Notes under the pieces: model-generated
The model's input: the letters and a program-made list of their open reading frames with translations, nothing else
Database searches by the model: none
Told to the model about the DNA's origin: nothing
Source of the DNA: an uncultured virus (IMG/VR IMGVR_UViG_2541047320_000011)
Lineage: Duplodnaviria; Heunggongvirae; Uroviricota; Caudoviricetes
IMG/VR virus record: IMGVR_UViG_2541047320_000011
Span: 1-64,000 of that record
Direction: 5' to 3' (one strand)
DNA length: 64,000 nucleotides
Made by a program: the position numbers and the translations under genes
Shown here: piece by piece, positions 1 to 64,000 of the stretch
Numbering within the stretch: the first letter of the stretch is position 1
Layout of the letters: every line of letters begins with the position of its first letter

Positions 1-161
1 TTTGAGTAGATGCCACATTTGAACCTACCTGCGATAAGTTGGTCAATCTTAGTATTCAACTCTGTTTTAGCAGTTTCTATATTTGTATTAACTTTTTCTA
101 TTTCTGTATTAGTGTTATTAGGTACATTTTTTAATTTTTTTACTACATCTTCATTTAACAA
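1..161 (-). CDS. Tail-region protein, runs off the window (5' part only)
   Basis: RBS AGAAGGTGA then TTG at 161; open frame MLNEDVVKKLKNVPNNTNTEIEKV... to the window edge. Confidence 0.6.
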   Translation of the reverse strand, partial: MLNEDVVKKLKNVPNNTNTEIEKVNTNIETAKTELNTKIDQLIAGRFKCGIYS

Positions 162-240
162 TTTATCACCTTCTTTTTTATTTAGAGAGCTACGTTAGTA
201 ACTCTCTATTTTGAACATAAAAAAAAGAACTCTTACAGTT

Positions 241-564
241 CTATGATAATGAAATCTCTAGTACTTCACACATTTTTCTTACTTCTTCTCGATATTTTAC
301 AGGTACTTGGTCAATTGTTTTTAAACCTCTCTCTATTAATCCTACGTAAATTGCTGCCATACTACTTCCTCCTTCATTTAATTTTATATTTTTTAATGAC
401 ATAGTAGATGTCTGTTGACTACTTAATACCATTTCGCATATTTCAGCAGTTGCTAACATTAAATCTGTTATGTCATCATCTTGCGTTTTTTGACTTGTAT
501 TTAAATTATTTATTTTTTGTTTCTGTTTAAGCTTCTCAATTTTTTCTTCATTTATATTTAGCAT
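241..564 (-). CDS. Small tail-region protein with CD1375/XkdX-like C-terminus
   Basis: 107-aa ORF; C-terminal MAAIYVGLIERGLKTIDQVPVKYREEV; internal RBS GGAGG before ATG at 360. Confidence 0.65.
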   Translation of the reverse strand: MLNINEEKIEKLKQKQKINNLNTSQKTQDDDITDLMLATAEICEMVLSSQQTSTMSLKNIKLNEGGSSMAAIYVGLIERGLKTIDQVPVKYREEVRKMCEVLEISLS

Positions 565-575
565 TTAATCACCTC

Positions 576-3500
576 TTAAAGTGTTTCCTCATCTATACTG
601 AATATCATAGATGGTCTTTTTATTGCTGTATCTTCATTTCCATTTACAATAATTTTAGGTTCTACTTCTTTAATTCCATTTTCTTTAAACTCATATATTT
701 CTTGATAACCTGTGTCAACTTTTTTTATTTCTAATAATTTGGCATCTTTATGCATACCAGTGTTATTAGTTTTTATTTGAACTTTCAATTTATTAATTAA
801 TTGATATATTATGTCTCCTACATTTATATTTCCTTCTAATTCTCTATCTAAAGTGACCGTAATCTTATTTTCAGTATCAGTTATAGATTTGACAGTATAT
901 CTTTTTCTATTAATTAATAAGTTTGAATCTTCGGTAACACATATAGCATTATTTTCTTTATTTATAATTGCAGATGCATACATATTATTGTTATAATCAT
1001 CATATCCTTTAAATACAACATTATTTGTTCCAAGTATTATTTTATCTAATGGTATTGAAAAGGCAGCAATCTTATTGGTGAATTGAGTCATGGTTGTAAT
1101 TAATTCATTATTTATATACATCTCTATTTTTATAATTGGATTTCCAATATCATCTATTTTAACCTTAAATCCAGATATAGTTTTTTCCATAATTTCTATA
1201 GTGGAATTCATTGTATGAGTTTTATATATCATTACTGTTGTTTCTTCATTTAAAGGATTAACCCAAGTTAAATCTTCTGGCTTTACAAAATCTGGTATTT
1301 CTATTTTATTGAATATTGTAGTATCATTTCCAGCTATTTTATAATGGTCTCTAATTTTACCACTTATGTAAACAGTATTATCTGTTTTTCTAAATAATAT
1401 ATAATCATAGCCTATTTCAACATCATCAACATTATCTGCTACTTTAGTAAAATTTATTATTGTTTGATTTACTTTACTAGCTCCTAATCCTAAATTACCA
1501 TTTCTATTATGACCTTGTACCCATAACGTATTATCATTTAATAATACTAGTGTGAAGTTATGGTCACACATTACCTTTTTAGCATTAGATATACCAGGAA
1601 CTCTTTGAGGTTCTGTAACTTCATTATTATGTCCTAATCCTAATTGATATGAACCATTTAAACCTACAGAATATAAAGTACCATCATTTTTTACAAAATA
1701 TGAGAATCCAGTACCAGCAGATGCTTGTTTAATATTATCAAAATTCAATTTAGTAAAAGATGATAATTCTGTTGTTGTAGGTGGATTTAATAGTTGTCTA
1801 TATAAATTTGAACCACAACCGTAAAGTTCTCCATTTGTATTTACAATTAGAGAATGTGTTTTTGACATCCAAAATTCTTTAATATTTTCTACAGGAATTT
1901 TTATCACATTGTAAGCTTCTGGATGAGTAGGTATACTATTGCTTCCTAATAATTTATTATAGTTTAATTCATAATCTGATTCAGTATTGTGTATATGATG
2001 CGTATCTTTTACTGGGATTAAATATTGATTATTTACTAAATTAAAGTTAGTATTTGTTGTAATACTGTTTATTTTATTAAAATCAAATAAATTATAATTA
2101 AATAATTTTGCAAGAGATGCTGTAGTAGTTAATTCTCCTAATCCTAATTGACCATTAGTATTATTTCCTGCTCCTAATATAGCACCATCATTGAGAGTTA
2201 ATATTGTATAATTTGTCCCACATGATATATCTTTTACATTATCTTTAATTTTTGTAAATGTTGTTAAATTAGTAGTATTTCCAGTTCCTAATTCACCATT
2301 AGCATTATATCCTTGTGCCCATACAGTATTATCATTTTTTAATACTACTATACATCCATATCCACATTGTACCTTCTTAATATTATCTATATTATTTACT
2401 TTAGTAAATACATTTCTACTAGTATTATCGCCTAGACATAATTGTCCTAAATGGTTTCTACCAGTAACCCATAATGTATTATCTGTTTTTAATATTGCAG
2501 TAAACTCAACACCACATATTACCTCTTTAACATTCTCTATATCTACTTTTGTAAATTTTTTTGTTGCATCATTATGTCCTAATCCTAATTCACCATTATT
2601 ATTATATCCTGTAGCCCATAATGTATTATCATTTTTTATTACAAAAGAACTTGATTTATTTGCTTTGATATATTTTACATCATTTATAGGTAATTTAGTA
2701 AAAGTTTTGAAACTGTTAGGAGATGTCATTCCTAATTCACCAGATGCATTACCTCCTGAACCATATACATTTCCAGTATCTGTTAATACTAGTGTATATC
2801 TACTACCAGCACTTACTTGAACAATATTATGCCCAATATCTCCCAGTTTTGTAAATGTATTTCTACTACCACTAATATTACCTAAAGCTCCATTTGCAGT
2901 TATTCCTGTACCCCATACAGTACCATCAGTTTTTAATATTATAGTAGCATCTGTTCCTATAGAAATATCTTTAACATTATTTATATTTACTTTTGTAAAT
3001 GATAATCTAGTTGTAGTATTTCCAGTTCCTAATTCACCATTAGCATTATATCCTGTACTATATACATCTCCATTATTTTTTAGTATAAAAGTTCTATTAA
3101 CTTGACTACATACAACTTTAAAATTATTAGTAAAATTGGTTACATTATTATTTATCATCCATGACCATGAAGCTTCTGATGTAGAATTAAATGATGCTGT
3201 TCCATCCCCCATTCCTAATTGACCAATTATGTTACTACCTCTAATATAGACTTCATTTCCATCTGTTATCATAATAGTATATTCTGCTCCAGATACTGCA
3301 TGTCTTATACGCATGTTATTTGGAAGTATGGTTGTAAAACTATTAATATTAGAACTACTATTATATATTTGATTCTTATTATTATTTCCTGTAGCTAATA
3401 TTGTACCAGTACAATCAAGTATTAATTTATGTAAAGAAGTAGGCGAAGATTTACATATGTATTGTACATAAGAACGAGCAAGTGTGAAAGTATTAATAGG

Positions 3501-5471
3501 ACTTGTCAAATTGCCCAATCCTAATTGACCACTTGTGTTAAGTCCAGCAACCCATAATTCAGAATTATTTTTTAATATATATGTACTATTACCCCCAGCG
3601 TCTATTTGTTTTACATCACTAATATCTACTTTTGTGAATTCTTTTACCACATTATTATTTCCAGTTCCTAATTGACCATTAGTATTATTTCCTGTACCCC
3701 ATACAGTATCATCATTTTTTAATATTATAGTATGATTTGAACCACATGCCACATCTTTTACATTATCTATTCCAATTTTTGTAAATGTTGTTACATTTGT
3801 ATTATGTCCTAATCCTAATTGACCACTTGAATTATTTCCTGTACCCCATACAGTATCATCATTTTTTAATATTATAGTATGATTTGAACCACCACATATA
3901 TCTTTTACATTATCTATATTTATTTTTTTAAAAACATTAGTATTTGTATTATGTCCTAATCCTAATTGACCACTTGAATTATTTCCTGTACCCCATACAG
4001 TATCATCATTTTTTAATATTATAGTATGATTTGAACCACATGCCACATCTTTTACATTATCTTTAATTTTTGTAAATGTTGTTACATTTGTATTATGTCC
4101 TAATCCTAATTGACCACTTGAATTATTTCCTGTACCATATAATATCCCATTACCTTTTAATAAAAATGTATGATTATCTCCACAATATATTTTATCTCCT
4201 TTATTGTAAATTAAATAATCTCCATTTTCTTTTAATAAGTATGTATCTCTACCAACATTTATCGACTTATTATATCCTATATAATCTCTATTTTTATATG
4301 TACAATAAGTAATAAATCGTGTATCATTTACAAAGTCTTTACATCCTATATTATAAATATTATTATTTCCTGTAAAATATATTTTATTATCATTTGTTAT
4401 TGCATAAAATGTGTAAGCATTATTACTTAAAATATATTTAATATTATATAAATCTTCTATTTTAATAAAGACATTTGATATGCCACTGTTATTATTAATA
4501 CCTATATTGCTTTTATTGCCAGTTCCCCATATAGTATTATCTAATTTAAATATCATTGTGTTAATATTTCCAGCTACTACTTGTTTAACATTTGTTGCAA
4601 TTGAAGTAAATGATAATCTAGTTGTAGTATCTCCAGTTCCTAATTGACCATCACCATTATGTCCTGTACCCCATACAGTATCATCATTTTTTAATATTAT
4701 AGTATGATTTGAACCACCACATATTTCTTTTACATTATCTATTCCAATTTTTGTAAATGTTGTTACATTTGTATTATGTCCTAATCCTAATTGACCATCA
4801 CCATTATATCCAGTAGTCCATACAGTATCATCATTTTTTATTACAAATAAATTATAACAAACAATTTTTATGTATTTTACATCTTCTATAGGTAATTTGG
4901 TATAAGAGAGTTTCATTGAATAATTATCTCCAAAACCAAATAAATTTCCCCTTGTATTTCCATTTCCAACCTCTGGATTTCCTGCACCCCATACAGTACC
5001 ATCAGTTTTTAATATTACACAGATTTTTTCACTAAAACATTCAACATCTTTAACATCAGTAACTGGAATTTTTATAAATGTATTTCTAACATTTCTATCT
5101 CCCATTCCTAGTTCAGCATTATAATTTATACCAGCACCATATAATTCGCCAGAATTGGTTAATATCAAAGTAGAATATGTGTTACTTACCACTTTTTTTA
5201 TATCTGTAATACCCACATCAATTTTGGTAAATTCTTTAATAGAATATAGCATTGCATTATTATACGAAGTTAATATATCATATGCTTTTCCTACACCAAA
5301 ACCATTTAAACCACAAATCCATAAACTGCCATCAGCTTTTAATCCATACATACCATTTGCATAAGGAAATAATTTTACAAAATCATACTTATTCCAATCA
5401 GTACTAAATTCTTCAAAAAAATAGTTACTATTAAAGTATCTACCACGTTGTAACAATTTATTTTCTTTCAA
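576..5471 (-). CDS. RCC1/BLIP-II repeat beta-propeller protein, probable tail receptor-binding or adhesin protein
   Basis: 1631 aa; many repeats of the form ILKNDDTVWGTGxNxxGQLGLG; lies next to the baseplate gene. Confidence 0.85.
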   Translation of the reverse strand: MKENKLLQRGRYFNSNYFFEEFSTDWNKYDFVKLFPYANGMYGLKADGSLWICGLNGFGVGKAYDILTSYNNAMLYSIKEFTKIDVGITDIKKVVSNTYSTLILTNSGELYGAGINYNAELGMGDRNVRNTFIKIPVTDVKDVECFSEKICVILKTDGTVWGAGNPEVGNGNTRGNLFGFGDNYSMKLSYTKLPIEDVKYIKIVCYNLFVIKNDDTVWTTGYNGDGQLGLGHNTNVTTFTKIGIDNVKEICGGSNHTIILKNDDTVWGTGHNGDGQLGTGDTTTRLSFTSIATNVKQVVAGNINTMIFKLDNTIWGTGNKSNIGINNNSGISNVFIKIEDLYNIKYILSNNAYTFYAITNDNKIYFTGNNNIYNIGCKDFVNDTRFITYCTYKNRDYIGYNKSINVGRDTYLLKENGDYLIYNKGDKIYCGDNHTFLLKGNGILYGTGNNSSGQLGLGHNTNVTTFTKIKDNVKDVACGSNHTIILKNDDTVWGTGNNSSGQLGLGHNTNTNVFKKINIDNVKDICGGSNHTIILKNDDTVWGTGNNSSGQLGLGHNTNVTTFTKIGIDNVKDVACGSNHTIILKNDDTVWGTGNNTNGQLGTGNNNVVKEFTKVDISDVKQIDAGGNSTYILKNNSELWVAGLNTSGQLGLGNLTSPINTFTLARSYVQYICKSSPTSLHKLILDCTGTILATGNNNKNQIYNSSSNINSFTTILPNNMRIRHAVSGAEYTIMITDGNEVYIRGSNIIGQLGMGDGTASFNSTSEASWSWMINNNVTNFTNNFKVVCSQVNRTFILKNNGDVYSTGYNANGELGTGNTTTRLSFTKVNINNVKDISIGTDATIILKTDGTVWGTGITANGALGNISGSRNTFTKLGDIGHNIVQVSAGSRYTLVLTDTGNVYGSGGNASGELGMTSPNSFKTFTKLPINDVKYIKANKSSSFVIKNDNTLWATGYNNNGELGLGHNDATKKFTKVDIENVKEVICGVEFTAILKTDNTLWVTGRNHLGQLCLGDNTSRNVFTKVNNIDNIKKVQCGYGCIVVLKNDNTVWAQGYNANGELGTGNTTNLTTFTKIKDNVKDISCGTNYTILTLNDGAILGAGNNTNGQLGLGELTTTASLAKLFNYNLFDFNKINSITTNTNFNLVNNQYLIPVKDTHHIHNTESDYELNYNKLLGSNSIPTHPEAYNVIKIPVENIKEFWMSKTHSLIVNTNGELYGCGSNLYRQLLNPPTTTELSSFTKLNFDNIKQASAGTGFSYFVKNDGTLYSVGLNGSYQLGLGHNNEVTEPQRVPGISNAKKVMCDHNFTLVLLNDNTLWVQGHNRNGNLGLGASKVNQTIINFTKVADNVDDVEIGYDYILFRKTDNTVYISGKIRDHYKIAGNDTTIFNKIEIPDFVKPEDLTWVNPLNEETTVMIYKTHTMNSTIEIMEKTISGFKVKIDDIGNPIIKIEMYINNELITTMTQFTNKIAAFSIPLDKIILGTNNVVFKGYDDYNNNMYASAIINKENNAICVTEDSNLLINRKRYTVKSITDTENKITVTLDRELEGNINVGDIIYQLINKLKVQIKTNNTGMHKDAKLLEIKKVDTGYQEIYEFKENGIKEVEPKIIVNGNEDTAIKRPSMIFSIDEETL
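3691..4138. repeat. Near-identical 147-nt (49-codon) tandem repeats inside the RCC1 gene
   Basis: cctgtaccccatacagtatcatcattttttaatattatagtatgatttgaaccac at 3691, 3838, 3985 and 4663; partial copy at 4129. Confidence 0.9.
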
Positions 5472-5487
5472 TGTTTTTCACCTCTAT

Positions 5488-7563
5488 TTATTTAATTTCA
5501 TATGAATACTTATCTAAATCTATTGAAATATTCCCAGCAGTTATTTCAGTATCAGAAATAGTCTCTACATAATTATCTTCTAGTTCATGTATATATCTCA
5601 CCTTAATACAATCAAATGGAATTGTTATTCTGTTAAATGTAACACTACCAGTAGCACCTTGTATTTTCCTATTTTTTGTATCTAGCTTTAAATCTCCATC
5701 AATAGATAATATCCCTTTATCATCAGATAAACTATCAAACCAGTGTCCTACTTCATCTGCTTTACTTCCAGATTCCAATTCCAAATAAACTGCTATATCT
5801 AAGACTTTATTAGAAAGTGCATCATACTTAGCTTTTAAACTGTCTAATTGTTGACCTAAATTTCCACCCTCTTGCAAAACTTTAACACTAGCATCTAATT
5901 CATTTACTGCATCTAATATATTTTTAGATACTGTACTTAATTCACTCGAACCAACTTTGCTTTGTATTAGATTTATTTTCTCTAAGTTAGTAGCTATATT
6001 ACTTTTATTTTCATTTATCTTAGTTAGACTCTCATCAAATTTTGCATCAATTTTAACACTAGAGTAAGTACTATCTAGTGTTGTTATATTATCATTTATT
6101 GTAGCTTGTATAACTTCTTTATTTGTATTACCATTTACAACAGTTACTTTTACATCTATGTTACTTTCATTAAATATTTCTATCGTATTAGAATCTACTA
6201 TAGTATAAGAATTAGTCATACTTTTCTTAGTTGATTCATCTAATATTGCTACAAATATATTTTCTGTAACTAAATTATGATTAACTATAAGTTTAAAATA
6301 TTCTCCATCAGCAACCCAATCAGATTCAACATAAGATTTACTAAAAGCTACATTAGTTGCAGCAGAAGTCATTTCTGCTATTTTCTCGTTAACTTTCTCA
6401 AAGTCATATGTTAATCTATCCTTTAAAGTATCCTTTACAGTTCCATCAACACTTTCTCTAGCTTGTATTAATTCGCCTCTAGCATCAAGACTTTCTAATT
6501 CTTCAAACCTATTTTCAAATTCAGTTATTTTATTACTAACAGTTGTTGTCATATCAGTTTTAGCAGTATTTACTTCAACTATTTTGTCATCTACTTCTTT
6601 TATCTTTGTATCTAATTTTGTAGTACTTTCATCAATACAAGTTTCTATATCAGATATAGCTTGATTTACTTCATCAAGTTTGTAATCAATTTGCTCTTGG
6701 TTATCTGTAAGTTTATCTTCAAATGTCTTATCATACAAATCAAAAATATTATTAGCTCTAGTATCTAAGTCCTGAAACTTCTTATCTGTCTGAACTTGAA
6801 CATCAAGCATTTTATCATCGACTATATTGTCTATTTCTTCAGACTTAGCATCTATCATTTCATCTAATTGTAATTGGCAATCAGTAAGTTTATCATCAAC
6901 TTGAATTTGCATATTTTGAATGGATTCTTCACGATTGGCTTCTTGGTTTTGACGTGTTAACTCATTAAACTCTCTTTCTTCTTCTTGTATGTTTCTTATA
7001 TCTTCATTATAAATCCTAATCTGCTCTGCTTTATCTCTAACTTCTTCATTTCCAAGTATAGTTATTTCAAGTTGTTCAACTCTTTTAGTTAACTCTTTAT
7101 TATTTTTTATAATCTCTTCTGCTTGAGATATTAAGACTAATAAAACTCCATACTCATCTGTACTGGTCAAATCATCATCATTAATCATACCTTCTTCAAC
7201 ACGATAATAAAGATTAGTAGTATTAATAAGAGTATTTCCTTTTACTAGAGAAAGTTGGAATGTATTTATACCAACACTTGCAAGTGCTTGTCGGCTAAGT
7301 TCTATCTCTACAACACCATTTTCTGCATCTACAACTTCACATTCACCATTAACTTTTTGTCCGTCTGATTTTGTAATGCTAACTAAAACTCTATCATATT
7401 CAGATAAATCTATTATTTCATCTTTGTTTTTCAATATTGCTTCAATATAAGCTGTTTTGACATCATTTTCATTATAAATAAAATAATCTAGTAATCTTTT
7501 GTTTATTCTATAATTACTAAAGTCGACCTCTATGGTATGATTCTTTATTTCATAATTTTTCAA
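5488..7563 (-). CDS. BppU-family upper baseplate protein with coiled-coil stalk
   Basis: N-terminal YNENDVKTAYIEAILK...ITKSDG...NGVVEIEL resembles BppU_N; long heptad region follows. Confidence 0.75.
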   Translation of the reverse strand: MKNYEIKNHTIEVDFSNYRINKRLLDYFIYNENDVKTAYIEAILKNKDEIIDLSEYDRVLVSITKSDGQKVNGECEVVDAENGVVEIELSRQALASVGINTFQLSLVKGNTLINTTNLYYRVEEGMINDDDLTSTDEYGVLLVLISQAEEIIKNNKELTKRVEQLEITILGNEEVRDKAEQIRIYNEDIRNIQEEEREFNELTRQNQEANREESIQNMQIQVDDKLTDCQLQLDEMIDAKSEEIDNIVDDKMLDVQVQTDKKFQDLDTRANNIFDLYDKTFEDKLTDNQEQIDYKLDEVNQAISDIETCIDESTTKLDTKIKEVDDKIVEVNTAKTDMTTTVSNKITEFENRFEELESLDARGELIQARESVDGTVKDTLKDRLTYDFEKVNEKIAEMTSAATNVAFSKSYVESDWVADGEYFKLIVNHNLVTENIFVAILDESTKKSMTNSYTIVDSNTIEIFNESNIDVKVTVVNGNTNKEVIQATINDNITTLDSTYSSVKIDAKFDESLTKINENKSNIATNLEKINLIQSKVGSSELSTVSKNILDAVNELDASVKVLQEGGNLGQQLDSLKAKYDALSNKVLDIAVYLELESGSKADEVGHWFDSLSDDKGILSIDGDLKLDTKNRKIQGATGSVTFNRITIPFDCIKVRYIHELEDNYVETISDTEITAGNISIDLDKYSYEIK

Positions 7564-7574
7564 AGTATCACATC

Positions 7575-7736
7575 CTATTGTTCTTTATTTTGTTTAGTTT
7601 CTACTTTTTCTTTTCTTAACTCATTTATCTCTTCTTGTAATTGTCCATTTAGTGCCTTATAAAGTATTAATTCATTTTGCAATCCTCTTATTTCTTCTAA
7701 AGCTATTGTATATGCTCTTTGCATGTTTACTTCCAT
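7575..7736 (-). CDS. Small coiled-coil protein, 53 aa (missing from the ORF track)
   Basis: RBS AAGGAGGA; MEVNMQRAYTIALEEIRGLQNELILYKALNGQLQEEINELRKEK... Confidence 0.75.
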   Translation of the reverse strand: MEVNMQRAYTIALEEIRGLQNELILYKALNGQLQEEINELRKEKVETKQNKEQ

Positions 7737-7751
7737 AATTATTATCCTCCT

Positions 7752-8057
7752 TTATATATCCAAAGAATCTTTAAATTTTTCTATGTTTTCTTTTAAATAG
7801 TTATATCCTGATTCGAGTGGGTTTTTACCTCTTGCATCTAGTGTATTAATTCCAAAATAGTTATCAAAATTATCTTCTAAAACAGATATATTTTCATATT
7901 CAACAGCATCTAAACCTTCTCTTCTTGCTTCCTCTGAAATATATCCTGATACTTTAATCTGAGCCATTTTATTACTATAGGATATATTTACAGTTGATAT
8001 CCTCCAATAATAAACTTGTTGACCTGTTGCTAATAACTTATTCTTTCCAATCGCCAT
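7752..8057 (-). CDS. Hypothetical tail-associated protein
   Basis: Probable start MAIGKN at 8057, overlapping the end of the upstream gene. Confidence 0.7.
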   Translation of the reverse strand: MAIGKNKLLATGQQVYYWRISTVNISYSNKMAQIKVSGYISEEARREGLDAVEYENISVLEDNFDNYFGINTLDARGKNPLESGYNYLKENIEKFKDSLDI

Positions 8058-9963
8058 GTTGTTCTTCACCACCCATTATTTTGTAATATGTATGTTCATA
8101 TCCTATTCTTTTCCCTATTACTCTAAAATCACATTTACCTGTATGTCCAACTACTTTAAAATAGTCACTTCCTTTTTCAACAACCTTGCAATTAGCATTA
8201 GAACTAAATACTGCAAAATTTAATATACTCTGAGCAAAGATATTATTTAATTTTATTATTGTACCAGTTTCTTCAACTTCTACATCAAATAAAACGTCTT
8301 CAATTAGAAATTTAGGACTATCAACTGGAGACATACCAAATTTCGTACCATTTATTTCTATACTTCCTCCGACTTTTGAACCATTTCTACCAAAATTGTG
8401 ACATTCATCTCCTCTAATCATGAAAGATATTGCTCCATCACTCCAAATAACAATACCATTGTCAGCCCTTTCGTCAGCAGATGTATAAAACCTAAAATGT
8501 CCACGTGAAAAGTCCATTCTTGTGTTTCCATCAGAACCAACCTCTATTTTATTAGCTCCCAATTTTGCTTCATTTAAATCAAATTTATAATTCTCATACG
8601 CATCTACATATATAGCAGCACCTCCATCTCCAACAAAAAAATAATTATTACTATTATATTTTAATCTTATAGCTGATGCTTGACTAGAACCATCAGACCT
8701 TCTTGCATCTATTGCAAATCCAGACCTGCTACTTCCAAATAATCTGATTATTGGTTCATGGCCAGGTGGAGTAGTTAATATATCACATGCTATAGCTCCT
8801 TGATTTACTGTTAGACCACTCCTGCTTATCTCTACATAATTTGATATATCATTAAATCCAAATTCGATTTTATCAGGTTTAATTCCTACAATTGAACCAC
8901 TTCCATTTCTTGTAACCATCATTGTTATATCGTCTTTGGTTAATTTAATTTCAGCAGCATTAGTTTTAGTCACACCATCTACTCTAGCTACTTCTAATTT
9001 TATTTCTTTAGCTGTAGCGTTTATCTGTGAAAATTCCTCTGATATACTTCCACCCATACCTGTTATATAAATTCTATCCACTGTATTTTTAAGTTCATTT
9101 ATCTTTAAGTTATATTGAGCATTTGCATTTATAGCTAAAATTCTGTCTGAAGGTGTAATTATACTATCTGAAATAACTGAATTGATTATAGAGTTTAGAT
9201 TGGTACTTGCTGCATCCAATGCTGTTTTTGAAGTGTTTATTGCTACTAAGTCTACTCCAGTAGTTCTATCAATAAGTTTTTGTAGCTCTGTATATAAACT
9301 TGCTTTGTCTGTATCTAATAAATTAAGTTCAATATCAATCTTTTCTTTTTCTTCATCTGTAATCTCATTATCATTAAAATAATTAGACATATTAGAACTA
9401 AATGTACCTAAATCTGCATTTAACTTAATTATAGACTTATTTATGTTTTCTCTTAATGTTATATTTTCTTGTGAACCACCAAAATTTTTAGTAACTTCTT
9501 TTACTAATATATTTACATTTTCAGCTCTCTGGTCTATAAGAGACATATTTTCTTTTATATGAGATGCATCTTCTTGTACCTCTAAAACTGTCTGATGTAT
9601 CCCATCTATGTCTTTTTCAATAACTACAAACTTTTCATTGTGTTCTTCATCAGTTTCATATAATCCCCAGATTTGTTCTTCAGTATTTTTTCTTGAATTA
9701 CCATCAAAAGATATATTGAATATTGATGAGTTTGTAGGAACTTCTGTATGCTTTCCATTATCATTTACAACTACTAAAAATTGTGTATTTCCTTCTGGTA
9801 ATCTTACATTAGAAACTTTTAATGTCCCTGGATTATCAGCATCCCAGTATATATATTTTTTATTTGTTTCTTTATCTACTACTTGGTAAAGTGTGTTATT
9901 GTAAGTAACAATTACTCCAGTAATTCTAATCCATGAATCTGCTGGTGAATTATCCAATATCAA
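8038..9963 (-). CDS. Minor tail / tail spike protein
   Basis: 641 aa; coiled-coil middle and Gly-rich beta C-terminus; position in the tail module. Confidence 0.65.
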   Translation of the reverse strand: MILDNSPADSWIRITGVIVTYNNTLYQVVDKETNKKYIYWDADNPGTLKVSNVRLPEGNTQFLVVVNDNGKHTEVPTNSSIFNISFDGNSRKNTEEQIWGLYETDEEHNEKFVVIEKDIDGIHQTVLEVQEDASHIKENMSLIDQRAENVNILVKEVTKNFGGSQENITLRENINKSIIKLNADLGTFSSNMSNYFNDNEITDEEKEKIDIELNLLDTDKASLYTELQKLIDRTTGVDLVAINTSKTALDAASTNLNSIINSVISDSIITPSDRILAINANAQYNLKINELKNTVDRIYITGMGGSISEEFSQINATAKEIKLEVARVDGVTKTNAAEIKLTKDDITMMVTRNGSGSIVGIKPDKIEFGFNDISNYVEISRSGLTVNQGAIACDILTTPPGHEPIIRLFGSSRSGFAIDARRSDGSSQASAIRLKYNSNNYFFVGDGGAAIYVDAYENYKFDLNEAKLGANKIEVGSDGNTRMDFSRGHFRFYTSADERADNGIVIWSDGAISFMIRGDECHNFGRNGSKVGGSIEINGTKFGMSPVDSPKFLIEDVLFDVEVEETGTIIKLNNIFAQSILNFAVFSSNANCKVVEKGSDYFKVVGHTGKCDFRVIGKRIGYEHTYYKIMGGEEQHGDWKE

Positions 9964-9964
9964 T

Positions 9965-11680
9965 TTACATCAGCTCCTTTTGTATATTTTTCTTAGGAAT
10001 ATATTCATCTGGTAGGTTAATTCTTTTCTTCTGTTGCTGAATAAATAAATGTCTTTTAGAGTTCAATGTTCTTGTTGCATGTTCAGCTTTAGTCAAATAA
10101 TCAGCTATAGTTCTTTTGTCATCTTCTTTTATTTTTTTATTACTTAAAGTTAATTCTAAAGTATCCAATTTCCCATTTTTTAAATTCTGGGTAAAAGATG
10201 TAAAATATACTAATTCTTCTTCTTTAGATTCTTTGCTATGTAACACTATAATATCTCCCAGACTTAAATCTCCCTTCCAATGTTGTCTAAAATTAATATC
10301 TATAATTCTATCTAAGAAGTTTATAACATCCAGAGTCCATTCTCGTGTTGGAATACATTTCAAACTTAATTGCCTTTTACCTTCTGCTATTAAATCTTCA
10401 ACTTTTAAAAAAGCATCATTTGTATAAGTGTCATAGTAGAGGAACTCATTTAATTCATCTAATAGAACCTCATTAAATATTAAATATCCATCCTCATCAG
10501 TTGAAGTCTCCCTCTTACAAAGAATATTTATATCTTTTATACTTTCATTTAACTTAGCTATTTCTTCTTCTAAATGTTTTATTTGAACATCCAATATTAC
10601 TTTTTTATCTTCTAGTTCACTTATCTCTACTGCTATTTTAGCTGAATTTACTTCATCTTTATGTTGTGGATTATCATATGTCTTTTTTATATCTTTTTTC
10701 TTACTTATCATTTCTATTACCATTTGCCATTCGTTGCTTTTACTATCACGTTCTCTTTGTTTCTTAAGCTTTGTATCTATTAATTCTCTCCAAATTGGCT
10801 CTCTTATTTCATTCATTTCTTGATATTTCTTTATAGCTCTACTAAGTTCTTCACTCATTTCTTTATTGTCTAAGAAATAAGAATAATTCTCAATGTAATC
10901 ATATCCTGTAACTGTAGCTCCTATTACATTCATATCTTCACTACCTTCAAGCTTCAGTCTAGTTACTATATCATCACTATTTGTAGTTCTTTCAAGTGAT
11001 TTTATGTAGTTATCATGAGATAAATATAACTGAATGTTATCTCCAAAACTGTCTATATGATACAAATTAACTAAATTATTATAAGTGTCAAAATCAGCTA
11101 TACACTCAAATTGTTCTTTTAGTTCATTATTGAAATAATCTAACCAATTAGAATTAATACTCTCTTGCCATCTTACTTTTTCTCTCTTATTACCTTCACT
11201 ATCAGTTTCATAAGCAATTGAATCATCCACATAACCAAGTTTCCAGCCTGTCTCTTGTTTTAAATAATCATTAAGAGATATAATAGATGCTTCTTCATCT
11301 TTGGTAAACATCTGTAATCCATAGTCCTCAATATTCACATCAATTTTTCCTAGTTTAACTTCTTTAGATTTAGCTGTTACTACTTTTAATTTATCGTCTG
11401 TAGTCACAACATTCTTAACTACAAAATATTCTTTATTATTAAGACAAATAAGACGTTCTTCTTTTACTTCTTCAAAAATGGGATTTATTATTTTATTAAA
11501 TAAAAATCTATCTGTAATATATTTTGGAATGGTCAGTTGTATTTCATCTACTCCACCAAGCTCACGCTTTATAGAATTTAAAAAGTTGATTGGGATTTGA
11601 CCTAAAAATGATTTGTTCATCTTGTGAATGGTTAATGTGTAATCAGATTTTATCTGTTTAAGATTCACATTAAAATGCAT
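9965..11680 (-). CDS. Phage tail protein (Prophage_tail / Tal-like)
   Basis: 571 aa; KSLERTTNSDDIVTRL, YIENYSYF and LGDII motifs typical of SPbeta-like minor tail proteins. Confidence 0.7.
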   Translation of the reverse strand: MHFNVNLKQIKSDYTLTIHKMNKSFLGQIPINFLNSIKRELGGVDEIQLTIPKYITDRFLFNKIINPIFEEVKEERLICLNNKEYFVVKNVVTTDDKLKVVTAKSKEVKLGKIDVNIEDYGLQMFTKDEEASIISLNDYLKQETGWKLGYVDDSIAYETDSEGNKREKVRWQESINSNWLDYFNNELKEQFECIADFDTYNNLVNLYHIDSFGDNIQLYLSHDNYIKSLERTTNSDDIVTRLKLEGSEDMNVIGATVTGYDYIENYSYFLDNKEMSEELSRAIKKYQEMNEIREPIWRELIDTKLKKQRERDSKSNEWQMVIEMISKKKDIKKTYDNPQHKDEVNSAKIAVEISELEDKKVILDVQIKHLEEEIAKLNESIKDINILCKRETSTDEDGYLIFNEVLLDELNEFLYYDTYTNDAFLKVEDLIAEGKRQLSLKCIPTREWTLDVINFLDRIIDINFRQHWKGDLSLGDIIVLHSKESKEEELVYFTSFTQNLKNGKLDTLELTLSNKKIKEDDKRTIADYLTKAEHATRTLNSKRHLFIQQQKKRINLPDEYIPKKNIQKELM

Positions 11681-11704
11681 ATTTTATCACCTTCTTTGTA
11701 TTAG

Positions 11705-11729
11705 AAAAGCCCATCAATTAAGATGAGCT
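11705..11729 (-). terminator. Intrinsic terminator-like hairpin with UUAAUU loop
   Basis: Minus strand AGCTCATC-TTAATT-GATGGGCT-TTTC. Confidence 0.6.
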
Positions 11730-11748
11730 AAAATATTTTATTAATCTA

Positions 11749-11837
11749 AATATTGCAACAAGTTTAATAGCTTGTTACATATATGATAAAGCAAAAAAAA
11801 CACTCAAACGCCAATAAGAGTGGTTTCAAAAGATAAA
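11749..11837 (+). pseudogene. 5'-truncated, frameshifted type I toxin remnant
   Basis: NIATSLIACYIYDKAKK, then in a shifted frame HSNANKSGFKR*; no start codon or RBS (in-frame stop upstream). Confidence 0.55.
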
Positions 11838-11900
11838 TTGATTTTTTAATTAACTTTAAGGAACAATCACTCTTTGTATTAAGTAGATTAAATTCCTTAC
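11793..11900 (-). ncRNA. Putative orphan type I antitoxin RNA
   Basis: Minus-strand promoter TTTACA-16-TATAAT (~11905-11932), nearly identical to that of antitoxin 2; terminator CACTC...GAGTG followed by an 8-U run; ends approximate. Confidence 0.55.
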
Positions 11901-12022
11901 TTTTATTATATCATAAATACGTTTTTTGTAAAACAGATTCGTTTACAGTTAATAAATAAAAAATCACTATTACTGATATCAATTAATACATGTTTTAAAT
12001 AGGTATATTATAAATCATTTCA

Positions 12023-12178
12023 TTATTCAAAATTCACTTCAATATCTTCAAGGTCTTTTTCATTAATATTTAGGTCTTTCAGAATTTCGCTTTGAGATAT
12101 TAGTTCTTTTTCATCTATACCTTTCATTCTTATTTCTGTCTCAATAAGAAGCTTACAATCTTCTATATTATTTATCAT
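12023..12178 (-). CDS. Small acidic hypothetical protein, 51 aa
   Basis: RBS AAGGAGGTG before ATG at 12178; the track start at 12223 has no RBS. Confidence 0.6.
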   Translation of the reverse strand: MINNIEDCKLLIETEIRMKGIDEKELISQSEILKDLNINEKDLEDIEVNFE

Positions 12179-12439
12179 TTGTAACACCTCCTTAAATATA
12201 TACCAGAGTATAAAAATAGCCACTTGTTTAAGGTGGCCTAGATAAGTAGAAATTCTTTATGTAAAAATATTTTAATTTTCTGTTACCTGTATTATATCTT
12301 TATTCTACTGCTGTCGTCAATATAATATTAAATTTAACATATTGGAAAATTATGGTATAATATTTTTAGAGACTACAGTTTAGACTATTAGGGTGATGGC
12401 TCTTTAGTTAAAATCCCCAGTAAGAAAGGGGGTGAGACT

Positions 12440-12601
12440 ATGGAGTACTTAGTTTTGTTTTTAATAATGATAATTATGATTACAAGAATAATCAATCATT
12501 TGACAAAGCTAATAGATGCAATCTTAAACTTGAAAGCATCTATTAGAAAACTAAAGAATCACCAGACTGGCGGGTCTAGTGATTCTGAAAGTAATACATA
12601 A
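12440..12601 (+). CDS. Type I toxin 1 (53-aa hydrophobic peptide)
   Basis: MEYLVLFLIMIIMITRIINHLTKLIDAILNLKASIRKLKNHQTGGSSDSESNT; extended -10 TGGTATAAT; RBS AGGGGGTGA sequestered by CCCCC; 5' gagactaca pairs with 3' tgtagtctc. Confidence 0.8.
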   Translation: MEYLVLFLIMIIMITRIINHLTKLIDAILNLKASIRKLKNHQTGGSSDSESNT

Positions 12602-12705
12602 ATCTATTCTTTTTATTGTTAACTTTAAGAACTACACCCTACAGCAAATAGTTTGTAGTCTCTTTTTTTATGTCCCTATGATATAAATTTATATCATTTA
12701 TATTA
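12553..12705 (-). ncRNA. Antisense antitoxin RNA 1
   Basis: Minus-strand TTGACT-18-TATAAT at ~12707-12736; terminator hairpin AGAATCAC...GTGATTCT plus U tract inside the toxin 3' end; ends approximate. Confidence 0.7.
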
Positions 12706-12961
12706 CTATTATACTCCAATATTATCAAAATAGTCAATGTTGTCATTATCTTCATTGAAAAATAAAAAAGCTATATTATTAATAGAATAACTTCTTAGAA
12801 CACAATATTCTTTTACAATTGTAGACAATATAATATTAAATTTAACATATTGGTAATTTATGGTATAATATTTTTAGAGACTACATAAAAAACTATTAGG
12901 GTGAATCTTCATATACATAAGCCTTCCCATGTCAAATCAAGAGGGGAGGTGATATGATATT

Positions 12962-13141
12962 ATGAAATATCTAATTTGTTTGCTAACGATAATAACATTT
13001 CTTACAACTATAATTATTAGTTTGATTAAGTTGGTTCAGAATTTAAATAGACTCTTTAAAGAAATAGATGAGTTTAAGAAAACGTTGCAAAAAATTAAGA
13101 ATCACCCGAACGGCAATTCAGGTGATTCTTCCTCTAATTAA
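12962..13141 (+). CDS. Type I toxin 2 (59-aa hydrophobic peptide)
   Basis: MKYLICLLTIITFLTTIIISLIKLVQNLNRLFKEIDEFKKTLQKIKNHPNGNSGDSSSN; promoter duplicated from module 1; RBS GGAGGTGA; same 5'-3' long-range pairing. Confidence 0.8.
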   Translation: MKYLICLLTIITFLTTIIISLIKLVQNLNRLFKEIDEFKKTLQKIKNHPNGNSGDSSSN

Positions 13142-13235
13142 CACTTCGCTTATTTATGAAGAGACACCCTAGCACAAATAGTTGTAGTCTCTTTTTTTAT
13201 GTCTTTATGATATAAATTTATATCATTTATATTAC
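13090..13235 (-). ncRNA. Antisense antitoxin RNA 2
   Basis: Minus-strand TTTATA-16-TATAAT with TG extension (~13237-13264); terminator AAGAATCACC...GGTGATTCTT followed by a U tract; ends approximate. Confidence 0.7.
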
Positions 13236-13368
13236 TATTATATCATAAATACGTTTTTTATAAACAATATTTTTTAGTAGATAAATATATATTTTCAAAA
13301 AAAATCTGACTATAAATTATAAAACGTAAGTAAATGAGTGAATAATAAATAAAGACCAATTACATATG

Positions 13369-16300
13369 TTAAGACCTAGTATTAGAAATAATTTTTTTGT
13401 TATTTTCTTCAATCATTTTCCTCATCTTCTTTTCAAATTCAGGCATTACATCTTTAGTTACATTCCCTTGTACAACAACAAATGGTGAATTATAATTAAC
13501 TGCTGATATTGGAGATGTACTTCTTGAACGAGAATTTGAAGGAGGATTATAATTAGGCATTGCAAGTTTACTTAAACCTAATTCATCTAATATGTAGTTA
13601 ATATCTTCTAATGTCTCTTTACCTTCTTTTAGCGTATCAAGCCATTCCTGCTTAGTGACAGAACCCATTGCCAACATACCATCTTCATATTTATTTATGT
13701 ATTCAATAATAGCATCTTGAAGTTTCTTAACCTCTCCATCAAGACCTACAAATTTACCACTTGAAATTGCTTCATTAATTAAATCAACTAAATTTTCATC
13801 TGAGTATTTTTTCTCTAACTCTTCTTTTAATTTATCTGCTTCTTCTTGTAGTCTGTCAGACTCCTTATCATACATATCATTGACTTGGTCGTCCACATGG
13901 TCTTGTACTAAATCCTGTAATTTCTTCTGTTCTTCTTTTAATTGTTTTTGTAAATCTTTAAGTTTCTTCTGACCACTTAAAGAGCTATCTCTTTCAGCTA
14001 TTGCTATTTGTTTTTCTAAATCACTTATTACATCTTGTTGTTCTTCATAATCATCTTTATATTTAGCTTCTTTTCTTGAATCATTGTAAGCATCTTGTTG
14101 CTTTTTAAGAGAATCAATTTTAGCTTTAGTTTCTTTATCTATTTCTTTAAGTCTCTCTTCAAGCTCTTTTTTATACATGTCTCTAATTTTTTCTTGTAGG
14201 CTTTGAGCTTCTTTAAGCTGGTCTTTATAAGCATCTTGAATCTCTTTATTTAAATCTTCTATTTCTTCTTTATTTTGTTGAATTTGTTTATTAGCATCAG
14301 GTAAATCTTTAAGAAGTAAATCTAAATATTTTTTAGCATTTTCTTCTATTTCTTTATATTTATCTGCATCTTTGTTATTTTTTAGAAACGCTAATTGTTG
14401 CTCATAATTTGTTATGTTTTTACCATCAGCAGAAAATTCAAACCCTTCTTTTGATAACCCTTCTCTTAACTCTTTTGCAGTATCTTCATAGACTTTAATA
14501 ACATCTTTAATTTCTTTAGCTTGTTTGGCCAATAACTCTTTTTTCTTTTCAATTAAGTCTAACTTTTCATCACCTTCAGCATTTTTCATAAGAATGTCAA
14601 TTAAGTCTATTTCATTTTGTATCTCAGTGACATGTTTTTGAGCTGAAGTTAAAGCAGCTTCCCTAGCAATCTCTTTTAATTCTTTTTTAAATTCCTCTGC
14701 TGCTCTAGTTGATTCTATAAGAGAATTTGTTACTTCTTGTTGAGCATCTGCAACTTTCGGTATCTCAGTAAAAGCAATCTTTAAATATTCTTCAACAACC
14801 TTTTTTTCTTCTTCTATTTTCTTCTTACGTTCTTCACTCTTTTTACTACCTTTGTCGCTCTCTGATTGCTTATCTAACTTCTCTAATTCTTTTTCTAATG
14901 ATATTAATTTTTCTTCATAACTAGTTAAGTTATCATCATCTGAAAAAGTGTACTTATAATCTTTTTTAAGTCTATCTTTTAGTCTATTCTTTTGAGTGTT
15001 AAGTGCCTTATCTTTTTGGTCTAACAATGTTAGTTCTTCTTTATATAAAGCGTTTTGTTCTTCAAGATATTTAAGTTTATCTTTTCCACTTGCATATTTC
15101 ATTTTCTTATCTAAAAGAGATATTCTATCTGTAACTTTAGATATCGCATTTTCTAATTCTTTTAGTAACTCAATGCTATATTTTACTGCTGCATCAATAG
15201 ATTTTGTATCTAATGCTATTTTAGGAGTTTTAGTTATACGAGAGAATTTCTCCGTAAGAGTTTTGACTGGAGATGTGGCTCTTGATGCTGCTCTTGAGAA
15301 TAGAGATGGTTTTGTTACAGGAGTTTCGTCACTTATTGGTGCTGGTTCTGACGTTCTAGGTTGGGCTGATAGATTAGCTGGAATTGCTTGTGGAGTTTCT
15401 ATAGAATTTATGGATTGCACACTCTTTCTATCACTCTTTAATCCACCTAATATATTATTTGCAAATTGAGAAGCAATTCCTCCTAGAGTCCCTACTGTAC
15501 GAAGATGTGCTGTTATTGTAAAACTCTTATCACTTAGTTTTTTATTTTCAGTTTGACGAATTGTTTCTAAAGCAGCAGAATTATTCGCTTTAAGTTTAAC
15601 CCACTTGTCTTTTATTGTTTTTTTATCAACACTATCTATGCCCTCAATAGCTCCTTCAATAGCTGCAATTACCTCAACTTGTTTTTCAGGAGGTAATTTT
15701 TCTATTTCAGCAATTAATGAATTAATATCTCCATTAGTTAGTGATTTTATTATATTTATTTTTACGTCTTTGTCTAGGTCTAAAGCATTTAAATTCTCAA
15801 CTTCATCTAATGCATCTGGATTATTTACTATAAGATTAGCTATAATGTCTTTGCTTTCAGGGAAATCATTATAAAGTTGTTCTATTAAATATAACTTATC
15901 TTCATTATTTAACATAAAATTAAGAACTTGATTTTTTTGTTCATCTGGTGTTGATTCATATAGTTTTGTAGCTCTCTCAAGCTCATCTGCATTTTCTACA
16001 GCAAAGCTAACAACCTTACTTTTTGTTTCTTCTGGAACATTATCATATAGTTTTTGAAATGCTTCAGCCTTTTCTGGATTTTTAATTATAACTTCGGCAA
16101 ATACTTTTTTATCTTTTTTGTCTTCTAATCCATCATATATAGATTTCATTTTATCAAAATCATCTAAACCATTTAAATTTATGCTATAATCCATAGCTAT
16201 AGTTGGATTATCCATAAGCCATTTTTGTACGGCTTCATAGTCCTTTAGATTTTTTAAACTATCAACATTATCAGTTATAAATTTATTAGTAAAAGTTGAA

Positions 16301-19300
16301 TTTGTTGGAAGATTTTTTACTATATCAGCAAAAATTTTAACTTGTTCAGTCTCAATACCTGATGATTCTAATTTTAATTTTACATCATTTCTTCCTTCAA
16401 GTTGTTTAAATGAATTTAAAGTATTTCTAAGCTCTTCATTTTTCTTTAACTTAAGTTCAATTTGTTTTGTTGGAGGTGTATTTAATATATCATCTACAAG
16501 CTTTTCTGCTTCTTTATCCCTTGAAAATGCAACACTTTTAGGATTCGGTTTGTCTTTTAAAACCTTTTTAGTAGATTCTTTAGCTTCTTTAACAGGGTCT
16601 TTCTTATCTTTATCACCATTTATTTCTTTTAATTTTTTTTGAATCCATTCAATAGCATCTGATGCTAAGTCTTTAACCTCTATAGTAAAAATTTTATTTG
16701 CTATTTCAGAAGAACTAATAGTCTCAATATCATCTTTAGCTTTTTCTATTTCAGCAATTATTTCTACTCTTTTATCTGGTGGTAAACTTTCAATAGCTTT
16801 GCCTAAAGCATCTATATCTCCATCAGATAAGGCTTTGTATATATTTATTCTTATATCCTTATCTAAAGGAATTTTATCCAATGACGCTATTAAATCTTGA
16901 ACCCCTAATTTCCCCTCATTTTGTTTCAAATATATTTCTGTAATTTTCTCATCAGGTATATGTTCTAAGGCATCTTTTAAATTAACAGAATTATACAAAG
17001 CCTCTCCCGCTTCTGCTATAAAATATGTTTTAAGTTCCGCAGGTACTTTCTTATATATCTCTGATACTTCAACAGCTTTTTCTAGTCCAACTCCATCAGC
17101 TTCTAATTTAGTTTTGAGTTCAGAAGGTACTTCGGCATACTTAGATGTTAAATCTAATATTTTTCTACCACCTTCGTCTGCTCCTTCTTCTTTTATGATA
17201 GTTTTTACTTCTTTTGGAAATTTATCATAAATTCTTTTTACTGAATCAGCTTCTTCTAATGTTGTAGTTGGATTGGCTTTTATGACTGTGGTTACTTCTT
17301 CTGGAAGTTCCTCATATCTTTGCTTTAAGTTACTTATTATTTGTTCTGCATTAGCTTGACCTGAATCATTACTTAAAAGTATTTCTGGGGTTATAGTAAA
17401 CTTACCTTTTCCAAACTTGTTATCTAAATCATTTTGAAGTTTAGTTATATCTGGGTCACCAGTCTGTAATTCCATTAATACATCCATAGTGAATTTTAAT
17501 ACATCAGTAGAACTTGCCCCTGTTCCTAATAGAGCATCTATCATGCCTTTAACTTGACTAGGAACTTCTTTAGTATTCTTAATGTCAGTTAATATATTTG
17601 CATCAACTTTTACATCTCCAGTTATTGTTGTTGTATCTAATATATTCTGAATACTATCAAATTGATTTTGGAGTTGCATTGCAAGTTTATCACCATTTGC
17701 TAAATCTAGTTTTGTTTTACCAAACTTAGCTAATAATGTATTTATAGATGTCATATCTTTAATTCCATTTGGATTTACTTGCCCAAATAAATTTTCCCAT
17801 ATATTAGCATCTGTGTTAGTTGCTTTAGCTATACTCTTAGCTGTTTTATCTATTGTTTGATTATATTTTTCTATATCTTGTGTTCTAGCAAATTCTTCAT
17901 TTGCATCCTTAAGAGTTTTAGATAAATCTCCTACATCAACTTTCCCACTTCTAACAGCAGTAAGCAATTTGTTGACTGCCTGTTCTGTGTCTACTAGAGT
18001 ATCTGGTGTAACTTCACTAAAATCAAATAAACTTTCAAGTCCAGCAAAATTAGACTTATCATTGCCTTCTAATCCACTATAAAGAGTTTTATTCTTAATG
18101 TTAGAAAATATTCCATCTCCTATTTCTTTTGAATACCCTTGAATTTTATCTACTTGATTTCTATACATTTCATCATATTTGAAATATATTTTTTCTTCTT
18201 CTGCTTTAGCTGACATTAATTCATTTCTGGCTTTATCTCTTGCTCTACCAGTTGAATTATTATATTTCTCGATTGCTTTTTCTTGTCTTTTTTTATTCTT
18301 TTCAACTTCTGCTGTATAATCTTCTTCTATTTTTACAAGCTTACCAGTTTCACTTTCTCTCATTCTTTCTTCTAAAGTTTTATTTACATCTTTACTTGGA
18401 GAATTTAATTTTTTAGCAGCAGTTTTCGCATTATCATGTTTATCATAGGACATCAATCTTTCTTTTGCATTAATAGCTCTATCTATTTCAGCAATTAAAT
18501 CAGTAACCTGACCTTTTAAAATAGGTATACCATTTTCATCTGTTCCTATAACTGCATCTGGTTTTATTTTTGCAATCTGTTGTTTTAGTTCATTTAATCT
18601 ATTATTATCTTCTTTAGACTTATTTTCTTTTTTAGATAAATTATCATATTCTTCTGCAAGTGCTTGTAATTGAACTTTTTGGCTCTCATAAGAATTAATT
18701 TGTTGTTTTGAAGCTTGTATATTTTTCTTTCTAGCTTGATATGCATTCTCTTCTCTATTTGCATAATTTTCTAACTCTCTTGCCAACAAACTTATTCCTG
18801 CAAATGCAGCAGTTAAAACTAAAGAATTTCCAACTGTAGTTGCTATACCTTTACCAAAATTTACAATGCTACTCCCTGCAAATGCCTTACCAATATTACC
18901 AAGCCCATCACTTATTGTATCTTTTCTACTTTTAGAAACAACTTTTAATTTTTGATTATATTTTTCATATGACTTTGTTCTGTCTTCATTTATTTTTATT
19001 TCTTTAGCTGTTGCCTTTTTTAAACTGTTGGTTGTCGATGTGTACTTTCCTACAATGCCATTTTGACTATTTATTGTTTTATTGACAATAGCATTTGATT
19101 TAGCATTGTTTTTTGAAGCATTAGTATTTTTATTTATAGCACTTGTATATTGATTAGTAAATTTTGTAGCTCTTTCAAAGTCTTTAAATTTAACAGATTT
19201 TCTATTATTTTGAAATGCACTTATTCCAGCACCCCATAGATTCGTGATTGGTTTGCCAGTACCTAATGCTTTAATTGTCATAAACAAAGATGATAAAGTA

Positions 19301-22300
19301 CCTATTGCTAATGGGAGTGAAATATGCATTTTGTCAGCCGCTTTAGTTATACCATTTAAAATTCCAGCAATACCAGATAATCCATCTAAACTAGTCTTAA
19401 ACATATCTGTAGATATAGTGTCTGTAACTAATTGTTTAAGACTTTCTTTTAATTTTATAATTTTACCTTCTGCTGAATTTATGAATCTCTCATTCTCTTT
19501 TTCAGCAGAGCCAAATACATCCCCATCTAACCATGCACTTTGGAATTTTTTTCGATTGTTATTAACCAGTAGCTTTTTATCTACTGCTCTGGAGGTTTCC
19601 CTCATTTTCATCGACTTGTCATTTCAAGTCCAGTCTAGCATATCTTTTGTACTCATAACAAAGACCATAAAGCCACAGAGCCTCTTGGAGATATTATATT
19701 CTATTTCTAGTTTCAATCTCTATGCGTTGCGGATGGAAAGCCTTTTAAAACTTACCTTCACCTCTGATTAGCGTATTTATTAAAATAAACTTAGCTTTCC
19801 AGATTTTCTCTCTGTTAATACTCTTAATTCTTCTATGGTAGTTGAATTAAGACGGCAATTTATTTTTACCTGATTCCAATTATCCATGATAGCCATGAAT
19901 GTATTGATGTGGTTTTTACCTGAACAAAATCTTCAATTAAGTTCGCTATACTTAACTCGTTCTCTTACGAACTGCTATATGTTTCCATATAGATGAGACT
20001 ATATCTTCATCCTATAAGGATGCTCCCCATTTCCACTATCAATAGCTTATAGTGTACGGTTTATAACCTAGTCGTTGAACCTTACTCTCTTGAGTCTTGG
20101 TTGCTGATTATCCCTATCTTTTAGTTTTTCACACTTTGGTACTAAAAGCCTAACGGGAGTTTCCAGCAATTAAAGGAGTTTATCATTATATATTACTATA
20201 TAAGGCGACTAAAATTAATCGCTTCGGCAATACCACTTTTTTGATTTTTAGTTAAAGCATCTTCTCCAACACTATGCCACTTTTCTGCCAACTCATCTAA
20301 AATTGACATCATATCTCTTACTTGGCCAGTTTGTTTATCCAACACATTTATTTTTGCTGTTTCTTGTAATGTTTTAGCAGTTTTGTTAAGGCTGATTTTT
20401 CCTGAATCTGCTGAAGCTTTGATACCACTCATGTTTATACCAATTGTTTTGAGTGCTGTACCTACTTTTTCAGCATTTTGTACAGATTCATTTCCTCCAA
20501 CTATCAAGGCAACAGAGTCTTCCATTGAAACACCTGCTGATGACAGCATACTCGCACTTCTTTGTAATGCAGCTCCTACCGATATCTTCACATAGATTCG
20601 TTACTTCTATGCAGTTCTCTTATGAACTTCTTTATATCTCTATAAAGACGAGACTATATCTTCATCCTATAAGGATGCTCCCCATTTCGATTCACTTGAA
20701 TCTACATAATAGTCGTTGAACCTTCTCCTATACGGAGCTTGGATGCTGATTGTCCAATCCAACTAATTTTTAAACATTCACATTTATCGTTTCCAATTAT
20801 GTTGTAGTCTAGTTGGCTCTAAGGAGTTTCCAGCAGTTAAAGGAGTTTTTAACTATATATTACTATATAGTGCGACTAAAGTTAATCGCCAGTTGTTATT
20901 GCAAAATTATTCTTTTATACCCTCAATTTCTCGATATTTAAAAGGGAATAGACTATACCATCATCCATTTAGGATGCTCATTGGTAGTCGTTGAGAGCTT
21001 ACCATATTCTTTTTTTGAACTTAGGTCTATCTCTGCTGATTGTCCAATCCTTAATGTTTTCAGATGATATATAAGTTTCCAAATACATCTACTAATTAAG
21101 GCTCTAAGGAGTTTCCAGCATATTCTGAGTTCAGTTGTACATTACTGTACAAAGGGGCTATTTTGTTAACCTGCATAGTTCGATAAATCAAGAAATTTTG
21201 TAAGATTATCATAATCTTTACTCATTCCTTTGATTTGAACTCTAGTATCTTTAATTGGTTTTAATGCTTTTGTCATTCCACCATAAGCAGACATAACACT
21301 AGTTAAGTACTTATCAGCAGTTTCTTGGTCTAAATCCAATTGTTATTAGCTCAAGGTTTTTTATCCTTGACTCTGGAGGTTTCCCTCATTTTCATCAGTT
21401 AGTTAATTCTAACTCAGCTTAGCATATCTTTTTTACTTATAATTAAATCATAAAGTAAATGGGAACTCTTGGAGATATTATATTCTATTTCTAGTTTCAA
21501 TCTCTATGCGTTGCGTGTGACCAATCTTTTAAAATTAGCCTTCCACTCGGATTAGCATTTTAAAGCTTTCCCGTTTCTTTCCCATTAATAATCCTAATTC
21601 TTCTATGATTGTTGAATTAAGACGGCAATTTATTCACCAACATTTGCAAAAACTGCTGATTGTTTAGCTATCTTCAAACTGTCTGATACTGATTTTACAC
21701 CAGTTTGTAGAGCTTTAGATGCCCCCTGAATTATATCTTCTGATGCTCTAGCCGTATCTTTCCCTATTGAGATTGCTTCATTTTTTACATTCTTTAATTG
21801 CTCACTTGTTCCTTCAAAATTATTAGGTGCTACTTTCATCATATCTCTTAAAGCACTATCTAATTCAACAATAGTTGTTTTAATATTTCTTACACCATTT
21901 GTAATAGACATACCTATCATATTACCTAAAGTATAAGTTCTCATCGAATTATATAGGTCACTAAAAAATCCACTTGTTGCTTTTACACTAGTTCCTAATC
22001 CTGTGAAATTAGATTTCATATTGCTTAATCTGCTTTTTATTGAATCTAATTCCTTTACTTTTTGACCTAGAGGCATACCATTTAATTGCATTAATTCTTT
22101 TTCTAGTTTATCAATTCCAGCAGTTGATTGACCCAATTCTAAACATTTTTGTCTAAGCCTATTTAAATCTGAAATTACTTTTGAAAGATTCATATTGAAC
22201 TTAGCATCTAATTTAGTATTTTTAGTAGCATTTTCTACTTCTTTAACTTTATTTTTTAATTGTTCTAGTTTTTGTATTTCTGATTGTATTTGATTAGAAG

Positions 22301-22940
22301 TTAGATTTTTAAGATTCAAATTTTGAATTGACTTTAATGAATTTGATAAAGCTTGTAGTTTAGATGTATCTGCATATCCAGACTTACCCAATGTTTCTAT
22401 TTTATTGGCTAATTTACCAGCTTCATTTTGAAGAGTTTTAAATTGAGAAGCCATTTTTGTATTCATATCTGGTATTTTCATATTAGCCAACTTAGACTGA
22501 ACATTTGATAAATCTGATAAAGCTTTTGAATTTAGACCACCTAATTTAATATTAGATAATCTTTTCAATTCTCCTGATAATTTGTTAATTTCTCCTATTT
22601 GCTTATTGTCTAAGATATTTGTCTGAGTAAATTTCTTTAATTGTCTTTGAGTAGACTCTATTTTTTTCTTAAAGTTATCGTATTGAGAAGTTAATTTGTT
22701 TATATTCCCATTTGAATTACCTTTTCCACCAAATAATCCATTTTGGGTTTCCCTACTAAGTTTATTAATTTGTTTTAATGTGTTCTCTAATTGCTTTAAA
22801 TTATTTAATGAGGATGTATTCATCTCCACATTTAACTTTATATTATTTTCTTTTGCAGATGTCTTCAGTGATGCTAATTGTTTCCTAGCTTTTTTATCAT
22901 CAAGTTCTATACTGGTCTTAATTTTAAATTCTTCTGCCAT
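13369..22940 (-). CDS. Tail tape measure protein (TP901-like core), spliced from 6 exons: 22940-21636, 21336-21169, 20911-20885, 20579-20218, 19924-19868, 19552-13369; 2700 aa
   Basis: Joined exons total 8103 nt in one frame; junctions restore tape-measure core sequence: FANVG|DLDQETADKYLTS...NYAG|NNFAITTGD|VGAALQRSAS...IAEAI|SGKNHINTFMAIMDNWNQV|KKFQ. Confidence 0.92.
19553..19867 (-). ncRNA. Group I intron 5 (315 nt, ORF-less, variant P7)
   Basis: Exon ends GGU pairing with GCC in P1 (U.G); terminal G; P4 TCTGG/TCAGA; P3 ACAGAG/CTCTGT; P7 GCATA/TATGC; homolog of intron 1. Confidence 0.85.
19925..20217 (-). ncRNA. Group I intron 4 (293 nt, IA-like, ORF-less)
   Basis: P1 GCGAU/GUCGC with U.G; TGCTGGAAACTCC, AATCAGCA, TTCAACGACTA and GAAGATATAGTCT motifs; terminal G. 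Confidence 0.92.
20580..20884 (-). ncRNA. Group I intron 3 (305 nt, IA-like, ORF-less)
   Basis: Same P1 GCGAU/GUCGC as intron 4; canonical P/Q/R/S motifs; terminal G. Confidence 0.92.
20912..21168 (-). ncRNA. Group I intron 2 (257 nt, IA-like, ORF-less)
   Basis: P1 GGUUA/UAGCC; TGCTGGAAACTCC, AATCAGCAG, TCAACGACTA and TATAGTCT motifs; terminal G; CAAAAT can pair with exon-3 ATTTTG (P10). Confidence 0.92.
21337..21635 (-). ncRNA. Group I intron 1 (299 nt, ORF-less, variant P7)
   Basis: P1 GGU/GCC; P10 TAAATT with exon GATTTA; P3 ATGGGAA/TTCCCAT; P7 GCATA/TATGC; terminal G. Confidence 0.85.
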
Positions 22941-22999
22941 TCAACCAACTCCTTTTTTAAAGCATAAAAAAAGACAGTATATTAACTGTCTTAATATTT

Positions 23000-23695
23000 T
23001 TATTTAATTTTCTCTAATAATACTTTTTTCTTTTCATTAAATTCTTCTTCTGTTAATATCTCTTGGTCTTTCAAACTCTGTAATTCTTTTAATGAATTTG
23101 AAATTTTTGATATATCATCATCTTTTTTTATATCATTATTGCTTTCTATTTTAGCATTTTTAAATTTAGCTGCTTCATTCTCTACAACTAATTTAAATCT
23201 TTCCATTTCTTTTATTTTTTCTTGAATATCTGCATTATTTATATTTTTATATTGTGGAATATAAAATACTTCATAAGTATTAAGTTCAAATATCAAAGTT
23301 AAATATATCTTTTCTACAAAAGTATATTTATCATATGTAGGAACTATTGATATTATTCTCATCTGATTTTTTTCACTAACTTGCATGTTAAACTTAATGC
23401 TTACTAAATCTTCTATATTTTTTTTAACTGCTGTCTTAAATCCAGCATGAATAATAGATATTTTACCATTATTACTTAATATCACACTATCACTGTTTGA
23501 ATTACCAAAAGCTTGACATTTAGCCATTGAAATATTTTTTTGTATAGCCTTTTCCACCTTTGTTTTTTCTCTATTTCTTTCTGCTATTCTCTCTAATCTA
23601 GCTTCTTTTTCTTTCGCATCATTTATTACATTCGATATAAAAACTGACGCTGCAAATATGCCAACAACAACTAAAATAAATATTAATGCATACAT
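23000..23695 (-). CDS. Membrane-anchored SHOCT-domain protein (moron)
   Basis: N-terminal TM helix; C-terminal LKELQSLKDQEILTEEEFNEKKKVLL (SHOCT); own -10 TGATATAAT and terminator at ~22968. Confidence 0.8.
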   Translation of the reverse strand: MYALIFILVVVGIFAASVFISNVINDAKEKEARLERIAERNREKTKVEKAIQKNISMAKCQAFGNSNSDSVILSNNGKISIIHAGFKTAVKKNIEDLVSIKFNMQVSEKNQMRIISIVPTYDKYTFVEKIYLTLIFELNTYEVFYIPQYKNINNADIQEKIKEMERFKLVVENEAAKFKNAKIESNNDIKKDDDISKISNSLKELQSLKDQEILTEEEFNEKKKVLLEKIK

Positions 23696-23880
23696 AATAT
23701 CCCCCCTATATTCTGATACATTAATTATATCAAGTCTAAAGGAAAATTTATACTAAAAAAGGAAATAGAAGCCAAAACTTCTATTTCCACAAAATCATTT
23801 CAAATTTTTATCAATAGCTTCTTCTATGTAATCTATGTATAGTTTATTTAATTTGCAAATCTTAACATATTTATATTTCT

Positions 23881-26800
23881 TTAATTCAAATTTAAATTGA
23901 TGGTCTCTTCTATAATCTCATATTGTTTTTGTATATTATCTTCAATTGAAGCCATCTGTTCTTCTAATGCTTCAATTTGATTTACAATTTTATTCTGAAT
24001 TTCAATTTGGGGATATGATACCTCCAATGAATCAATCATATCATAAGTCAATTCAATTTGACCGCTTTGACCTCTAGCAATATTTTCTATATTTTTAAAT
24101 CCAAAATGTGCCAATGAATACATAATATACTTAGTATTTACTAATTTTTTGTTAAGTCTTATTATCGTTATATGACTATCAGCAACGTAGTTACCATCTA
24201 AATTGAATAATGTTACACGTCCAGCAGTACCAACACCAGTAGAATTTAACAACAAGTCTCCTTTTTGAAGATTTCTATTATCATTAATGAAATTTTTACT
24301 TACAAAATATTTTTCTTTAAAATCAAATTTATTATATCCTCTAGCTTGGCCTGATTTTATTATTTGAATGTTTGAATCCCCATATTTAGCTGATTTACCT
24401 CTAAATATATTTAGTTTTATTTCTTTTAATTTTATTTTTTTATATCTATAAAAATCATCATTTAATAACTTACCATGTATATTATTTAATTCATTTTGAT
24501 AATATTTAATCATATTAACTGCATTACTTATATCTTCACCAATTTTATTTTGTTCACTTATTTGAGGTAAAGGAATTTTTATTCTTTCAATTGAATTGGT
24601 AATATTAAAAATATTAGAACCAAAAGCTAAACTTTGAATCACTTCTTTACCTTTTTTGCTACTTAATAATGCATACAAATAGTATGGATTCACTTTGTTA
24701 TTATCAGGTCTTAGAATTCCTAAGAACCCACCTGCATGATAGTTCATATCTTCTTCAATAAATGCAACTTTACCAATATGTTTTTTACTACCACTGGATA
24801 AGGATATAAGAATATCATCTTTTTTTAACTTAGTACTTTTTTGAACATTGAAAGTATCTTTCAAAAAAATTTCTTTTTTTATTTCAAGTTGACCATTTAA
24901 TGAAATATTATCCGCTGTTAATACAATGTTATTAGTTTTTTCAATGGATAAATCTTTATCCTTATCATATACTACTCCACGCGTAAGTGGAGCTATCTCA
25001 GCTAGTTCTTTTTTTTCAAACTTTGATTTGAATTCTATTTTAGGGGTAGTTTTGATTATTTTATTAAATTTGGCTTCACTAAAATCTATTAGGTCTACAA
25101 GATTATGTATTTCAACATACTCAGACAAACTTTCATCTATATCAATTATTTCATTTAAAAAATTTTTATAAATATAATAATTGATTTTACTACTAGCTCT
25201 GCTGTTTTTAGCATTTTCATCATATAAAAGTGTATTAAGTGAGCCATCTTCATTTTCAATATATTTTATTCCTTCAGAATTTTTCCTATTTGAAAATTCA
25301 TATCCTAAAAATTTCTTTTCTAGTTTCCCTTCTTTAGCAGATACAACAATTGTTTTTTGGCATGTTGTCAAAATAAAGTATAATATTTTTTCTTTTTCAG
25401 AATTTATACAATAATTAATAAATTTTTCCTCAACAATCATATCTTTATTTGAACTATTCTTATAATTTTTATCTTTTAATAAATCTTTATATAATAAACA
25501 ATTTCTAAATTCGTTAAAGTAATTATTATACATTTCTGATTTTTTAACAAATATATTTGGATTTTTTCCTAATAAAGTAATATAATCTTTAAATGATAAT
25601 TCATGATATGTATACTCTACATATTTACTAAATATTTTTTCTTGAGATAAAACTGTAAAATCAGTTCTTTTTTTAATAAATTCTTCAATCGCTGACTCAG
25701 CCTTTCTGTAATCATCATCATTCCTCTTTTCTAAAAATAATATAATTGTACTTGTATTTGTTGCCATAAATGTATTTTTCCCAAGTTCAACTATTCCAAT
25801 TATTTTAAAATATTTTAATAAAATAGCTCGTGTTTCTGGATAAGTTTTTGGATTGGTATTTGTTAAAAAACTATTTGGTAATATTATCCCTGCAATTCCT
25901 TTTTCATTCAATAACTGCTTCGCTCTCTCAATAAACAAACATTCAATTTCTGAGCTGAAGTCAGTTAAATTTTTATATAAATCAAAAGACTTTTCCCCAT
26001 CCTTTATGCCATTTTTAAATGCTTTAACACCATAGGGTGGATTGGCAATTAATATATCATAAGATTTATTATCCATAGAATTATCTTTACATACATTTTT
26101 TAATTTACCTACATAATTAATTGAACTTGAAAAATTATCTAATCCATTTGCTTGAATTATATTGGCCTCTCCATCTCCATTTAAAAATGAACTTACTTTT
26201 GAAGTTTTTACAAGCCTATAATCTGCATCTATTCCATATATGTACTCATTTGCCCAACTGAATTCATTATTTTTCCATGAATTAAATGTGATTTTAAGTG
26301 TAGGTCTCATATTATTTGTATCATATGAGTTAATAATTAATTGCAATTCATCCATAAATTCAGTTAAAAAATGTCCACTACCTGAAGCGAAATCTATAGT
26401 ATATGGTAATACATTCTGCTCATCTGTAGCAACTTTTCTACATATAACCTCTTCTATTGGAAGTGATGTTATAATAAATTTTGCAATTGGCACAGGAGTA
26501 AAATACTGACCTACTTCCTGCTTTATACTTGTATTTAACAACAATTCAAAAAAATTACCTAGAAATTGTTGTTTATGCCCATATCTAAATTGATATGGTT
26601 GAAGTAATTCAACAATTTCTTTTACAACTATTGCATTTTCTTCAAAAGATTGTTCATTATAAACCTCTTTAAAAGAAAACTCAGAATTTTTTTGCAATCT
26701 CAGTTGAGAAAACATTTTTCTTAGGTTTTCCCTAGATTCATCATTAAATATACCAATCATTACAGAATCTAATTCATTTTCACTATAGTCAGTAACCTCT

Positions 26801-27699
26801 ATCCCCAAAAATCTTTTCATTCCAATTCTGTATAGATCATTGAGTCTTAACTGAAGAGATTCAAAAGTATCACTTTCTAACCATTGAAAATCTACAACTT
26901 CAGATTCTAATTTGTCTTCATCGATTATTTTACAAATAAATAAATTTAATATTTTATTAAACGCGTTTGGTTTATCTGATACATTATTATGTCTTAATAT
27001 TTCTAAAAATTGATAATATATATGATTACTATCATCACTTGTTAATCCTTTCAAATTGCCTCTAACTAATGATTGAGGAACAATATCATATGGTTTAACC
27101 CATTTTTCAAATATACCATTATCTTTAAAAGATTTATTCCAATGTGCATGTATTTCCTTTATATCACCTAAATACCTCCATGAATTTTCTACCTTCACTA
27201 TTTTATTTTCATATTTCACTTCATCATTTTTGATTATTGAAGTGTATAAACATAAGTATTTAGTATTTTTATTTTGAATAAAATAAGAAAAAAGCTGACC
27301 ACCATCTTTTTTCATTTTGTTAACTTCTTTATTAAATTCTTTTCCATAGGTTTTGCATTCTATCATTAAATAAGGTTTATCATACTCATCTTTAATTAAA
27401 ATATCTAATTTTCCTTTTTCTTTTTTTCCGACCAACCATTTGTTTTCAAGTATTATTCTTGATGGATTATAACCTTTTTTAAGTAATCTTACAACACACT
27501 CTAAAACAACAAAGTTTTCATTCTTGGAAAAATTAGAAGTGGTTTTGTCTGAAACAGTAATTTTTTTACCATAATCAATAGTATTTGTTTTGAAATCAAT
27601 TTTTATTGCATAATTTTCATTATCAAAATGTTTAATCCATACATTATCCTCTCCATCCATTGGAGTGAAACCTAATGTTTTTGTCATTCTTTTAAACAA
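23881..27699 (-). CDS. Single-chain restriction-modification enzyme: HsdR_N-like nuclease + amino-MTase + two HsdS-like TRDs (Type IIG/IIB-like)
   Basis: KLDILI...IECK nuclease motif; GQYFTP; DFASGSG SAM-binding motif; NPPY; two C-terminal TRD repeats. Confidence 0.88.
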   Translation of the reverse strand: MFKRMTKTLGFTPMDGEDNVWIKHFDNENYAIKIDFKTNTIDYGKKITVSDKTTSNFSKNENFVVLECVVRLLKKGYNPSRIILENKWLVGKKEKGKLDILIKDEYDKPYLMIECKTYGKEFNKEVNKMKKDGGQLFSYFIQNKNTKYLCLYTSIIKNDEVKYENKIVKVENSWRYLGDIKEIHAHWNKSFKDNGIFEKWVKPYDIVPQSLVRGNLKGLTSDDSNHIYYQFLEILRHNNVSDKPNAFNKILNLFICKIIDEDKLESEVVDFQWLESDTFESLQLRLNDLYRIGMKRFLGIEVTDYSENELDSVMIGIFNDESRENLRKMFSQLRLQKNSEFSFKEVYNEQSFEENAIVVKEIVELLQPYQFRYGHKQQFLGNFFELLLNTSIKQEVGQYFTPVPIAKFIITSLPIEEVICRKVATDEQNVLPYTIDFASGSGHFLTEFMDELQLIINSYDTNNMRPTLKITFNSWKNNEFSWANEYIYGIDADYRLVKTSKVSSFLNGDGEANIIQANGLDNFSSSINYVGKLKNVCKDNSMDNKSYDILIANPPYGVKAFKNGIKDGEKSFDLYKNLTDFSSEIECLFIERAKQLLNEKGIAGIILPNSFLTNTNPKTYPETRAILLKYFKIIGIVELGKNTFMATNTSTIILFLEKRNDDDYRKAESAIEEFIKKRTDFTVLSQEKIFSKYVEYTYHELSFKDYITLLGKNPNIFVKKSEMYNNYFNEFRNCLLYKDLLKDKNYKNSSNKDMIVEEKFINYCINSEKEKILYFILTTCQKTIVVSAKEGKLEKKFLGYEFSNRKNSEGIKYIENEDGSLNTLLYDENAKNSRASSKINYYIYKNFLNEIIDIDESLSEYVEIHNLVDLIDFSEAKFNKIIKTTPKIEFKSKFEKKELAEIAPLTRGVVYDKDKDLSIEKTNNIVLTADNISLNGQLEIKKEIFLKDTFNVQKSTKLKKDDILISLSSGSKKHIGKVAFIEEDMNYHAGGFLGILRPDNNKVNPYYLYALLSSKKGKEVIQSLAFGSNIFNITNSIERIKIPLPQISEQNKIGEDISNAVNMIKYYQNELNNIHGKLLNDDFYRYKKIKLKEIKLNIFRGKSAKYGDSNIQIIKSGQARGYNKFDFKEKYFVSKNFINDNRNLQKGDLLLNSTGVGTAGRVTLFNLDGNYVADSHITIIRLNKKLVNTKYIMYSLAHFGFKNIENIARGQSGQIELTYDMIDSLEVSYPQIEIQNKIVNQIEALEEQMASIEDNIQKQYEIIEETINLNLN

Positions 27700-28021
27700 T
27701 TTAACCCCCTACTTTCTATCTATGTAGATAATGACAAATCAAAATATATCAATATCTTATATATAATACCATATATTTCCATAAATCTGTTATATTGAGA
27801 ATTAAATTTTTAAAGATTTATATGATTTCTATTCATCAAAAGCCCCCTTTGCATAGTAATAGCTCCTCAATCCTATCACACTCAAAGTAGTCTCCCTGAA
27901 TATTTGAAATTCTTCCGTCTTTATACCTTGAAATATAATTATTAAAGAATCTTCACACACTTTTGCTCTATTATAAAAAAGACAGCTATATAAGCTGCCT
28001 TAATATTTTTTAACTTATCCA

Positions 28022-28360
28022 TCAATATGTTTGTCTAACCAAATAGTCTATAGTTCTTCTAAAACCATTTTGTGCTTTTAATATATAAACTTCTTCAAAT
28101 ATACATTCTATATTTTCATATCTATTCAATATATCCATATATCTACATATCATATCAACAGAAATCCTTTCAAAGAATAATTCATTTTCTATTATGTATC
28201 TCACATTTTTCAAATTGTAATTTTTTACATTATCTAAAAATCTTTTAATTATAATCGTCAAATTACTACTGTCCTTTATATCCCTTATCATCTGAACTCT
28301 TTTTGCATTTCGCTGCAATGTATTCCCATCGAATTTGTAAACTGTTTTAATTATACACAT
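28022..28360 (-). CDS. Hypothetical protein, paralog of 31394..31762
   Basis: Shared YIIENELF.ER.S and LKA.NGFRRT.DYLVR. Confidence 0.75.
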   Translation of the reverse strand: MCIIKTVYKFDGNTLQRNAKRVQMIRDIKDSSNLTIIIKRFLDNVKNYNLKNVRYIIENELFFERISVDMICRYMDILNRYENIECIFEEVYILKAQNGFRRTIDYLVRQTY

Positions 28361-28374
28361 AAACAGTCACCATC

Positions 28375-29172
28375 CTAATGATTCCAAGTATATACATCAT
28401 CCATACTCTCTATTCCATCTATCATGGCATGAACCTCATTGAATTTAGTAACTGGTATATCTTCCCACTTAGTTACATTATATATTGAAAATAATCTTGT
28501 CACTACAGTTCTATAATCATAGTTATAAGCATTTACATTATATCCTTTTAATTCTGACAATTTTATCTTTAGCAACTTTGACAACATTCTTGTGTTCTTA
28601 GCTTTGAATCCTATCATATTTTTCATTTCTTGGAACTGTCTATCTTGTTTTTCATATTTCTTATCTAATTTACTTTCTATTTGGTTAAATCTAGTATCTA
28701 TCTTCTTATCATTTTCTATTGCAACTTGTTTAATCCCAGCAAGTATACCATTAAATATCATTGGAGCTACTCTTTCTTCTAAGTTGTTTATATCATATGA
28801 ACCAGTTTTTCTTATACTTGGTAATACTTCATTTGTCACCCATTTTTTAAATGGTTTACATTTTTCAGTTTTAGCTTCTAACATAAAATCATATAATTGT
28901 GATTCTGTTAAGTAGGGGCGTCCATCGTGGACGCCTATTGATATTTCAGCATTTTCAATGATTTTATCTATTCTATCTTTTCTTGGTGAACAACTTGTAT
29001 GTTTCTCATTCCATCTAAAGTAACCTAATGCTCTTCCAGTAGAATATAATTCAAATAATAGTTCCCCATTCAATTCAATTATTTCTACATCCATACCTTC
29101 AAACTTCTTACTTAATTCGGACTCTTCAAAACTAATTATTTCATTTACATTTTCTTTATTAATTATCCCCAT
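28375..29172 (-). CDS. BRO-N domain antirepressor-like protein
   Basis: FKKWVTNEVLPSIRKTGSY; C-terminus shared with 33024..33737. Confidence 0.85.
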   Translation of the reverse strand: MGIINKENVNEIISFEESELSKKFEGMDVEIIELNGELLFELYSTGRALGYFRWNEKHTSCSPRKDRIDKIIENAEISIGVHDGRPYLTESQLYDFMLEAKTEKCKPFKKWVTNEVLPSIRKTGSYDINNLEERVAPMIFNGILAGIKQVAIENDKKIDTRFNQIESKLDKKYEKQDRQFQEMKNMIGFKAKNTRMLSKLLKIKLSELKGYNVNAYNYDYRTVVTRLFSIYNVTKWEDIPVTKFNEVHAMIDGIESMDDVYTWNH

Positions 29173-29420
29173 AATTAATACCTCCCTTTTATTTGTATTT
29201 TAATAAGGAATGGTATATAATATAGTTAGTATGAATTTATATACCATGATAGGCTATTCAAACTTGGTGGGGAGAGTAGCCTTTTCTATATCCTTAATAC
29301 GATTATACGATAATCGCGATTTTAAGTCAATCATATTATCGATATTTTTTTAAAGTTATTTTACTTTGTTAATTATTTTTGATAAACTAATATTATCGTA
29401 TATTATAAAGGAGTGTTACT

Positions 29421-29906
29421 ATGGAAGAACAATTAATTCAACTTGAAAATGAAGTTTGGGATAGATTAAAAAAAGCTACAGAATGTAAGGATGCTGATGA
29501 AATATCAAATTTAAATAAAATACTATCTAAATTACAGCAAATGAAAATTTCTTTAGAACTTATACGTCAAGAATGTACAGATTTACAAGATTTAATTTAC
29601 AATAAGGATGAAAGGAAAATAGCCAGAATATTGGTTACTGAAGGTGCTTATAATAATTCTTATTTAACAATGACGGATGTTATAAATAAAAACTTATGTC
29701 CCCCTGATGAAAGGGATATAATTGTTGAAATGGATAATGTGGAAGTAGTTACAAATGTTAATCATAAAATTAGAAGATTAAAAGATAGAAAAAATATAAG
29801 AATATTCATGGCTGATAATATAATCGCTCCTGGCGACCATATCATTTGGGAAGAAATAGAAAAAAATGTTAGATATAGAATAACATTAGAAATAGTACCA
29901 GAATAA
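29421..29906 (+). CDS. Hypothetical protein (only plus-strand gene in the island)
   Basis: RBS AAGGAGTG; 161 aa. Confidence 0.75.
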   Translation: MEEQLIQLENEVWDRLKKATECKDADEISNLNKILSKLQQMKISLELIRQECTDLQDLIYNKDERKIARILVTEGAYNNSYLTMTDVINKNLCPPDERDIIVEMDNVEVVTNVNHKIRRLKDRKNIRIFMADNIIAPGDHIIWEEIEKNVRYRITLEIVPE

Positions 29907-30024
29907 CATATCAATAATGTATATAATATATACTCTTTTGCTTTAGTGCGAACAAAATGAACACCTTTTCATTAACAATTATCATTTTTTGAAATCCATA
30001 AGGGTTGGGTATTTCACCCACCCT

Positions 30025-30128
30025 TTTATCTTCACTATCAATATGTCTTTTCAAAGCATCAGATGTGTCTTTATATCCTAACTTTTCTACTACATCTTTG
30101 ACTACAGATTAAATCTCATTATCTATCA
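30025..30128 (-). pseudogene. BRO-N gene fragment
   Basis: Encodes KDVVEKLGYKDTSDALKRHIDSEDK with no intact frame around it. Confidence 0.6.
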
Positions 30129-30428
30129 TTTTTTATAAATAGGTAACTCTTAAATTTAAGGCTAGTTAGGAGCTACGGAATTTAATTCACATGATAAACC
30201 ATTCCAGTAAATCATCTACCCTCAAGTAGTAGCTCCTCAATCCTATCATACTAAAAGTAGTTACCACTCAACATCAAAATAAGCTCTTATAGTAGCTAAA
30301 CACCAAACAAAATGTTCCTCTCAGGAACACTTGTTGGAATTCTAATACTTTCAACCATAAAAATCAACCTCTTATGTTCGATTCTAAGCAATTAAGGTAT
30401 AAACACAAGCAGTCATTTTTACAAAACC

Positions 30429-30587
30429 TTAGAGAGTCCTACATGAAGTTATAATATTTAAAAGTCTTTCATTTCTTTCTATTTCCTTTTGACTTGGCTT
30501 ACTGAATACCTGCCTTATAAATAATTCAGCGTCTTTACCTGATAATTCAGGTGTTGCCTGAATTGGTTTTATTTTATGTTGACTCAT
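30429..30587 (-). CDS. 52-aa protein (missing from the track), possibly antitoxin-like
   Basis: RBS GGAGGTGA; MSQHKIKPIQATPELSGKDAELFIRQVFSKPSQKEIERNERLLNIITSCRTL. Confidence 0.65.
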   Translation of the reverse strand: MSQHKIKPIQATPELSGKDAELFIRQVFSKPSQKEIERNERLLNIITSCRTL

Positions 30588-30954
30588 ATTGTCACCTCCA
30601 TAATTAATAAAAGAAAATTATACTTCTCAAAGTCGCCAATAGCAACGACTATTTATTACTTTTAATAATATCTAGTATTATATGTCTTTCAATATTTCCA
30701 AGTATCTTATACTTGTTATACGCATGTCATCATTGAAATAACTACAACATAAATGATTCAATTTAAAAAACAATCCAAATTGATTATCTTTAATATTTAT
30801 TAATACATCTTGATATTTATATTACAATAGAATAAACCTTCTATTATCTTATAATAATAAAAGGTTTATTCTATCTCCACACCTTAAAGGTGTACTATGG
30901 CCACTCGCCTTATCTATATTAATATAATAATAAACGTCTTATAAATTTTACAAT

Positions 30955-31248
30955 TTAATCTCTAAAACCTATCTTATAACTTATACATTCATCATCTACA
31001 AAATAAATTATATCAATGAACATAAAGAAGCTATAATCATTTTTCTTTGCCTGATTAGCCATTTTAATTATATCTCCAGTCCAAATATCATCATCATAAT
31101 TATATATTAAATGTTTTGGAATATTGACTTTATTGAATAACAATCTATTTTTGAAGTTTTCTTTATTTGCATAAATACGATTAAACTCCTTAGTAAAATC
31201 TACACATTCATGAACATCCTTAAATTTAAATATTAACTCCATATTCAC
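30955..31248 (-). CDS. Hypothetical protein
   Basis: RBS AAGGAGGTG; ~95-97 aa. Confidence 0.7.
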   Translation of the reverse strand: MNMELIFKFKDVHECVDFTKEFNRIYANKENFKNRLLFNKVNIPKHLIYNYDDDIWTGDIIKMANQAKKNDYSFFMFIDIIYFVDDECISYKIGFRD

Positions 31249-31393
31249 ACCTCCTTAATGTAAAACAAAATATTTATGCTTATAATTATCCTTGTCATAT
31301 CTCTGTCATCATTTAAATAACTGCAACATAAATTATTTAATAAAAAAAGACAATCAATTTAGATTGCCTCTAATATATACAAATTTAATTATC

Positions 31394-31762
31394 TTAATGC
31401 TTTTTTCTAACTAAATAATCCATAGTCCTCCTAAACCCGTTTTTTGCTTTCAATCTATATGCATATTTAAAATCATTTATATCACCAAATTTATTTATAT
31501 ATTTATTTATTGTATGAATTGAAACTCTTTCATAAAACAATTCATTTTCTATTATGTATTGTGCATCTTGTAAATTACATTCATTTATATTTTCAAAAAG
31601 ATGTTTAATTTTAGTCAGTAAATTAATATCTCGCTTCGTATATTCAATCATCTCAAGTCTTTGCTCATTCTTCTCTAATATATTTCCTTGAAATATTTCA
31701 GATGATTTAATTATACCCATACTTTTCACAAAATCTTTTTTAAAATTTTCCATATACGTCAT
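31394..31762 (-). CDS. Hypothetical protein, paralog of 28022..28360
   Basis: Shared C-terminal motif. Confidence 0.75.
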   Translation of the reverse strand: MTYMENFKKDFVKSMGIIKSSEIFQGNILEKNEQRLEMIEYTKRDINLLTKIKHLFENINECNLQDAQYIIENELFYERVSIHTINKYINKFGDINDFKYAYRLKAKNGFRRTMDYLVRKKH

Positions 31763-31864
31763 CCCCCTATAAAATGTACTTAAAAATACTAAATAATCTC
31801 GAAACTTATCTTTAATAATTTATTTTTGATAAGTTTCTCTTTTAAATAGGATACGTATCTTTTA

Positions 31865-31938
31865 ATTATATAATAATTTCTTTTCAGTAGAAAATCAAGT
31901 GAAAAGGAATGAACGCATAGGAAAACGGTATAAACGCA
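31865..31938 (-). promoter_or_regulatory. LytTR-type direct repeat upstream of a -10 element
   Basis: TGCGTTTAT and TGCGTTCAT with 21-bp period (31930-31938, 31909-31917); TATAAT at 31865-31870. Confidence 0.65.
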
Positions 31939-31988
31939 ATTTCAAGAATAATTTTATTCATTTTATAATTATAAATAATTTATTTTAT

Positions 31989-32693
31989 TCAAAATCTATC
32001 ACATAGAAAAGAAGTGAGACTCTTTTTAAAATTATTATATTTTCTATAAGAAATTGTAGCTTTTATCTTTCTATCACCTAAAATAACTTCTTTCCTATTG
32101 TAATTTCTAACTTCTAATAAATTTATTAAAAAGCTTTTATGACATCGAAAGAATATTTTACTAGAAAGCTTCTCTTCAATCCTTTTGATTTTAATTGCAG
32201 TAAAAAAACTTTCAGTCTTAGTATGAATCTTTACATATTTACCTAAACTTTCTATACATATTATCTCTTCTAATTTTATTACTTTTGTTTCATCTTTTAT
32301 TTTAAATTCTATTAATTTCTTTTCTTCAGACTTCTCAATGAAATATTTTAACATTATCTTTTCAAAAGAATTATATGTTATAGGTTTTAGTAAATAACTA
32401 AAAGCTCTAACATCATAACCTTCTGTAGCATACGATACGAAAGCTGTTGCAAATATTATAACAACATCCTTATCTATTTTTCTTATTTCTTTTGCTGTTT
32501 CTAAGCCATTTATACCTTTAAGTCCTATGTCCATAAAAATTATATCTGCTTTAATATAATTATTTATTAATTCTTCTCCATTATTAAAACAAATAATTTC
32601 ATATTCAATATCTTTTTTAAAGAAAATCTCTATATATTCAAACATTATTTTTCTTTGAATTTCTTCATCTTCACATATAATTATTTTAAACAT
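31989..32693 (-). CDS. Orphan LytTR-family response regulator (AgrA-like)
   Basis: REC domain ICEDE...IFMDI...YLLKP; LytTR FFRCHKSFLINL; RBS GGAGGT before ATG at 32693. Confidence 0.9.
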   Translation of the reverse strand: MFKIIICEDEEIQRKIMFEYIEIFFKKDIEYEIICFNNGEELINNYIKADIIFMDIGLKGINGLETAKEIRKIDKDVVIIFATAFVSYATEGYDVRAFSYLLKPITYNSFEKIMLKYFIEKSEEKKLIEFKIKDETKVIKLEEIICIESLGKYVKIHTKTESFFTAIKIKRIEEKLSSKIFFRCHKSFLINLLEVRNYNRKEVILGDRKIKATISYRKYNNFKKSLTSFLCDRF

Positions 32694-33023
32694 AATAATA
32701 CCTCCAATATTGCTATAAAGTTCAAACAAGTCTTTCCGGAATTATTATTTGTTATACAAATTCTAACACTTTTTCAAAATAATTAAAATGGAAAAATATG
32801 TAATAATATGTTATTTATTTTTGTTTTTTATCATTTTATTTGTTTTTTATAAATTTATATATAATATTCTATATTCTACAAATATAATAAGATTAGTAGC
32901 TCTTATTTTATTTAAAAATCTATAAGAGTTACTAATCTTATTATATTTATGTCATATTTCCAAAATCGCCAACAGTGGCGATTACTTAGTATTCTTAATT
33001 AAATCCCGAACTATAGATATTTT

Positions 33024-33737
33024 CTAATTTTTCCATGTATATACATCATCAATGTTTTCTAAATTATTAATTATTTCATAAACTTCATTAAATTTAGATG
33101 CTGGTATATCCTCCCATTTATTTACATTGTATCTAAAGAATATTTTAGTCATTATGGTTTTATAATCACAATCATTTGCCTTAACATTACATCCTCTAAT
33201 ATAAGATAATTTTAGTTTCAATAATTTTGATAACATAGTTACATTCTTAGCTCTAAGTCCAATTAGACTTTCTATCTCATTAATTTTTCGATTATTACTT
33301 TCTTCAATTCCATTAAACCTATCATCTACATACTGTGCTACAGATTTAAATCCTCCCATAATACCACCTTGTATCATTTCTAATAGATAATTTTGATTCA
33401 TATTGTATGTACCTGTTTTACGGATAGTTGGTAACACTTCATCAGTTACCCAGTCTTGAAATCTTTCAGCCTCTTCTTTTCTTGATTTAAATATTAACTT
33501 ATATACTCCACTTTCTGTAAGAAATTTCTCTCCTGCATTATTTAATTTTCGGATATGCATATTGTGCATATCTGAATTAGTCAGTTTAACTACCTGATTA
33601 TCATTAAATTTTCTAATACTGCTGTTAACATCTGAAATCTCTAAACACTCTGCCACATGTTTAGGATTGAATAAAATTTTACCATCAAACTCAAATACTT
33701 CAACTTCCTTACCTTCAAATACCATTAAATTATTCAT
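33024..33737 (-). CDS. BRO-N domain antirepressor-like protein
   Basis: LTESGVYKLIFKSRKEEAERFQDWVTDEVLPTIRKTG. Confidence 0.9.
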   Translation of the reverse strand: MNNLMVFEGKEVEVFEFDGKILFNPKHVAECLEISDVNSSIRKFNDNQVVKLTNSDMHNMHIRKLNNAGEKFLTESGVYKLIFKSRKEEAERFQDWVTDEVLPTIRKTGTYNMNQNYLLEMIQGGIMGGFKSVAQYVDDRFNGIEESNNRKINEIESLIGLRAKNVTMLSKLLKLKLSYIRGCNVKANDCDYKTIMTKIFFRYNVNKWEDIPASKFNEVYEIINNLENIDDVYTWKN

Positions 33738-33925
33738 ATTGCAATCTCCCTTTAAATTTTATTTTTGCCAAAGAGATTAGAATGATATTAATAACTACAT
33801 GCTAACCCCTTAGCAATGCCTCATTATGTAATTATTAATCTCTTCTTATGTTCCTACATCAATAGCCTCGTGTTTCACACCCCTTTAACAGTTGTTAAAA
33901 ATAAATATTTTTAATTTTATTTAGT

Positions 33926-34738
33926 TTAACAAACTTTTTCTTCTATAACAGAAATCCATTCATTCTTTAACTCTTCCACATCATTTTCAAACAGCTTACA
34001 TGCTATCTCATACAATTGAGGAATCATACTCATTTCTCTATCTATATAGTCTATCTTATTCTTAATTTTAGGTTTGATATCACAATTATTAATTCTTCTC
34101 TTCAAATCCAAATGATATTTTTTCTCAAATTCGTCATATAACAAATTCCATCTCTTACTGAAATTTTTAGGTTCTGCCTTGTATTTAACTATTTGATTAA
34201 TTCTCTGTCTTTTCTCTGCTAAACTTATATCTTCTACAAGTCCAATTATTACATCTTCTTTATGGACAACTTCTGTTTCTAATTGTTTGATTTTCTCTCT
34301 CTTTTCTTTTAGTTCTGTAGCCAGTTTTATAATTGTATCTGGATTAGATAGTATTTCTTCTATCTTTGTATCAGTCATATAAGCTCCATGCTTACGAATA
34401 GTTGGAATTACATCTATTGCTAACCATTTTTGAAATTTTAATGCTGCTTCATTTTTAGCTTTCATTCCTAACATGTAAAAAAGTGATTCTGGTATGTAAT
34501 CATCTTTCGACCACTTGTGGTCGAAACCAAACTCCTTAGAAAATTCATTCATTCTTTTCCATCTTACTGACTTATATTCTTTTTCACCTTTTTTCTCTAC
34601 CTTGCACCAACCAAATCCAATCGCTGTATCTTCAGCATTAATACCTATACTTCCATCTTCATAACTTATAGTTCTAACATTTACCCCTAGCTCTTCATTT
34701 GAAAATACTTCATTTCTTTTTTCATTTTCCATATACAC
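33926..34738 (-). CDS. Antirepressor (BRO-like N-terminus)
   Basis: KFQKWLAIDVIPTIRKHGAYMT...NPDTIIKLATELK. Confidence 0.85.
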   Translation of the reverse strand: MYMENEKRNEVFSNEELGVNVRTISYEDGSIGINAEDTAIGFGWCKVEKKGEKEYKSVRWKRMNEFSKEFGFDHKWSKDDYIPESLFYMLGMKAKNEAALKFQKWLAIDVIPTIRKHGAYMTDTKIEEILSNPDTIIKLATELKEKREKIKQLETEVVHKEDVIIGLVEDISLAEKRQRINQIVKYKAEPKNFSKRWNLLYDEFEKKYHLDLKRRINNCDIKPKIKNKIDYIDREMSMIPQLYEIACKLFENDVEELKNEWISVIEEKVC

Positions 34739-34952
34739 ATCTCACTTTTTATAAAATTTAACCAATACTTTTCATATTATTAATAATTATTTTATATTTT
34801 ATTTAGTTGTTGGCGTCAACAAAATAATTTATACATTAAAAATATGATTAGCATATTAATTCTCTATTTTTAAATAGTATCATACTTTTTCATATTTTAC
34901 AATATATTTTTAAATTTTATTTATTTTAAGAAAATGTGCATATGAATTTTAA

Positions 34953-35390
34953 CTATTCTACTGGTACTCCCAATCCATTCATAGTTGATTTAAAACATTT
35001 AGGAACTCTTTCTTGTGCCTTAGAATTACTTTCCTCCATTATATTTGTTCTAGGTCTAAATGCAGGATTATATTTAGTACTTCCATGTCCCCACACACCT
35101 CCATTTTCAAATCGCTCCATTGGAAAAGCATGTGCTTTGCTATATATATCAAACCAGCTCCCACTATCTTTAATTTCTGTAGCTACAGAATCTGATGTTA
35201 TTTCAGACACATCTATTGCATTAAGTAATTCATAAGTTCTATCATAAAGTGATGGAGCATAATCAGAATAAACTTGTTTGTTTACTTCTTCTTTTACTAT
35301 CTCTTTCATTTCTTTTCCAACTTCAGGCATAGATGCAGCAATCTTATTTTTTGTATAAGCAACCAATTCATCTAATGATTTAAATACCAT
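34953..35390 (-). CDS. Virion morphogenesis protein (HK97 gp10-like tail completion)
   Basis: YDRTYELLNAI...RPRT pattern; position. Confidence 0.55.
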   Translation of the reverse strand: MVFKSLDELVAYTKNKIAASMPEVGKEMKEIVKEEVNKQVYSDYAPSLYDRTYELLNAIDVSEITSDSVATEIKDSGSWFDIYSKAHAFPMERFENGGVWGHGSTKYNPAFRPRTNIMEESNSKAQERVPKCFKSTMNGLGVPVE

Positions 35391-35840
35391 CTAATTCACT
35401 ACCTTTTCTTTAATATTATTCATTTTTTCAATTTCTTCAGTCTCTTTTAAAACTCTGTCCTGCAATATCTCATTCTTCATCTGACCTAACTTAACCTCAG
35501 TATTCATTAATAAAGATGCAGTTAATTCATTTTCTATTTGACCTATATAATACATCACAGTTTCTAATTCACTAGATACTTCACTATTTATTAAATTTTC
35601 TATTTCAATATTTAATTCTATATTAGTCAATTTATCAATCAACATTTTAAGAATCTCTTCTTGAGACAATGCTAAATCAGGATTCTCCATACCAACCCAT
35701 ATTTTATTTAATATATCTTCCTTAGTTTTCTTATCAGGATTTCTAACTTCTATATATTCCTCTTTACCATTCTCATCTACAATTGGTATTATAGCCCTAA
35801 CTTTATCTTGTATTAATTTATCTACTTGTATTTTATTCAT
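35391..35840 (-). CDS. Putative tail assembly chaperone
   Basis: Position downstream of the tail tube gene; acidic and helical. Confidence 0.45.
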   Translation of the reverse strand: MNKIQVDKLIQDKVRAIIPIVDENGKEEYIEVRNPDKKTKEDILNKIWVGMENPDLALSQEEILKMLIDKLTNIELNIEIENLINSEVSSELETVMYYIGQIENELTASLLMNTEVKLGQMKNEILQDRVLKETEEIEKMNNIKEKVVN

Positions 35841-35853
35841 ATCTATCTCTCCC

Positions 35854-36640
35854 TTATTTTATTATTGGATATTTACACTTAATAGAAACTTTACAGTTTC
35901 CAGTAAACTTCAATATATTTACACCTCTTCTTAACCTAATCCACTTTCTATTAACAATATTGAATCTATTCTCACCATTACTATTTAAAACAGTGTAATA
36001 CAAATTATCTATTGTTATTTTTTCATTTAATCCTAATCCACTTATAACTAAATTGTCTTCTTCATTATCGCTGATAGTGGAGTTTCTAATTGTTATATCT
36101 CCTTCTTTTAGACATTCAATATCGATTACTGGAGCATATTCTTCATCTACATTAGACACATTATTTAGTTTAATTTCCCTTGTATCTTTAACAGTTATTA
36201 CCTTTTGAAAGTTCTTATAAGCATAATTTATATATGGTTGAAACTCTATTTCTAGCACACCTTTTTTATCTTTTGTATATTTTTTTATTATTTTCTTTGC
36301 TTTAAAATAATAAATTTCTTCTATATTGTCATAACTAATAAAAGGTTTAAACTCCCTCTGCCAAAACCAATTACAAATATTTTCTAATGTATAATCATCC
36401 CATTCATAAGCCTCTCCATGTTCACTACACAAACAGAATTGTAGTGTTATAGGTTCAATAGTAGTTTCATCCTCTGAGTAACAAGGATTCTTATTAAAAC
36501 TACTATCAGATTTAATTGCTTCTTCGTAGGGTAATCCATATTCATTTAGTATTTCATCATCACCTAAAGTAACTAATTTAATGTTCATGGATTCACTTGA
36601 GATATTATCAAATAAAAACTTATCATCTAAAAATACCAAT
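35854..36640 (-). CDS. Distal tail (Dit-like) protein
   Basis: C-terminal WIRLRRGVNILKFTG; RBS GAAGGTGA before TTG at 36640. Confidence 0.65.
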
Positions 36641-36708
36641 TTATCACCTTCTTTCATTTTTTTTAAGTTCAAATCCGATTAAAACCACATTTAAACGTAA
36701 AAAAATAA

Positions 36709-36732
36709 CCCCTACTCAATTAAGAGTAGGGC
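36709..36732 (-). terminator. Terminator after the major tail gene
   Basis: CCCTACTC-TTAATT-GAGTAGGG then GTTATTTTTT. Confidence 0.75.
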
Positions 36733-36738
36733 ATTTTA

Positions 36739-37557
36739 CTATTTCTTAGGTTTAGTATCTTTCTCATCTTCTAATTCAACACCTAGCATTGAAGCCATTC
36801 TAGCAGGATTAAGATTTTCATCTCCTATAAATGTGAATGTAGCATACTCTTTATTTTCATCTGGTAAAACATCTAATGTCATATTAAATCCAGATGGGTT
36901 CTCAGCAGTAAGATTTAACTCTATACTTCTTTGTGCTTTTGCATTTGGAACACTCATGTATAAAACCATATATTCACCATCCACAGTTTTAACCATTACC
37001 TCAGCTTCTACAACGTAATTTGGTGCAGTAGATTCTTCTTTTATTTTTACAACTTTTGCTTTTGGTATTTCTTCTAAATAGAATACTGCTACCTTATCTC
37101 CTGCATTAAAATCGGCAGTAGATATTGTTATTTCTGTATTAGCTCCTGTAACTGATGAAGTGAATTGTAATTTCTTAATTATAGATATTCCATCACTTTC
37201 TATACTATATACAGATATGCTATTTGCAACTGGCTTTATATTTTCTAAAGTAACTTTCTTAGTACTATCAGATGTTAATACTTTTCTTTTCCCAACCTTT
37301 GCAGTTTTTTCATCTATATCAGAAGATAATAACATCGCTAATTGTGCCATTTGTATTACTTCTTGTTCCATTGTTAAACTTGCTGTTATTGCTCCATCAA
37401 AAGCTATTGTATTTGCACCTTTAGCTTTTGCATAAACTGATTCTGAATCCAGCTTAAAGTTAAAAGCATTTAAATCCTGTGAATAAAACAATACTTCTCC
37501 TGTTACTTTATCTTTTACTATTACATTACCTGCATCTTTCACTGCAAATCTTTTCAT
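36739..37557 (-). CDS. Major tail tube protein
   Basis: 272 aa, beta-rich, ENPSGFNMTLDV; followed by a strong terminator. Confidence 0.7.
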   Translation of the reverse strand: MKRFAVKDAGNVIVKDKVTGEVLFYSQDLNAFNFKLDSESVYAKAKGANTIAFDGAITASLTMEQEVIQMAQLAMLLSSDIDEKTAKVGKRKVLTSDSTKKVTLENIKPVANSISVYSIESDGISIIKKLQFTSSVTGANTEITISTADFNAGDKVAVFYLEEIPKAKVVKIKEESTAPNYVVEAEVMVKTVDGEYMVLYMSVPNAKAQRSIELNLTAENPSGFNMTLDVLPDENKEYATFTFIGDENLNPARMASMLGVELEDEKDTKPKK

Positions 37558-37603
37558 ATTATAAAATCATCCTCTCATTTTTTTTGCATAAAAAATAGCA
37601 CTG

Positions 37604-38407
37604 CTATTTAACAGTGCTAAGTGGTATTTTTATCTCTTTAGACCAATGCTTCATTTTATCCATATCGGTTTGATATTTAAATGACCATGCAAAGCCTAAA
37701 CTTTCATCATAATTTTTAAATTGTATCTTAGTCTTATAAGCATTAATTAATTGCCAATAAGTCATTTTTAAAATCACATCCATTGATATATATCCATCTA
37801 TATTTTGAACTATATTTATATAATCACATAAATGGTATGCTTCTTTTTCTCTTTTCTTTCTTTCCTTCTCTTTAAAATGTGCAATTAACTGTTTTTCTCT
37901 TTCAGAGCCAGTATTTTCAATCCACTTATCTTCCTCATCTTTAAATAAATTCTTTTTATCAATATAAAACATTTCTAAAATTAAATCTGATACTAGTCCA
38001 AAATCCTCTCTACTTATAAAAGCATTTTTCTTTTTATCATCAAATTTAATTAAAATTCCCGTTTTAATATTATTCATATATTCAATATTTTTAATATCAG
38101 TTTTATATAATATAGATAAAGATTTTTTTATCTTATCACTAAGTAACTCAATTTTTTCAGAAGAATCTTTTCTTGATGTTAACATCATCAAATCTAAGAT
38201 AGGTATAGCATCATATTTACATTTCAATTCAAATGATTCCTCGTTACATAGCTGAGAATAGCTCTTTTCAAGTACTAAAAATGGATTGACTATCTCTAAA
38301 TTAGCCATATCAAATTTAATTAGCTCTTCAATAGTAGGTTGATATACAGTTCCTAATATTTCACTTAGTTTAATTGGTAATCCTGTAATATAATAATTTT
38401 CCAACAT
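37604..38407 (-). CDS. Virion morphogenesis protein
   Basis: Position in the head-tail module. Confidence 0.6.
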   Translation of the reverse strand: MLENYYITGLPIKLSEILGTVYQPTIEELIKFDMANLEIVNPFLVLEKSYSQLCNEESFELKCKYDAIPILDLMMLTSRKDSSEKIELLSDKIKKSLSILYKTDIKNIEYMNNIKTGILIKFDDKKKNAFISREDFGLVSDLILEMFYIDKKNLFKDEEDKWIENTGSEREKQLIAHFKEKERKKREKEAYHLCDYINIVQNIDGYISMDVILKMTYWQLINAYKTKIQFKNYDESLGFAWSFKYQTDMDKMKHWSKEIKIPLSTVK

Positions 38408-38901
38408 TACATATCACCAAAACTTTCAGCTGATACAGTTATAACAAATCCGTTATAATCCGTATTTAAATTATACATTTGATATACATTTTCTAACTTA
38501 ATCTTACCTATACCAGCTATTTCCTCATTTTGAGTTACAATATCAACTATACAACATACTAATGCAACATCTCTTAAGCCATTTGCTGTACTTTGGCATT
38601 CATCATGACAAACAACACCAATTTCTATCTTTGTTTTTTTAATTGTCCTACTTCCTTCAAAGCATGGCCTATACTCTGACATTATTATAAAAACTGAAAT
38701 ATCTGCTTCTTTTAATACTTTTTCTACTCTTCTATTTAGAAATACTTTTTTGTTTCTAAGTTCTTTAACAGGATTTTTTATATCAGGCATGGATAAAATA
38801 TCTTTTTGGGATTCATCATTATAAATCATAAATTTAGCGAAGTCTTGATTTGACATTAGAGTTGCTCCTATATTACTTATCATCTTGTTAGGGAAAGCCA
38901 T
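38407..38901 (-). CDS. Putative tail terminator / neck protein
   Basis: Position and size (164 aa). Confidence 0.5.
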   Translation of the reverse strand: MAFPNKMISNIGATLMSNQDFAKFMIYNDESQKDILSMPDIKNPVKELRNKKVFLNRRVEKVLKEADISVFIIMSEYRPCFEGSRTIKKTKIEIGVVCHDECQSTANGLRDVALVCCIVDIVTQNEEIAGIGKIKLENVYQMYNLNTDYNGFVITVSAESFGDM

Positions 38902-38915
38902 ATAAACCCATATAT

Positions 38916-39908
38916 CTACCCCCTTAGTGTTATTTTTTTAGTATCTATTGTTTTATTTGTATCTTTATCTTTAGCCAATAGCAAGGCTTCAAAGCCAGAA
39001 TATTTAGCCAATGTATTAGCCTGTATGACACATTTTTTCTCATCTTGATTAATTATATTACAATACCTATATTGCTTGTCTAAGAGCCATTCAACTCCTT
39101 GGGAATGGTCTATTCTGTATTCATTTTCTTCACCTAGATTAATAAATCCGTCCCCCATAATTTTACTAAAAGGAATAATTATATTATCATTTTCAGATAA
39201 ATCATTCCAAGCAATATTATTTATTGTATCATCTTTTGAAATCAATGCATCTTGTAAACAAATAGCTTTAATAAGACCATCTGCCCCCGTTTCTCTGCCA
39301 TTATACTCAAAGTCATTAATACTAGTAACTCTAAATGCAGTTTTACCAGTTAACATTATTCTAGTGTCAATATCTATAGTTTTAGTGACAGGATTACTTC
39401 CAAAATAAAGCTGTCTTTTTGTATCTGAGATAGAAGTATATTTATTATCTGCCATACCATCAGAATATAAGGTTAAATTTTCAACAGCTATAGGGATTTT
39501 ATACATCTGACCTTTATATTTATAATTAAAGAATTGATTGCATCTTTTTATTATAAAATGTTTATATGTATCCATTTCTTTATGTTCCTTAAATATAGTT
39601 AACCAATAACAATTATCATAGAAAAGATAACAACCCACATCTACATCTAAATCAGATTCAACTAATAGATTTTTTTCATCTAAAGCTCTTTTATCATTAT
39701 TAGTTATATCATTAATTGCAACTATAGCTCTTTTAGTATCTTCTGTTATACAAATTTCATCTATATCAGTTATTGGTACTTCAATACAGGTTGGTGTTTC
39801 TTTTAGGTATTTCTTAAAACTTAATCTAAGTTGTAATATTCTTTTTTCTTTAGGAGTTGAACAACCAAGTCCAATTCTTTTTTTAAAATTATTAATATAA
39901 CTACTCAA
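38916..39908 (-). CDS. Head-tail joining / neck protein
   Basis: Probable TTG start at 39908 coupled to the upstream stop; position. Confidence 0.55.
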   Translation of the reverse strand: MSSYINNFKKRIGLGCSTPKEKRILQLRLSFKKYLKETPTCIEVPITDIDEICITEDTKRAIVAINDITNNDKRALDEKNLLVESDLDVDVGCYLFYDNCYWLTIFKEHKEMDTYKHFIIKRCNQFFNYKYKGQMYKIPIAVENLTLYSDGMADNKYTSISDTKRQLYFGSNPVTKTIDIDTRIMLTGKTAFRVTSINDFEYNGRETGADGLIKAICLQDALISKDDTINNIAWNDLSENDNIIIPFSKIMGDGFINLGEENEYRIDHSQGVEWLLDKQYRYCNIINQDEKKCVIQANTLAKYSGFEALLLAKDKDTNKTIDTKKITLRG

Positions 39909-40536
39909 TTTTATCCCAACCTTTAAACCCTTTATATGAATACCTTGTCTTATATTTGGCAAGTTGCTCTCTAATCTGAATTTCTAATGAACAAAGTTTT
40001 GCTAACATATTAGCACCAGACTTAGTATTATAGTCTGAATCAGTTAGCATCTGCTTTAAATTTTCTTCTCTAAGAATCTTAGGTTGAAGCCACCAAATCA
40101 TCATTCCATAAGCTAATATAATTATTTCATCTAAATCAAGGTCTGAAATTATTTCTCCTAGATATTTACTCTTAAATAAGATTTCTTCCTCTGTTTCTGT
40201 TTCAAAGGTTATCGTACAGTCTTCCTCTTTATACTTTATATTATAATCTTTATTGATTTCATACTCTTTATCTGTATATTTTCCTATTAGCTTTATTTCT
40301 GCAAATTTATTATTATATTCAATAATAAATTCTGATTGGCCAATTGGAATTGTAATACAAGACTCTTCTTGTCCTATTATAGACAAATCTTTTCTACATT
40401 CGTAAAAATCAAATGTAGCCTTTTGAAGATATGAATACATCATTTCCTCAATTATTTCTTCTTCAAGTAACAACATCTCCTCATCATTTATTAAAGAAAG
40501 AAATTGTTTATATATATCTTTTACTGGTGTAGCCAT
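39901..40536 (-). CDS. Head-tail adaptor protein
   Basis: MATPVKDIYKQFL...EIIILAYGMMIWWL; position after the capsid gene. Confidence 0.55.
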   Translation of the reverse strand: MATPVKDIYKQFLSLINDEEMLLLEEEIIEEMMYSYLQKATFDFYECRKDLSIIGQEESCITIPIGQSEFIIEYNNKFAEIKLIGKYTDKEYEINKDYNIKYKEEDCTITFETETEEEILFKSKYLGEIISDLDLDEIIILAYGMMIWWLQPKILREENLKQMLTDSDYNTKSGANMLAKLCSLEIQIREQLAKYKTRYSYKGFKGWDKIE

Positions 40537-40581
40537 ATCATCACCACTCTTTCAACAAAATAGGTGATGTATAACACCACC

Positions 40582-41175
40582 CTAGTCCTCAAATAAGCTT
40601 TGTAAACCTAGTCTAGTAGCTATTAAATGTTCTTTATAGTGAGAATCAAATTTACCTTTTTTGTATAATTCGATTACCCTTGAACCTAAGCACTCTATCA
40701 AACCATAATTAGCTTTTTCTACTAGATTAACAAACTTATCATTATCTAATTTTAATAATATATGATTTATATAGTCTAAATCATATTCATCTAAATACTC
40801 ATACATATCCTTTAAGTTTAAATATTCTAATATATCTTCAACAGTATAATCATCACTATCAACATCAATTATAGTTATAAGATAGTTTTCAAAATACCCT
40901 CTATGTTTATTTGATATCTCATATAAATCAGACAATAATATAAATGTTTTTTCTCCAGCTTTATTCATTTCAAATATTAGTCTTTCATCTCTATCTCTAT
41001 AAAGAACAGTACCTGTATCTAAGTTCATTATCTCAACTTCTATTTCATCTTTAAGCTTCCTTAATTCACTTCTCAATTGTTTATATGTTTTTTTTGAACT
41101 CTTCTTTTGCAATATTTTATTTTCATTAATTTGTTCAATTTCATTTGAAACTTCTTTTTTTGCTTTTCCAGCCAT
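40582..41175 (-). CDS. Hypothetical head-region protein
   Basis: 197-aa ORF directly after the capsid gene. Confidence 0.7.
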   Translation of the reverse strand: MAGKAKKEVSNEIEQINENKILQKKSSKKTYKQLRSELRKLKDEIEVEIMNLDTGTVLYRDRDERLIFEMNKAGEKTFILLSDLYEISNKHRGYFENYLITIIDVDSDDYTVEDILEYLNLKDMYEYLDEYDLDYINHILLKLDNDKFVNLVEKANYGLIECLGSRVIELYKKGKFDSHYKEHLIATRLGLQSLFED

Positions 41176-41201
41176 TTTTAATCTCCCTTCTAATTATAAT
41201 G

Positions 41202-42173
41202 TTATTGTATCTTATACATGCCAAATTTAGATGCCACAACAACTCCTAGATGCATTTTTCTTGACATGAACATTTCTATTTGTTGGTCATCTCTAACTGT
41301 TCCATCAGTATTTTCTATTATCAATGTGTCACCTTCAAAACCTAATTTAATTATCTTCTCATCATTTGGTATAACATATAAAATATTATTGCTTAATGCC
41401 CATTTATCTCTCTCAACATCATAATAATTAGGTAATTCTATTACAGGTGTTCCACTAAAGTTTTTAACATATCCAAAGTTTCTCTTGTCATCTTTATCTA
41501 AGTCAGCTCCAACACCTTCTATATTTCCTACTGCCTCTGGAGTTCCATATATAGCTACAGATTGTCCAGTAGCACCTTTGACCTTGTTAACTATTTTCTT
41601 TAAGTCTCTATCTGAATAAGCAGCACTAGTTTTTAAATTAGTATGTACAGATGTATAAGCTCCTTCCATAGTAGATGCTATTGCCTCTGCTATATGATGT
41701 TGGAATGTAGAAGATACTCTATCTACCATTTCAGACCAGTCTATTCTTCCAGTTATAAATCTATCAAATTCTTCATATATAGCAATTGCTAATTTAAATG
41801 CAGATGTAGGAACTTTTTTCTCTAATAATCTTTGTCTTCTTGTACTATTTTTACCTTCAGCTATATTTGCAATCCTTAATAAATCAGTATTTTTGACTGT
41901 AAATTCTTTTTTATTACCTAAATCAAAGTTTTCTACATCACAAAAATCTGAAAATGCCTCTTCAGTTAATCTATTTACTTTATCAGTTATTGTTTCAGAT
42001 AATATTTGGAATATCTTATATTTATTTTCAAAGAACGTATATTGTCCCCATTTACCTCCGCATATATCTATTATTTCTTTTCTTAATGCATCTTCACATT
42101 GAGCATAATTTTTTACTTTTCCATTTAATATATCATTTGATAAATCTTTTAATGCTATTATATCTATAGCCAT
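41202..42173 (-). CDS. Major capsid protein
   Basis: ~323 aa from MAIDII (RBS GAAAGGTGG); SPbeta YonB-like position. Confidence 0.75.
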   Translation of the reverse strand: MAIDIIALKDLSNDILNGKVKNYAQCEDALRKEIIDICGGKWGQYTFFENKYKIFQILSETITDKVNRLTEEAFSDFCDVENFDLGNKKEFTVKNTDLLRIANIAEGKNSTRRQRLLEKKVPTSAFKLAIAIYEEFDRFITGRIDWSEMVDRVSSTFQHHIAEAIASTMEGAYTSVHTNLKTSAAYSDRDLKKIVNKVKGATGQSVAIYGTPEAVGNIEGVGADLDKDDKRNFGYVKNFSGTPVIELPNYYDVERDKWALSNNILYVIPNDEKIIKLGFEGDTLIIENTDGTVRDDQQIEMFMSRKMHLGVVVASKFGMYKIQ

Positions 42174-42242
42174 CTTTTTTCCACCTTTCATTAGTCATTT
42201 TTTGCATAAAAAAAGAACTGTTTCCAGTTCATCTATTTGTTA

Positions 42243-42701
42243 TTACATAAAAGATACATATACAGACTCTTGTCCATTAAAGTTATACAATTCCTCAACT
42301 CTTGCAACTACTGAACCTGTAGTTTTTTTTGTCAATTTATATGTATCCGCCTTAAGTTCTAATTCATCACCAAGAGCTACTACACCATCAAAATGTTTTT
42401 TAGCTAAAGTCATACATAATCCCTTATGAGGTAATCTAACTCTATCTATTTCACTTGCTTTTAATTCATAATCTCTTTCATCTAATCTTTCATCATATTG
42501 AAGTGCAACACTGTCTAAAATTCCAAATCTACATCCTTCTGTTAATTTTTCTATTTTATAACAATCGTTTCCTAGTTCTGAATCGACTAAACCACCTAAT
42601 GCAACTATAGCACCATTTTCTAGTACATCACTTCCATTTTTTGCTGTTACAACATCTGGGTATTTATCTATATCACAATTTAATATCGCTTTATCTGCCA
42701 T
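42243..42701 (-). CDS. Head decoration / cement protein
   Basis: Start MADKAI after RBS AAGGAG; ENGAIVALG motif; lies between scaffold and capsid genes. Confidence 0.6.
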   Translation of the reverse strand: MADKAILNCDIDKYPDVVTAKNGSDVLENGAIVALGGLVDSELGNDCYKIEKLTEGCRFGILDSVALQYDERLDERDYELKASEIDRVRLPHKGLCMTLAKKHFDGVVALGDELELKADTYKLTKKTTGSVVARVEELYNFNGQESVYVSFM

Positions 42702-42742
42702 TTTTATATCTCCTTTTTTATTTTTTTTCATAAAAATAAACA

Positions 42743-44125
42743 CTACTTATTTGAGTGTTTTCTTAATATTTGTTCATATGATTTTGTATTTTTATTTTCA
42801 TCTTCTAATGTAGATGAATAATTTATTTTTGCTTCTTCAACTATAAGTCCCTTATCTGAATTAAATTTCTTCGTGTTTTCTTTTAACTTAGCATAATCAA
42901 GTAAACTTAACTCTTTTCTTAAGTCCTCTAAAGATATCTCTTTATTTATAGCAGATTCTTTAAAAGTCTTAATTTCCTCTTCTGTTAAAGAATTAAATTC
43001 TGAGATAACACTAGAAACTTCTACTTTATATTCTTCCATTTCTTTGTCAGCCTTAAATTTTCTTAAACTTTCCAACTCTTCAGTCAGATTTTTTATTTCA
43101 ATCTCTTTTTCATTAAACTTTTCAAGGACTAATTCTTTTAAAGTATCTTCTTTAGAAAAAGTTTCTATAACTTCTCCTTCTTTTTTCTCTCTCCATTCTT
43201 CTATATATGATTTTCTGTTTTCATAATCTAAAACAACATCATCTCCATCTATAGAATATGGTACACCATAATAGTTACAATAATTTATATTATCTTCTAA
43301 TATAGCTATTTTTTCTTCAGGGAGAATAGTTCTTAAATAATATTCTCTAGTTGTGTATTTACCTCCCCAGTAAGGGTCTTCAACCTCAACCATCTTATTT
43401 TTTAATTGACTATTAATAGAAATTTTTATATTTTCTGTTGATAGTCCATAGTTTTTCTTTTTATCCAATACATTTTCCTCCTTTCCTTTAAACGAATACA
43501 TTTCTTTACAAATATCATAAATTGCTTTTTTATATTTTGAAAAATTACTATATGAACTTATAGATGCCCCTTCGATTCCAGGAGCAACATCGTCTCCTAA
43601 AATAGTAATTCCTAAAAAACTAAATTTTTTAATATTATAATATCCATCTGCTTTATCAACTTCTCCATCTTCAACTGCTATTTCCATACTTACACTTTTT
43701 GACTTTGACTCTGTCAATAATTGATATGCTGAATTAGAATAATGCTTCCAAATAAGTCCTGTACAGTTCAGATATGTCTTTCCATCTTCTTCTGTGTAAG
43801 TTATTTCAGTATTATTTGGAATCACACCAAGCGGTCTTTCTAAGAATTTATACTCTATAGAATAACCATCTTCATCCTTTACAACTTTAGTTATCATGTT
43901 ATGCTCGTCAAAATCTATCGCATTTTCTTCATTATCATATTTTATATATCCAAGTATTGGTATATCTGATAAAGTTGATTCTGCATTATTTATAGTCGAT
44001 AAATCAAACTTAGTTTTATTTAAATTTTTACCTTCATGTAAAATCTTTAATTTCACATTTAATTTTCTATCATCTTCTTCATTAGAAAATGTCTCAAATC
44101 TACATGGAATACTAACTACTTTCAA
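42743..44125 (-). CDS. Prohead protease-scaffold protein
   Basis: HEGKNLN, SVSMEI and LG...PGIEGA motifs; coiled-coil C-terminus. Confidence 0.7.
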   Translation of the reverse strand: MKVVSIPCRFETFSNEEDDRKLNVKLKILHEGKNLNKTKFDLSTINNAESTLSDIPILGYIKYDNEENAIDFDEHNMITKVVKDEDGYSIEYKFLERPLGVIPNNTEITYTEEDGKTYLNCTGLIWKHYSNSAYQLLTESKSKSVSMEIAVEDGEVDKADGYYNIKKFSFLGITILGDDVAPGIEGASISSYSNFSKYKKAIYDICKEMYSFKGKEENVLDKKKNYGLSTENIKISINSQLKNKMVEVEDPYWGGKYTTREYYLRTILPEEKIAILEDNINYCNYYGVPYSIDGDDVVLDYENRKSYIEEWREKKEGEVIETFSKEDTLKELVLEKFNEKEIEIKNLTEELESLRKFKADKEMEEYKVEVSSVISEFNSLTEEEIKTFKESAINKEISLEDLRKELSLLDYAKLKENTKKFNSDKGLIVEEAKINYSSTLEDENKNTKSYEQILRKHSNK

Positions 44126-44137
44126 CTTCTCACCTCC

Positions 44138-44341
44138 TTAAATAAACATTACATCGCTAAAACCTATATCTTTAAAATCTTCCTTACTAAAATTAAGTAT
44201 TTCAGTAGGTTTATTTTCAAATAAATAAAATGATTCTTCTCCACATTTATTTTTGTTAATAAAAGCAAATCCTTTTTTCATTAATTCGTCTTTTTTATCA
44301 CTTGTAAATGCAATAATAAACCTTTTATTATTTGTTTTCAT
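44138..44341 (-). CDS. Small hypothetical protein, 67 aa
   Basis: MKTNNKRFIIAFTSDKKDELMKKGF; overlaps the portal stop. Confidence 0.6.
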   Translation of the reverse strand: MKTNNKRFIIAFTSDKKDELMKKGFAFINKNKCGEESFYLFENKPTEILNFSKEDFKDIGFSDVMFI

Positions 44342-45812
44342 CTTTTCTATCTGTTTTATTTCCATTTGTCCCACCATCACCTTTGTCTTCATTAGTAGGT
44401 CTTCCAGCATCATTATTTGAAAATGTATATGAAGCCTGTTTAACTGGCAACAAATCATCTATCTCCATTAATTGTTCTGCCTTATATAAATTAGCAATTT
44501 CAATTGGTTCTTTTCCAGTACTAGCTAAATATACTAGCCTACTATCTCCCACACTATTTATATTTTCTCTAAGTTGTTGTGATATTTTAGATTGGTTAAA
44601 ATAAGTTGTACCGACAAAGTAAAGTTGAAATGCTTTTGATGAGTTCTTTTCATTTAGTTCATAATTTATCCATGTCTCTATTTCATTTTGAATCCTCATT
44701 GGTATTAAACTATCTGCTATGACACCATCTGCAATTGATTCTGTATTTATTTTATCTGAGTTAAAAAGAGCTGTATTAATTCCAGCATTATCAAATATAA
44801 ATTCTTTTGCTTCTTTAACATAATCATTAATCTTTGATTTTCCATCACTTAGATTAATTCCTTCCATATCTAGTGGAGTAACTGCTACAGACGTACCAGC
44901 TGGTAAGTTTGATTTTATATCATGGTAGTAAGCACTTAATAAATCAAAAGCAACTAGTGGCTCACCATCTTTACCATAAGGAACTTTCCCATGTATTAAC
45001 TTAATACTTTCAATGATAGCATTAGAACCCTTTAAATCTTTCATATCTTCAAGTTCCAGGATATCATCAAATAAAAAGCTAAAAAATGGTATTCCTTTTG
45101 TCGAATCAACGTCTATATTAAATGCCACAGCATTATCACTTAATTCATAATACTTATTTTCTATTAAGTCTTCTTTTTTTAATCTTCCATCATTCAATTT
45201 TTTATATGCTTCTTGAACTTCTACTGGAAATGCCGATAAAGTCTTCCTATTTATTTTTCTTAAATCAATTCCATACCTTAATACTCCATTTACTTTGGAT
45301 GTTATTGTACAATAAGAGGCTGGTATTTGTTGCATCATTATGCATTTTGAATCTTCAATTTTATATAGATATATTTCTCCTTGTTCTAACACTTTTTCAG
45401 TTATCCAAGGACAAATATGTTTAAGTTGATATTTTTTTAGAAGTGCAGCTGATTTAAAAAAAGAGTCGACATAATCATTTTTATCTTTAAATTTAGAAAT
45501 ATTTATTGGTATAATATAATGGTCAAATGTATTCATGGTTGAAATCATATTTAGAATTCTTTTATATGTACCAGATGTTTCTTTAAGTAAAAGACTTACC
45601 TTTTGTAGTAATTCTACATTTTTGTAAGGGTCTGTCATAGCTTTTCTTACTTGGTCTCTACTTATATTTCTTATCTTATACATTTCATTTGATAGATTTA
45701 TAGTATTTTCTATCATTGCATAATTTCTTTGTCTTAATTGTTCATTTAAGTACTTTATTTGGTCTAAAGTATAATCTTTTTTATCTCCTTTGAGTTCTAT
45801 TATGGTTTCCAC
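44328..45812 (-). CDS. Portal protein (true start possibly ATA at 45803)
   Basis: Follows terL; ~490 aa; GIPFF and AGRPT motifs. Confidence 0.75.
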   Translation of the reverse strand: METIIELKGDKKDYTLDQIKYLNEQLRQRNYAMIENTINLSNEMYKIRNISRDQVRKAMTDPYKNVELLQKVSLLLKETSGTYKRILNMISTMNTFDHYIIPINISKFKDKNDYVDSFFKSAALLKKYQLKHICPWITEKVLEQGEIYLYKIEDSKCIMMQQIPASYCTITSKVNGVLRYGIDLRKINRKTLSAFPVEVQEAYKKLNDGRLKKEDLIENKYYELSDNAVAFNIDVDSTKGIPFFSFLFDDILELEDMKDLKGSNAIIESIKLIHGKVPYGKDGEPLVAFDLLSAYYHDIKSNLPAGTSVAVTPLDMEGINLSDGKSKINDYVKEAKEFIFDNAGINTALFNSDKINTESIADGVIADSLIPMRIQNEIETWINYELNEKNSSKAFQLYFVGTTYFNQSKISQQLRENINSVGDSRLVYLASTGKEPIEIANLYKAEQLMEIDDLLPVKQASYTFSNNDAGRPTNEDKGDGGTNGNKTDRKDENK

Positions 45813-47556
45813 CTCCTGACCAGAATGAAATTATTTGTCCACTGTTCTTACTATTTCTCTTTTTTAATTCTCCATCTAGTAAATTTGCTAGATAATTTCC
45901 ATATGCTAAGGAAGAATATCTATCTTTCCTTGCTTTTCCCTTTTCTTTGACCTTAAGCCACTTTTGACCATCATTTTTAACAGTTTCTAAGTTTATTAAT
46001 TCGTTTACAAGTAATGTAGTTTGTTTGTATGGTAATATCATTCTCGCTTGGTCTGTATAATTTTTCTTTGCATATCCAGATGTACTACTTAACATGTCAT
46101 TAGCTTCTACATCATTTATAGGTAACTTTATTCTATTTTTTAGAAATACATCAAGTAAGCCAATTATACAATCATGATTTATTTGTCCATATGCCTTAAT
46201 CTCAAATATAACTGGATAATTCTCTTTTGAAACAAAATTATTGTGTAAATGATTTGTATTAGCATGAGAAAATGCATTATATTCTTTATTTCTAGCATCA
46301 TCATAATTAACCCTAAGTAAATCAGATAAAACACTTTGGCCTACCCCTTGAGTATCTATAACTAAGAAATCTGCTTCAAAATCAAAGAATAATTGTTTTA
46401 ATCTTATTGCTTGTTTGTCTGGCTTCATACCATTATGAGATTCTATATGAACAACCATTCTTTCATAATAATCTTTTTCAGGCAATAATCTCCAACATGT
46501 ATACACTGAGTTATCATTATTGTCACCTTCTGCAACAGCAATGTCAGCAGAAATTATTCTTAGTTCACCTTTTCTTTTCTGTAAATTACACTTAACTTTT
46601 CCATTTTTAGATGATAATACTTCTAAATCTGTTGGAGGATAAAATGGATTTTTTAATGTTCTACATGGATTCACATAAGATGATTTAAATATAGCATCTT
46701 CATTTTCTCCAAAGAAAAGTGATTCCATCTCCATAATCCAAGAAACGGCATCCATTTCTCTTTTCATTTCATCTGCTCTCTCTTTATCTAATATTCCATG
46801 ATGAAGAGAAAGTTTATAATTACAATTAAGTACAAATTTATCTCTACCATCTATCATATCTTTTACATACAATTTAAATTTGTCATATGCTTCATGCATC
46901 CTAAACCATGCACTACTTAAATATAATTCTTTATTAGGCTCTGGAGGGTAATCTTCATATTTTCCATCTTTTTTAAACTTTAGATTTCTACTTACATTTA
47001 AAAATGGTTTAAGAATTCTATCTTGTATTTCTTTTTTTACCAATCTAAACTCATCTACAATAAGAATATTGAAACGGAAACCTCTTGATTGCTCATTTGA
47101 TACTATAGCTTCTATAGTGCTTCCATTATGAAATGTTACTTTAGAAAATTTGTTATTATATTCTATTTTTTTTATCTCTCTAGCTAACATAGGAGATTGT
47201 TTTACTAATTCTTTTTCTATCTTTTCTCTTATAATAAGTTCTGCTTGTGATTTAGTAAGTGCAGCTATACCAATTTTAGAATTTGGATATAAAACAGCTC
47301 TACAACATGCATATACAGCAGCAATCCAGCTCTTTGCAAACCCTCTGGCACATATAAGCATCGCATAATTACATTCATCAAACATATATATAAGAATAAT
47401 TTGAACTAAATATAAATTAAGACCAAAATAATCAATACAAAATCTATGTGGATTTTCTCTATAGAACTTAGTCCATTCAATTATTCCTTCTTCAAGAGCT
47501 TTATTTTTATCTGAGTTAATTTCGTTATTATTTAGCTTTCTAGTCTTGGTCATCAT
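45781..47556 (-). CDS. terL: Terminase large subunit
   Basis: Walker A ARGFAKS; Walker B ILIVDE; RNase H-like ISADIA...KDRYSS. Confidence 0.9.
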   Translation of the reverse strand: MMTKTRKLNNNEINSDKNKALEEGIIEWTKFYRENPHRFCIDYFGLNLYLVQIILIYMFDECNYAMLICARGFAKSWIAAVYACCRAVLYPNSKIGIAALTKSQAELIIREKIEKELVKQSPMLAREIKKIEYNNKFSKVTFHNGSTIEAIVSNEQSRGFRFNILIVDEFRLVKKEIQDRILKPFLNVSRNLKFKKDGKYEDYPPEPNKELYLSSAWFRMHEAYDKFKLYVKDMIDGRDKFVLNCNYKLSLHHGILDKERADEMKREMDAVSWIMEMESLFFGENEDAIFKSSYVNPCRTLKNPFYPPTDLEVLSSKNGKVKCNLQKRKGELRIISADIAVAEGDNNDNSVYTCWRLLPEKDYYERMVVHIESHNGMKPDKQAIRLKQLFFDFEADFLVIDTQGVGQSVLSDLLRVNYDDARNKEYNAFSHANTNHLHNNFVSKENYPVIFEIKAYGQINHDCIIGLLDVFLKNRIKLPINDVEANDMLSSTSGYAKKNYTDQARMILPYKQTTLLVNELINLETVKNDGQKWLKVKEKGKARKDRYSSLAYGNYLANLLDGELKKRNSKNSGQIISFWSGGGNHNRTQRR

Positions 47557-48400
47557 TTGGATTATCCTCACTAGCTAAATCAAATACTTTTCTCATTTGT
47601 CCTATAAACCACTTATTAATATATGTTTTTATTTTATCTACATCTTTAAATTGTTCTGAAGGCTCTCCTATAGGTCTGTAATTTTCTATTTTATCAATCC
47701 ATGTACCCCATGTAATAGTTTCATTTTCTGCTAAACTTGCTTCTTGAATAGGTTTTATATTTGCATCATTCATAAGCTTTGATATTAAGGTATTCATTTT
47801 TTCAAACCCTGTAGCATCACCATTTCTTAGAGCTTCATCACTCTTTAGTAAACATTTAGAGATTTGTTCTAATAACATCTTTTCAGCAGGTCTTTTACAT
47901 TGATATGCCATAGAAAACTCATTAAATTTATTTTCTAAAAACATATAGTCTTCTTTTCTTAGTCCTGCTCCCCATCTTTCAACCATATCATTATTTATTT
48001 TTATTTCATTTAATTTAAAATCAGAATCAATATCATCTTCAACTGGATTTTTTGAATTAATATTATCAAGACTTGATTTACTCACATATCTAGCATTTGC
48101 TTTAGTTTTCATGTACTCGCCTAACCATTTAGATTTTCCTTTGTTTTCCTTGTTAATACATGCATTATATAAGTCTTCATCATAATAAACATCTAACATT
48201 ACAAATAGTCTCTTTGCTGCTATTTTTTTATCCCCAGCATACTTGTAAACTAATTCATCATACAATTCTTCAACACAATTTTTGCACATAGGAAAAGTAC
48301 TCAAGCTCTTATGTAATTTACTAGAGCTACTATAAAAATCTCTTGCTGCTGACTTTTCTTCTCCACAACAAGAACATTTGATTTTACCTTTTCTAGCCAA
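47540..48400 (-). CDS. Putative terminase small subunit with N-terminal Cys4 zinc site
   Basis: CSCC...CKNC; immediately upstream of terL. Confidence 0.55.
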   Translation of the reverse strand: MARKGKIKCSCCGEEKSAARDFYSSSSKLHKSLSTFPMCKNCVEELYDELVYKYAGDKKIAAKRLFVMLDVYYDEDLYNACINKENKGKSKWLGEYMKTKANARYVSKSSLDNINSKNPVEDDIDSDFKLNEIKINNDMVERWGAGLRKEDYMFLENKFNEFSMAYQCKRPAEKMLLEQISKCLLKSDEALRNGDATGFEKMNTLISKLMNDANIKPIQEASLAENETITWGTWIDKIENYRPIGEPSEQFKDVDKIKTYINKWFIGQMRKVFDLASEDNPNDDQD

Positions 48401-48542
48401 CTTATCACTCTCCTTTTGAGATGAAAAAAGAGAGGTCAGTATGAAACCGACCTCAGAAGGGAGATTGAATTTAGCCCATTAAAGGACTAATACCATATCA
48501 TAATGATGGAATATTATTGTATTAGTCCTTTAATAATTAGCT

Positions 48543-49736
48543 CTATTTAAGCTTAATATTATAAGTACATAATCTTCCATCATCATTAAATATCATTAAT
48601 TTTTGCATTGTATATGAACTTAATCTTAGATTCTTAGCATATGTATCTGTTCCAGAAAAACTTCCATTTACAATAATTTCACTTTCTCCATAACTATCTT
48701 CTTTACAATTGTGTAGATGAGCCATGAAAATATAATCAGGAATTGATTTTATAAGAGATGTTAATTTAGGAATTGCTGTAGACATTTTATCTTTATCTCC
48801 ATGTACTGCAAAACATGTATTTCCACATATTTTAGCAACTATTATGTCATTATCATATATATTCTCTTGAAATATTACATTGTCTAAATTTTTAATTCTT
48901 AGCTTTATATATTCATCTATCAATAGTGTAAAATTATCTTTATCTAAGTTTTCATCTTTCTTTGGAAGAACTCTATCATGATTCCCTCCTACTGAATAAA
49001 CAATAATCTCATTAATTTTTTTAGACAACTCATATATAAATTCACTAAGTATTTCAGACACCTCTATAATTTGTTCAACTATATTTTCTCTATTTTCTAA
49101 TCTTATAGAATTATGTATATGTCCAGAAATCAAATCTCCAAGTAACATTACATGTACTCTCTTAACCTTATGTAACTTACTATATTCAATAATTTTATCT
49201 TTTAAATATTGTATCCTTATCTTGAATATTTCTGAATTATATCTATTAAAAGCATTAATAGTCTCTAATCCATAATGTATATCTGAAATTAGTATAATAG
49301 CCTCTTGATTTGAAGATTCATAGCTTTTGTAACTAGAATCACTTAGAAATGGCTTATGAAGCGATATATCATCTATTTTATTATTAAATAAATCAATTAT
49401 ATTATCTATCCTTGAATATTCTCTTATTTTCTTATTTACTAACGACCTTTCATCAGATAACTGTACTTTCATCTTTTTCAACTCTAATATTTTCTCATTT
49501 ATTTTATCAATCTCTTCTTGAGTAGAATTATCCTGTATCTTAGAATTAAGATAATCAAAAGCCTCTTTCAAGCCATATGAAACTTTCCTACAGTGGTCTG
49601 GCGAACATTCTAATCCTAATAGTTCAACTATCTCTCCCCAATCCAAATCTATTTCTTTATTAGCTTTTGCTAATCGTATTCTAAACCTATAGTCAACCAG
49701 TGACTCATCTTCTTTTTTCTTCAATATGTCTTCCAT
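48543..49736 (-). CDS. Calcineurin-like metallophosphoesterase (SPbeta YonJ-like)
   Basis: SDIHYG, LGDLISG, GNHDR, HGD and AHLH motifs; RBS AGGGAG before ATG at 49736. Confidence 0.85.
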   Translation of the reverse strand: MEDILKKKEDESLVDYRFRIRLAKANKEIDLDWGEIVELLGLECSPDHCRKVSYGLKEAFDYLNSKIQDNSTQEEIDKINEKILELKKMKVQLSDERSLVNKKIREYSRIDNIIDLFNNKIDDISLHKPFLSDSSYKSYESSNQEAIILISDIHYGLETINAFNRYNSEIFKIRIQYLKDKIIEYSKLHKVKRVHVMLLGDLISGHIHNSIRLENRENIVEQIIEVSEILSEFIYELSKKINEIIVYSVGGNHDRVLPKKDENLDKDNFTLLIDEYIKLRIKNLDNVIFQENIYDNDIIVAKICGNTCFAVHGDKDKMSTAIPKLTSLIKSIPDYIFMAHLHNCKEDSYGESEIIVNGSFSGTDTYAKNLRLSSYTMQKLMIFNDDGRLCTYNIKLK

Positions 49737-49812
49737 ATTCAATATCTCCCTATTTTTCACATAAATATCATTATCAATATATTAAGTAAAAAATAAATAG
49801 TCTAATGTTAAT

Positions 49813-50001
49813 TTATTGGACTATTGTTTCACTTAATCTTATCGTTATATTTAAATCTGTTTTTCCAATATACTGGTCAAAAACATCACTAGATAACACT
49901 TCATTATCACCATTTTTTGTATGCTCTATAAATTTATAAGTACCATCTTCTTGTTTTATTACTTCACATTTTTCTAAAATTGTTCCTTTATTATTTTTCA
50001 T
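49813..50001 (-). CDS. YonK-like small protein
   Basis: 62 aa, IEHTKNGD...FDQYIGKT.LNITI; upstream of the YonJ-like gene as in SPbeta. Confidence 0.55.
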   Translation of the reverse strand: MKNNKGTILEKCEVIKQEDGTYKFIEHTKNGDNEVLSSDVFDQYIGKTDLNITIRLSETIVQ

Positions 50002-50052
50002 ATATTTTCTCCTTTATTTTTATATTATATAACTCTACTGGGAATATATTTG

Positions 50053-50347
50053 TTTGCAAATTAGGCAGCCTTGTAGCTAACAATAGCTAATATAAGTTAA
50101 CGCATTTCGCATTTATCAAGGATTTTATATAACTTTTTTATTTTATTTTTGATATTTTAATAATTTAATCTTTTATACTTGAGATTTCACATTTGAATTT
50201 TTAACTTTAAGCTTTATATCCATTATTCTCTTTTATACAGTACAATCGTTTCGTTTGTATGTACCCATCACTTTTATATAAGCAGTTTGATTTTTAACCC
50301 AAAATCAATGGGAACTTATAATTTATGTTATTCGCCTAACCTGCAAA
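50053..50347 (-). ncRNA. Putative structured ncRNA containing a phased heptamer array
   Basis: 14-bp closing helix TTTGCAGGTTAGGC/GCCTAATTTGCAAA, internal helices, and NAARNNT repeats at 50216-50168. Confidence 0.7.
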
Positions 50348-50370
50348 TTAAAAAATAGTCCAATTAAGGA

Positions 50371-50988
50371 CTATTTTAAATCTACATCTATAATTGTAAG
50401 TGCATTTGATGTACTCAATGCAAAATCAACTTCCTTTTCAAATTCTTCTATTTCATTCCTTAACTTTTCTATTTTCTCTCTTACTTTTAAAGGGTCTACT
50501 AAAGACCATTCCTGTTGTTTTTTATAAAATGAAATAAGTTCTGCTCCATCTTTACTTTTTTCTTTTTCCTCAAACATTTTATCTGTATTTCTTTGTACTT
50601 CTTCATTTCTACGATTTACTTCAGACATCATACAATCATAGTTACTAACCATTTGTCTCAACAAGGATTTATCTAATTCTATACTATTCTTTCTTTTTAT
50701 TGCTTCTAAAACCGTATAATTTTTATTAGCAATTTGAACATTTGTTATAGCATTAGAGATATTAATTGCTTTATCTAATGCATTATAATTATATATTAAA
50801 TCTTCTATTTGCTGGTATTTACTTGAAACTTCTACATTAAAATCTTCTACACTTGTTTTTGTTTCATATACATTTTTATCAGAACCTTTTTTAGTACCTA
50901 CAATTTTAAAATTACTAATGCATCTATCTATCTTATCTTCTAATAACTTCTTTTCTGCTAAAGCTTTATGAACATTATATTTAACCAT
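50371..50988 (-). CDS. Helical coiled-coil protein, DIP1984/septicolysin-like family (tentative)
   Basis: ALAEKKLLEDKI...YTVLEAIKRK...EVDFALSTSNALT pattern. Confidence 0.6.
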   Translation of the reverse strand: MVKYNVHKALAEKKLLEDKIDRCISNFKIVGTKKGSDKNVYETKTSVEDFNVEVSSKYQQIEDLIYNYNALDKAINISNAITNVQIANKNYTVLEAIKRKNSIELDKSLLRQMVSNYDCMMSEVNRRNEEVQRNTDKMFEEKEKSKDGAELISFYKKQQEWSLVDPLKVREKIEKLRNEIEEFEKEVDFALSTSNALTIIDVDLK

Positions 50989-51043
50989 AAAAACATCTCC
51001 CTTTTAATTAAAATATTATTTTAAAATAACAAACTCTTTTTAT

Positions 51044-51134
51044 TGGAAGAGAGGAAGGGATTTGAACCCTCGTATCAAATTAATTGAACTAATAGTTTAG
51101 CAAACTATCCTCTTTACCACTTGAGTACCTCTCC
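51044..51134 (-). tRNA. tRNA-Ser (GCT)
   Basis: Cloverleaf with long variable arm; anticodon arm ATAGT-TTGCTAA-ACTAT; encoded CCA. Confidence 0.9.
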
Positions 51135-51139
51135 ATATT

Positions 51140-51216
51140 TGGTAGGAATAATAGGAGTCGAACCTATGACCTTTCGGGTATAAACCGAATGCTCTAACCA
51201 CCTGAGCTATATCCCT
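51140..51216 (-). tRNA. tRNA-Ile (TAT)
   Basis: AGGGATA/TATTCCT acceptor stem; anticodon arm TTCGG-TTTATAC-CCGAA; TTCGA T-loop; A73 then CCA. Confidence 0.9.
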
Positions 51217-51234
51217 TTTGAAAACAAATTTAAA

Positions 51235-52113
51235 TTATATTACCAATTTAAAATCTATATCATTTTCCTCTAACCAGCTTTTAGCTATCTTTTCCATCTT
51301 TAAGATTTCTTCATCTGAAAATCTAGCTAATCCTTTACCTTTTCGATTTCTAACATTAATGCCAAGTTTATAGTTAATGAATCTATAAAATTCATCCCAT
51401 GCTTTACCAAACATACAATTAAATTTTTTAACTGCTATTGTTCTAACACATTTATTAATAATAGCTTTACTTTCTGTTATAGTGACTGAATTAGTTATAA
51501 CATCTTCTAAATGAGATATTCTTTTATTCTTCAACCCTATTAACTCAGTCTGTAATACAGATAATTTATTATGGTCGCCAGAAATTATCGCTTCAATCAT
51601 ATCTTCTTTTATATTTTGTTCAGTTCTAATTTCTTCTATTACAATTTCAGTTTGTTCTTCTGCATCATGTACAATATCTAGTAGTCTAGTTCTAACTTCT
51701 TTAGCAACTTCTGAATCTCTAAGTAACATACCTATTCTGAGAATTGCTCTTTTTGGTATTAATATTAATCCTGTATTATTTATAGATACACTTTCATTAT
51801 TTTTAAATGTTACTATTGATTTTGTCCTTTCATTTTTTACGTTTTCCAAATTAATTGGATTTCGTTCAAATATAGAAATTATCTCATTTTTCTTATATTT
51901 CTTTAGTCCATCATTCTTTAGCTCCTCTTTGTTTAATCTTATACATTCTTGAATTGTAGATTCTTTAACTTCATAATACTCAGAAACAAGTTCTACTGTA
52001 CTAAAATCTGTATTTGCTAAAGTTAATATCTCTTTCACATGTTCCAATACATCTACTCTATCTATATTTCTATCTCTTAATTCTTTATTTTCTATAAGTT
52101 TTTCACCATTCAT
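51235..52113 (-). CDS. Phage antirepressor-like DNA-binding protein
   Basis: RAILRIGMLLRDSEVAKEVRTRLLD; C-terminal AWDEFYRFINYKLGINV. Confidence 0.7.
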   Translation of the reverse strand: MNGEKLIENKELRDRNIDRVDVLEHVKEILTLANTDFSTVELVSEYYEVKESTIQECIRLNKEELKNDGLKKYKKNEIISIFERNPINLENVKNERTKSIVTFKNNESVSINNTGLILIPKRAILRIGMLLRDSEVAKEVRTRLLDIVHDAEEQTEIVIEEIRTEQNIKEDMIEAIISGDHNKLSVLQTELIGLKNKRISHLEDVITNSVTITESKAIINKCVRTIAVKKFNCMFGKAWDEFYRFINYKLGINVRNRKGKGLARFSDEEILKMEKIAKSWLEENDIDFKLVI

Positions 52114-52147
52114 TTTATCAAATCTCCCTTTTAGTATTTATTTAAAA

Positions 52148-52190
52148 GGAAGAAAGACTTACTGCTATCTCACGACATGTGCTTTCTTCC
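52148..52190 (-). promoter_or_regulatory. Conserved leader hairpin, copy 1 (copy 2 at 54146-54190)
   Basis: AAGAAAGCACATGTCGTGAGATAGCAGTAAGTCTTTCTT is identical in both copies, each just upstream of an RBS. Confidence 0.75.
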
Positions 52191-52541
52191 AGTTCTGAAA
52201 TGGTGAGTAATTATCCCACAAATTTCACGTTGTAGTTTAATATTTTAGTGGCATCATCATCTTATATTGTAAGATACCTATTATTAGCCACCAGAGCTTC
52301 TCAAAATGAGCTATCTCTGCTAATTGTATTAACTTTTAGCATATTCTATGTTTGCTATCATATTTCACCATATGAAGGGGCTTTTAACCCATATGTATTA
52401 AATTCAAATAGTAAATCCGAAGCTTTAGCTGAGGATAACAACTGAACGAAGTGAAGGCGTTAGTTATAGCTACCGCGTCACTTACGTTCCTTGCTATCAC
52501 TTCGACTAAAGCTTTGTGATTAAAATTATAATTATAAAATC

Positions 52542-53096
52542 CTACTTATTACATATTTTATATAATGTTTCTTGTTTCTTTTTTGTTCTTTTTCTAATTT
52601 TTTCAATTCTATAATTACATTCTTTTAAATAATTAATGAATTTATTAGCAGACATTACTCTTCTTTTATTATCTTTTAACTCATATGTATTGATGATATT
52701 TTCCAATTCATATTTAAATAACCATTTATTTAAATAGTCATCTTGTATAACCAGTCCTTCTTCTAATAATTTATTTTGTTTCTTTATTTTTTCTTTGCCT
52801 ATTGCTGCATCTATATCAGCACAACCTTTACATTGTCCATTGCTCCAATAATATAATTGCAATTTTACCTCATAATCTAATGCATCTTTTTCATTTTCAA
52901 AATACTTAATAATATCAACATTATAATTATAGTTATTGTTTTTTACTATATCATACCATTTTTCATTTCTGATTTGATTATAAATTCTGTCTCCAATTCC
53001 TTTTCCAATATAAAAGACATTCTCTTTACCATCATGATCTATAATGTAATGTTTATAAACATAATATTTATCCTTTTCAAAGTATTGTAAATTCAT
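52542..53096 (-). CDS. GIY-YIG-superfamily nuclease-like protein (free-standing)
   Basis: YYVYKH...VFYIGKGIGDR...ALDYE. Confidence 0.7.
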   Translation of the reverse strand: MNLQYFEKDKYYVYKHYIIDHDGKENVFYIGKGIGDRIYNQIRNEKWYDIVKNNNYNYNVDIIKYFENEKDALDYEVKLQLYYWSNGQCKGCADIDAAIGKEKIKKQNKLLEEGLVIQDDYLNKWLFKYELENIINTYELKDNKRRVMSANKFINYLKECNYRIEKIRKRTKKKQETLYKICNK

Positions 53097-53130
53097 AACA
53101 TACACCTTTAAAATATTTCTTTCAAAAAAA

Positions 53131-53188
53131 ATCCGATGACCTGCATATTGATATATATATTTATATAAGTATGCGAGTTATCGGAAAA
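53131..53188. repeat. ~58-bp imperfect palindrome, copy 1 (copy 2 at 60781-60840)
   Basis: tccgatgacctgcatattgatatatatatttatataagtatgcgagttatcgga. Confidence 0.85.
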
Positions 53189-53189
53189 A

Positions 53190-54116
53190 TTAATATGAGT
53201 TGTATTTTACTAGTTTATTATTAATATTACTATTATTATTTCTATACCTAAAAGCTTTAACAATTATATCTAATAACTCTTTATTTTTCATAACATTAGT
53301 TCTATATTCTGTCTTATGTACTTGATATAACTTAACTAATCCTATTTCTCTTGCAAATTCATTGAATGCTATGTATTTATCTTTCTGAGTTACATTTAAT
53401 TCATGTTTATTATGTTTCACCATATTTACTACTCTATTATAATTTTCTTTATCTTTTAAAAATGGTGTATTTGCTATAATTCTACATGCATTTAGATAAT
53501 CTTCATACAAACTATTATCAACTATGATATTTTCTTTTCTTTTAAAGTTTATATTTTTATCTGCTACCAGTCTAACCTGATATCTAAAATTATCTAATTC
53601 TTTATCTTGATTTACTCTATTTTTACAATTTTCTTTATGTGGTATTAATTCACTTTTAATACTTAAGACATCTATATCTTTAAATGTAGCATATGTAACT
53701 GTTTTAGATAGATTAGAGGGCATAAAGATATTATTTTTAATTAATTTATTTTTATATCTTGATATGGTATTTTTGTCCACTCCTACTATATTTGCAATTT
53801 GATTTGATGATAATATACTCATATTCCCCTTTATATCTTGCATAGTTAGAATCACAGCCATGTAATATAATAATTTATTTATATCTACTTTACTATCAAA
53901 TTTCCAGACATTATAAGCAATTTGTTTAAAAATATCATATGCTATATATTCACTGTCTTTTATTTCTTTTCTATAAAACTTTCTTTTTTTACCTTTTCCA
54001 TCATAAAAAATATTATTTTCTTCTAATTTAGAAGCATATTTTTTAAAATCTTTATATAACGTATTTTCACTAACACATATTATCTTGCTTACTTCTTTTA
54101 TATTTATTTCTTCTAT
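53190..54116 (-). CDS. HTH DNA-binding protein, 308 aa with probable ATA start (track shows only the last 223 aa)
   Basis: Frame is open 85 codons upstream of ATG 53861 to an ATA placed after GAGAGGATGA; two HTH-like segments. Confidence 0.7.
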   Translation of the reverse strand: MEEINIKEVSKIICVSENTLYKDFKKYASKLEENNIFYDGKGKKRKFYRKEIKDSEYIAYDIFKQIAYNVWKFDSKVDINKLLYYMAVILTMQDIKGNMSILSSNQIANIVGVDKNTISRYKNKLIKNNIFMPSNLSKTVTYATFKDIDVLSIKSELIPHKENCKNRVNQDKELDNFRYQVRLVADKNINFKRKENIIVDNSLYEDYLNACRIIANTPFLKDKENYNRVVNMVKHNKHELNVTQKDKYIAFNEFAREIGLVKLYQVHKTEYRTNVMKNKELLDIIVKAFRYRNNNSNINNKLVKYNSY

Positions 54117-54145
54117 GATATCATCCTCTCTTTCTTAATAAAAAG

Positions 54146-54190
54146 AAAAAGAAAGACTTACTGCTATCTCACGACATGTGCTTTCTTTTT
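54146..54190 (-). promoter_or_regulatory. Conserved leader hairpin, copy 2
   Basis: Identical core to 52148-52190. Confidence 0.75.
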
Positions 54191-54200
54191 GCTTAAAAGA

Positions 54201-54245
54201 TGGAGATTAATGGAATCGAACCATTAACAATCTCCTATATCTCCA
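54201..54245 (-). pseudogene. tRNA remnant / minihelix (acceptor stem + T arm)
   Basis: GGAGAT...AATGG-TTCGATT-CCATT-AATCTCCA; no D or anticodon arm. Confidence 0.5.
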
Positions 54246-54304
54246 CAATGATAAGTCCAATTAAGACTTATCCATTTTATATTTATATTTTATTTAGTTG
54301 TTAA

Positions 54305-54616
54305 CTATTTTAATATCATATGTTCTTTTACAAAAGAATTTATAAATTTAACTGTTGGTTTAGTACTGGCTGGTATAATATATTTTTCTCCTTCTTTTCC
54401 TGGTAAAGTATGTGTTTTTTCACATGCTTCTATTTCTTTTCTTCCTATTTTTAGAAATCCACCTATAGTAGCGTCTTCACCTGATTTAAATATATCTACA
54501 ACTAGTTCTTTAAATGCATCTAATACTACATCTACTTCTTTTTGTTTTAGTTCTAATCCTTCTTCCTTTAGTTTCTCTTGAAATAATTTTACATATTCAT
54601 TTTTTCTCATTTTCAA
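54305..54616 (-). CDS. hup: HU-family histone-like DNA-binding protein
   Basis: VDVVLDAFKELVVDIFKSGEDATIGGF...IPASTKPTVKF. Confidence 0.85.
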   Translation of the reverse strand: MKMRKNEYVKLFQEKLKEEGLELKQKEVDVVLDAFKELVVDIFKSGEDATIGGFLKIGRKEIEACEKTHTLPGKEGEKYIIPASTKPTVKFINSFVKEHMILK

Positions 54617-54701
54617 TCTCTCCTCGACTTTTATTATATATTTTATTTTTTGTAGAAATATTAATTACCCCTACATATATTAATATACTTTTCAGCCGAT
54701 T

Positions 54702-55916
54702 TTATACCCTGTTTTGGACACCATCTTGTCTACAGGTTTTGCAAATTGATTTATGTCCTTTTTTCCCATTCTTATCAAACCTTTGTATTAGCTTGATTTC
54801 TCCACACTTACTACATTTTTTATATTTTCCTTTTACTAAATAAACATAATAATATTCATCTTCATATATTTCAGTATATTTGTCTATAAATTTATTTACT
54901 ATTCTATCAATATGTAAATTTACATTTTTTTGTGCTATACCTAATTGCTTGGCTATTTCATTTTGAGTAACTCCCTTCTCCCATGATGACAATATAATTT
55001 TTTGTGTATCAGTTAATTCTATTTTATTTAATATATCTTGCTTACTTAATGCTATCTCATCTATTAAGTTTTCATTGTAAGGAATTTGTAATAATGCTTT
55101 TACATGTACTGGGTCAAACAAATCTATTAAATCACAATCCATAATAATATTATTACCACTATCTTTTAATGGAGCTTTCCATATTATATTTTTATCTTTT
55201 TGTAATTTTACTTGTAACATATCATCTGTAACCATAGCCATTTGTCTCAATGCAAACTTATAAACATCACCACCTTTTGTAATTTTGAGTTCTTTATTAT
55301 TTATATTTTTATCTTTTGCTAACTTTTCTCTAAGCTCTTTATTGTTTTTTAAATTAAACAAATACTGCTTATACTTATAATAATTTTCTATTTCTGGATA
55401 CTTTACTCTATCTTTTTTAGTTATTTTTATGTCTGGAGCTAATTTGAAATTTTTTTGATTTTTTAATATTCTTATTGGTTTGCCTTTTGAATATTCACTG
55501 TTTCCATTCTCGTATTCTACTACTTCTCCATGTTTTCGTATCTTTTTTTCTTGCTGAATCATTCTTTTGAATTCTGTTAAAGATGTATATATTTTTACAT
55601 TTTCCTTTTCTTTGTTTTTGTTATCTTTTGCTAATAAATATGTACCTACTTTTTCTAAAAAATGACTTATATTAGTATTTGACCATAATACATCTGTTGT
55701 GTTTAAATTAGTTTTACATATTCCTCTATCAAATATTTCTTGCCAGAATTTATCATCGCTGAATTTAAGACCTTTTATATCTTTTAAATTTAACAACTCA
55801 TTAATAAACTCTTTTCTTTCTTCTAATGTTTCTAATTTAGAATCCAATTTACACATATAATCCCAAATATTTTTATTATCTATTTTCCCTTTGAAACTGC
55901 CATTTACTAAAGCCAT
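54702..55916 (-). CDS. Regulator with sigma-region-4-like HTH and C-terminal zinc ribbon
   Basis: LTDTQKIILSSWEKGVTQNEIAKQLGIAQKNV; CSKC...CKTC; RBS GAGGGGGTG before ATG at 55916. Confidence 0.7.
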   Translation of the reverse strand: MALVNGSFKGKIDNKNIWDYMCKLDSKLETLEERKEFINELLNLKDIKGLKFSDDKFWQEIFDRGICKTNLNTTDVLWSNTNISHFLEKVGTYLLAKDNKNKEKENVKIYTSLTEFKRMIQQEKKIRKHGEVVEYENGNSEYSKGKPIRILKNQKNFKLAPDIKITKKDRVKYPEIENYYKYKQYLFNLKNNKELREKLAKDKNINNKELKITKGGDVYKFALRQMAMVTDDMLQVKLQKDKNIIWKAPLKDSGNNIIMDCDLIDLFDPVHVKALLQIPYNENLIDEIALSKQDILNKIELTDTQKIILSSWEKGVTQNEIAKQLGIAQKNVNLHIDRIVNKFIDKYTEIYEDEYYYVYLVKGKYKKCSKCGEIKLIQRFDKNGKKGHKSICKTCRQDGVQNRV

Positions 55917-56070
55917 AAGCCACCCCCTCATCATTGTTATGTCTATCACATTTATTACCATGATATTGACATTCTGGACATTTATATATATTTCTTTTCC
56001 CAATTATATTCCAGTCATCTAAAAATTCACTATAATCCTCTCTTAATATTTTTATATTTTTGTTTACCAT
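55876..56070 (-). CDS. Small Cys-rich protein
   Basis: 64 aa with CPEC...C..H. Confidence 0.55.
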   Translation of the reverse strand: MVNKNIKILREDYSEFLDDWNIIGKRNIYKCPECQYHGNKCDRHNNDEGVAYGFSKWQFQRENR

Positions 56071-56285
56071 CTTCTAGTCCTTTCATCTTTTTGTATTCTT
56101 TAATTTTCTTCATATTTTAACCTCCATTTTAATCTTGTTATTTTAATTTTATTTAGTTGTTAACTATTTTTCATATATAAATTTCCTCCTATTAATTTAA
56201 TAGTTTATCTTAATTTTATCTATAATTATATATTAACATTTTATATTATTTTTGTCAATTTAGTATTTTATTTAGTTTTATTTCC

Positions 56286-56380
56286 TGTTGATAAGTTGTT
56301 AGTAAGTTGTTAGTAAGTTGTTGATAATATGTTGATAAGTTTCAATTTTATTAACAATTTGTGTTTTTGACTGTGCATAA
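56286..56380. promoter_or_regulatory. Cluster of DnaA-box-like nonamers (putative origin)
   Basis: tgttgataa x3, tgttagtaa x2 at ~11-bp spacing and tgtgcataa; tgttgataa is one mismatch from TGTGGATAA. Confidence 0.6.
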
Positions 56381-56419
56381 CTATATAATTTTTAAATTAT
56401 TTCAGATACTTTAATTTTT

Positions 56420-56556
56420 CGATGTACCATCTCGTGGTATATCGGGGCAAAAATCGAAAAAACGTTGAAATATAGCGATTCTTTCGATATACCATCTCGT
56501 GGTACATCGAATTTTTCGATATCCCACGCTATGGGCGTACCATGAGATGGTATATT
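56420..56556. repeat. Palindromic iterons upstream of the rep genes
   Basis: cgatRtaccatctcgtggtaYatcg at 56420 and 56485; inverted partial copy at 56537. Confidence 0.8.
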
Positions 56557-56691
56557 AATATAAACAGTCTTTAATATATTTGTTTTTGTATTTATTTGTT
56601 TATGTAAAGGGAAAAATTACCTTGAAAAAATGGGAATTATAAATTATAATAAGTTTAAAATAAAAAAATAGGAGGGTGTAAAAATTAGACT

Positions 56692-56931
56692 ATGGTAAAA
56701 GAAGATATATTCAAAAGTAAAAGTATTAGCTTAAAAGCTAAAGGTCTTTATGGAACTATCTCAGCATTTAAAAACGAACCTTACTTCTCTAAACAATTTT
56801 TAATGAACTATTTAGATTTGGGAGCATATTCGTTTAGAATGGCATGGAACGAATTGAAAGACAGGGGTTATCTTGAAGTTAATAAAAAATTTGAAAATGG
56901 AATATTTGTATATGAATACAAATTGCACTAG
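56692..56931 (+). CDS. Winged-HTH replication-initiator-like protein (short)
   Basis: ISLKAKGLYGTI...AWNELKDRGYL. Confidence 0.75.
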   Translation: MVKEDIFKSKSISLKAKGLYGTISAFKNEPYFSKQFLMNYLDLGAYSFRMAWNELKDRGYLEVNKKFENGIFVYEYKLH

Positions 56932-56940
56932 GAGTAACTT

Positions 56941-57567
56941 ATGAATAATATAATAAAAATTAAAGATGGTGAGGTTTTAGATGTTAGACTAGAAGAAGAT
57001 AGTATTCTTTCAGATGGCTATGGTATATCTCCAAAATTTCTTATGAGAAATAAGGACATACCTATTTACTCAAAAGCTATTTACGCTTATCTGGCTAGTT
57101 TTGCAGGTAATAAAAAATACTGTCATCCAAGGATGGAAACAATCTATGGAGAGTTGAACATAAGTAAAAATGCTTTTATAAAATATGTTGAAGTCTTAAA
57201 GGAAAATGGATTTATTAAGGTTTATAGAATCCAAAATGAAAATAATTTATATGGAAATAACGTGTATGAAATTGCAATGTCTAAGTCAAAAATTCGAGAA
57301 AATGCAGAGAGCTACATGAAGACGAAAAGTAAAAAGAAGAAAAGTAAAAAGTCACCTGATGAAGCTGCTACTTCAACAGATGACTCGAAACGAAAAACTT
57401 TAAATTCAATTAATGATAATAATATTATAACACAAAAAGAAAAAGATATACAAGTCCTAAAAGAAAATGGATTTACTGAATTAGAAATATATTCTATGTC
57501 TGAAAAAGAAATTGCATCAGGTGCAAGTAAGATGAGAGAGATAATAAAAAAACAACAAAAGAAATAA
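56941..57567 (+). CDS. HTH_36-type replication initiator / replisome organiser
   Basis: SKAIYAYLASFAG...HPRMETIYGELNIS...LKENGFI...NVYEI. Confidence 0.75.
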   Translation: MNNIIKIKDGEVLDVRLEEDSILSDGYGISPKFLMRNKDIPIYSKAIYAYLASFAGNKKYCHPRMETIYGELNISKNAFIKYVEVLKENGFIKVYRIQNENNLYGNNVYEIAMSKSKIRENAESYMKTKSKKKKSKKSPDEAATSTDDSKRKTLNSINDNNIITQKEKDIQVLKENGFTELEIYSMSEKEIASGASKMREIIKKQQKK

Positions 57568-57569
57568 GA

Positions 57570-57594
57570 AAAGGTCACTAAATTAGTGACCTTT
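57570..57594. terminator. Bidirectional terminator between rep and parM
   Basis: aaaggtcacta-aat-tagtgaccttt. Confidence 0.7.
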
Positions 57595-57692
57595 AAAATC
57601 TATTTTAAGCGATTTTATTTCTGAATATGAATAATTAATCATGGACGGGCATGTAACTATCTTAAAATGGCTCTCATTAAATATTTTTAGCA

Positions 57693-58637
57693 TTACTGTT
57701 CAAGGTATCCAATTACATTTGCATAGAAACGAGAATCATCGTCCACTTCTAGTTGTTTACTTATAAATTGACTGGCATATTTATTAAATGTTTTATAACC
57801 CCCTCCAATGCCAACAACATAATATCCATCCAGCTGACCAAATTTATTAGTAATTTTATTAATCATATCATCAATAATAGGGTACATGGCATCAATATAA
57901 TCATCTAATTTGTATTTAGAACCCTCATACTCTATAACATCAATATCATTTCTTAATATTACATCTATTTGACTTATTTTTATATCTGCACCATTTTTAC
58001 TATTAAATTTATTTGCTATTGCTGTTTCAAAATCTATGATTCCTTTTTCTATAGTGTCTGTTATATTAGGATAGTACATATCATCCTCGTAATCATATTC
58101 ATAATTACATAAATCTGTAGTACTGCCTCCAACATCTATTCCTAGAATATTCTGTTTAGTAGTAATCTTGTCTACAAGTGAAATAAATCCTGAATATCCT
58201 TCTGCTTTAACATCAACATTAAGTATTTCAAAAGTCTTTTGTTTTCCATCAATAGTAATTTTTATTTCTCCAGGTTGAATAAAAATATCTTGAAATAATT
58301 TTAAATATTTTTCATTAAACATTTGAGTTGGTGGTAATCCAGTTATCAATTCCACAGAAAGATTATCCTCATCAGGAAATATTTCATGTATCATGACTAA
58401 AACTTGTTCTAATAAATTTTTTCTAGTATGTTTAAGAACATTATTATTTAAATCTCCTACACCTAGATAGATTACCTTACCATCTTTTTTCATAACACGT
58501 GCTTTTGGTGATATTGTTTTTTCAAATTGAAGTTTATTTGGTAACTTTTTTAAAATTAATTCTTTTTCAATATATGCTGCTGAATTAAGCATACTATTAC
58601 CTAAGTCTACTGCAACTTTTACTTTTTCTTTTTTCAT
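57693..58637 (-). CDS. parM: ParM/StbA-like actin ATPase for plasmid segregation
   Basis: AVDLGNS, TGLPP, AEG, GIDVGGSTTD and GIGGG actin-fold motifs. Confidence 0.9.
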   Translation of the reverse strand: MKKEKVKVAVDLGNSMLNSAAYIEKELILKKLPNKLQFEKTISPKARVMKKDGKVIYLGVGDLNNNVLKHTRKNLLEQVLVMIHEIFPDEDNLSVELITGLPPTQMFNEKYLKLFQDIFIQPGEIKITIDGKQKTFEILNVDVKAEGYSGFISLVDKITTKQNILGIDVGGSTTDLCNYEYDYEDDMYYPNITDTIEKGIIDFETAIANKFNSKNGADIKISQIDVILRNDIDVIEYEGSKYKLDDYIDAMYPIIDDMINKITNKFGQLDGYYVVGIGGGYKTFNKYASQFISKQLEVDDDSRFYANVIGYLEQ

Positions 58638-58654
58638 AAGTAAATCCCCCTAAA

Positions 58655-58888
58655 TTATTTTTGTGGTTTTAAAGCTCCTACTTTTCTTTTTTTAGCTGTT
58701 TCATTTTGATTATTAGCATTAGCTTCGTCAATATCAATATTATTATTATAAATTTCATCTGCATGTAATTGTAGTACTCTTTTACAATACAATCTTAAAC
58801 TTCTTTCATCCTTTTCGGCTAGTGATTTTAATTTATCAGCTAATTCTATTGGAATAGGTATCTGTAAATTATAAGTATCCTTTTTTAT
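58655..58888 (-). CDS. Ribbon-helix-helix partition adaptor (ParR-like), 77 aa, ATA start; missing from the track
   Basis: RBS AAGGAGGGG, 6 nt, ATA; YNLQIPIPIELADKLKSLAEKDERSLRLYCKRVLQ is an RHH pattern; directly upstream of parM. Confidence 0.8.
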   Translation of the reverse strand: MKKDTYNLQIPIPIELADKLKSLAEKDERSLRLYCKRVLQLHADEIYNNNIDIDEANANNQNETAKKRKVGALKPQK

Positions 58889-59721
58889 AAAAATCCCCTC
58901 CTTTTATAGCTCATTTAGTTTAATTATATTTCAATTGGTATATAATTACAATGCAAATTTAATATAAATTATATATACGATTAAACTATAATTGTAATAA
59001 AATATATACTACAATCGTAAAGATAGTTATATTACAATTTGTTTTATATTTAATTATAAATTTTAATACAATTTATAGGCAATTGCATATTAAATATTAA
59101 TAATTTTTATAAAAACCATACATACACTACTTAAATTTGAAAATTATTTTATAAAATTTATCACTTTAGATTGATTTTCTGGAGTATAGTGTCTACGAAA
59201 ATTGATATGAAAAATTATATAAATTACTATATATTTTTCTATAAAATAGGCATATTTATATGTTTTAATCTTGAATAAATTGCATGAAGTATATTTTGTT
59301 TGAATTATATTGAATTTTAAGTAAAAAATGATAACTTGATAGAATTAAAATTTTGTCTATAGGATTTTGAGATATTCAAATTTAAAACATACACTATTTA
59401 AATTTATTTTATAACAATTATAGTTAATTTATAGTATATAATATATATTTTATACAGTTTATATAAATTAAAATAAAACATACACCCCCTGTTGATGTTT
59501 TAGCCTTATAATATAGGTTTAAAGCATAGATGAGGCTATTTTTTTATCATAAATAATGAAAAGAGAGTAGTGAATCAATTCTATTTTATAGTACTCGGAG
59601 ACGGTTTGAGATTATTAATGAGTGTATGTTTAAAAATTTGATTTAGGAGTTTAATTTTGTATGAGTGCTTATTTTAAAGGGTAAATTAAAAATGGGATGT
59701 AGAAGAAAAAGGACTATAACT

Positions 59722-59736
59722 TGATAATGATTATCA
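59722..59736. promoter_or_regulatory. Perfect 7-1-7 Fur box
   Basis: TGATAAT-G-ATTATCA. Confidence 0.6.
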
Positions 59737-60353
59737 ATTGATATCAAAGTATGAAAATAGCCCCCTTTTTGCTGTATTTCGGTGTTAACGTCGCATAATC
59801 ATCTTATTATACGACGTTATTAATGTATGTTAAGAAAAGAAATTACTTTGTTAAAAACGAATAAAAAGGTACTAAATCTTACTTTTTATTAGAAATAATA
59901 ATTTATGTTATTTTAAAGATGATAGCATGAGTTATTATTTTTTTTGTGTTCATTATTAAATAAAAAAGTTTATAGAAACAGAACTCTTACATTATTAGCT
60001 TAATATTATCATTACATTATTAGCATCTATCACATAATCACTACATTTCTTAATCATTAATCAAATTCGCATACTATAGTAGATATAAAAAATAATTCAC
60101 ACAATTATGTACTCATAAGCTAGTGATATCAATATGATAAGCAATATTTTTACAAGGACAATAACTAAATAAAATATATAAATATAATAGAACGTATTGA
60201 CAAAAATTGGAAAGTAATGTATTATTAAATCATCAATTAAATAAAATCAAAAGGAAGTGTGACAAATGAAAACTTATAATGACACAAGTTGATTAGAATA
60301 CGACAATTAGCTGTATATAACATTAACTATTATGTTATAATAATAAAAGGAGC

Positions 60354-60731
60354 GTGGTCGTGATGGATGAAAAGATACTAGAATTATTACAGAAAATGGA
60401 TAGTAATATTACTGAAATGAAACAGGACATCAATGATTTAAAAATTGGACAGGTTGAAACTAACAACAGACTTGATAACATGGACAAGCGATTTGATAGT
60501 ATAGAAAATAGGCTTGACAGTATTGAAAAGAAACAAGATATACTATATAATCAATCTATTTCAACAGCAGAGGAAATGACTTCTATTAAAGATAACTTTG
60601 ATGTGGTTGACATTAAGTTAAATGCAATAGAAACTAGAGTAATTAAGATTAATAGAAAGCTAAATGGAGCAACCGACCAAGTCGCTAGAAATATGGAACA
60701 ATTAGAAGAAATAAAAATAAAATTACAATAA
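60354..60731 (+). CDS. Coiled-coil heptad protein, paralog of 62027..62338
   Basis: MDEKILELLQKMD...QVARNME shared; own promoter and terminator. Confidence 0.8.
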   Translation: MVVMDEKILELLQKMDSNITEMKQDINDLKIGQVETNNRLDNMDKRFDSIENRLDSIEKKQDILYNQSISTAEEMTSIKDNFDVVDIKLNAIETRVIKINRKLNGATDQVARNMEQLEEIKIKLQ

Positions 60732-60780
60732 TACATAAAAAGTACTTGACATTTTGTTAAGTACTTTTATATTTTTAATT

Positions 60781-60840
60781 TTTCCGATGACTCGCATATT
60801 GATATATATATCTATATAAGTATGCAGGTTGTCGGATTTT
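60781..60840. repeat. ~58-bp imperfect palindrome, copy 2
   Basis: tccgatgactcgcatattgatatatatatctatataagtatgcaggttgtcgga. Confidence 0.85.
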
Positions 60841-60996
60841 TTTGATATGGTTATATTATAATACATTCTACACAATATAATATATTATACAAGCTATTAT
60901 ATGCCATTTTAAGCGTATTGTAATGTGATTGCCTTATGTTTATACCTTTGTTTTAAAATCGAATATAAAAAATAAGCTAGAATATATATGTCTAGC

Positions 60997-61308
60997 TTAC
61001 AGTAATTTTTTTAATGTATTTATTTGTTCTTGTACTATTGTTTTACTTTTAGTGTCTAACTCTCTATAATTATCTAATAGTTTGACTTCTTCTTCTTCAA
61101 GTTGTACATTCTCTTTTAAATCTGTAAGACATAGTATATAATCTATACTTACATTATATATATTAGATAGCTCTTTTAATATATCTATGCTTATGTTCTG
61201 TTTTGAATTTTCCCATCTGATGATTGTTGAATCGGTTGTTTTCAATATATCTGCTAATTGTTTAGCTGTCATTCCTTTTTCTTTTCTCAATTCTTTTAAT
61301 CTATTCAT
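60997..61308 (-). CDS. XRE-family HTH repressor
   Basis: MNRLKELRKEKGMTAKQLA...IRWEN...VSIDYIL. Confidence 0.9.
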   Translation of the reverse strand: MNRLKELRKEKGMTAKQLADILKTTDSTIIRWENSKQNISIDILKELSNIYNVSIDYILCLTDLKENVQLEEEEVKLLDNYRELDTKSKTIVQEQINTLKKLL

Positions 61309-61367
61309 TTTCTCACCTCTTTATTTAATTATATCATATCATATATTTTAAAATAAAGAGTATTATA

Positions 61368-61459
61368 TTGCATAAGACGCAGTTATATAATGTTTTAATT
61401 GCGTTATTCGTGATTTTATTATTAAAACTATTGACAAACTGCGTTAAACGTCGTATAAT
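61368..61459 (+). promoter_or_regulatory. Consensus sigma-A promoter with three putative operators
   Basis: TTGACA-17-TATAAT at 61431-61459; related sites tgcataagacgca, tgcgttattcgtg and tgcgttaaacgtc, the last between -35 and -10. Confidence 0.8.
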
Positions 61460-61466
61460 TAAATCA

Positions 61467-61925
61467 TAGCAAAGGAGAACAAGAAAACACAAAGCCACCT
61501 CTCAAATGAAGTAACAGGCAAAGAACCTTCTTAAAACTCTAAAGCTAATATCTTAAAGGGTTCTATTAAAAAATATTAAACTACTATTAAAAAATTACTA
61601 CCTTTAAGTTGACCTTTTAAATGGTGTGAATGGTGAAAGGCACACAACACAAATATTACACATAGTTTTTTCTTCATTTTTTAACTACAAAAATGAATTA
61701 GTCATACCAGTTGGTGAGGTGTTCCCAACATTAAGTAAATAAAATTAATAAAGGTTTCCAATTAAAGCCTACAAAAAATTGAGGTATCAACTTAGTTGCT
61801 TCTATAATGGCACTCAATACAATTTAATATGACATAGCAGTTGTGAGGTACTGCGTTATAAAAAGTACTAAAGATTGAGCATTAAAATTATAGTTTGTAC
61901 TGCTTGACACCTACATGGTTATAAA
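61467..61925 (+). ncRNA. Candidate large structured ncRNA or leader
   Basis: No ORF in the track after a strong promoter; many helices and possible loop-loop pairings. Confidence 0.5.
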
Positions 61926-62026
61926 CTATCTAATATTTACTAGTATAATTTAAACTATTTATTAGATTATTTTAGTAAGTGTTAGAATACAACACTTAAA
62001 TTATGATATAATAATAAAATAGGAGT

Positions 62027-62338
62027 GTGAACGGCATGGATGAAAAAATATTAGAATTATTACAAAAAATGGATACTAGATTTGACAGAATCGAAAATAG
62101 ACTAGATAGTATGGATGGTCGTTTTGATGGGATTGAAAATCAACTTAGTGATTTAAAAGAAGGTCAAGAAGAAATTAAAAAGAAACTAGACTTAACTTAT
62201 AATCAAGTTGCTAGAAACATGGAAGGCATAACAGAAGTTGGAGAAAAAATAGACACTTTAAAAAATGACATGAACTTTGTAGAAATGGCTACATCTAAAA
62301 ATTGGAATGAAATAGCAAAGTTAAAATCAATTAAATAG
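62027..62338 (+). CDS. Coiled-coil heptad protein, paralog of 60354..60731
   Basis: Shared N-terminus and heptad repeats; terminator at ~62348-62377. Confidence 0.8.
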   Translation: MNGMDEKILELLQKMDTRFDRIENRLDSMDGRFDGIENQLSDLKEGQEEIKKKLDLTYNQVARNMEGITEVGEKIDTLKNDMNFVEMATSKNWNEIAKLKSIK

Positions 62339-62431
62339 TAATACATAAAAAGACACTTGAATTATTGAGTGTCTTTTCTACAAGCTCTTAGTATGGTATT
62401 ATTATAGAATAATAATATTGGAGGAGACAAA

Positions 62432-62623
62432 GTGAAATTATATCTATTAAGAGAAATAAGAGAAGAAAAAAAATACTCTCAGGAAGACGTTGCAAGAGGT
62501 ATAAACATTTCATTGCGTTCTTATGTAAGAAAAGAAAAAGGAGAACGTGAATTTTCAATATCTGAATTTGAACGATTAATAACTTTTTTGGACATTGATG
62601 CAAATACTTTATTAGAAAAATAA
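62432..62623 (+). CDS. Cro/XRE-like HTH regulator
   Basis: LREIREEKKYSQEDVARGINISLRSYVRKEKG. Confidence 0.85.
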   Translation: MKLYLLREIREEKKYSQEDVARGINISLRSYVRKEKGEREFSISEFERLITFLDIDANTLLEK

Positions 62624-62643
62624 TAAAAATTTTTACAAGAATA

Positions 62644-62738
62644 TATGACCGAATAGACTTGACAATATGGTCTTTGTGAATTATAATTAAATTAAGAAAA
62701 GGGAAAGCTTTAAATAAATATATGACCAAACGGTCATA
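62644..62738 (+). promoter_or_regulatory. ardA-operon promoter with TGACC-N4-GGTCA operators
   Basis: TTGACA-17-TATAAT; palindrome tatgaccaaacggtcata plus two degenerate copies overlapping the -35. Confidence 0.7.
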
Positions 62739-62766
62739 GAATAATATAAAAAAGGGAGGATATAAA

Positions 62767-63480
62767 ATGCTAAATATATACATAACTAATTTAGGGAAAT
62801 ATAACGAAGGTGAACTAATAGGGGAATGGGCTGAACTTCCAGTAAACGAGGAAGAATTAGAAGAAATATTAGATAGAATAGGGATAAATGAAGAATATGA
62901 GGAGTATTTCATAACAGATTTTGAAACAGATATAGAAGGGTTAGAAATAAGTGAACATAGCAATATAGAGCAACTAAATGAATTAGCAAAAGAGCTTGAA
63001 GAGTTAGAAGAATATGAGATTGAACAATTAAAGGCTTTACTTGGATGTGGATACATTGATTTTTATGACATGCTTGAAGGGGATATTTGCAGATTATCAG
63101 GTAATTATACTTTTATACAACTTGATGACAGGTCACTATTGGATGATGAAAATTTAGGACGTAGTTACATAGAAGAAATATGTTGTGGTGATTTATCTTG
63201 TATAGAAAATATTGCTTACTACTTTGACATAGAAGCATTTTCAAGAGATTTACGTTTTGATAGAGATATGATTATTGAAAATTTATACGAAGAAGATATA
63301 GAATATTATGAAAATATGACAGATATTGAATTTGCAGAGAATTATATTGAACGATTAGGAGATATTGAAGAGTTAGGTCAAGAAACACTTGAAAGATACT
63401 TTAATTATGAGCTATATGGAACTGACTTACGTTATGAGAATATTTGTATAGCATCAAATTATTTAGCTATAGTTTCTTAA
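62767..63480 (+). CDS. ardA: Antirestriction protein ArdA
   Basis: IYITNLGKYNEGELIGEW.ELP; EEYFITDFE; YFD.EAF.RDL; strongly acidic. Confidence 0.92.
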   Translation: MLNIYITNLGKYNEGELIGEWAELPVNEEELEEILDRIGINEEYEEYFITDFETDIEGLEISEHSNIEQLNELAKELEELEEYEIEQLKALLGCGYIDFYDMLEGDICRLSGNYTFIQLDDRSLLDDENLGRSYIEEICCGDLSCIENIAYYFDIEAFSRDLRFDRDMIIENLYEEDIEYYENMTDIEFAENYIERLGDIEELGQETLERYFNYELYGTDLRYENICIASNYLAIVS

Positions 63481-63546
63481 ATAAAAAGTTTTAGGGCGTT
63501 CTTTAAAAACGCCACTTCCAATAAAAAATTGAAAGGGGAATAAATC

Positions 63547-63687
63547 ATGAAAAAATTAATAATTAAGATAAAATCATTGTTTAAAAAGGATTTAGATAGT
63601 AGCTATTGGAGTACTACAGAAAGTATTATTTTAAAATGTGGAAACAGCAATCAATTAGAATTATTGAAACAAGCTAATAAATTATAA
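63547..63687 (+). CDS. 46-aa early-region protein
   Basis: RBS AAAGGGGA; MKKLIIKIKSLFKKDLDSSYWSTTESIILKCG... Confidence 0.6.
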   Translation: MKKLIIKIKSLFKKDLDSSYWSTTESIILKCGNSNQLELLKQANKL

Positions 63688-63699
63688 GGAGGTAATAAC

Positions 63700-63936
63700 A
63701 TGATAAATTATTCTGAATATATGACGGCAACAGATTTAATAAATATATGTGACCTTTTAGAAGGTAAAATAATAGGAGAAGCAGGAACTTATAATTCTTT
63801 AAGTACTAGACTAGGAAACTTAATCGGATTAGATTGGGCTTTAAAAGGAGAAGAATTGAGACAGCAATTAATACAAAATATTAATAATATGATGTATTTA
63901 GATAATAAAAATAAAATGCAATATAAAGAATTTTAA
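63700..63936 (+). CDS. Hypothetical early protein
   Basis: RBS AAGGAGGT; 78 aa. Confidence 0.75.
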   Translation: MINYSEYMTATDLINICDLLEGKIIGEAGTYNSLSTRLGNLIGLDWALKGEELRQQLIQNINNMMYLDNKNKMQYKEF

Positions 63937-64000
63937 ATAAAAAATAATTAATTTATAGGAGGAAAATAAAATGAATAAAATAATCGTATTTTATGATATA

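Follow-up and report, generated by a model that had tools for sequence, protein, structure and literature searches.

Group I introns in phage tape measure genes have been described in prophages of the Bacillus cereus group, in which Tourasse and Kolsto (2008; PMC2504315) named TMP-IVS1, IVS2 and IVS3a/b. According to the portion of that work available to us, these introns lie inside the conserved part of the gene, occupy several sites per gene and are patchily distributed among prophages. Most are devoid of a complete endonuclease gene and carry early in-frame stops, and related introns occur at different sites while different introns can share one site. Other structural genes are also interrupted. 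In Staphylococcus phage Twort, orf142, a late/structural gene, contains three ORF-less group I introns with a 23-nt exon between two of them (PMC10136302, available text), and in cluster J mycobacteriophages introns are found in capsid and minor tail genes of some relatives only, where they splice during late expression (PMC3706429, available text). The preliminary description of the present locus had assumed that phage group I introns reside mostly in DNA-metabolism genes, but this premise is not supported, as the published hosts in Gram-positive phages include tape-measure, terminase, tail-tube and capsid genes (PMC2504315 and PMC3706429, in the text available). Sequence relatives of some of the introns described below do nevertheless interrupt a DNA-metabolism gene of jumbo phages, namely gyrase, with two introns in the A gene of Bacillus phage AR9/PBS1 and one in Yersinia phage phiR1-37.

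We analysed a window of 64,000 nucleotides, i.e. positions 1 to 64,000 of IMG/VR record IMGVR_UViG_2541047320_000011. On its minus strand, from 22940 to 13369, lies a tape measure gene made of six exons and five inserts (Table 1). With a probability that we put at roughly 90%, the gene belongs to a phiCD211-like phage (or phage-plasmid) of Clostridioides difficile and is interrupted by five small, endonuclease-free and presumably self-splicing group I introns of three lineages, which would be selfish passengers rather than regulators. Compared with the B. cereus-group prophages, in which three sites and no more than two introns per gene are reported (E33L, with IVS1 and IVS3a; PMC2504315, available portion), the host genus differs and the number of introns is higher, with five here, six in relatives and 12 sites across the family. 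It also exceeds the three introns of Twort, and differs from the cluster J phages, where the host is high-GC and genes have a single intron each, an endonuclease gene lying in one of these introns.

Table 1 Exons and introns of the tape measure gene (coordinates refer to the window).
Feature	Position	Strand	Characteristics
Exon 1	21636..22940	-	435 codons, ATG at 22940; ORF 21630..22940; phase 0 at its end
Intron 1	21337..21635	-	299 nt, group I, lineage X1; no Rfam match; covariation-backed P1-P9.2 fold
Exon 2	21169..21336	-	168 nt; 98-99% identity with relatives; adjoins exon 1 where intron 1 is missing
Intron 2	20912..21168	-	257 nt, group I, lineage Y; RF00028 46.2 bits
Exon 3	20885..20911	-	27-nt micro-exon, 9 codons; 100% identity in close relatives
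Intron 3	20580..20884	-	305 nt, group I, lineage Z; RF00028 86.9 bits
Exon 4	20218..20579	-	362 nt, in PhageMin_Tail / TP901 core; PF10145 43.5 bits
Intron 4	19925..20217	-	293 nt, group I, lineage Z; RF00028 104.5 bits
Exon 5	19868..19924	-	57-nt micro-exon
Intron 5	19553..19867	-	315 nt, group I, lineage X1; covariation-backed fold
Exon 6	13369..19552	-	6184 nt including stop

Excision of the five inserts (1469 nt in all) yields a single frame of 8103 nt and 2700 codons, in which the only stop is the terminal one. This reproduces the frame put forward in the preliminary description, and the two micro-exons, the two split codons (where exon 4 meets exon 5 and exon 5 meets exon 6) and a junction peptide proposed there are likewise all present in the sequence and its spliced-frame translation. 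The TP901-type core had also been claimed to continue over the joints, and a natural allele that is intron-less at sites 1 to 3 (AR1086-1, our locus L002) bears this out for these sites: the matches to PF10145 (73.9 bits, cut-off 33.2, residues 387-607) and TIGR01760 (59.4 bits, cut-off 28.8, residues 344-603) run unbroken across junctions 1 to 3. In the window, exon 4 alone exceeds the PF10145 cut-off and falls below that of TIGR01760 (24.4 bits), and exon 6 has no match to a Pfam or NCBIfam family.

The inserts have the signatures of group I introns. A T precedes each of them and a G ends each of them (5/5), as expected for the exon U and terminal G that had been noted for all five. Against the Rfam model RF00028 (gathering score 50 bits), introns 3 and 4 score above the threshold and intron 2 slightly under it (E 6.7e-10); for these three introns the model matches are full-length (positions 1-253), and P1 is included in the Rfam alignments. 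Introns 1 and 5 gave no RF00028 match at E up to 1, but they too fold as group I introns. These two are paralogues with 77.5% identity, and were analysed by RNAalifold and a helix table in an alignment of nine sequences that also includes their relatives and the gyrase introns of AR9 and phiR1-37. Compensatory changes were found in 30 of the 42 pairs predicted by RNAalifold, the U.G at the splice site is conserved in 9/9 sequences, and in P1 the combination of exon GGU and guide GCC covaries with that of exon GCU and guide GGC. P1-P5, P7, P7.1, P8 and P9.2 pair in all nine sequences with few mismatches (intron 5 has a 2-bp mismatch in P8), and P9 and P9.1, present in five of them, pair there as well. 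Compensatory changes are numerous in P3, P7.1 and P8, while P7 is invariant, so that covariation is neutral on this helix. The Rfam model has been stated to be incomplete for phage introns (PMC11878797, published in 2025, available text), and the escape of two of five introns from it represents a concrete case of this blind spot.

Introns 1 and 5 are related to the gyrase introns, with 87-89% identity in the 3' third (87% for that of intron 5 against one AR9 gyrA intron), and they share the same helices and conserved core strings. The AR9 introns differ in carrying an extra 5' hairpin insert of ~55 nt, and the annotation of the AR9 gyrA CDS joins three pieces around them. Introns 3 and 4 are 71.3% identical, and intron 2 has 71.6% identity with the second of two introns in phiCD211, for a total of three lineages in the gene. 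In the frame of the upstream exon, the first stops end at nucleotides 6, 3, 3, 22 and 88 of introns 1 to 5, introns 2 and 3 opening directly with an in-frame TAA.

Across all frames, open stretches extend to no more than 33 to 72 aa depending on the insert, which, together with the Rfam matches of introns 2 to 4 and the covariation-based fold of introns 1 and 5, upholds the original identification of five ORF-less group I introns. Searches of the whole 135,822-bp genome with five Pfam families (HNH, HNH_3, GIY-YIG, LAGLIDADG_1 and LAGLIDADG_3) returned no match, and no additional intron copies were detected outside the gene in either the window or the entire genome. C. difficile is known for IStrons, which raises the question of whether the inserts are IStrons or, more generally, group II introns, MITEs or assembly artefacts. 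The 257 to 315 nt inserts are however ORF-less, with no transposase or TnpB gene at their 3' end, which led us to reject an IStron; they are also far below group II intron size, their group I core is seen by both Rfam and covariation, and complete records of plasmids and phages, drawn from several sources, show the same elements at the same bases. We thus consider an element of another class, or an artefact, very improbable.

The exon–intron structure is independently documented by relatives of the phiCD211 family, which we compared at the exons and introns by blastn. Where an insert is missing, the exons of relatives join at the predicted junctions with single-base precision, and a natural intron-less allele exists for all five sites, the outcome anticipated for an alignment to intron-less homologs. 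These alleles fix each junction with an uncertainty of 0 to 5 nt, and the terminal-G rule selects the proposed coordinates. Intron 1 is missing from L001 (phiCD211), L002, L005 and other loci, in which exons 1 and 2 adjoin; introns 2 and 3 are missing from L001, L002 and L004, with flanking exons contiguous and exon 3 directly between exons 2 and 4 in the alleles devoid of introns; intron 4 is missing from L001 and L005; and intron 5 is missing from L001, L002 and L005, again with contiguous flanking exons. The exons themselves are highly similar, the last 300 nt of exon 1 showing 94-100% identity with relatives.

Intron content, on the other hand, varies from none to all five of the window introns among close relatives whose exons are otherwise 90-100% identical. 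The same five introns as in the window are found in L021, introns 1, 4 and 5 in L004, L006 and L030, introns 2 and 3 in L005 and L019, and intron 4 by itself in six loci; AR1086-1 has only intron 4 among the five, in a copy that is 98% identical. Across 30 related loci, our census recovered 73 introns at 12 sites, with one to six per gene, and the 12 sites span ~620 nt. The tape measure gene of phiCD211 itself (LN681537.2) is the same gene, its exons showing 84-100% identity wherever they align, and contains none of the five; it carries instead two other introns at two further sites within exon 4, separated by a 33-nt micro-exon. Only one of these two is annotated in its record ('Intron_gpI'), in which the gene appears as two CDS.

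Contigs from RNA libraries of a relative contain precisely joined exons at the sites of introns 4 and 5, next to unspliced forms (three runs, one study). The RNA joint of intron 4 skips 293 nt with a 1-nt ambiguity, beside intron-containing contigs, and that of intron 5 skips 315 nt, with a 5-nt ambiguity due to an A run. These data are assembled contigs of the relative, from libraries that may include DNA, and a mix of two otherwise identical phages may also yield both contig forms. The flanking exons form single long contigs with no variant branches, and exon 5 is its own 62-nt node of the contig graph, flanked on either side by both a spliced and an unspliced branch. As rough contig means, joint and intron-containing depths in run X1 were 52.6 vs. 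6.1 for intron 4 and 33.4 vs. 31.3 for intron 5. The strains of runs X1, X2 and X4 do not carry introns 1 to 3 (intron depth zero), and that of run X5 carries none of the five; introns 1 to 3 would presumably splice as well. Exon skipping between two similar introns is known from Twort (PMC10136302, available text), whereas here the introns neighbouring each micro-exon belong to different lineages, and no exon-skipped joint was found among the contigs listed, in which rare forms are lost. Omission of either micro-exon would leave the reading frame intact.

These observations also bear on whether the gene is dead, i.e. whether a defective prophage has left a tape measure pseudogene, with degraded insertions accounting for the inserts and the open frame being a relic. 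Annotation pipelines do cut the gene of relatives into two to four separate CDS, labelled 'hypothetical' or 'minor tail protein', and one relative (L029) is missing exons 2 to 5. Such decay is nonetheless hard to reconcile with 2700 codons that are stop-free once the inserts are removed, ribozyme cores that are intact and show compensatory changes, precise joints in RNA libraries, and a record with an IMG/VR completeness rating of 100%, and we regard it as highly improbable.

A further question is why a phage would retain five ribozymes in one gene. The preliminary description had suggested a checkpoint in which the introns, by gating synthesis of the tape measure protein, tie tail assembly to GTP/Mg or growth state. 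The full-length protein requires removal of all five introns, a dependence that our analysis supports, and intron 5 seems far less fully spliced than intron 4 in the RNA of the relative, so that splicing could limit yield, although the depth figures behind this comparison are rough contig means. Since a needed regulator would not be so dispensable, the checkpoint is very unlikely in view of relatives with 90-100% identical exons that hold between one and six introns, variously combined, and of phiCD211 with none of these five, and Rfam finds no sensor domain or riboswitch-like element in the region. The idea finds no support in our data. This same presence/absence polymorphism is the basis on which we interpret the introns as probably selfish rather than regulatory: with anything from none to five of them in genes with near-identical exons, they appear to be dispensable elements.

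As selfish ribozymes, the five introns would all be carried on the late transcript, where each would fold independently, its internal guide pairing with the final 3 to 5 bases of the exon and forming a U.G at the cut site. Free guanosine would perform the first cut, after which the terminal G of the intron would occupy the guanosine site and the exons would be ligated. The early in-frame stops may keep ribosomes off the ribozyme core, and the 2700-residue ruler protein would be made only from a transcript freed of all five introns. The introns lie within the TP901-type core, the best-conserved part of the gene, and ordinary recombination within near-identical exons would shuffle them among related phages; over time, they would also have colonised nearby new sites with a 5' exon end that fits the guide.

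Across the 73 copies and 12 sites, each lineage is only found behind exon bases matching its unchanged guide: GGU at 3/3 sites for the intron 1/5 type, GCU at 4/4 for the type of the first phiCD211 intron, GGU at 2/2 for the intron 2 type, and GCGAU at 3/3 for the intron 3/4 type. The surrounding DNA is otherwise dissimilar, and the five endonuclease families searched had no match in the phage. This differs from the B. cereus-group prophages, in which homologous introns altered P1 for new sites (PMC2504315, available portion); here the lineages keep their guide, and their sites share 3 to 5 exon bases. It is tempting to suppose that, within the tape-measure core of phiCD211-like phages, group I introns devoid of endonucleases move to new guide-chosen sites along an RNA-guided route such as reverse splicing, but we hold this only tentatively, and consider it doubtful at present. 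Because any intron must pair with its exon to splice, survivorship alone could yield the same pattern. In addition, the move of an intron of the intron 4 type to a position 14 nt beyond site 3 took it to a sequence that already matched its home 5' flank at 16/17 nt; this match exceeds the guide pairing and, from sequence comparison, hints at possible DNA-level recognition. Exon co-conversion at an intron 4-type site in divergent tape measure genes was considered and rejected, as the intron-less L034 already has the same flank. Spread by reverse splicing was still described as devoid of direct experimental evidence in a 2014 review (PMC3984707, available text).

Group I introns in tape measure genes, phage genes with multiple introns, and micro-exons are all already published (PMC2504315 and PMC10136302, in the portions available), so the novelty implied in the preliminary description has to be reduced: the five-intron tape measure gene is an extreme but not a new kind of arrangement, with many combinations in related phages, and reveals no new mechanism. 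In the accessible text on phiCD211 and C. difficile phage introns, we found no description of these introns, the passages on phiCD211 and introns dealing only with group II introns and ClosTron. Once the introns are known, these C. difficile phages, whose tails are unusually long, can be assigned their true ruler protein of 2700 residues, which is now split by annotation. With many intron-plus and intron-minus alleles of one gene and apparent splicing in public RNA data, the family offers a convenient system for questions about the spread of ORF-less group I introns and about tandem ribozyme splicing around 27- to 57-nt exons, and, if guide-directed spread were true, phiCD211-like phages would be a tractable system for a reverse-splicing-type pathway.

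Removal of five inserts turns the tape measure gene, which sits on the minus strand inside the virion-structure module, into a single frame of 8103 nt (2700 codons) with one stop (see table). Two codons are split, one where exons 4 and 5 meet and one where exons 5 and 6 meet, each insert is preceded by T and ends in G (5/5), and the numbers in the preliminary description are correct. Compared at the sequence level, natural intron-less alleles are the best evidence that the five inserts are discrete elements. The closest relatives of the window are large C. difficile phages and phage-plasmids of the phiCD211/phiCDIF1296T family. In phiCD211 (L001), window exons 1-2-3-4 and 4-5-6 adjoin to the base, so that all five inserts are missing, and in AR1086-1 (L002) intron 4 is the sole member of the window's five. 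The sequence of intron-less relatives is continuous over the predicted junctions. The TP901-type core, said to be restored by insert removal, is indeed intact in the protein of the natural allele L002, on which PF10145 (73.9 bits, residues 387-607) and TIGR01760, the TP901-type core model (59.4 bits), both run unbroken over sites 1 to 3 (residues 435, 491, and 500).

Features of the tape measure gene, its surroundings in the window, and related loci (positions refer to the window unless a locus is named)
Feature	Position	Strand	Characteristics
Tape measure gene	22940..13369	minus	Exons 1-6 after insert removal: 1305, 168, 27, 362, 57, 6184 nt
ORF-track pieces of the gene	21630..22940, 21166..21339, 20196..20591, 13369..19611	minus	
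Intron 1	21635-21337	minus	299 nt; first stop in upstream exon's frame ends at intron nt 6
Intron 2	21168-20912	minus	257 nt; first stop, nt 3
Intron 3	20884-20580	minus	305 nt; first stop, nt 3
Intron 4	20217-19925	minus	293 nt; first stop, nt 22
Intron 5	19867-19553	minus	315 nt; first stop, nt 88
Intron 4-containing contig, run X1	19895-20246		Depth 6.1; joint skipping 293 nt, depth 52.6, ambiguity 1 nt
Intron 5-containing contig, run X1	19523-19889		Depth 31.3; joint skipping 315 nt, depth 33.4, ambiguity 5 nt (A run)
Ribozyme core matched by other contigs	20026-20057		32 nt
Insert-free contig, run X5	20413-20579		
RCC1-like repeat protein	576-5471	minus	1631 residues; PF25390, 672 bits
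Methylase ORF	23881-27699	minus	1272 residues; Eco57I-type methylase and type I specificity (Methylase_S) domains
Two adjacent tRNA genes	51047-51216	minus	70.9 and 57 bits; long variable arm in second
ParM/actin-like segregation protein	57693-58637	minus	
ArdA antirestriction protein	62767-63480	plus	
Two phiCD211 introns	L001:3569-4164		288 and ~275 nt, around a 33-nt micro-exon
Six-intron loci (IMG/VR)	L023:5306-7656, L025:5306-7656		Introns 1, 2, 3, 5 and two phiCD211 introns inside exon 4
Hybrid intron	L029:4458-4758		5' half intron 1, 3' half intron 5
Staphylococcus phage vB-SscS-F1	L014:701-791		Intron 1/5-class 3' domain
Clostridium phage vB_CpeS-1181	L015:641-790		Intron 1/5-class 3' domain

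The inserts are ORF-less group I introns, as first described, an assignment based on Rfam for introns 2 to 4 (intron 2 below gathering) and on a covariation-based fold for introns 1 and 5. Longest stop-free stretches in any frame range from 33 to 72 aa across the five introns. Profiles for HNH, HNH_3, GIY-YIG, and LAGLIDADG gave no match in the whole 135,822-bp phage genome, and neither the window nor that genome contained further copies of the five introns outside the tape measure gene. Early in-frame stops have been reported for group I introns in bacteria and phages (PMC2504315). The proposed search with group I models succeeded in part: RF00028 (gathering score 50 bits) matched introns 4 and 3 over their full length (104.5 and 86.9 bits), intron 2 scored 46.2 bits (E 6.7e-10), below gathering, and introns 1 and 5 had no Rfam match. 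The Rfam model is described as incomplete for phage introns in a 2025 paper (PMC11878797).

Introns 1 and 5 are 77.5% identical to each other, and their 3' third shares 87-89% identity with gyrase A introns of Bacillus phage AR9/PBS1 and Yersinia phage phiR1-37; the AR9 gyrase A CDS is annotated as a three-piece join. A nine-sequence alignment of this class (introns 1 and 5, four phiCD211-family relatives, both AR9 introns, and the one from phiR1-37) gave 42 predicted pairs in RNAalifold, of which 30 show compensatory changes. The splice-site U.G pair is kept in all nine, and the pair beside it covaries (exon GGU with guide GCC vs. exon GCU with guide GGC). In a scripted helix table, P1, P2, P3, P4, P5, P7, P7.1, P8, and P9.2 pair in 9/9 sequences with few single mismatches, P7 forming a pseudoknot with P3, and P9 and P9.1, the latter with a GAAA cap, pair in those five sequences in which they occur. 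P7 is invariant in this alignment and hence uninformative on covariation; the only P7 covariation seen was in the C. perfringens copy (L015), in which both strands are changed together (GCGUA with UACGC). Subgroup IA typically has a helix between P7 and the P3 3' strand, and the intron 1/5 class, whose predicted fold includes one, presumably belongs there. The 3' domain of this class also lies just upstream of the major tail protein CDS in the Staphylococcus phage and of the terminase large subunit CDS in the Clostridium phage, each time with an ORF before it, and these are probably endonuclease-carrying relatives.

RNA evidence came from Logan contigs of runs X1, X2, and X4, which are RNA-seq data of a single study; the phage of the sequenced strain carries introns 4 and 5 and lacks introns 1 to 3. 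Intron-containing contigs and exact joints coexist in all three runs. In X1, exon 5 is a separate 62-nt node of depth 59, approximately the sum of both branches on either side. Each flanking exon forms one long contig, with every listed difference from the window at full depth; we see one phage genotype with spliced and unspliced forms together. We read these contigs, which come from one study, from RNA libraries that can hold DNA, and from a relative's phage, as in vivo splicing of introns 4 and 5 at the junctions initially predicted. Contig depths in X1 indicate that most transcripts have lost intron 4 and only about half have lost intron 5; the latter also has the latest in-frame stop of the five, and we infer that the two observations are linked. 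The 32-nt ribozyme core is also the only segment matched by a further set of contigs (11.8 kb long in X5; 301-371 nt in X1 and X4), which continue into unrelated sequence; additional group I introns are therefore present in the host strains or in other elements they carry. In X5, a run from a phiCD211-like strain, a contig without insert spans both phiCD211-type intron sites in exon 4, representing either spliced RNA or an allele without these introns.

Across 30 loci (the window, 11 from GenBank/PLSDB, and 18 from IMG/VR, some being one record in two collections), we counted 73 intron copies, with at least one intron in every locus. All five window introns occur in two loci (the window and L021), four introns in L026, and two loci have six, placing the window below the family maximum. 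Other sets are {1,4,5}, {2,3}, {2,3 and the second phiCD211 intron}, {two phiCD211 introns}, and {4} alone. The two phiCD211 introns lie within the equivalent of window exon 4; in record LN681537.2 just the second carries an annotation (Intron_gpI), and the gene appears as two CDS, "Minor tail protein" and "Tail tape measure protein". In L029, one hybrid intron joins exon 1 to exon 6, with exons 2 to 5 missing and the crossover in the identical core of introns 1 and 5. Its P3 strands are mismatched and exons 1 and 6 would be out of frame. The locus represents a defective deletion, produced when the paralogous introns recombined, or else a collapsed assembly.

Including a more divergent tape measure type (L009, L031-L035), 12 insertion sites fall within ~620 nt of coding sequence. 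The guide sequence is constant within each lineage and the exon end identical at every occupied site: GGU for the intron 1/5 type (3/3 sites) and the intron 2 type (2/2), GCU for the first phiCD211 intron type (4/4), and GCGAU for the intron 3/4 type (3/3). At site 3, the window has an intron 3-type element and L010 an intron 4-type element (91% identity to intron 4, 71% to intron 3). Recombination in near-identical exons would be the simplest source of this mosaic. The occupation of several sites by one lineage, always behind the same short exon end, is consistent with a guide that limits where the intron inserts, as reverse splicing would, and equally with the loss of all insertions unable to splice. 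In the divergent genes, an intron 4-type element lies 14 nt past site 3, behind a 16/17-nt match to its home 5' flank, which argues for more than guide pairing. Exon co-conversion was rejected at this site because the intron-less allele L034 already has the flank, which indicates target similarity instead.

Under ordinary group I chemistry, each of five independent ribozymes would have to act before the ruler protein is made. Few copies of the tape measure protein are needed per virion, which may be why imperfect splicing is tolerated. The suggestion that this dependence could act as a GTP/Mg- or growth-dependent checkpoint is unsupported, if not wrong.

The window covers the initial 64 kb of an IMG/VR virus record of 135,822 bp, which has a completeness rating of 100%. 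Neighbors of the tape measure gene include terminase, tail proteins, the RCC1-repeat protein, an Eco57I-like methylase, BRO-type proteins, a ParM-like protein, and ArdA. The mostly RCC1-like repeat protein, encoded downstream, may be a tail fiber or host-binding protein, and the methylase ORF lies between tail genes and the tape measure gene. The ParM-like and ArdA proteins fit the plasmid-like lifestyle of the phage family, related records being filed as circular plasmids.

This kind of arrangement, initially implied to be new, is already known, and the window gene is a further case. In B. cereus-group prophages, tape measure genes are reported to carry group I introns at three sites, most without endonucleases and with related introns at different sites; the same paper tabulates an intron for the Lactobacillus phage JCL1032 tape measure gene (PMC2504315). 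In Twort, orf142 contains three introns and a 23-nt exon and shows exon skipping, and Coxiella 23S rRNA has two introns with a 34-nt exon between (PMC10136302); introns in capsid and tail genes of Cluster J mycobacteriophages are described as spliced (PMC3706429). What this case adds is the number of introns (five here and six in relatives, within 614 nt of exon), C. difficile as a host, public RNA support for splicing (introns 4 and 5, in a relative), an intron class undetected by Rfam, and an unusually complete natural set of presence/absence alleles.

Follow-up and report, generated by a model that had tools for sequence, protein, structure and literature searches.

Large structured non-coding RNAs of phages and prophages are typified by ROOL and GOLLD, which often reside in or beside tRNA islands, with tRNAs sometimes found in the linker region of GOLLD, and whose function is given as not known in the accessible part of the report that describes them (bioRxiv 10.1101/2024.12.08.627333). 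In the same portion of that report, neither RNA has a known protein partner; both form RNA-only cages, and GOLLD bound ribosomes in pull-downs (bioRxiv 10.1101/2024.12.08.627333). The RNA discussed here, called the heptamer RNA after its central array of 7-nt units, also resides in tRNA clusters, and two of its members embed a tRNA-like module. It is smaller, however, at 232-464 nt across the family, bears the heptamer array at its center and is matched by neither the ROOL nor the GOLLD model of Rfam in the window region or in relatives, and it is bound up with one particular protein gene, an association that the accessible text does not report for ROOL or GOLLD. To our knowledge, these two are the only large structured RNAs known from phage tRNA islands. 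The heptamer RNA represents a new RNA class from this setting, distinct by its partner gene, by its motif of seven heptamers within a conserved fold and by its presence in T5.

A likeness also exists to the Y RNAs and YrlA, the RNAs associated with Ro60 (Rsr). Y RNAs bind Ro60 via their stem and, as in the heptamer RNA, their paired 5' and 3' ends form a long closing stem around a modular effector region. Inserts in two heptamer RNAs (L059 and L100) match the YrlA model, whereas the RNA studied here is without such an insert. The two systems differ in that the partner gene of the heptamer RNA encodes a helical DIP1984-like protein instead of the Ro60 ring, and in that Y RNAs are devoid of a heptamer array. 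Many short motif copies at regular spacing, suited to multivalent protein binding, are shared with CsrB/RsmZ and with the target RNAs of TRAP and HutP. CsrB contains many 7-nt GGA-containing units, TRAP reads 11 triplets and HutP recognizes NAG triplets four bases apart, equivalent to a 7-nt period. The heptamer unit, in contrast, is YAAAGNU, with no GGA, and the units are contiguous and unpaired instead of being held in hairpin loops. Further differences are that a conserved folded core surrounds the array, whose first block has seven units in most members, and that family searches relate the candidate partner protein to none of CsrA, TRAP and HutP.

The RNA of the window and its fold

The window, meaning the whole 64-kb stretch of DNA that was analyzed, bears a genuine structured RNA of 295 nt at 50347-50053 on the minus strand, for which there was no prior annotation (Table 1). 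It is closed by the helix P1, present in both the MFE and the centroid fold and containing three G.U pairs (G7.U289, G8.U288 and G15.U281). Taken from the conserved 3' motif of the family, P1 is an unbroken run of 15 bp, a length matched by none of 2000 shuffled versions of the 5' 45 nt. An earlier note, made from the letters alone, had proposed this closing helix with 14 bp and two G.U pairs; the helix stands, but its size and G.U count are revised. The 369-nt spacer as a whole has a folding z of -2.38 on the minus strand compared to -1.91 on the plus strand. The same note had assigned the structure to the strand of the adjacent 205-aa gene, and this assignment is sustained by the G.U pairs and by the fixed orientation to the gene, features that argue for RNA rather than duplex DNA. 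The RNA was also said to come right after the gene. It is indeed downstream and on the same strand, but it does not begin immediately at the stop codon, as a terminator-like hairpin intervenes.

Table 1. Features of the RNA and its surroundings, in positions of the window.
Feature	Positions	Strand	Basis or remarks
62-aa gene, phrog_21503	49813..50001	-	Starts 51 nt past the RNA; no terminator between
P1 closing helix, 3' arm	50053..50067	-	First nucleotide is the U in the inner, invariant G.U pair
P-a 3' strand, CAAGG	50069..50073	-	Covariation and fold; final GG opens the conserved GGCUG junction
Hairpin within the 3' domain, UAGCUA stem	50074..50089	-	Fold coordinates
Conserved AAAAUCC motif	50117..50126	-	Alignment; overlaps the P-a 5' strand (50121-50117)
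A/U-rich break, then array B, the degenerate second array	50127..50167	-	Alignment
Array A, seven heptamers in phase	50168..50216	-	Family consensus YAAAGNU
Hairpin GUACA...UGUAC, variable insert region	50240..50264	-	MFE; region varies across the family
H-type pseudoknot	50287..50312	-	S1 50312-50309 with 50300-50298; S2 50308-50301 with 50294-50287; then a conserved GGUUAA-type junction
Junction AAUAAC	50327..50332	-	Fold coordinates and alignment; family consensus AAAAC following the P1 G
P1 closing helix, 5' arm	50333..50347	-	MFE and anchored-run test; ends in the family-conserved CG
Terminator-like hairpin and U run	50352..50377	-	Between stop codon and RNA; stem with compensatory changes in relative ES-S-0107-01
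205-aa gene	50371..50988	-	ORF; two SNAxT motifs; helical throughout apart from a small sheet; PHROG 1491 member with DIP1984-like fold
tRNA-Ser(GCU) and tRNA-Ile(UAU)	51044..51216	-	ARAGORN; end 55 nt upstream of the gene; tRNA-island context

The inner helices that had been listed fare differently. CCTTG/CAAGG is the family helix P-a, a 5-bp element abutting P1 that is 99.5% paired and in which four of the five pairs covary, while TTGATTTT/AAAATCAA is the pseudoknot stem S2, which is 72.6% paired and covaries in all eight of its pairs. The pseudoknot, located toward the 5' end of the RNA and ahead of the variable insert, is visible in six phages. GTACA/TGTAC forms a local hairpin of the variable region in the MFE fold, from which TATAAGTT/AACTTATA is absent in the RNA of the window. 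The remaining helix, CCCAT/ATGGG, is in competition with the pseudoknot stem CCCA/UGGG, and no choice is made between the two because the column test of S1 is weak, with only 45% paired on the MAFFT alignment.

The seven in-phase units of array A are exactly those that had been read from the letters, and they score 30/35 on the family unit pattern. This array is the best of its kind in the window, the next best on both strands scoring 25/35 and the best of 100 block shuffles 27. Its identity is 0.55 at lag 7 and 0.54 at lag 14, as opposed to 0.29-0.44 at lags 1-5. The looser units described beyond it correspond to the break and second array of the family, although array B is degenerate in the phage of the window.

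Rfam 15 contains no family that covers the RNA in the window (49700-51100, E ≤ 10) or in five relatives (L009 and L030-L033; E ≤ 1 or 0.1), and the ROOL and GOLLD models are without a match in the same interval (E ≤ 10), in the whole window at the gathering score and in these five relatives (E ≤ 1 or 0.1). Rows for GP20-a and snoR19 in this region of the window are at chance level (E 5.4 and 8.2), and YrlA has no match in the window. Neither ARAGORN nor Rfam finds a tmRNA or tRNA within the RNA; ARAGORN gives only the tRNA-Ser and tRNA-Ile of Table 1, and a tmRNA match (6.5 bits, E 5) falls on the tRNA-Ser and not on the RNA. The group I intron model RF00028 is absent from 49700-51100 (E ≤ 10) and matches the window only at 19975-20226 and 20630-20895. 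Literature searches on ncRNAs of T5, Tequintavirus and Demerecviridae, heptamer repeats, tRNA-cluster RNAs, DIP1984 and septicolysin returned nothing on this RNA or on what the protein does, and the accessible main text of a survey of 10,006 candidate viral RNAs has no description of this RNA (PMC10690425). Phage K produces an abundant lncRNA, lnc001, beside tRNA-Met, as stated in the accessible part of its report (PMC9241854). It was rejected as the same RNA, having no heptamer array and a neighbor, gp233, that fails the protein profile.

Conservation and genomic coupling in other phages

T5-like, Bacillus, Lactococcus, Pectobacterium and Clostridium phages carry an RNA of this design downstream of genes homologous to that of the 205-aa protein, and it recurs at only 28-44% protein identity, in Salmonella phage Stitch, T5, Pectobacterium My1, Bacillus BM15, Lactococcus 949 and C. 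botulinum phage D-1873. The check put forward in the earlier note, whether sequences flanking the homologs contain the helix and a 7-nt periodicity, is positive in these distant phages. The T5 copy lies at AY587007 43063-43414, behind ORF080. Of the 441 T5-like records that carry the RNA, 440 match the T5-type sequence with an identity of 90% or more, and among the matches listed 0 of 60 have an RNA annotated at the site. The heptamer RNA is common yet unannotated.

Throughout the family, the array is laid out as an unpaired platform with YAAAGNU units in phase, numbering seven in the first block of most members, followed by a U-rich break and three to five further units. Starting at the motif anchor, P1 pairs without a break over 10-21 bp in 33 of 38 RNAs; of 2000 shuffles each, none attains this length in 27 of these 33 and a single one does in the other six. 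Its inner pair is G.U in 33/33, and the next 11 positions each show 3-6 pair types. An independent set from bacterial genomes has an anchored run of at least 12 bp in 36 of 77 loci, against 1 of 77 in the control; 41 of the 77 fail this strict anchored test, and about 27 have no gap-free long-range helix of at least 13 bp. No gap-free P1 turned up in the Lysinibacillus and Solibacillus clades. On alignment A3, the whole structure has 79.2% of cells paired compared to 61.1% when shuffled (reached in 0/500) and 38-50% with the partners slid. RNAalifold on the MAFFT alignment recovers P-a unaided, and P-a only, P1 being missed owing to one-column offsets.

These data bear on whether the element acts as DNA, for instance as origin iterons or as a packaging or partition site, a reading that retains almost no probability. 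The sequence is A/T-rich, combines short direct repeats with inverted repeats at its flanks, and belongs to a phage that, judging from named relatives, can persist as a plasmid. Iterons, however, are duplex repeats of ~17-22 bp that function on both strands, as opposed to a 7-nt period with pairing on one strand. The frequent and invariant G.U pairs would be C.A mismatches on the opposite strand, and compensatory changes preserve the helices without conserving their sequence. Orientation to the gene is fixed, tRNA genes abut the RNA, and the element is shared by phages whose replication and packaging modules are unrelated.

The RNA is tied to the gene at short range: 37 of 38 RNAs lie 3-56 nt past the stop codon, and the remaining one 124 nt. 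In 59/59 diverged loci from IMG/VR, the lag-7 window that scores best within the 3' flank is an AAAG-type heptamer run, located 86-287 nt past the stop. Lag-7 identity in these flanks is 0.46-0.70 and by itself discriminates poorly from the upstream flanks, at 0.37-0.68; because of this overlap, the unit-pattern score was used instead. It is at least 25/35 in 32 of the 38 non-redundant RNAs and at least 25 in 69 of 77 bacterial-genome loci, the remaining eight scoring 21-24, with a maximum of 22 in the upstream-flank control. A search from the RNA side with a 17-nt motif gave 80 loci, 42 of them with an array, and the protein gene lies upstream on the same strand in 40 of the 42. The other 38 are chance matches (array score ≤ 20), and the gene is present at none of them. 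The suggested genetic coupling of the RNA to the adjacent helical-protein gene is thus borne out from both directions (40/42 loci, 59/59 IMG/VR flanks). At the corresponding position, relatives ES-S-0173-01 and pCD1602_4 have neither the RNA nor a gene-sized ORF, their homology to the window stopping at ~50055 and ~50028, respectively, which suggests that gene and RNA are gained or lost as one unit. A sequence found as both L119 and L182 retains just the 3' half of the RNA, which follows a 471-aa ORF, and the protein gene is absent from its 32-kb contig; it was rejected as a free-standing RNA and is read as a disrupted copy.

A somewhat less probable alternative to the reading preferred below is that the RNA works without the adjacent protein, either as an RNA-only assembly or by sequestering, as sponge or decoy, some component of host or phage, for example the ribosome, tRNAs, an RNase or a different RNA-binding protein, and that the gene is only an operon neighbor of related role. 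The precedent for this would be ROOL and GOLLD, with their RNA-only cages and the ribosomes in GOLLD pull-downs described in the accessible part of that report (bioRxiv 10.1101/2024.12.08.627333). Conservation of the YAAAGNU unit extends to phages of both Gram-negative and Gram-positive hosts, a pattern that a universal target would likewise explain, and the adjacent protein is acidic, with no known RNA-binding domain. In addition, the variable insert of L059 and L100 is matched over its full length by the Rfam YrlA model (37.8 and 33.4 bits, E 1.2e-5 and 2.3e-4), for the insert only and below the gathering score of 69, and has T and D arms in addition to a capped acceptor stem, a YrlA-like tRNA mimic. 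What speaks for involvement of the protein is the tightness of the coupling, both in the gap to the gene and in the co-occurrence seen from the RNA side, which exceeds ordinary operon neighborhood, as the other neighbors differ among phage families.

In the window, the neighbors are tRNAs, the 205-aa gene, the 62-aa gene and an Mre11-like exonuclease. Across the family, the module is usually located within a tRNA cluster. A tRNA lies within 1.5 kb in 47 of the 59 IMG/VR loci, on the strand of the module in all but one locus, and in L071, L074, L075, L077 and L104 it begins 5-7 nt past P1. RNA-library runs X1 and X3, from one study, gave single contigs of 3,034 and 2,618 nt (depth 93 and 350) over 49400-51140 of a ~95%-identical relative, joining gene, RNA and neighbors in one piece; such assembled contigs carry no ends, strand or level, may reflect DNA carry-over and neither prove nor disprove a discrete RNA. 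Runs X5 and X6 reach the tRNA-Ile stretch only.

Continuity of these contigs across the RNA would also be expected of a cis-acting 3' UTR or intercistronic element that stabilizes, processes or regulates the mRNA of upstream or downstream genes and has no role in trans. Such an element would explain why the RNA is always on the strand of the gene just past its stop codon and, in the window, runs into the ribosome-binding site of the next gene with no terminator between. This reading is nonetheless improbable, as an RNA of 232-464 nt with a multi-domain core, a pseudoknot and a tRNA-mimic insert is far beyond known 3' stabilizers. The downstream feature, moreover, varies by phage between a tRNA, a terminator, a promoter and a gene, and a fixed downstream target is therefore unlikely.

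The adjacent protein and a proposed ribonucleoprotein

The 205-aa protein matches the phrog_1491 profile with an E of 8.6e-71, residues 1-203 aligning to positions 2-210 of 211. It matches 732 phage records, and the homologs of PHROG 1491 form 3,372 clusters at 50% identity. Its AF2 model (pLDDT 88.3) has as its top match PDB 3kdq, both in Foldseek (prob 1.0, E 6.7e-3, TM 0.45/0.57) and in VIA-align (Z 9.9 over 151 aligned residues, rmsd 8.4), followed by generic helical bundles at Z ≤ 8.1, and the tentative description of the protein as DIP1984-like accordingly holds by fold. The match spans nearly the whole chain, although 3kdq has 152-154 residues and members of the phage family ~205-215. 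At the sequence level, the comparison of the protein profile with 3kdq is not significant (E 0.21), and the weak alignment lines up the conserved SNAxT strand motif. DIP1984 is a protein of Corynebacterium diphtheriae without known function, and the fold match therefore gives no mechanism. Pfam yields no match to the 205-aa protein at E ≤ 0.01, with only chance-level rows up to E 10, NCBIfam none at E < 0.24, and neither scan reveals a recognizable RNA-binding domain. The family is acidic, with a pI of 4.9-6.5 in 27/27 members, a property that disfavors simple charge-driven RNA binding.

A repeat-bearing RNA beside a protein gene, the two thought to assemble together, is also a feature of type III toxin-antitoxin systems such as ToxIN and CptIN, in which toxins of the ToxN/AbiQ/CptN kind are endoribonucleases. 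The earlier note had raised a type III-like or host-defense element, in which the repeat RNA would neutralize a toxic protein, and the adjoining short-repeat RNA and the terminator-like hairpin between gene and RNA in the window agree with this arrangement. The type III repeats, however, are tandem copies of ~34-36 nt upstream of the toxin, whereas the present units are imperfect, 7 nt long and downstream of the gene. Pfam, PHROGs and NCBIfam give no family of that endoribonuclease kind for the protein, and no such fold is among the structural matches listed. The protein fold appears to differ as well, and the biological setting is another: the module is standard equipment of virulent phages, T5 among them, where it resides in tRNA islands, and 441 T5-like records carry the RNA. 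The suggestion is consequently not borne out, and an abortive-infection pair of this type is very improbable.

The reading preferred here, to which a rough probability of 0.45 is assigned, is that the RNA array provides a platform for an oligomer of the co-encoded protein, producing a phage ribonucleoprotein that would act early in infection. Co-occurrence across genomes makes the adjacent acidic DIP1984-like protein a plausible, if putative, binder of the array. The RNA would be co-transcribed with the gene and the tRNAs and then trimmed by tRNA-processing enzymes, and RNase P may set its 3' end, since the next tRNA starts 5-7 nt past P1 in several relatives. The structured core would present the heptamers as a multivalent single-stranded platform, for which an oligomer of the co-encoded protein is the most economical partner, and the resulting particle could act early on translation, tRNA metabolism or counter-defense. 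A more specific version, rather unlikely as it stands, is a counting template, in which each YAAAGNU would seat one DIP1984-like subunit and the core would nucleate an oligomer of fixed size, with seven subunits plus those of the second array. Such an RNA-templated particle, made from tRNA-island transcripts, would affect translation or the tRNA system of the host, or counteract defenses directed at tRNAs. The AAA/AAG-rich units and tRNA-mimic inserts also hint at mimicry at the level of the anticodon or the ribosome.

Once found, the function of the heptamer RNA would account for a conserved early module common to phages of Proteobacteria and Bacillota, and may reveal the reason for tRNA islands in phages. 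E. coli K-12 is a host of T5, which opens the RNA to ordinary genetics and biochemistry.

The T5-like phage SP15 has a homolog of the gene, E0157_083, as well as a retron anti-defense island in which ORF75 encodes Rad, a Toprim-type protein of 189 aa, and ORF71-73 represent the Ec83 blocker, according to the accessible part of the source (bioRxiv 10.1101/2023.03.15.532788). As E0157_083 is ~6 kb from these anti-defense genes, the two are regarded as unlinked. The label 'tail fiber protein' attached to PHROG 1491 has no contextual support, the gene residing among early genes and tRNAs in T5 and SP15, and this mislabel is widespread for the gene.

The RNA in the window and its relatives

The source phage is a Clostridioides difficile phage of the phiCD211/phiCDIF1296T type, about 130 kb in size, and window 49700-51100 is 99.9% identical to phage LIBA2945. 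On the minus strand, a sigma factor and HU precede three extra ORFs, two tRNA genes and the 205-aa gene, behind which a 369-nt spacer harbours the heptamer RNA; a 62-aa gene, an Mre11-like exonuclease, a 286-aa gene and the large terminase follow. The closing helix (P1) proposed in the earlier note is present in both the MFE and the centroid fold, with 15 bp and three G.U pairs in place of the 14 bp and two originally described. The seven heptamers named there were located and score 30 of a possible 35 against the unit pattern YAAAGNU, the best score elsewhere in the window on both strands being 25 and the best among 100 block shuffles 27. These seven units are intact and the second block is degenerate.

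Features of the window, with positions on its coordinates
Feature	Position	Strand	Remarks
26-nt near-palindromic repeats	3711-3736, 3858-3883, 4005-4030		three identical copies, spacing 147 nt
Group I intron (RF00028)	19975-20226	minus	104.5 bits
Group I intron (RF00028)	20630-20895	minus	86.9 bits
62-aa gene	50001-49813	minus	
CUACUGGGAAU-type motif	50037-50047		upstream of the 62-aa gene
Heptamer array	50216-50168	minus	seven units
P1	50347-50333 with 50067-50053	minus	directly after the terminator-like hairpin
Terminator-like hairpin	50377-50352	minus	overlaps the stop codon of the 205-aa gene
205-aa gene	50988-50371	minus	
tRNA-Ser	51134-51044	minus	
tRNA-Ile	51216-51140	minus	
Extra block	51140-54300		~3.1 kb

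The 135.8-kb phage record has one copy of the element, and by DNA similarity the only other copies found, 96-100% identical, were those of seven close relatives, too alike for a pairing test; compensatory changes are seen in the stem of the terminator-like hairpin in one close relative. In the more distant relatives ES-S-0173-01 and pCD1602_4, similarity to the window ends at about 50055 and 50028; at the same position, the RNA is missing and no ORF matches the 205-aa gene in size.

In phiCD211, HU lies about 570 nt beyond tRNA-Ser, whereas the window carries the extra block, comprised of tRNA-Ile(UAU) and ORFs of 292, 187 and 223 aa, the N-terminus of the 187-aa ORF resembling a GIY-YIG homing endonuclease by eye. 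Contigs from a relative's RNA library likewise depart from the window at 51140; those spanning the locus are compatible with its transcription and are no demonstration of it. The CUACUGGGAAU-type motif, also seen at about 3350 and about 3328 in two relatives' loci (L001 and L002), is kept in relatives without the heptamer RNA and lies within a 7-bp hairpin in L001; it may serve the operon of the 62-aa gene and exonuclease as promoter or leader.

Coupling of the RNA to one gene

Relatives of the protein were found in 732 phage records, six of which were examined (C. botulinum D-1873, Salmonella Stitch, T5, Pectobacterium My1, Lactococcus 949 and Bacillus BM15; 28-44% protein identity). All six carry an unannotated gap of 361-1233 nt after the homolog, with its parts in identical order: the two ends pair in a long helix, an H-type pseudoknot on the 5' side leads into a GGUUAA-type junction, and 7-nt units bearing AAAG at a fixed phase form a run. 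The helix and array that the earlier note proposed to seek in the 3' flanks of homologs are thus both present in distant phages.

The RNA is tightly coupled to this single gene. A profile scan of IMG/VR with the protein gave 59 diverged loci, and in every 3' flank the best lag-7 window is an AAAG-type heptamer run, 86-287 nt past the stop. Removal of near-duplicates left 38 RNAs, window included, which measure 232-464 nt; the gap between stop codon and RNA is 3-56 nt in 37 of them and 124 nt in the remaining one. The unit-pattern score is at least 25/35 in 32 of them; in the other six (BM15, L056, L057, L074, L077 and L107; scores 20-24), units are mostly still visible by eye, drifting in phase or differing in sequence. 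Among the best 80 of 179 relatives in bacterial genomes, mostly Bacillota, the flank sufficed at 77 loci, and scores reached at least 25 at 69 and 21-24 at eight, while the flanks on the upstream side, taken as a control, peaked at 22. From the RNA side, searching IMG/VR with a 17-nt motif from the 3' domain gave 80 loci, 42 with an array (score at least 25); the protein gene lies upstream on the same strand at 40 of these and at none of the 38 loci scoring 20 or below, which are chance hits.

The two array loci without the gene, L119 and L182, are one identical sequence, in which a 471-aa ORF (locus 107-1519), rich in zinc ribbons and endonuclease-like by eye, ends exactly at the array start of a truncated RNA (about 1520-1700); the RNA's 5' half and the protein gene were not found on this 32-kb contig.

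The protein family contains 3,372 clusters at 50% identity (E up to 0.001), or 1,540 at E up to 1e-30, and all of the best 150 clusters listed are 204-228 aa long. In a confident AF2 model (pLDDT 88.3), the protein has long helices and a small four-stranded sheet; a SNAxT strand motif is conserved twice in the alignment, and the aligned members are acidic (27/27, pI 4.9-6.5). The only standout structural match is to a functionally uncharacterised C. diphtheriae protein, 3kdq, which supports the tentative DIP1984 assignment of the earlier note by fold, though not by sequence. The name 'tail fiber' is a PHROG label contradicted by the genomic setting.

Because gene and RNA are so coupled, the co-encoded protein ranks first as candidate ligand of the array, with a probability of roughly 0.45; the RNA would be a stable, processed species and its array a multivalent platform. 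Ranked second, as a tentative but serious alternative, the RNA acts on another factor or assembles on its own, in the manner of ROOL and GOLLD. A toxin-antitoxin or defence pair, fourth in rank, appears highly improbable.

Fold and array

The fold is conserved and strand-specific. Anchored on the conserved 3' junction motif, P1 runs uninterrupted for 10-21 bp in 33 of the 38 RNAs and ends at a conserved (C/U)G, then AAAA; among 2000 shuffles the observed run was reached by none in 27 of the 33 and by one in six. All 33 have G.U as the innermost pair; at each of the eleven positions that come next, 3-6 pair types occur, and 19 of the 33 carry a G.U at one more position. As G.U pairs turn into C.A mismatches on the opposite strand, the folded strand is the gene's strand; a DNA element ranks last, the least probable reading of all.

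In the MAFFT alignment of the RNAs (A3), standard pairs fill 79.2% of cells over 36 column pairs, compared with 61.1% when partners are shuffled (0/500 shuffles reach the observed value) and 38-50% when they are slid by 1-3 columns, and both sides change in 33 of the 36. The inner helix P-a (CCUUG/CAAGG in the window) is 99.5% paired with four of five pairs covarying, and RNAalifold recovers it on its own; pseudoknot stem S2 is 72.6% paired with all eight pairs covarying, and the putative stem S1 45%. The bacterial-genome set, an independent check that played no part in defining the P1 rules, yields an anchored run of at least 12 bp at 36/77 loci versus 1/77 in the shuffled control, and a gap-free long-range helix of at least 13 bp at 50/77, the remainder being mostly Lysinibacillus and Solibacillus.

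The phased array is unpaired. Across 266 units, position 1 is U (42%) or C (33%), position 2 A (95%), position 3 A (91%), position 4 A (71%) or G (18%), position 5 G (64%), position 6 variable and position 7 U (88%). Most members have exactly seven units, bounded by CUG and a U-rich break, sometimes a hairpin, past which three to five units precede a conserved AAAG-UUUUAY-AAAAUCC stretch leading into P-a.

tRNA setting and novelty

The module usually resides in a tRNA island. At least one tRNA lies within 1.5 kb at 47/59 IMG/VR loci, on the module's strand at all but one of these; a tRNA begins 5-7 nt past the P1 3' arm at five loci, and one ends about 40-55 nt upstream of the protein gene at many, an arrangement shared by the window, D-1873 and BM15. 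The downstream neighbour varies: it is an intrinsic terminator in Lactococcus 949 and BM15, and in T5 the RNA is flanked by ORF080 on one side and by the annotated early promoter P23 on the other. This setting points to co-transcription with the gene and tRNAs and to ends that would be made by tRNA-processing enzymes. A cis-acting role, third in rank, is unlikely.

Rfam 15 holds no match to the heptamer RNA. It occurs in 441 T5-like records, and among the 60 listed none has an RNA feature at its position (54 without feature, three hypothetical-protein calls, three unannotated records). The T5 tRNA region was reported decades ago to yield small stable RNAs, about 100 nt in size, which would not be the 350-nt heptamer RNA. 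No description of the heptamer RNA was found in the literature covered, which took in the main text of PMC10690425.

Other RNA elements occur at related loci. The variable insert of L059 (2199-2307) and L100 (2207-2331) aligns end to end with the Rfam YrlA model, scoring below threshold; it is a tRNA-like module with T arm, D arm and capped acceptor stem, and ARAGORN makes no tRNA call there. In D-1873 (L009), a drum RNA (RF02958, 47.7 bits, above the gathering score) lies at 3853-3960, ~430 nt downstream of the heptamer RNA, with a further unannotated stretch, higher in G+C, between the two (3430-3850), so the gap as a whole may hold several RNAs. Loci L104 and L106 feature an ARAGORN suppressor-type tRNA (1329-1400, anticodon UUA) ~100 nt upstream of the protein gene and an odd tRNA call with a two-base anticodon 7 nt past the RNA. 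Elsewhere in the window, the two group I introns, ~400 nt apart, probably interrupt one phage gene, and the 26-nt repeats could be bound by a partition or replication protein that this plasmid-like phage encodes.
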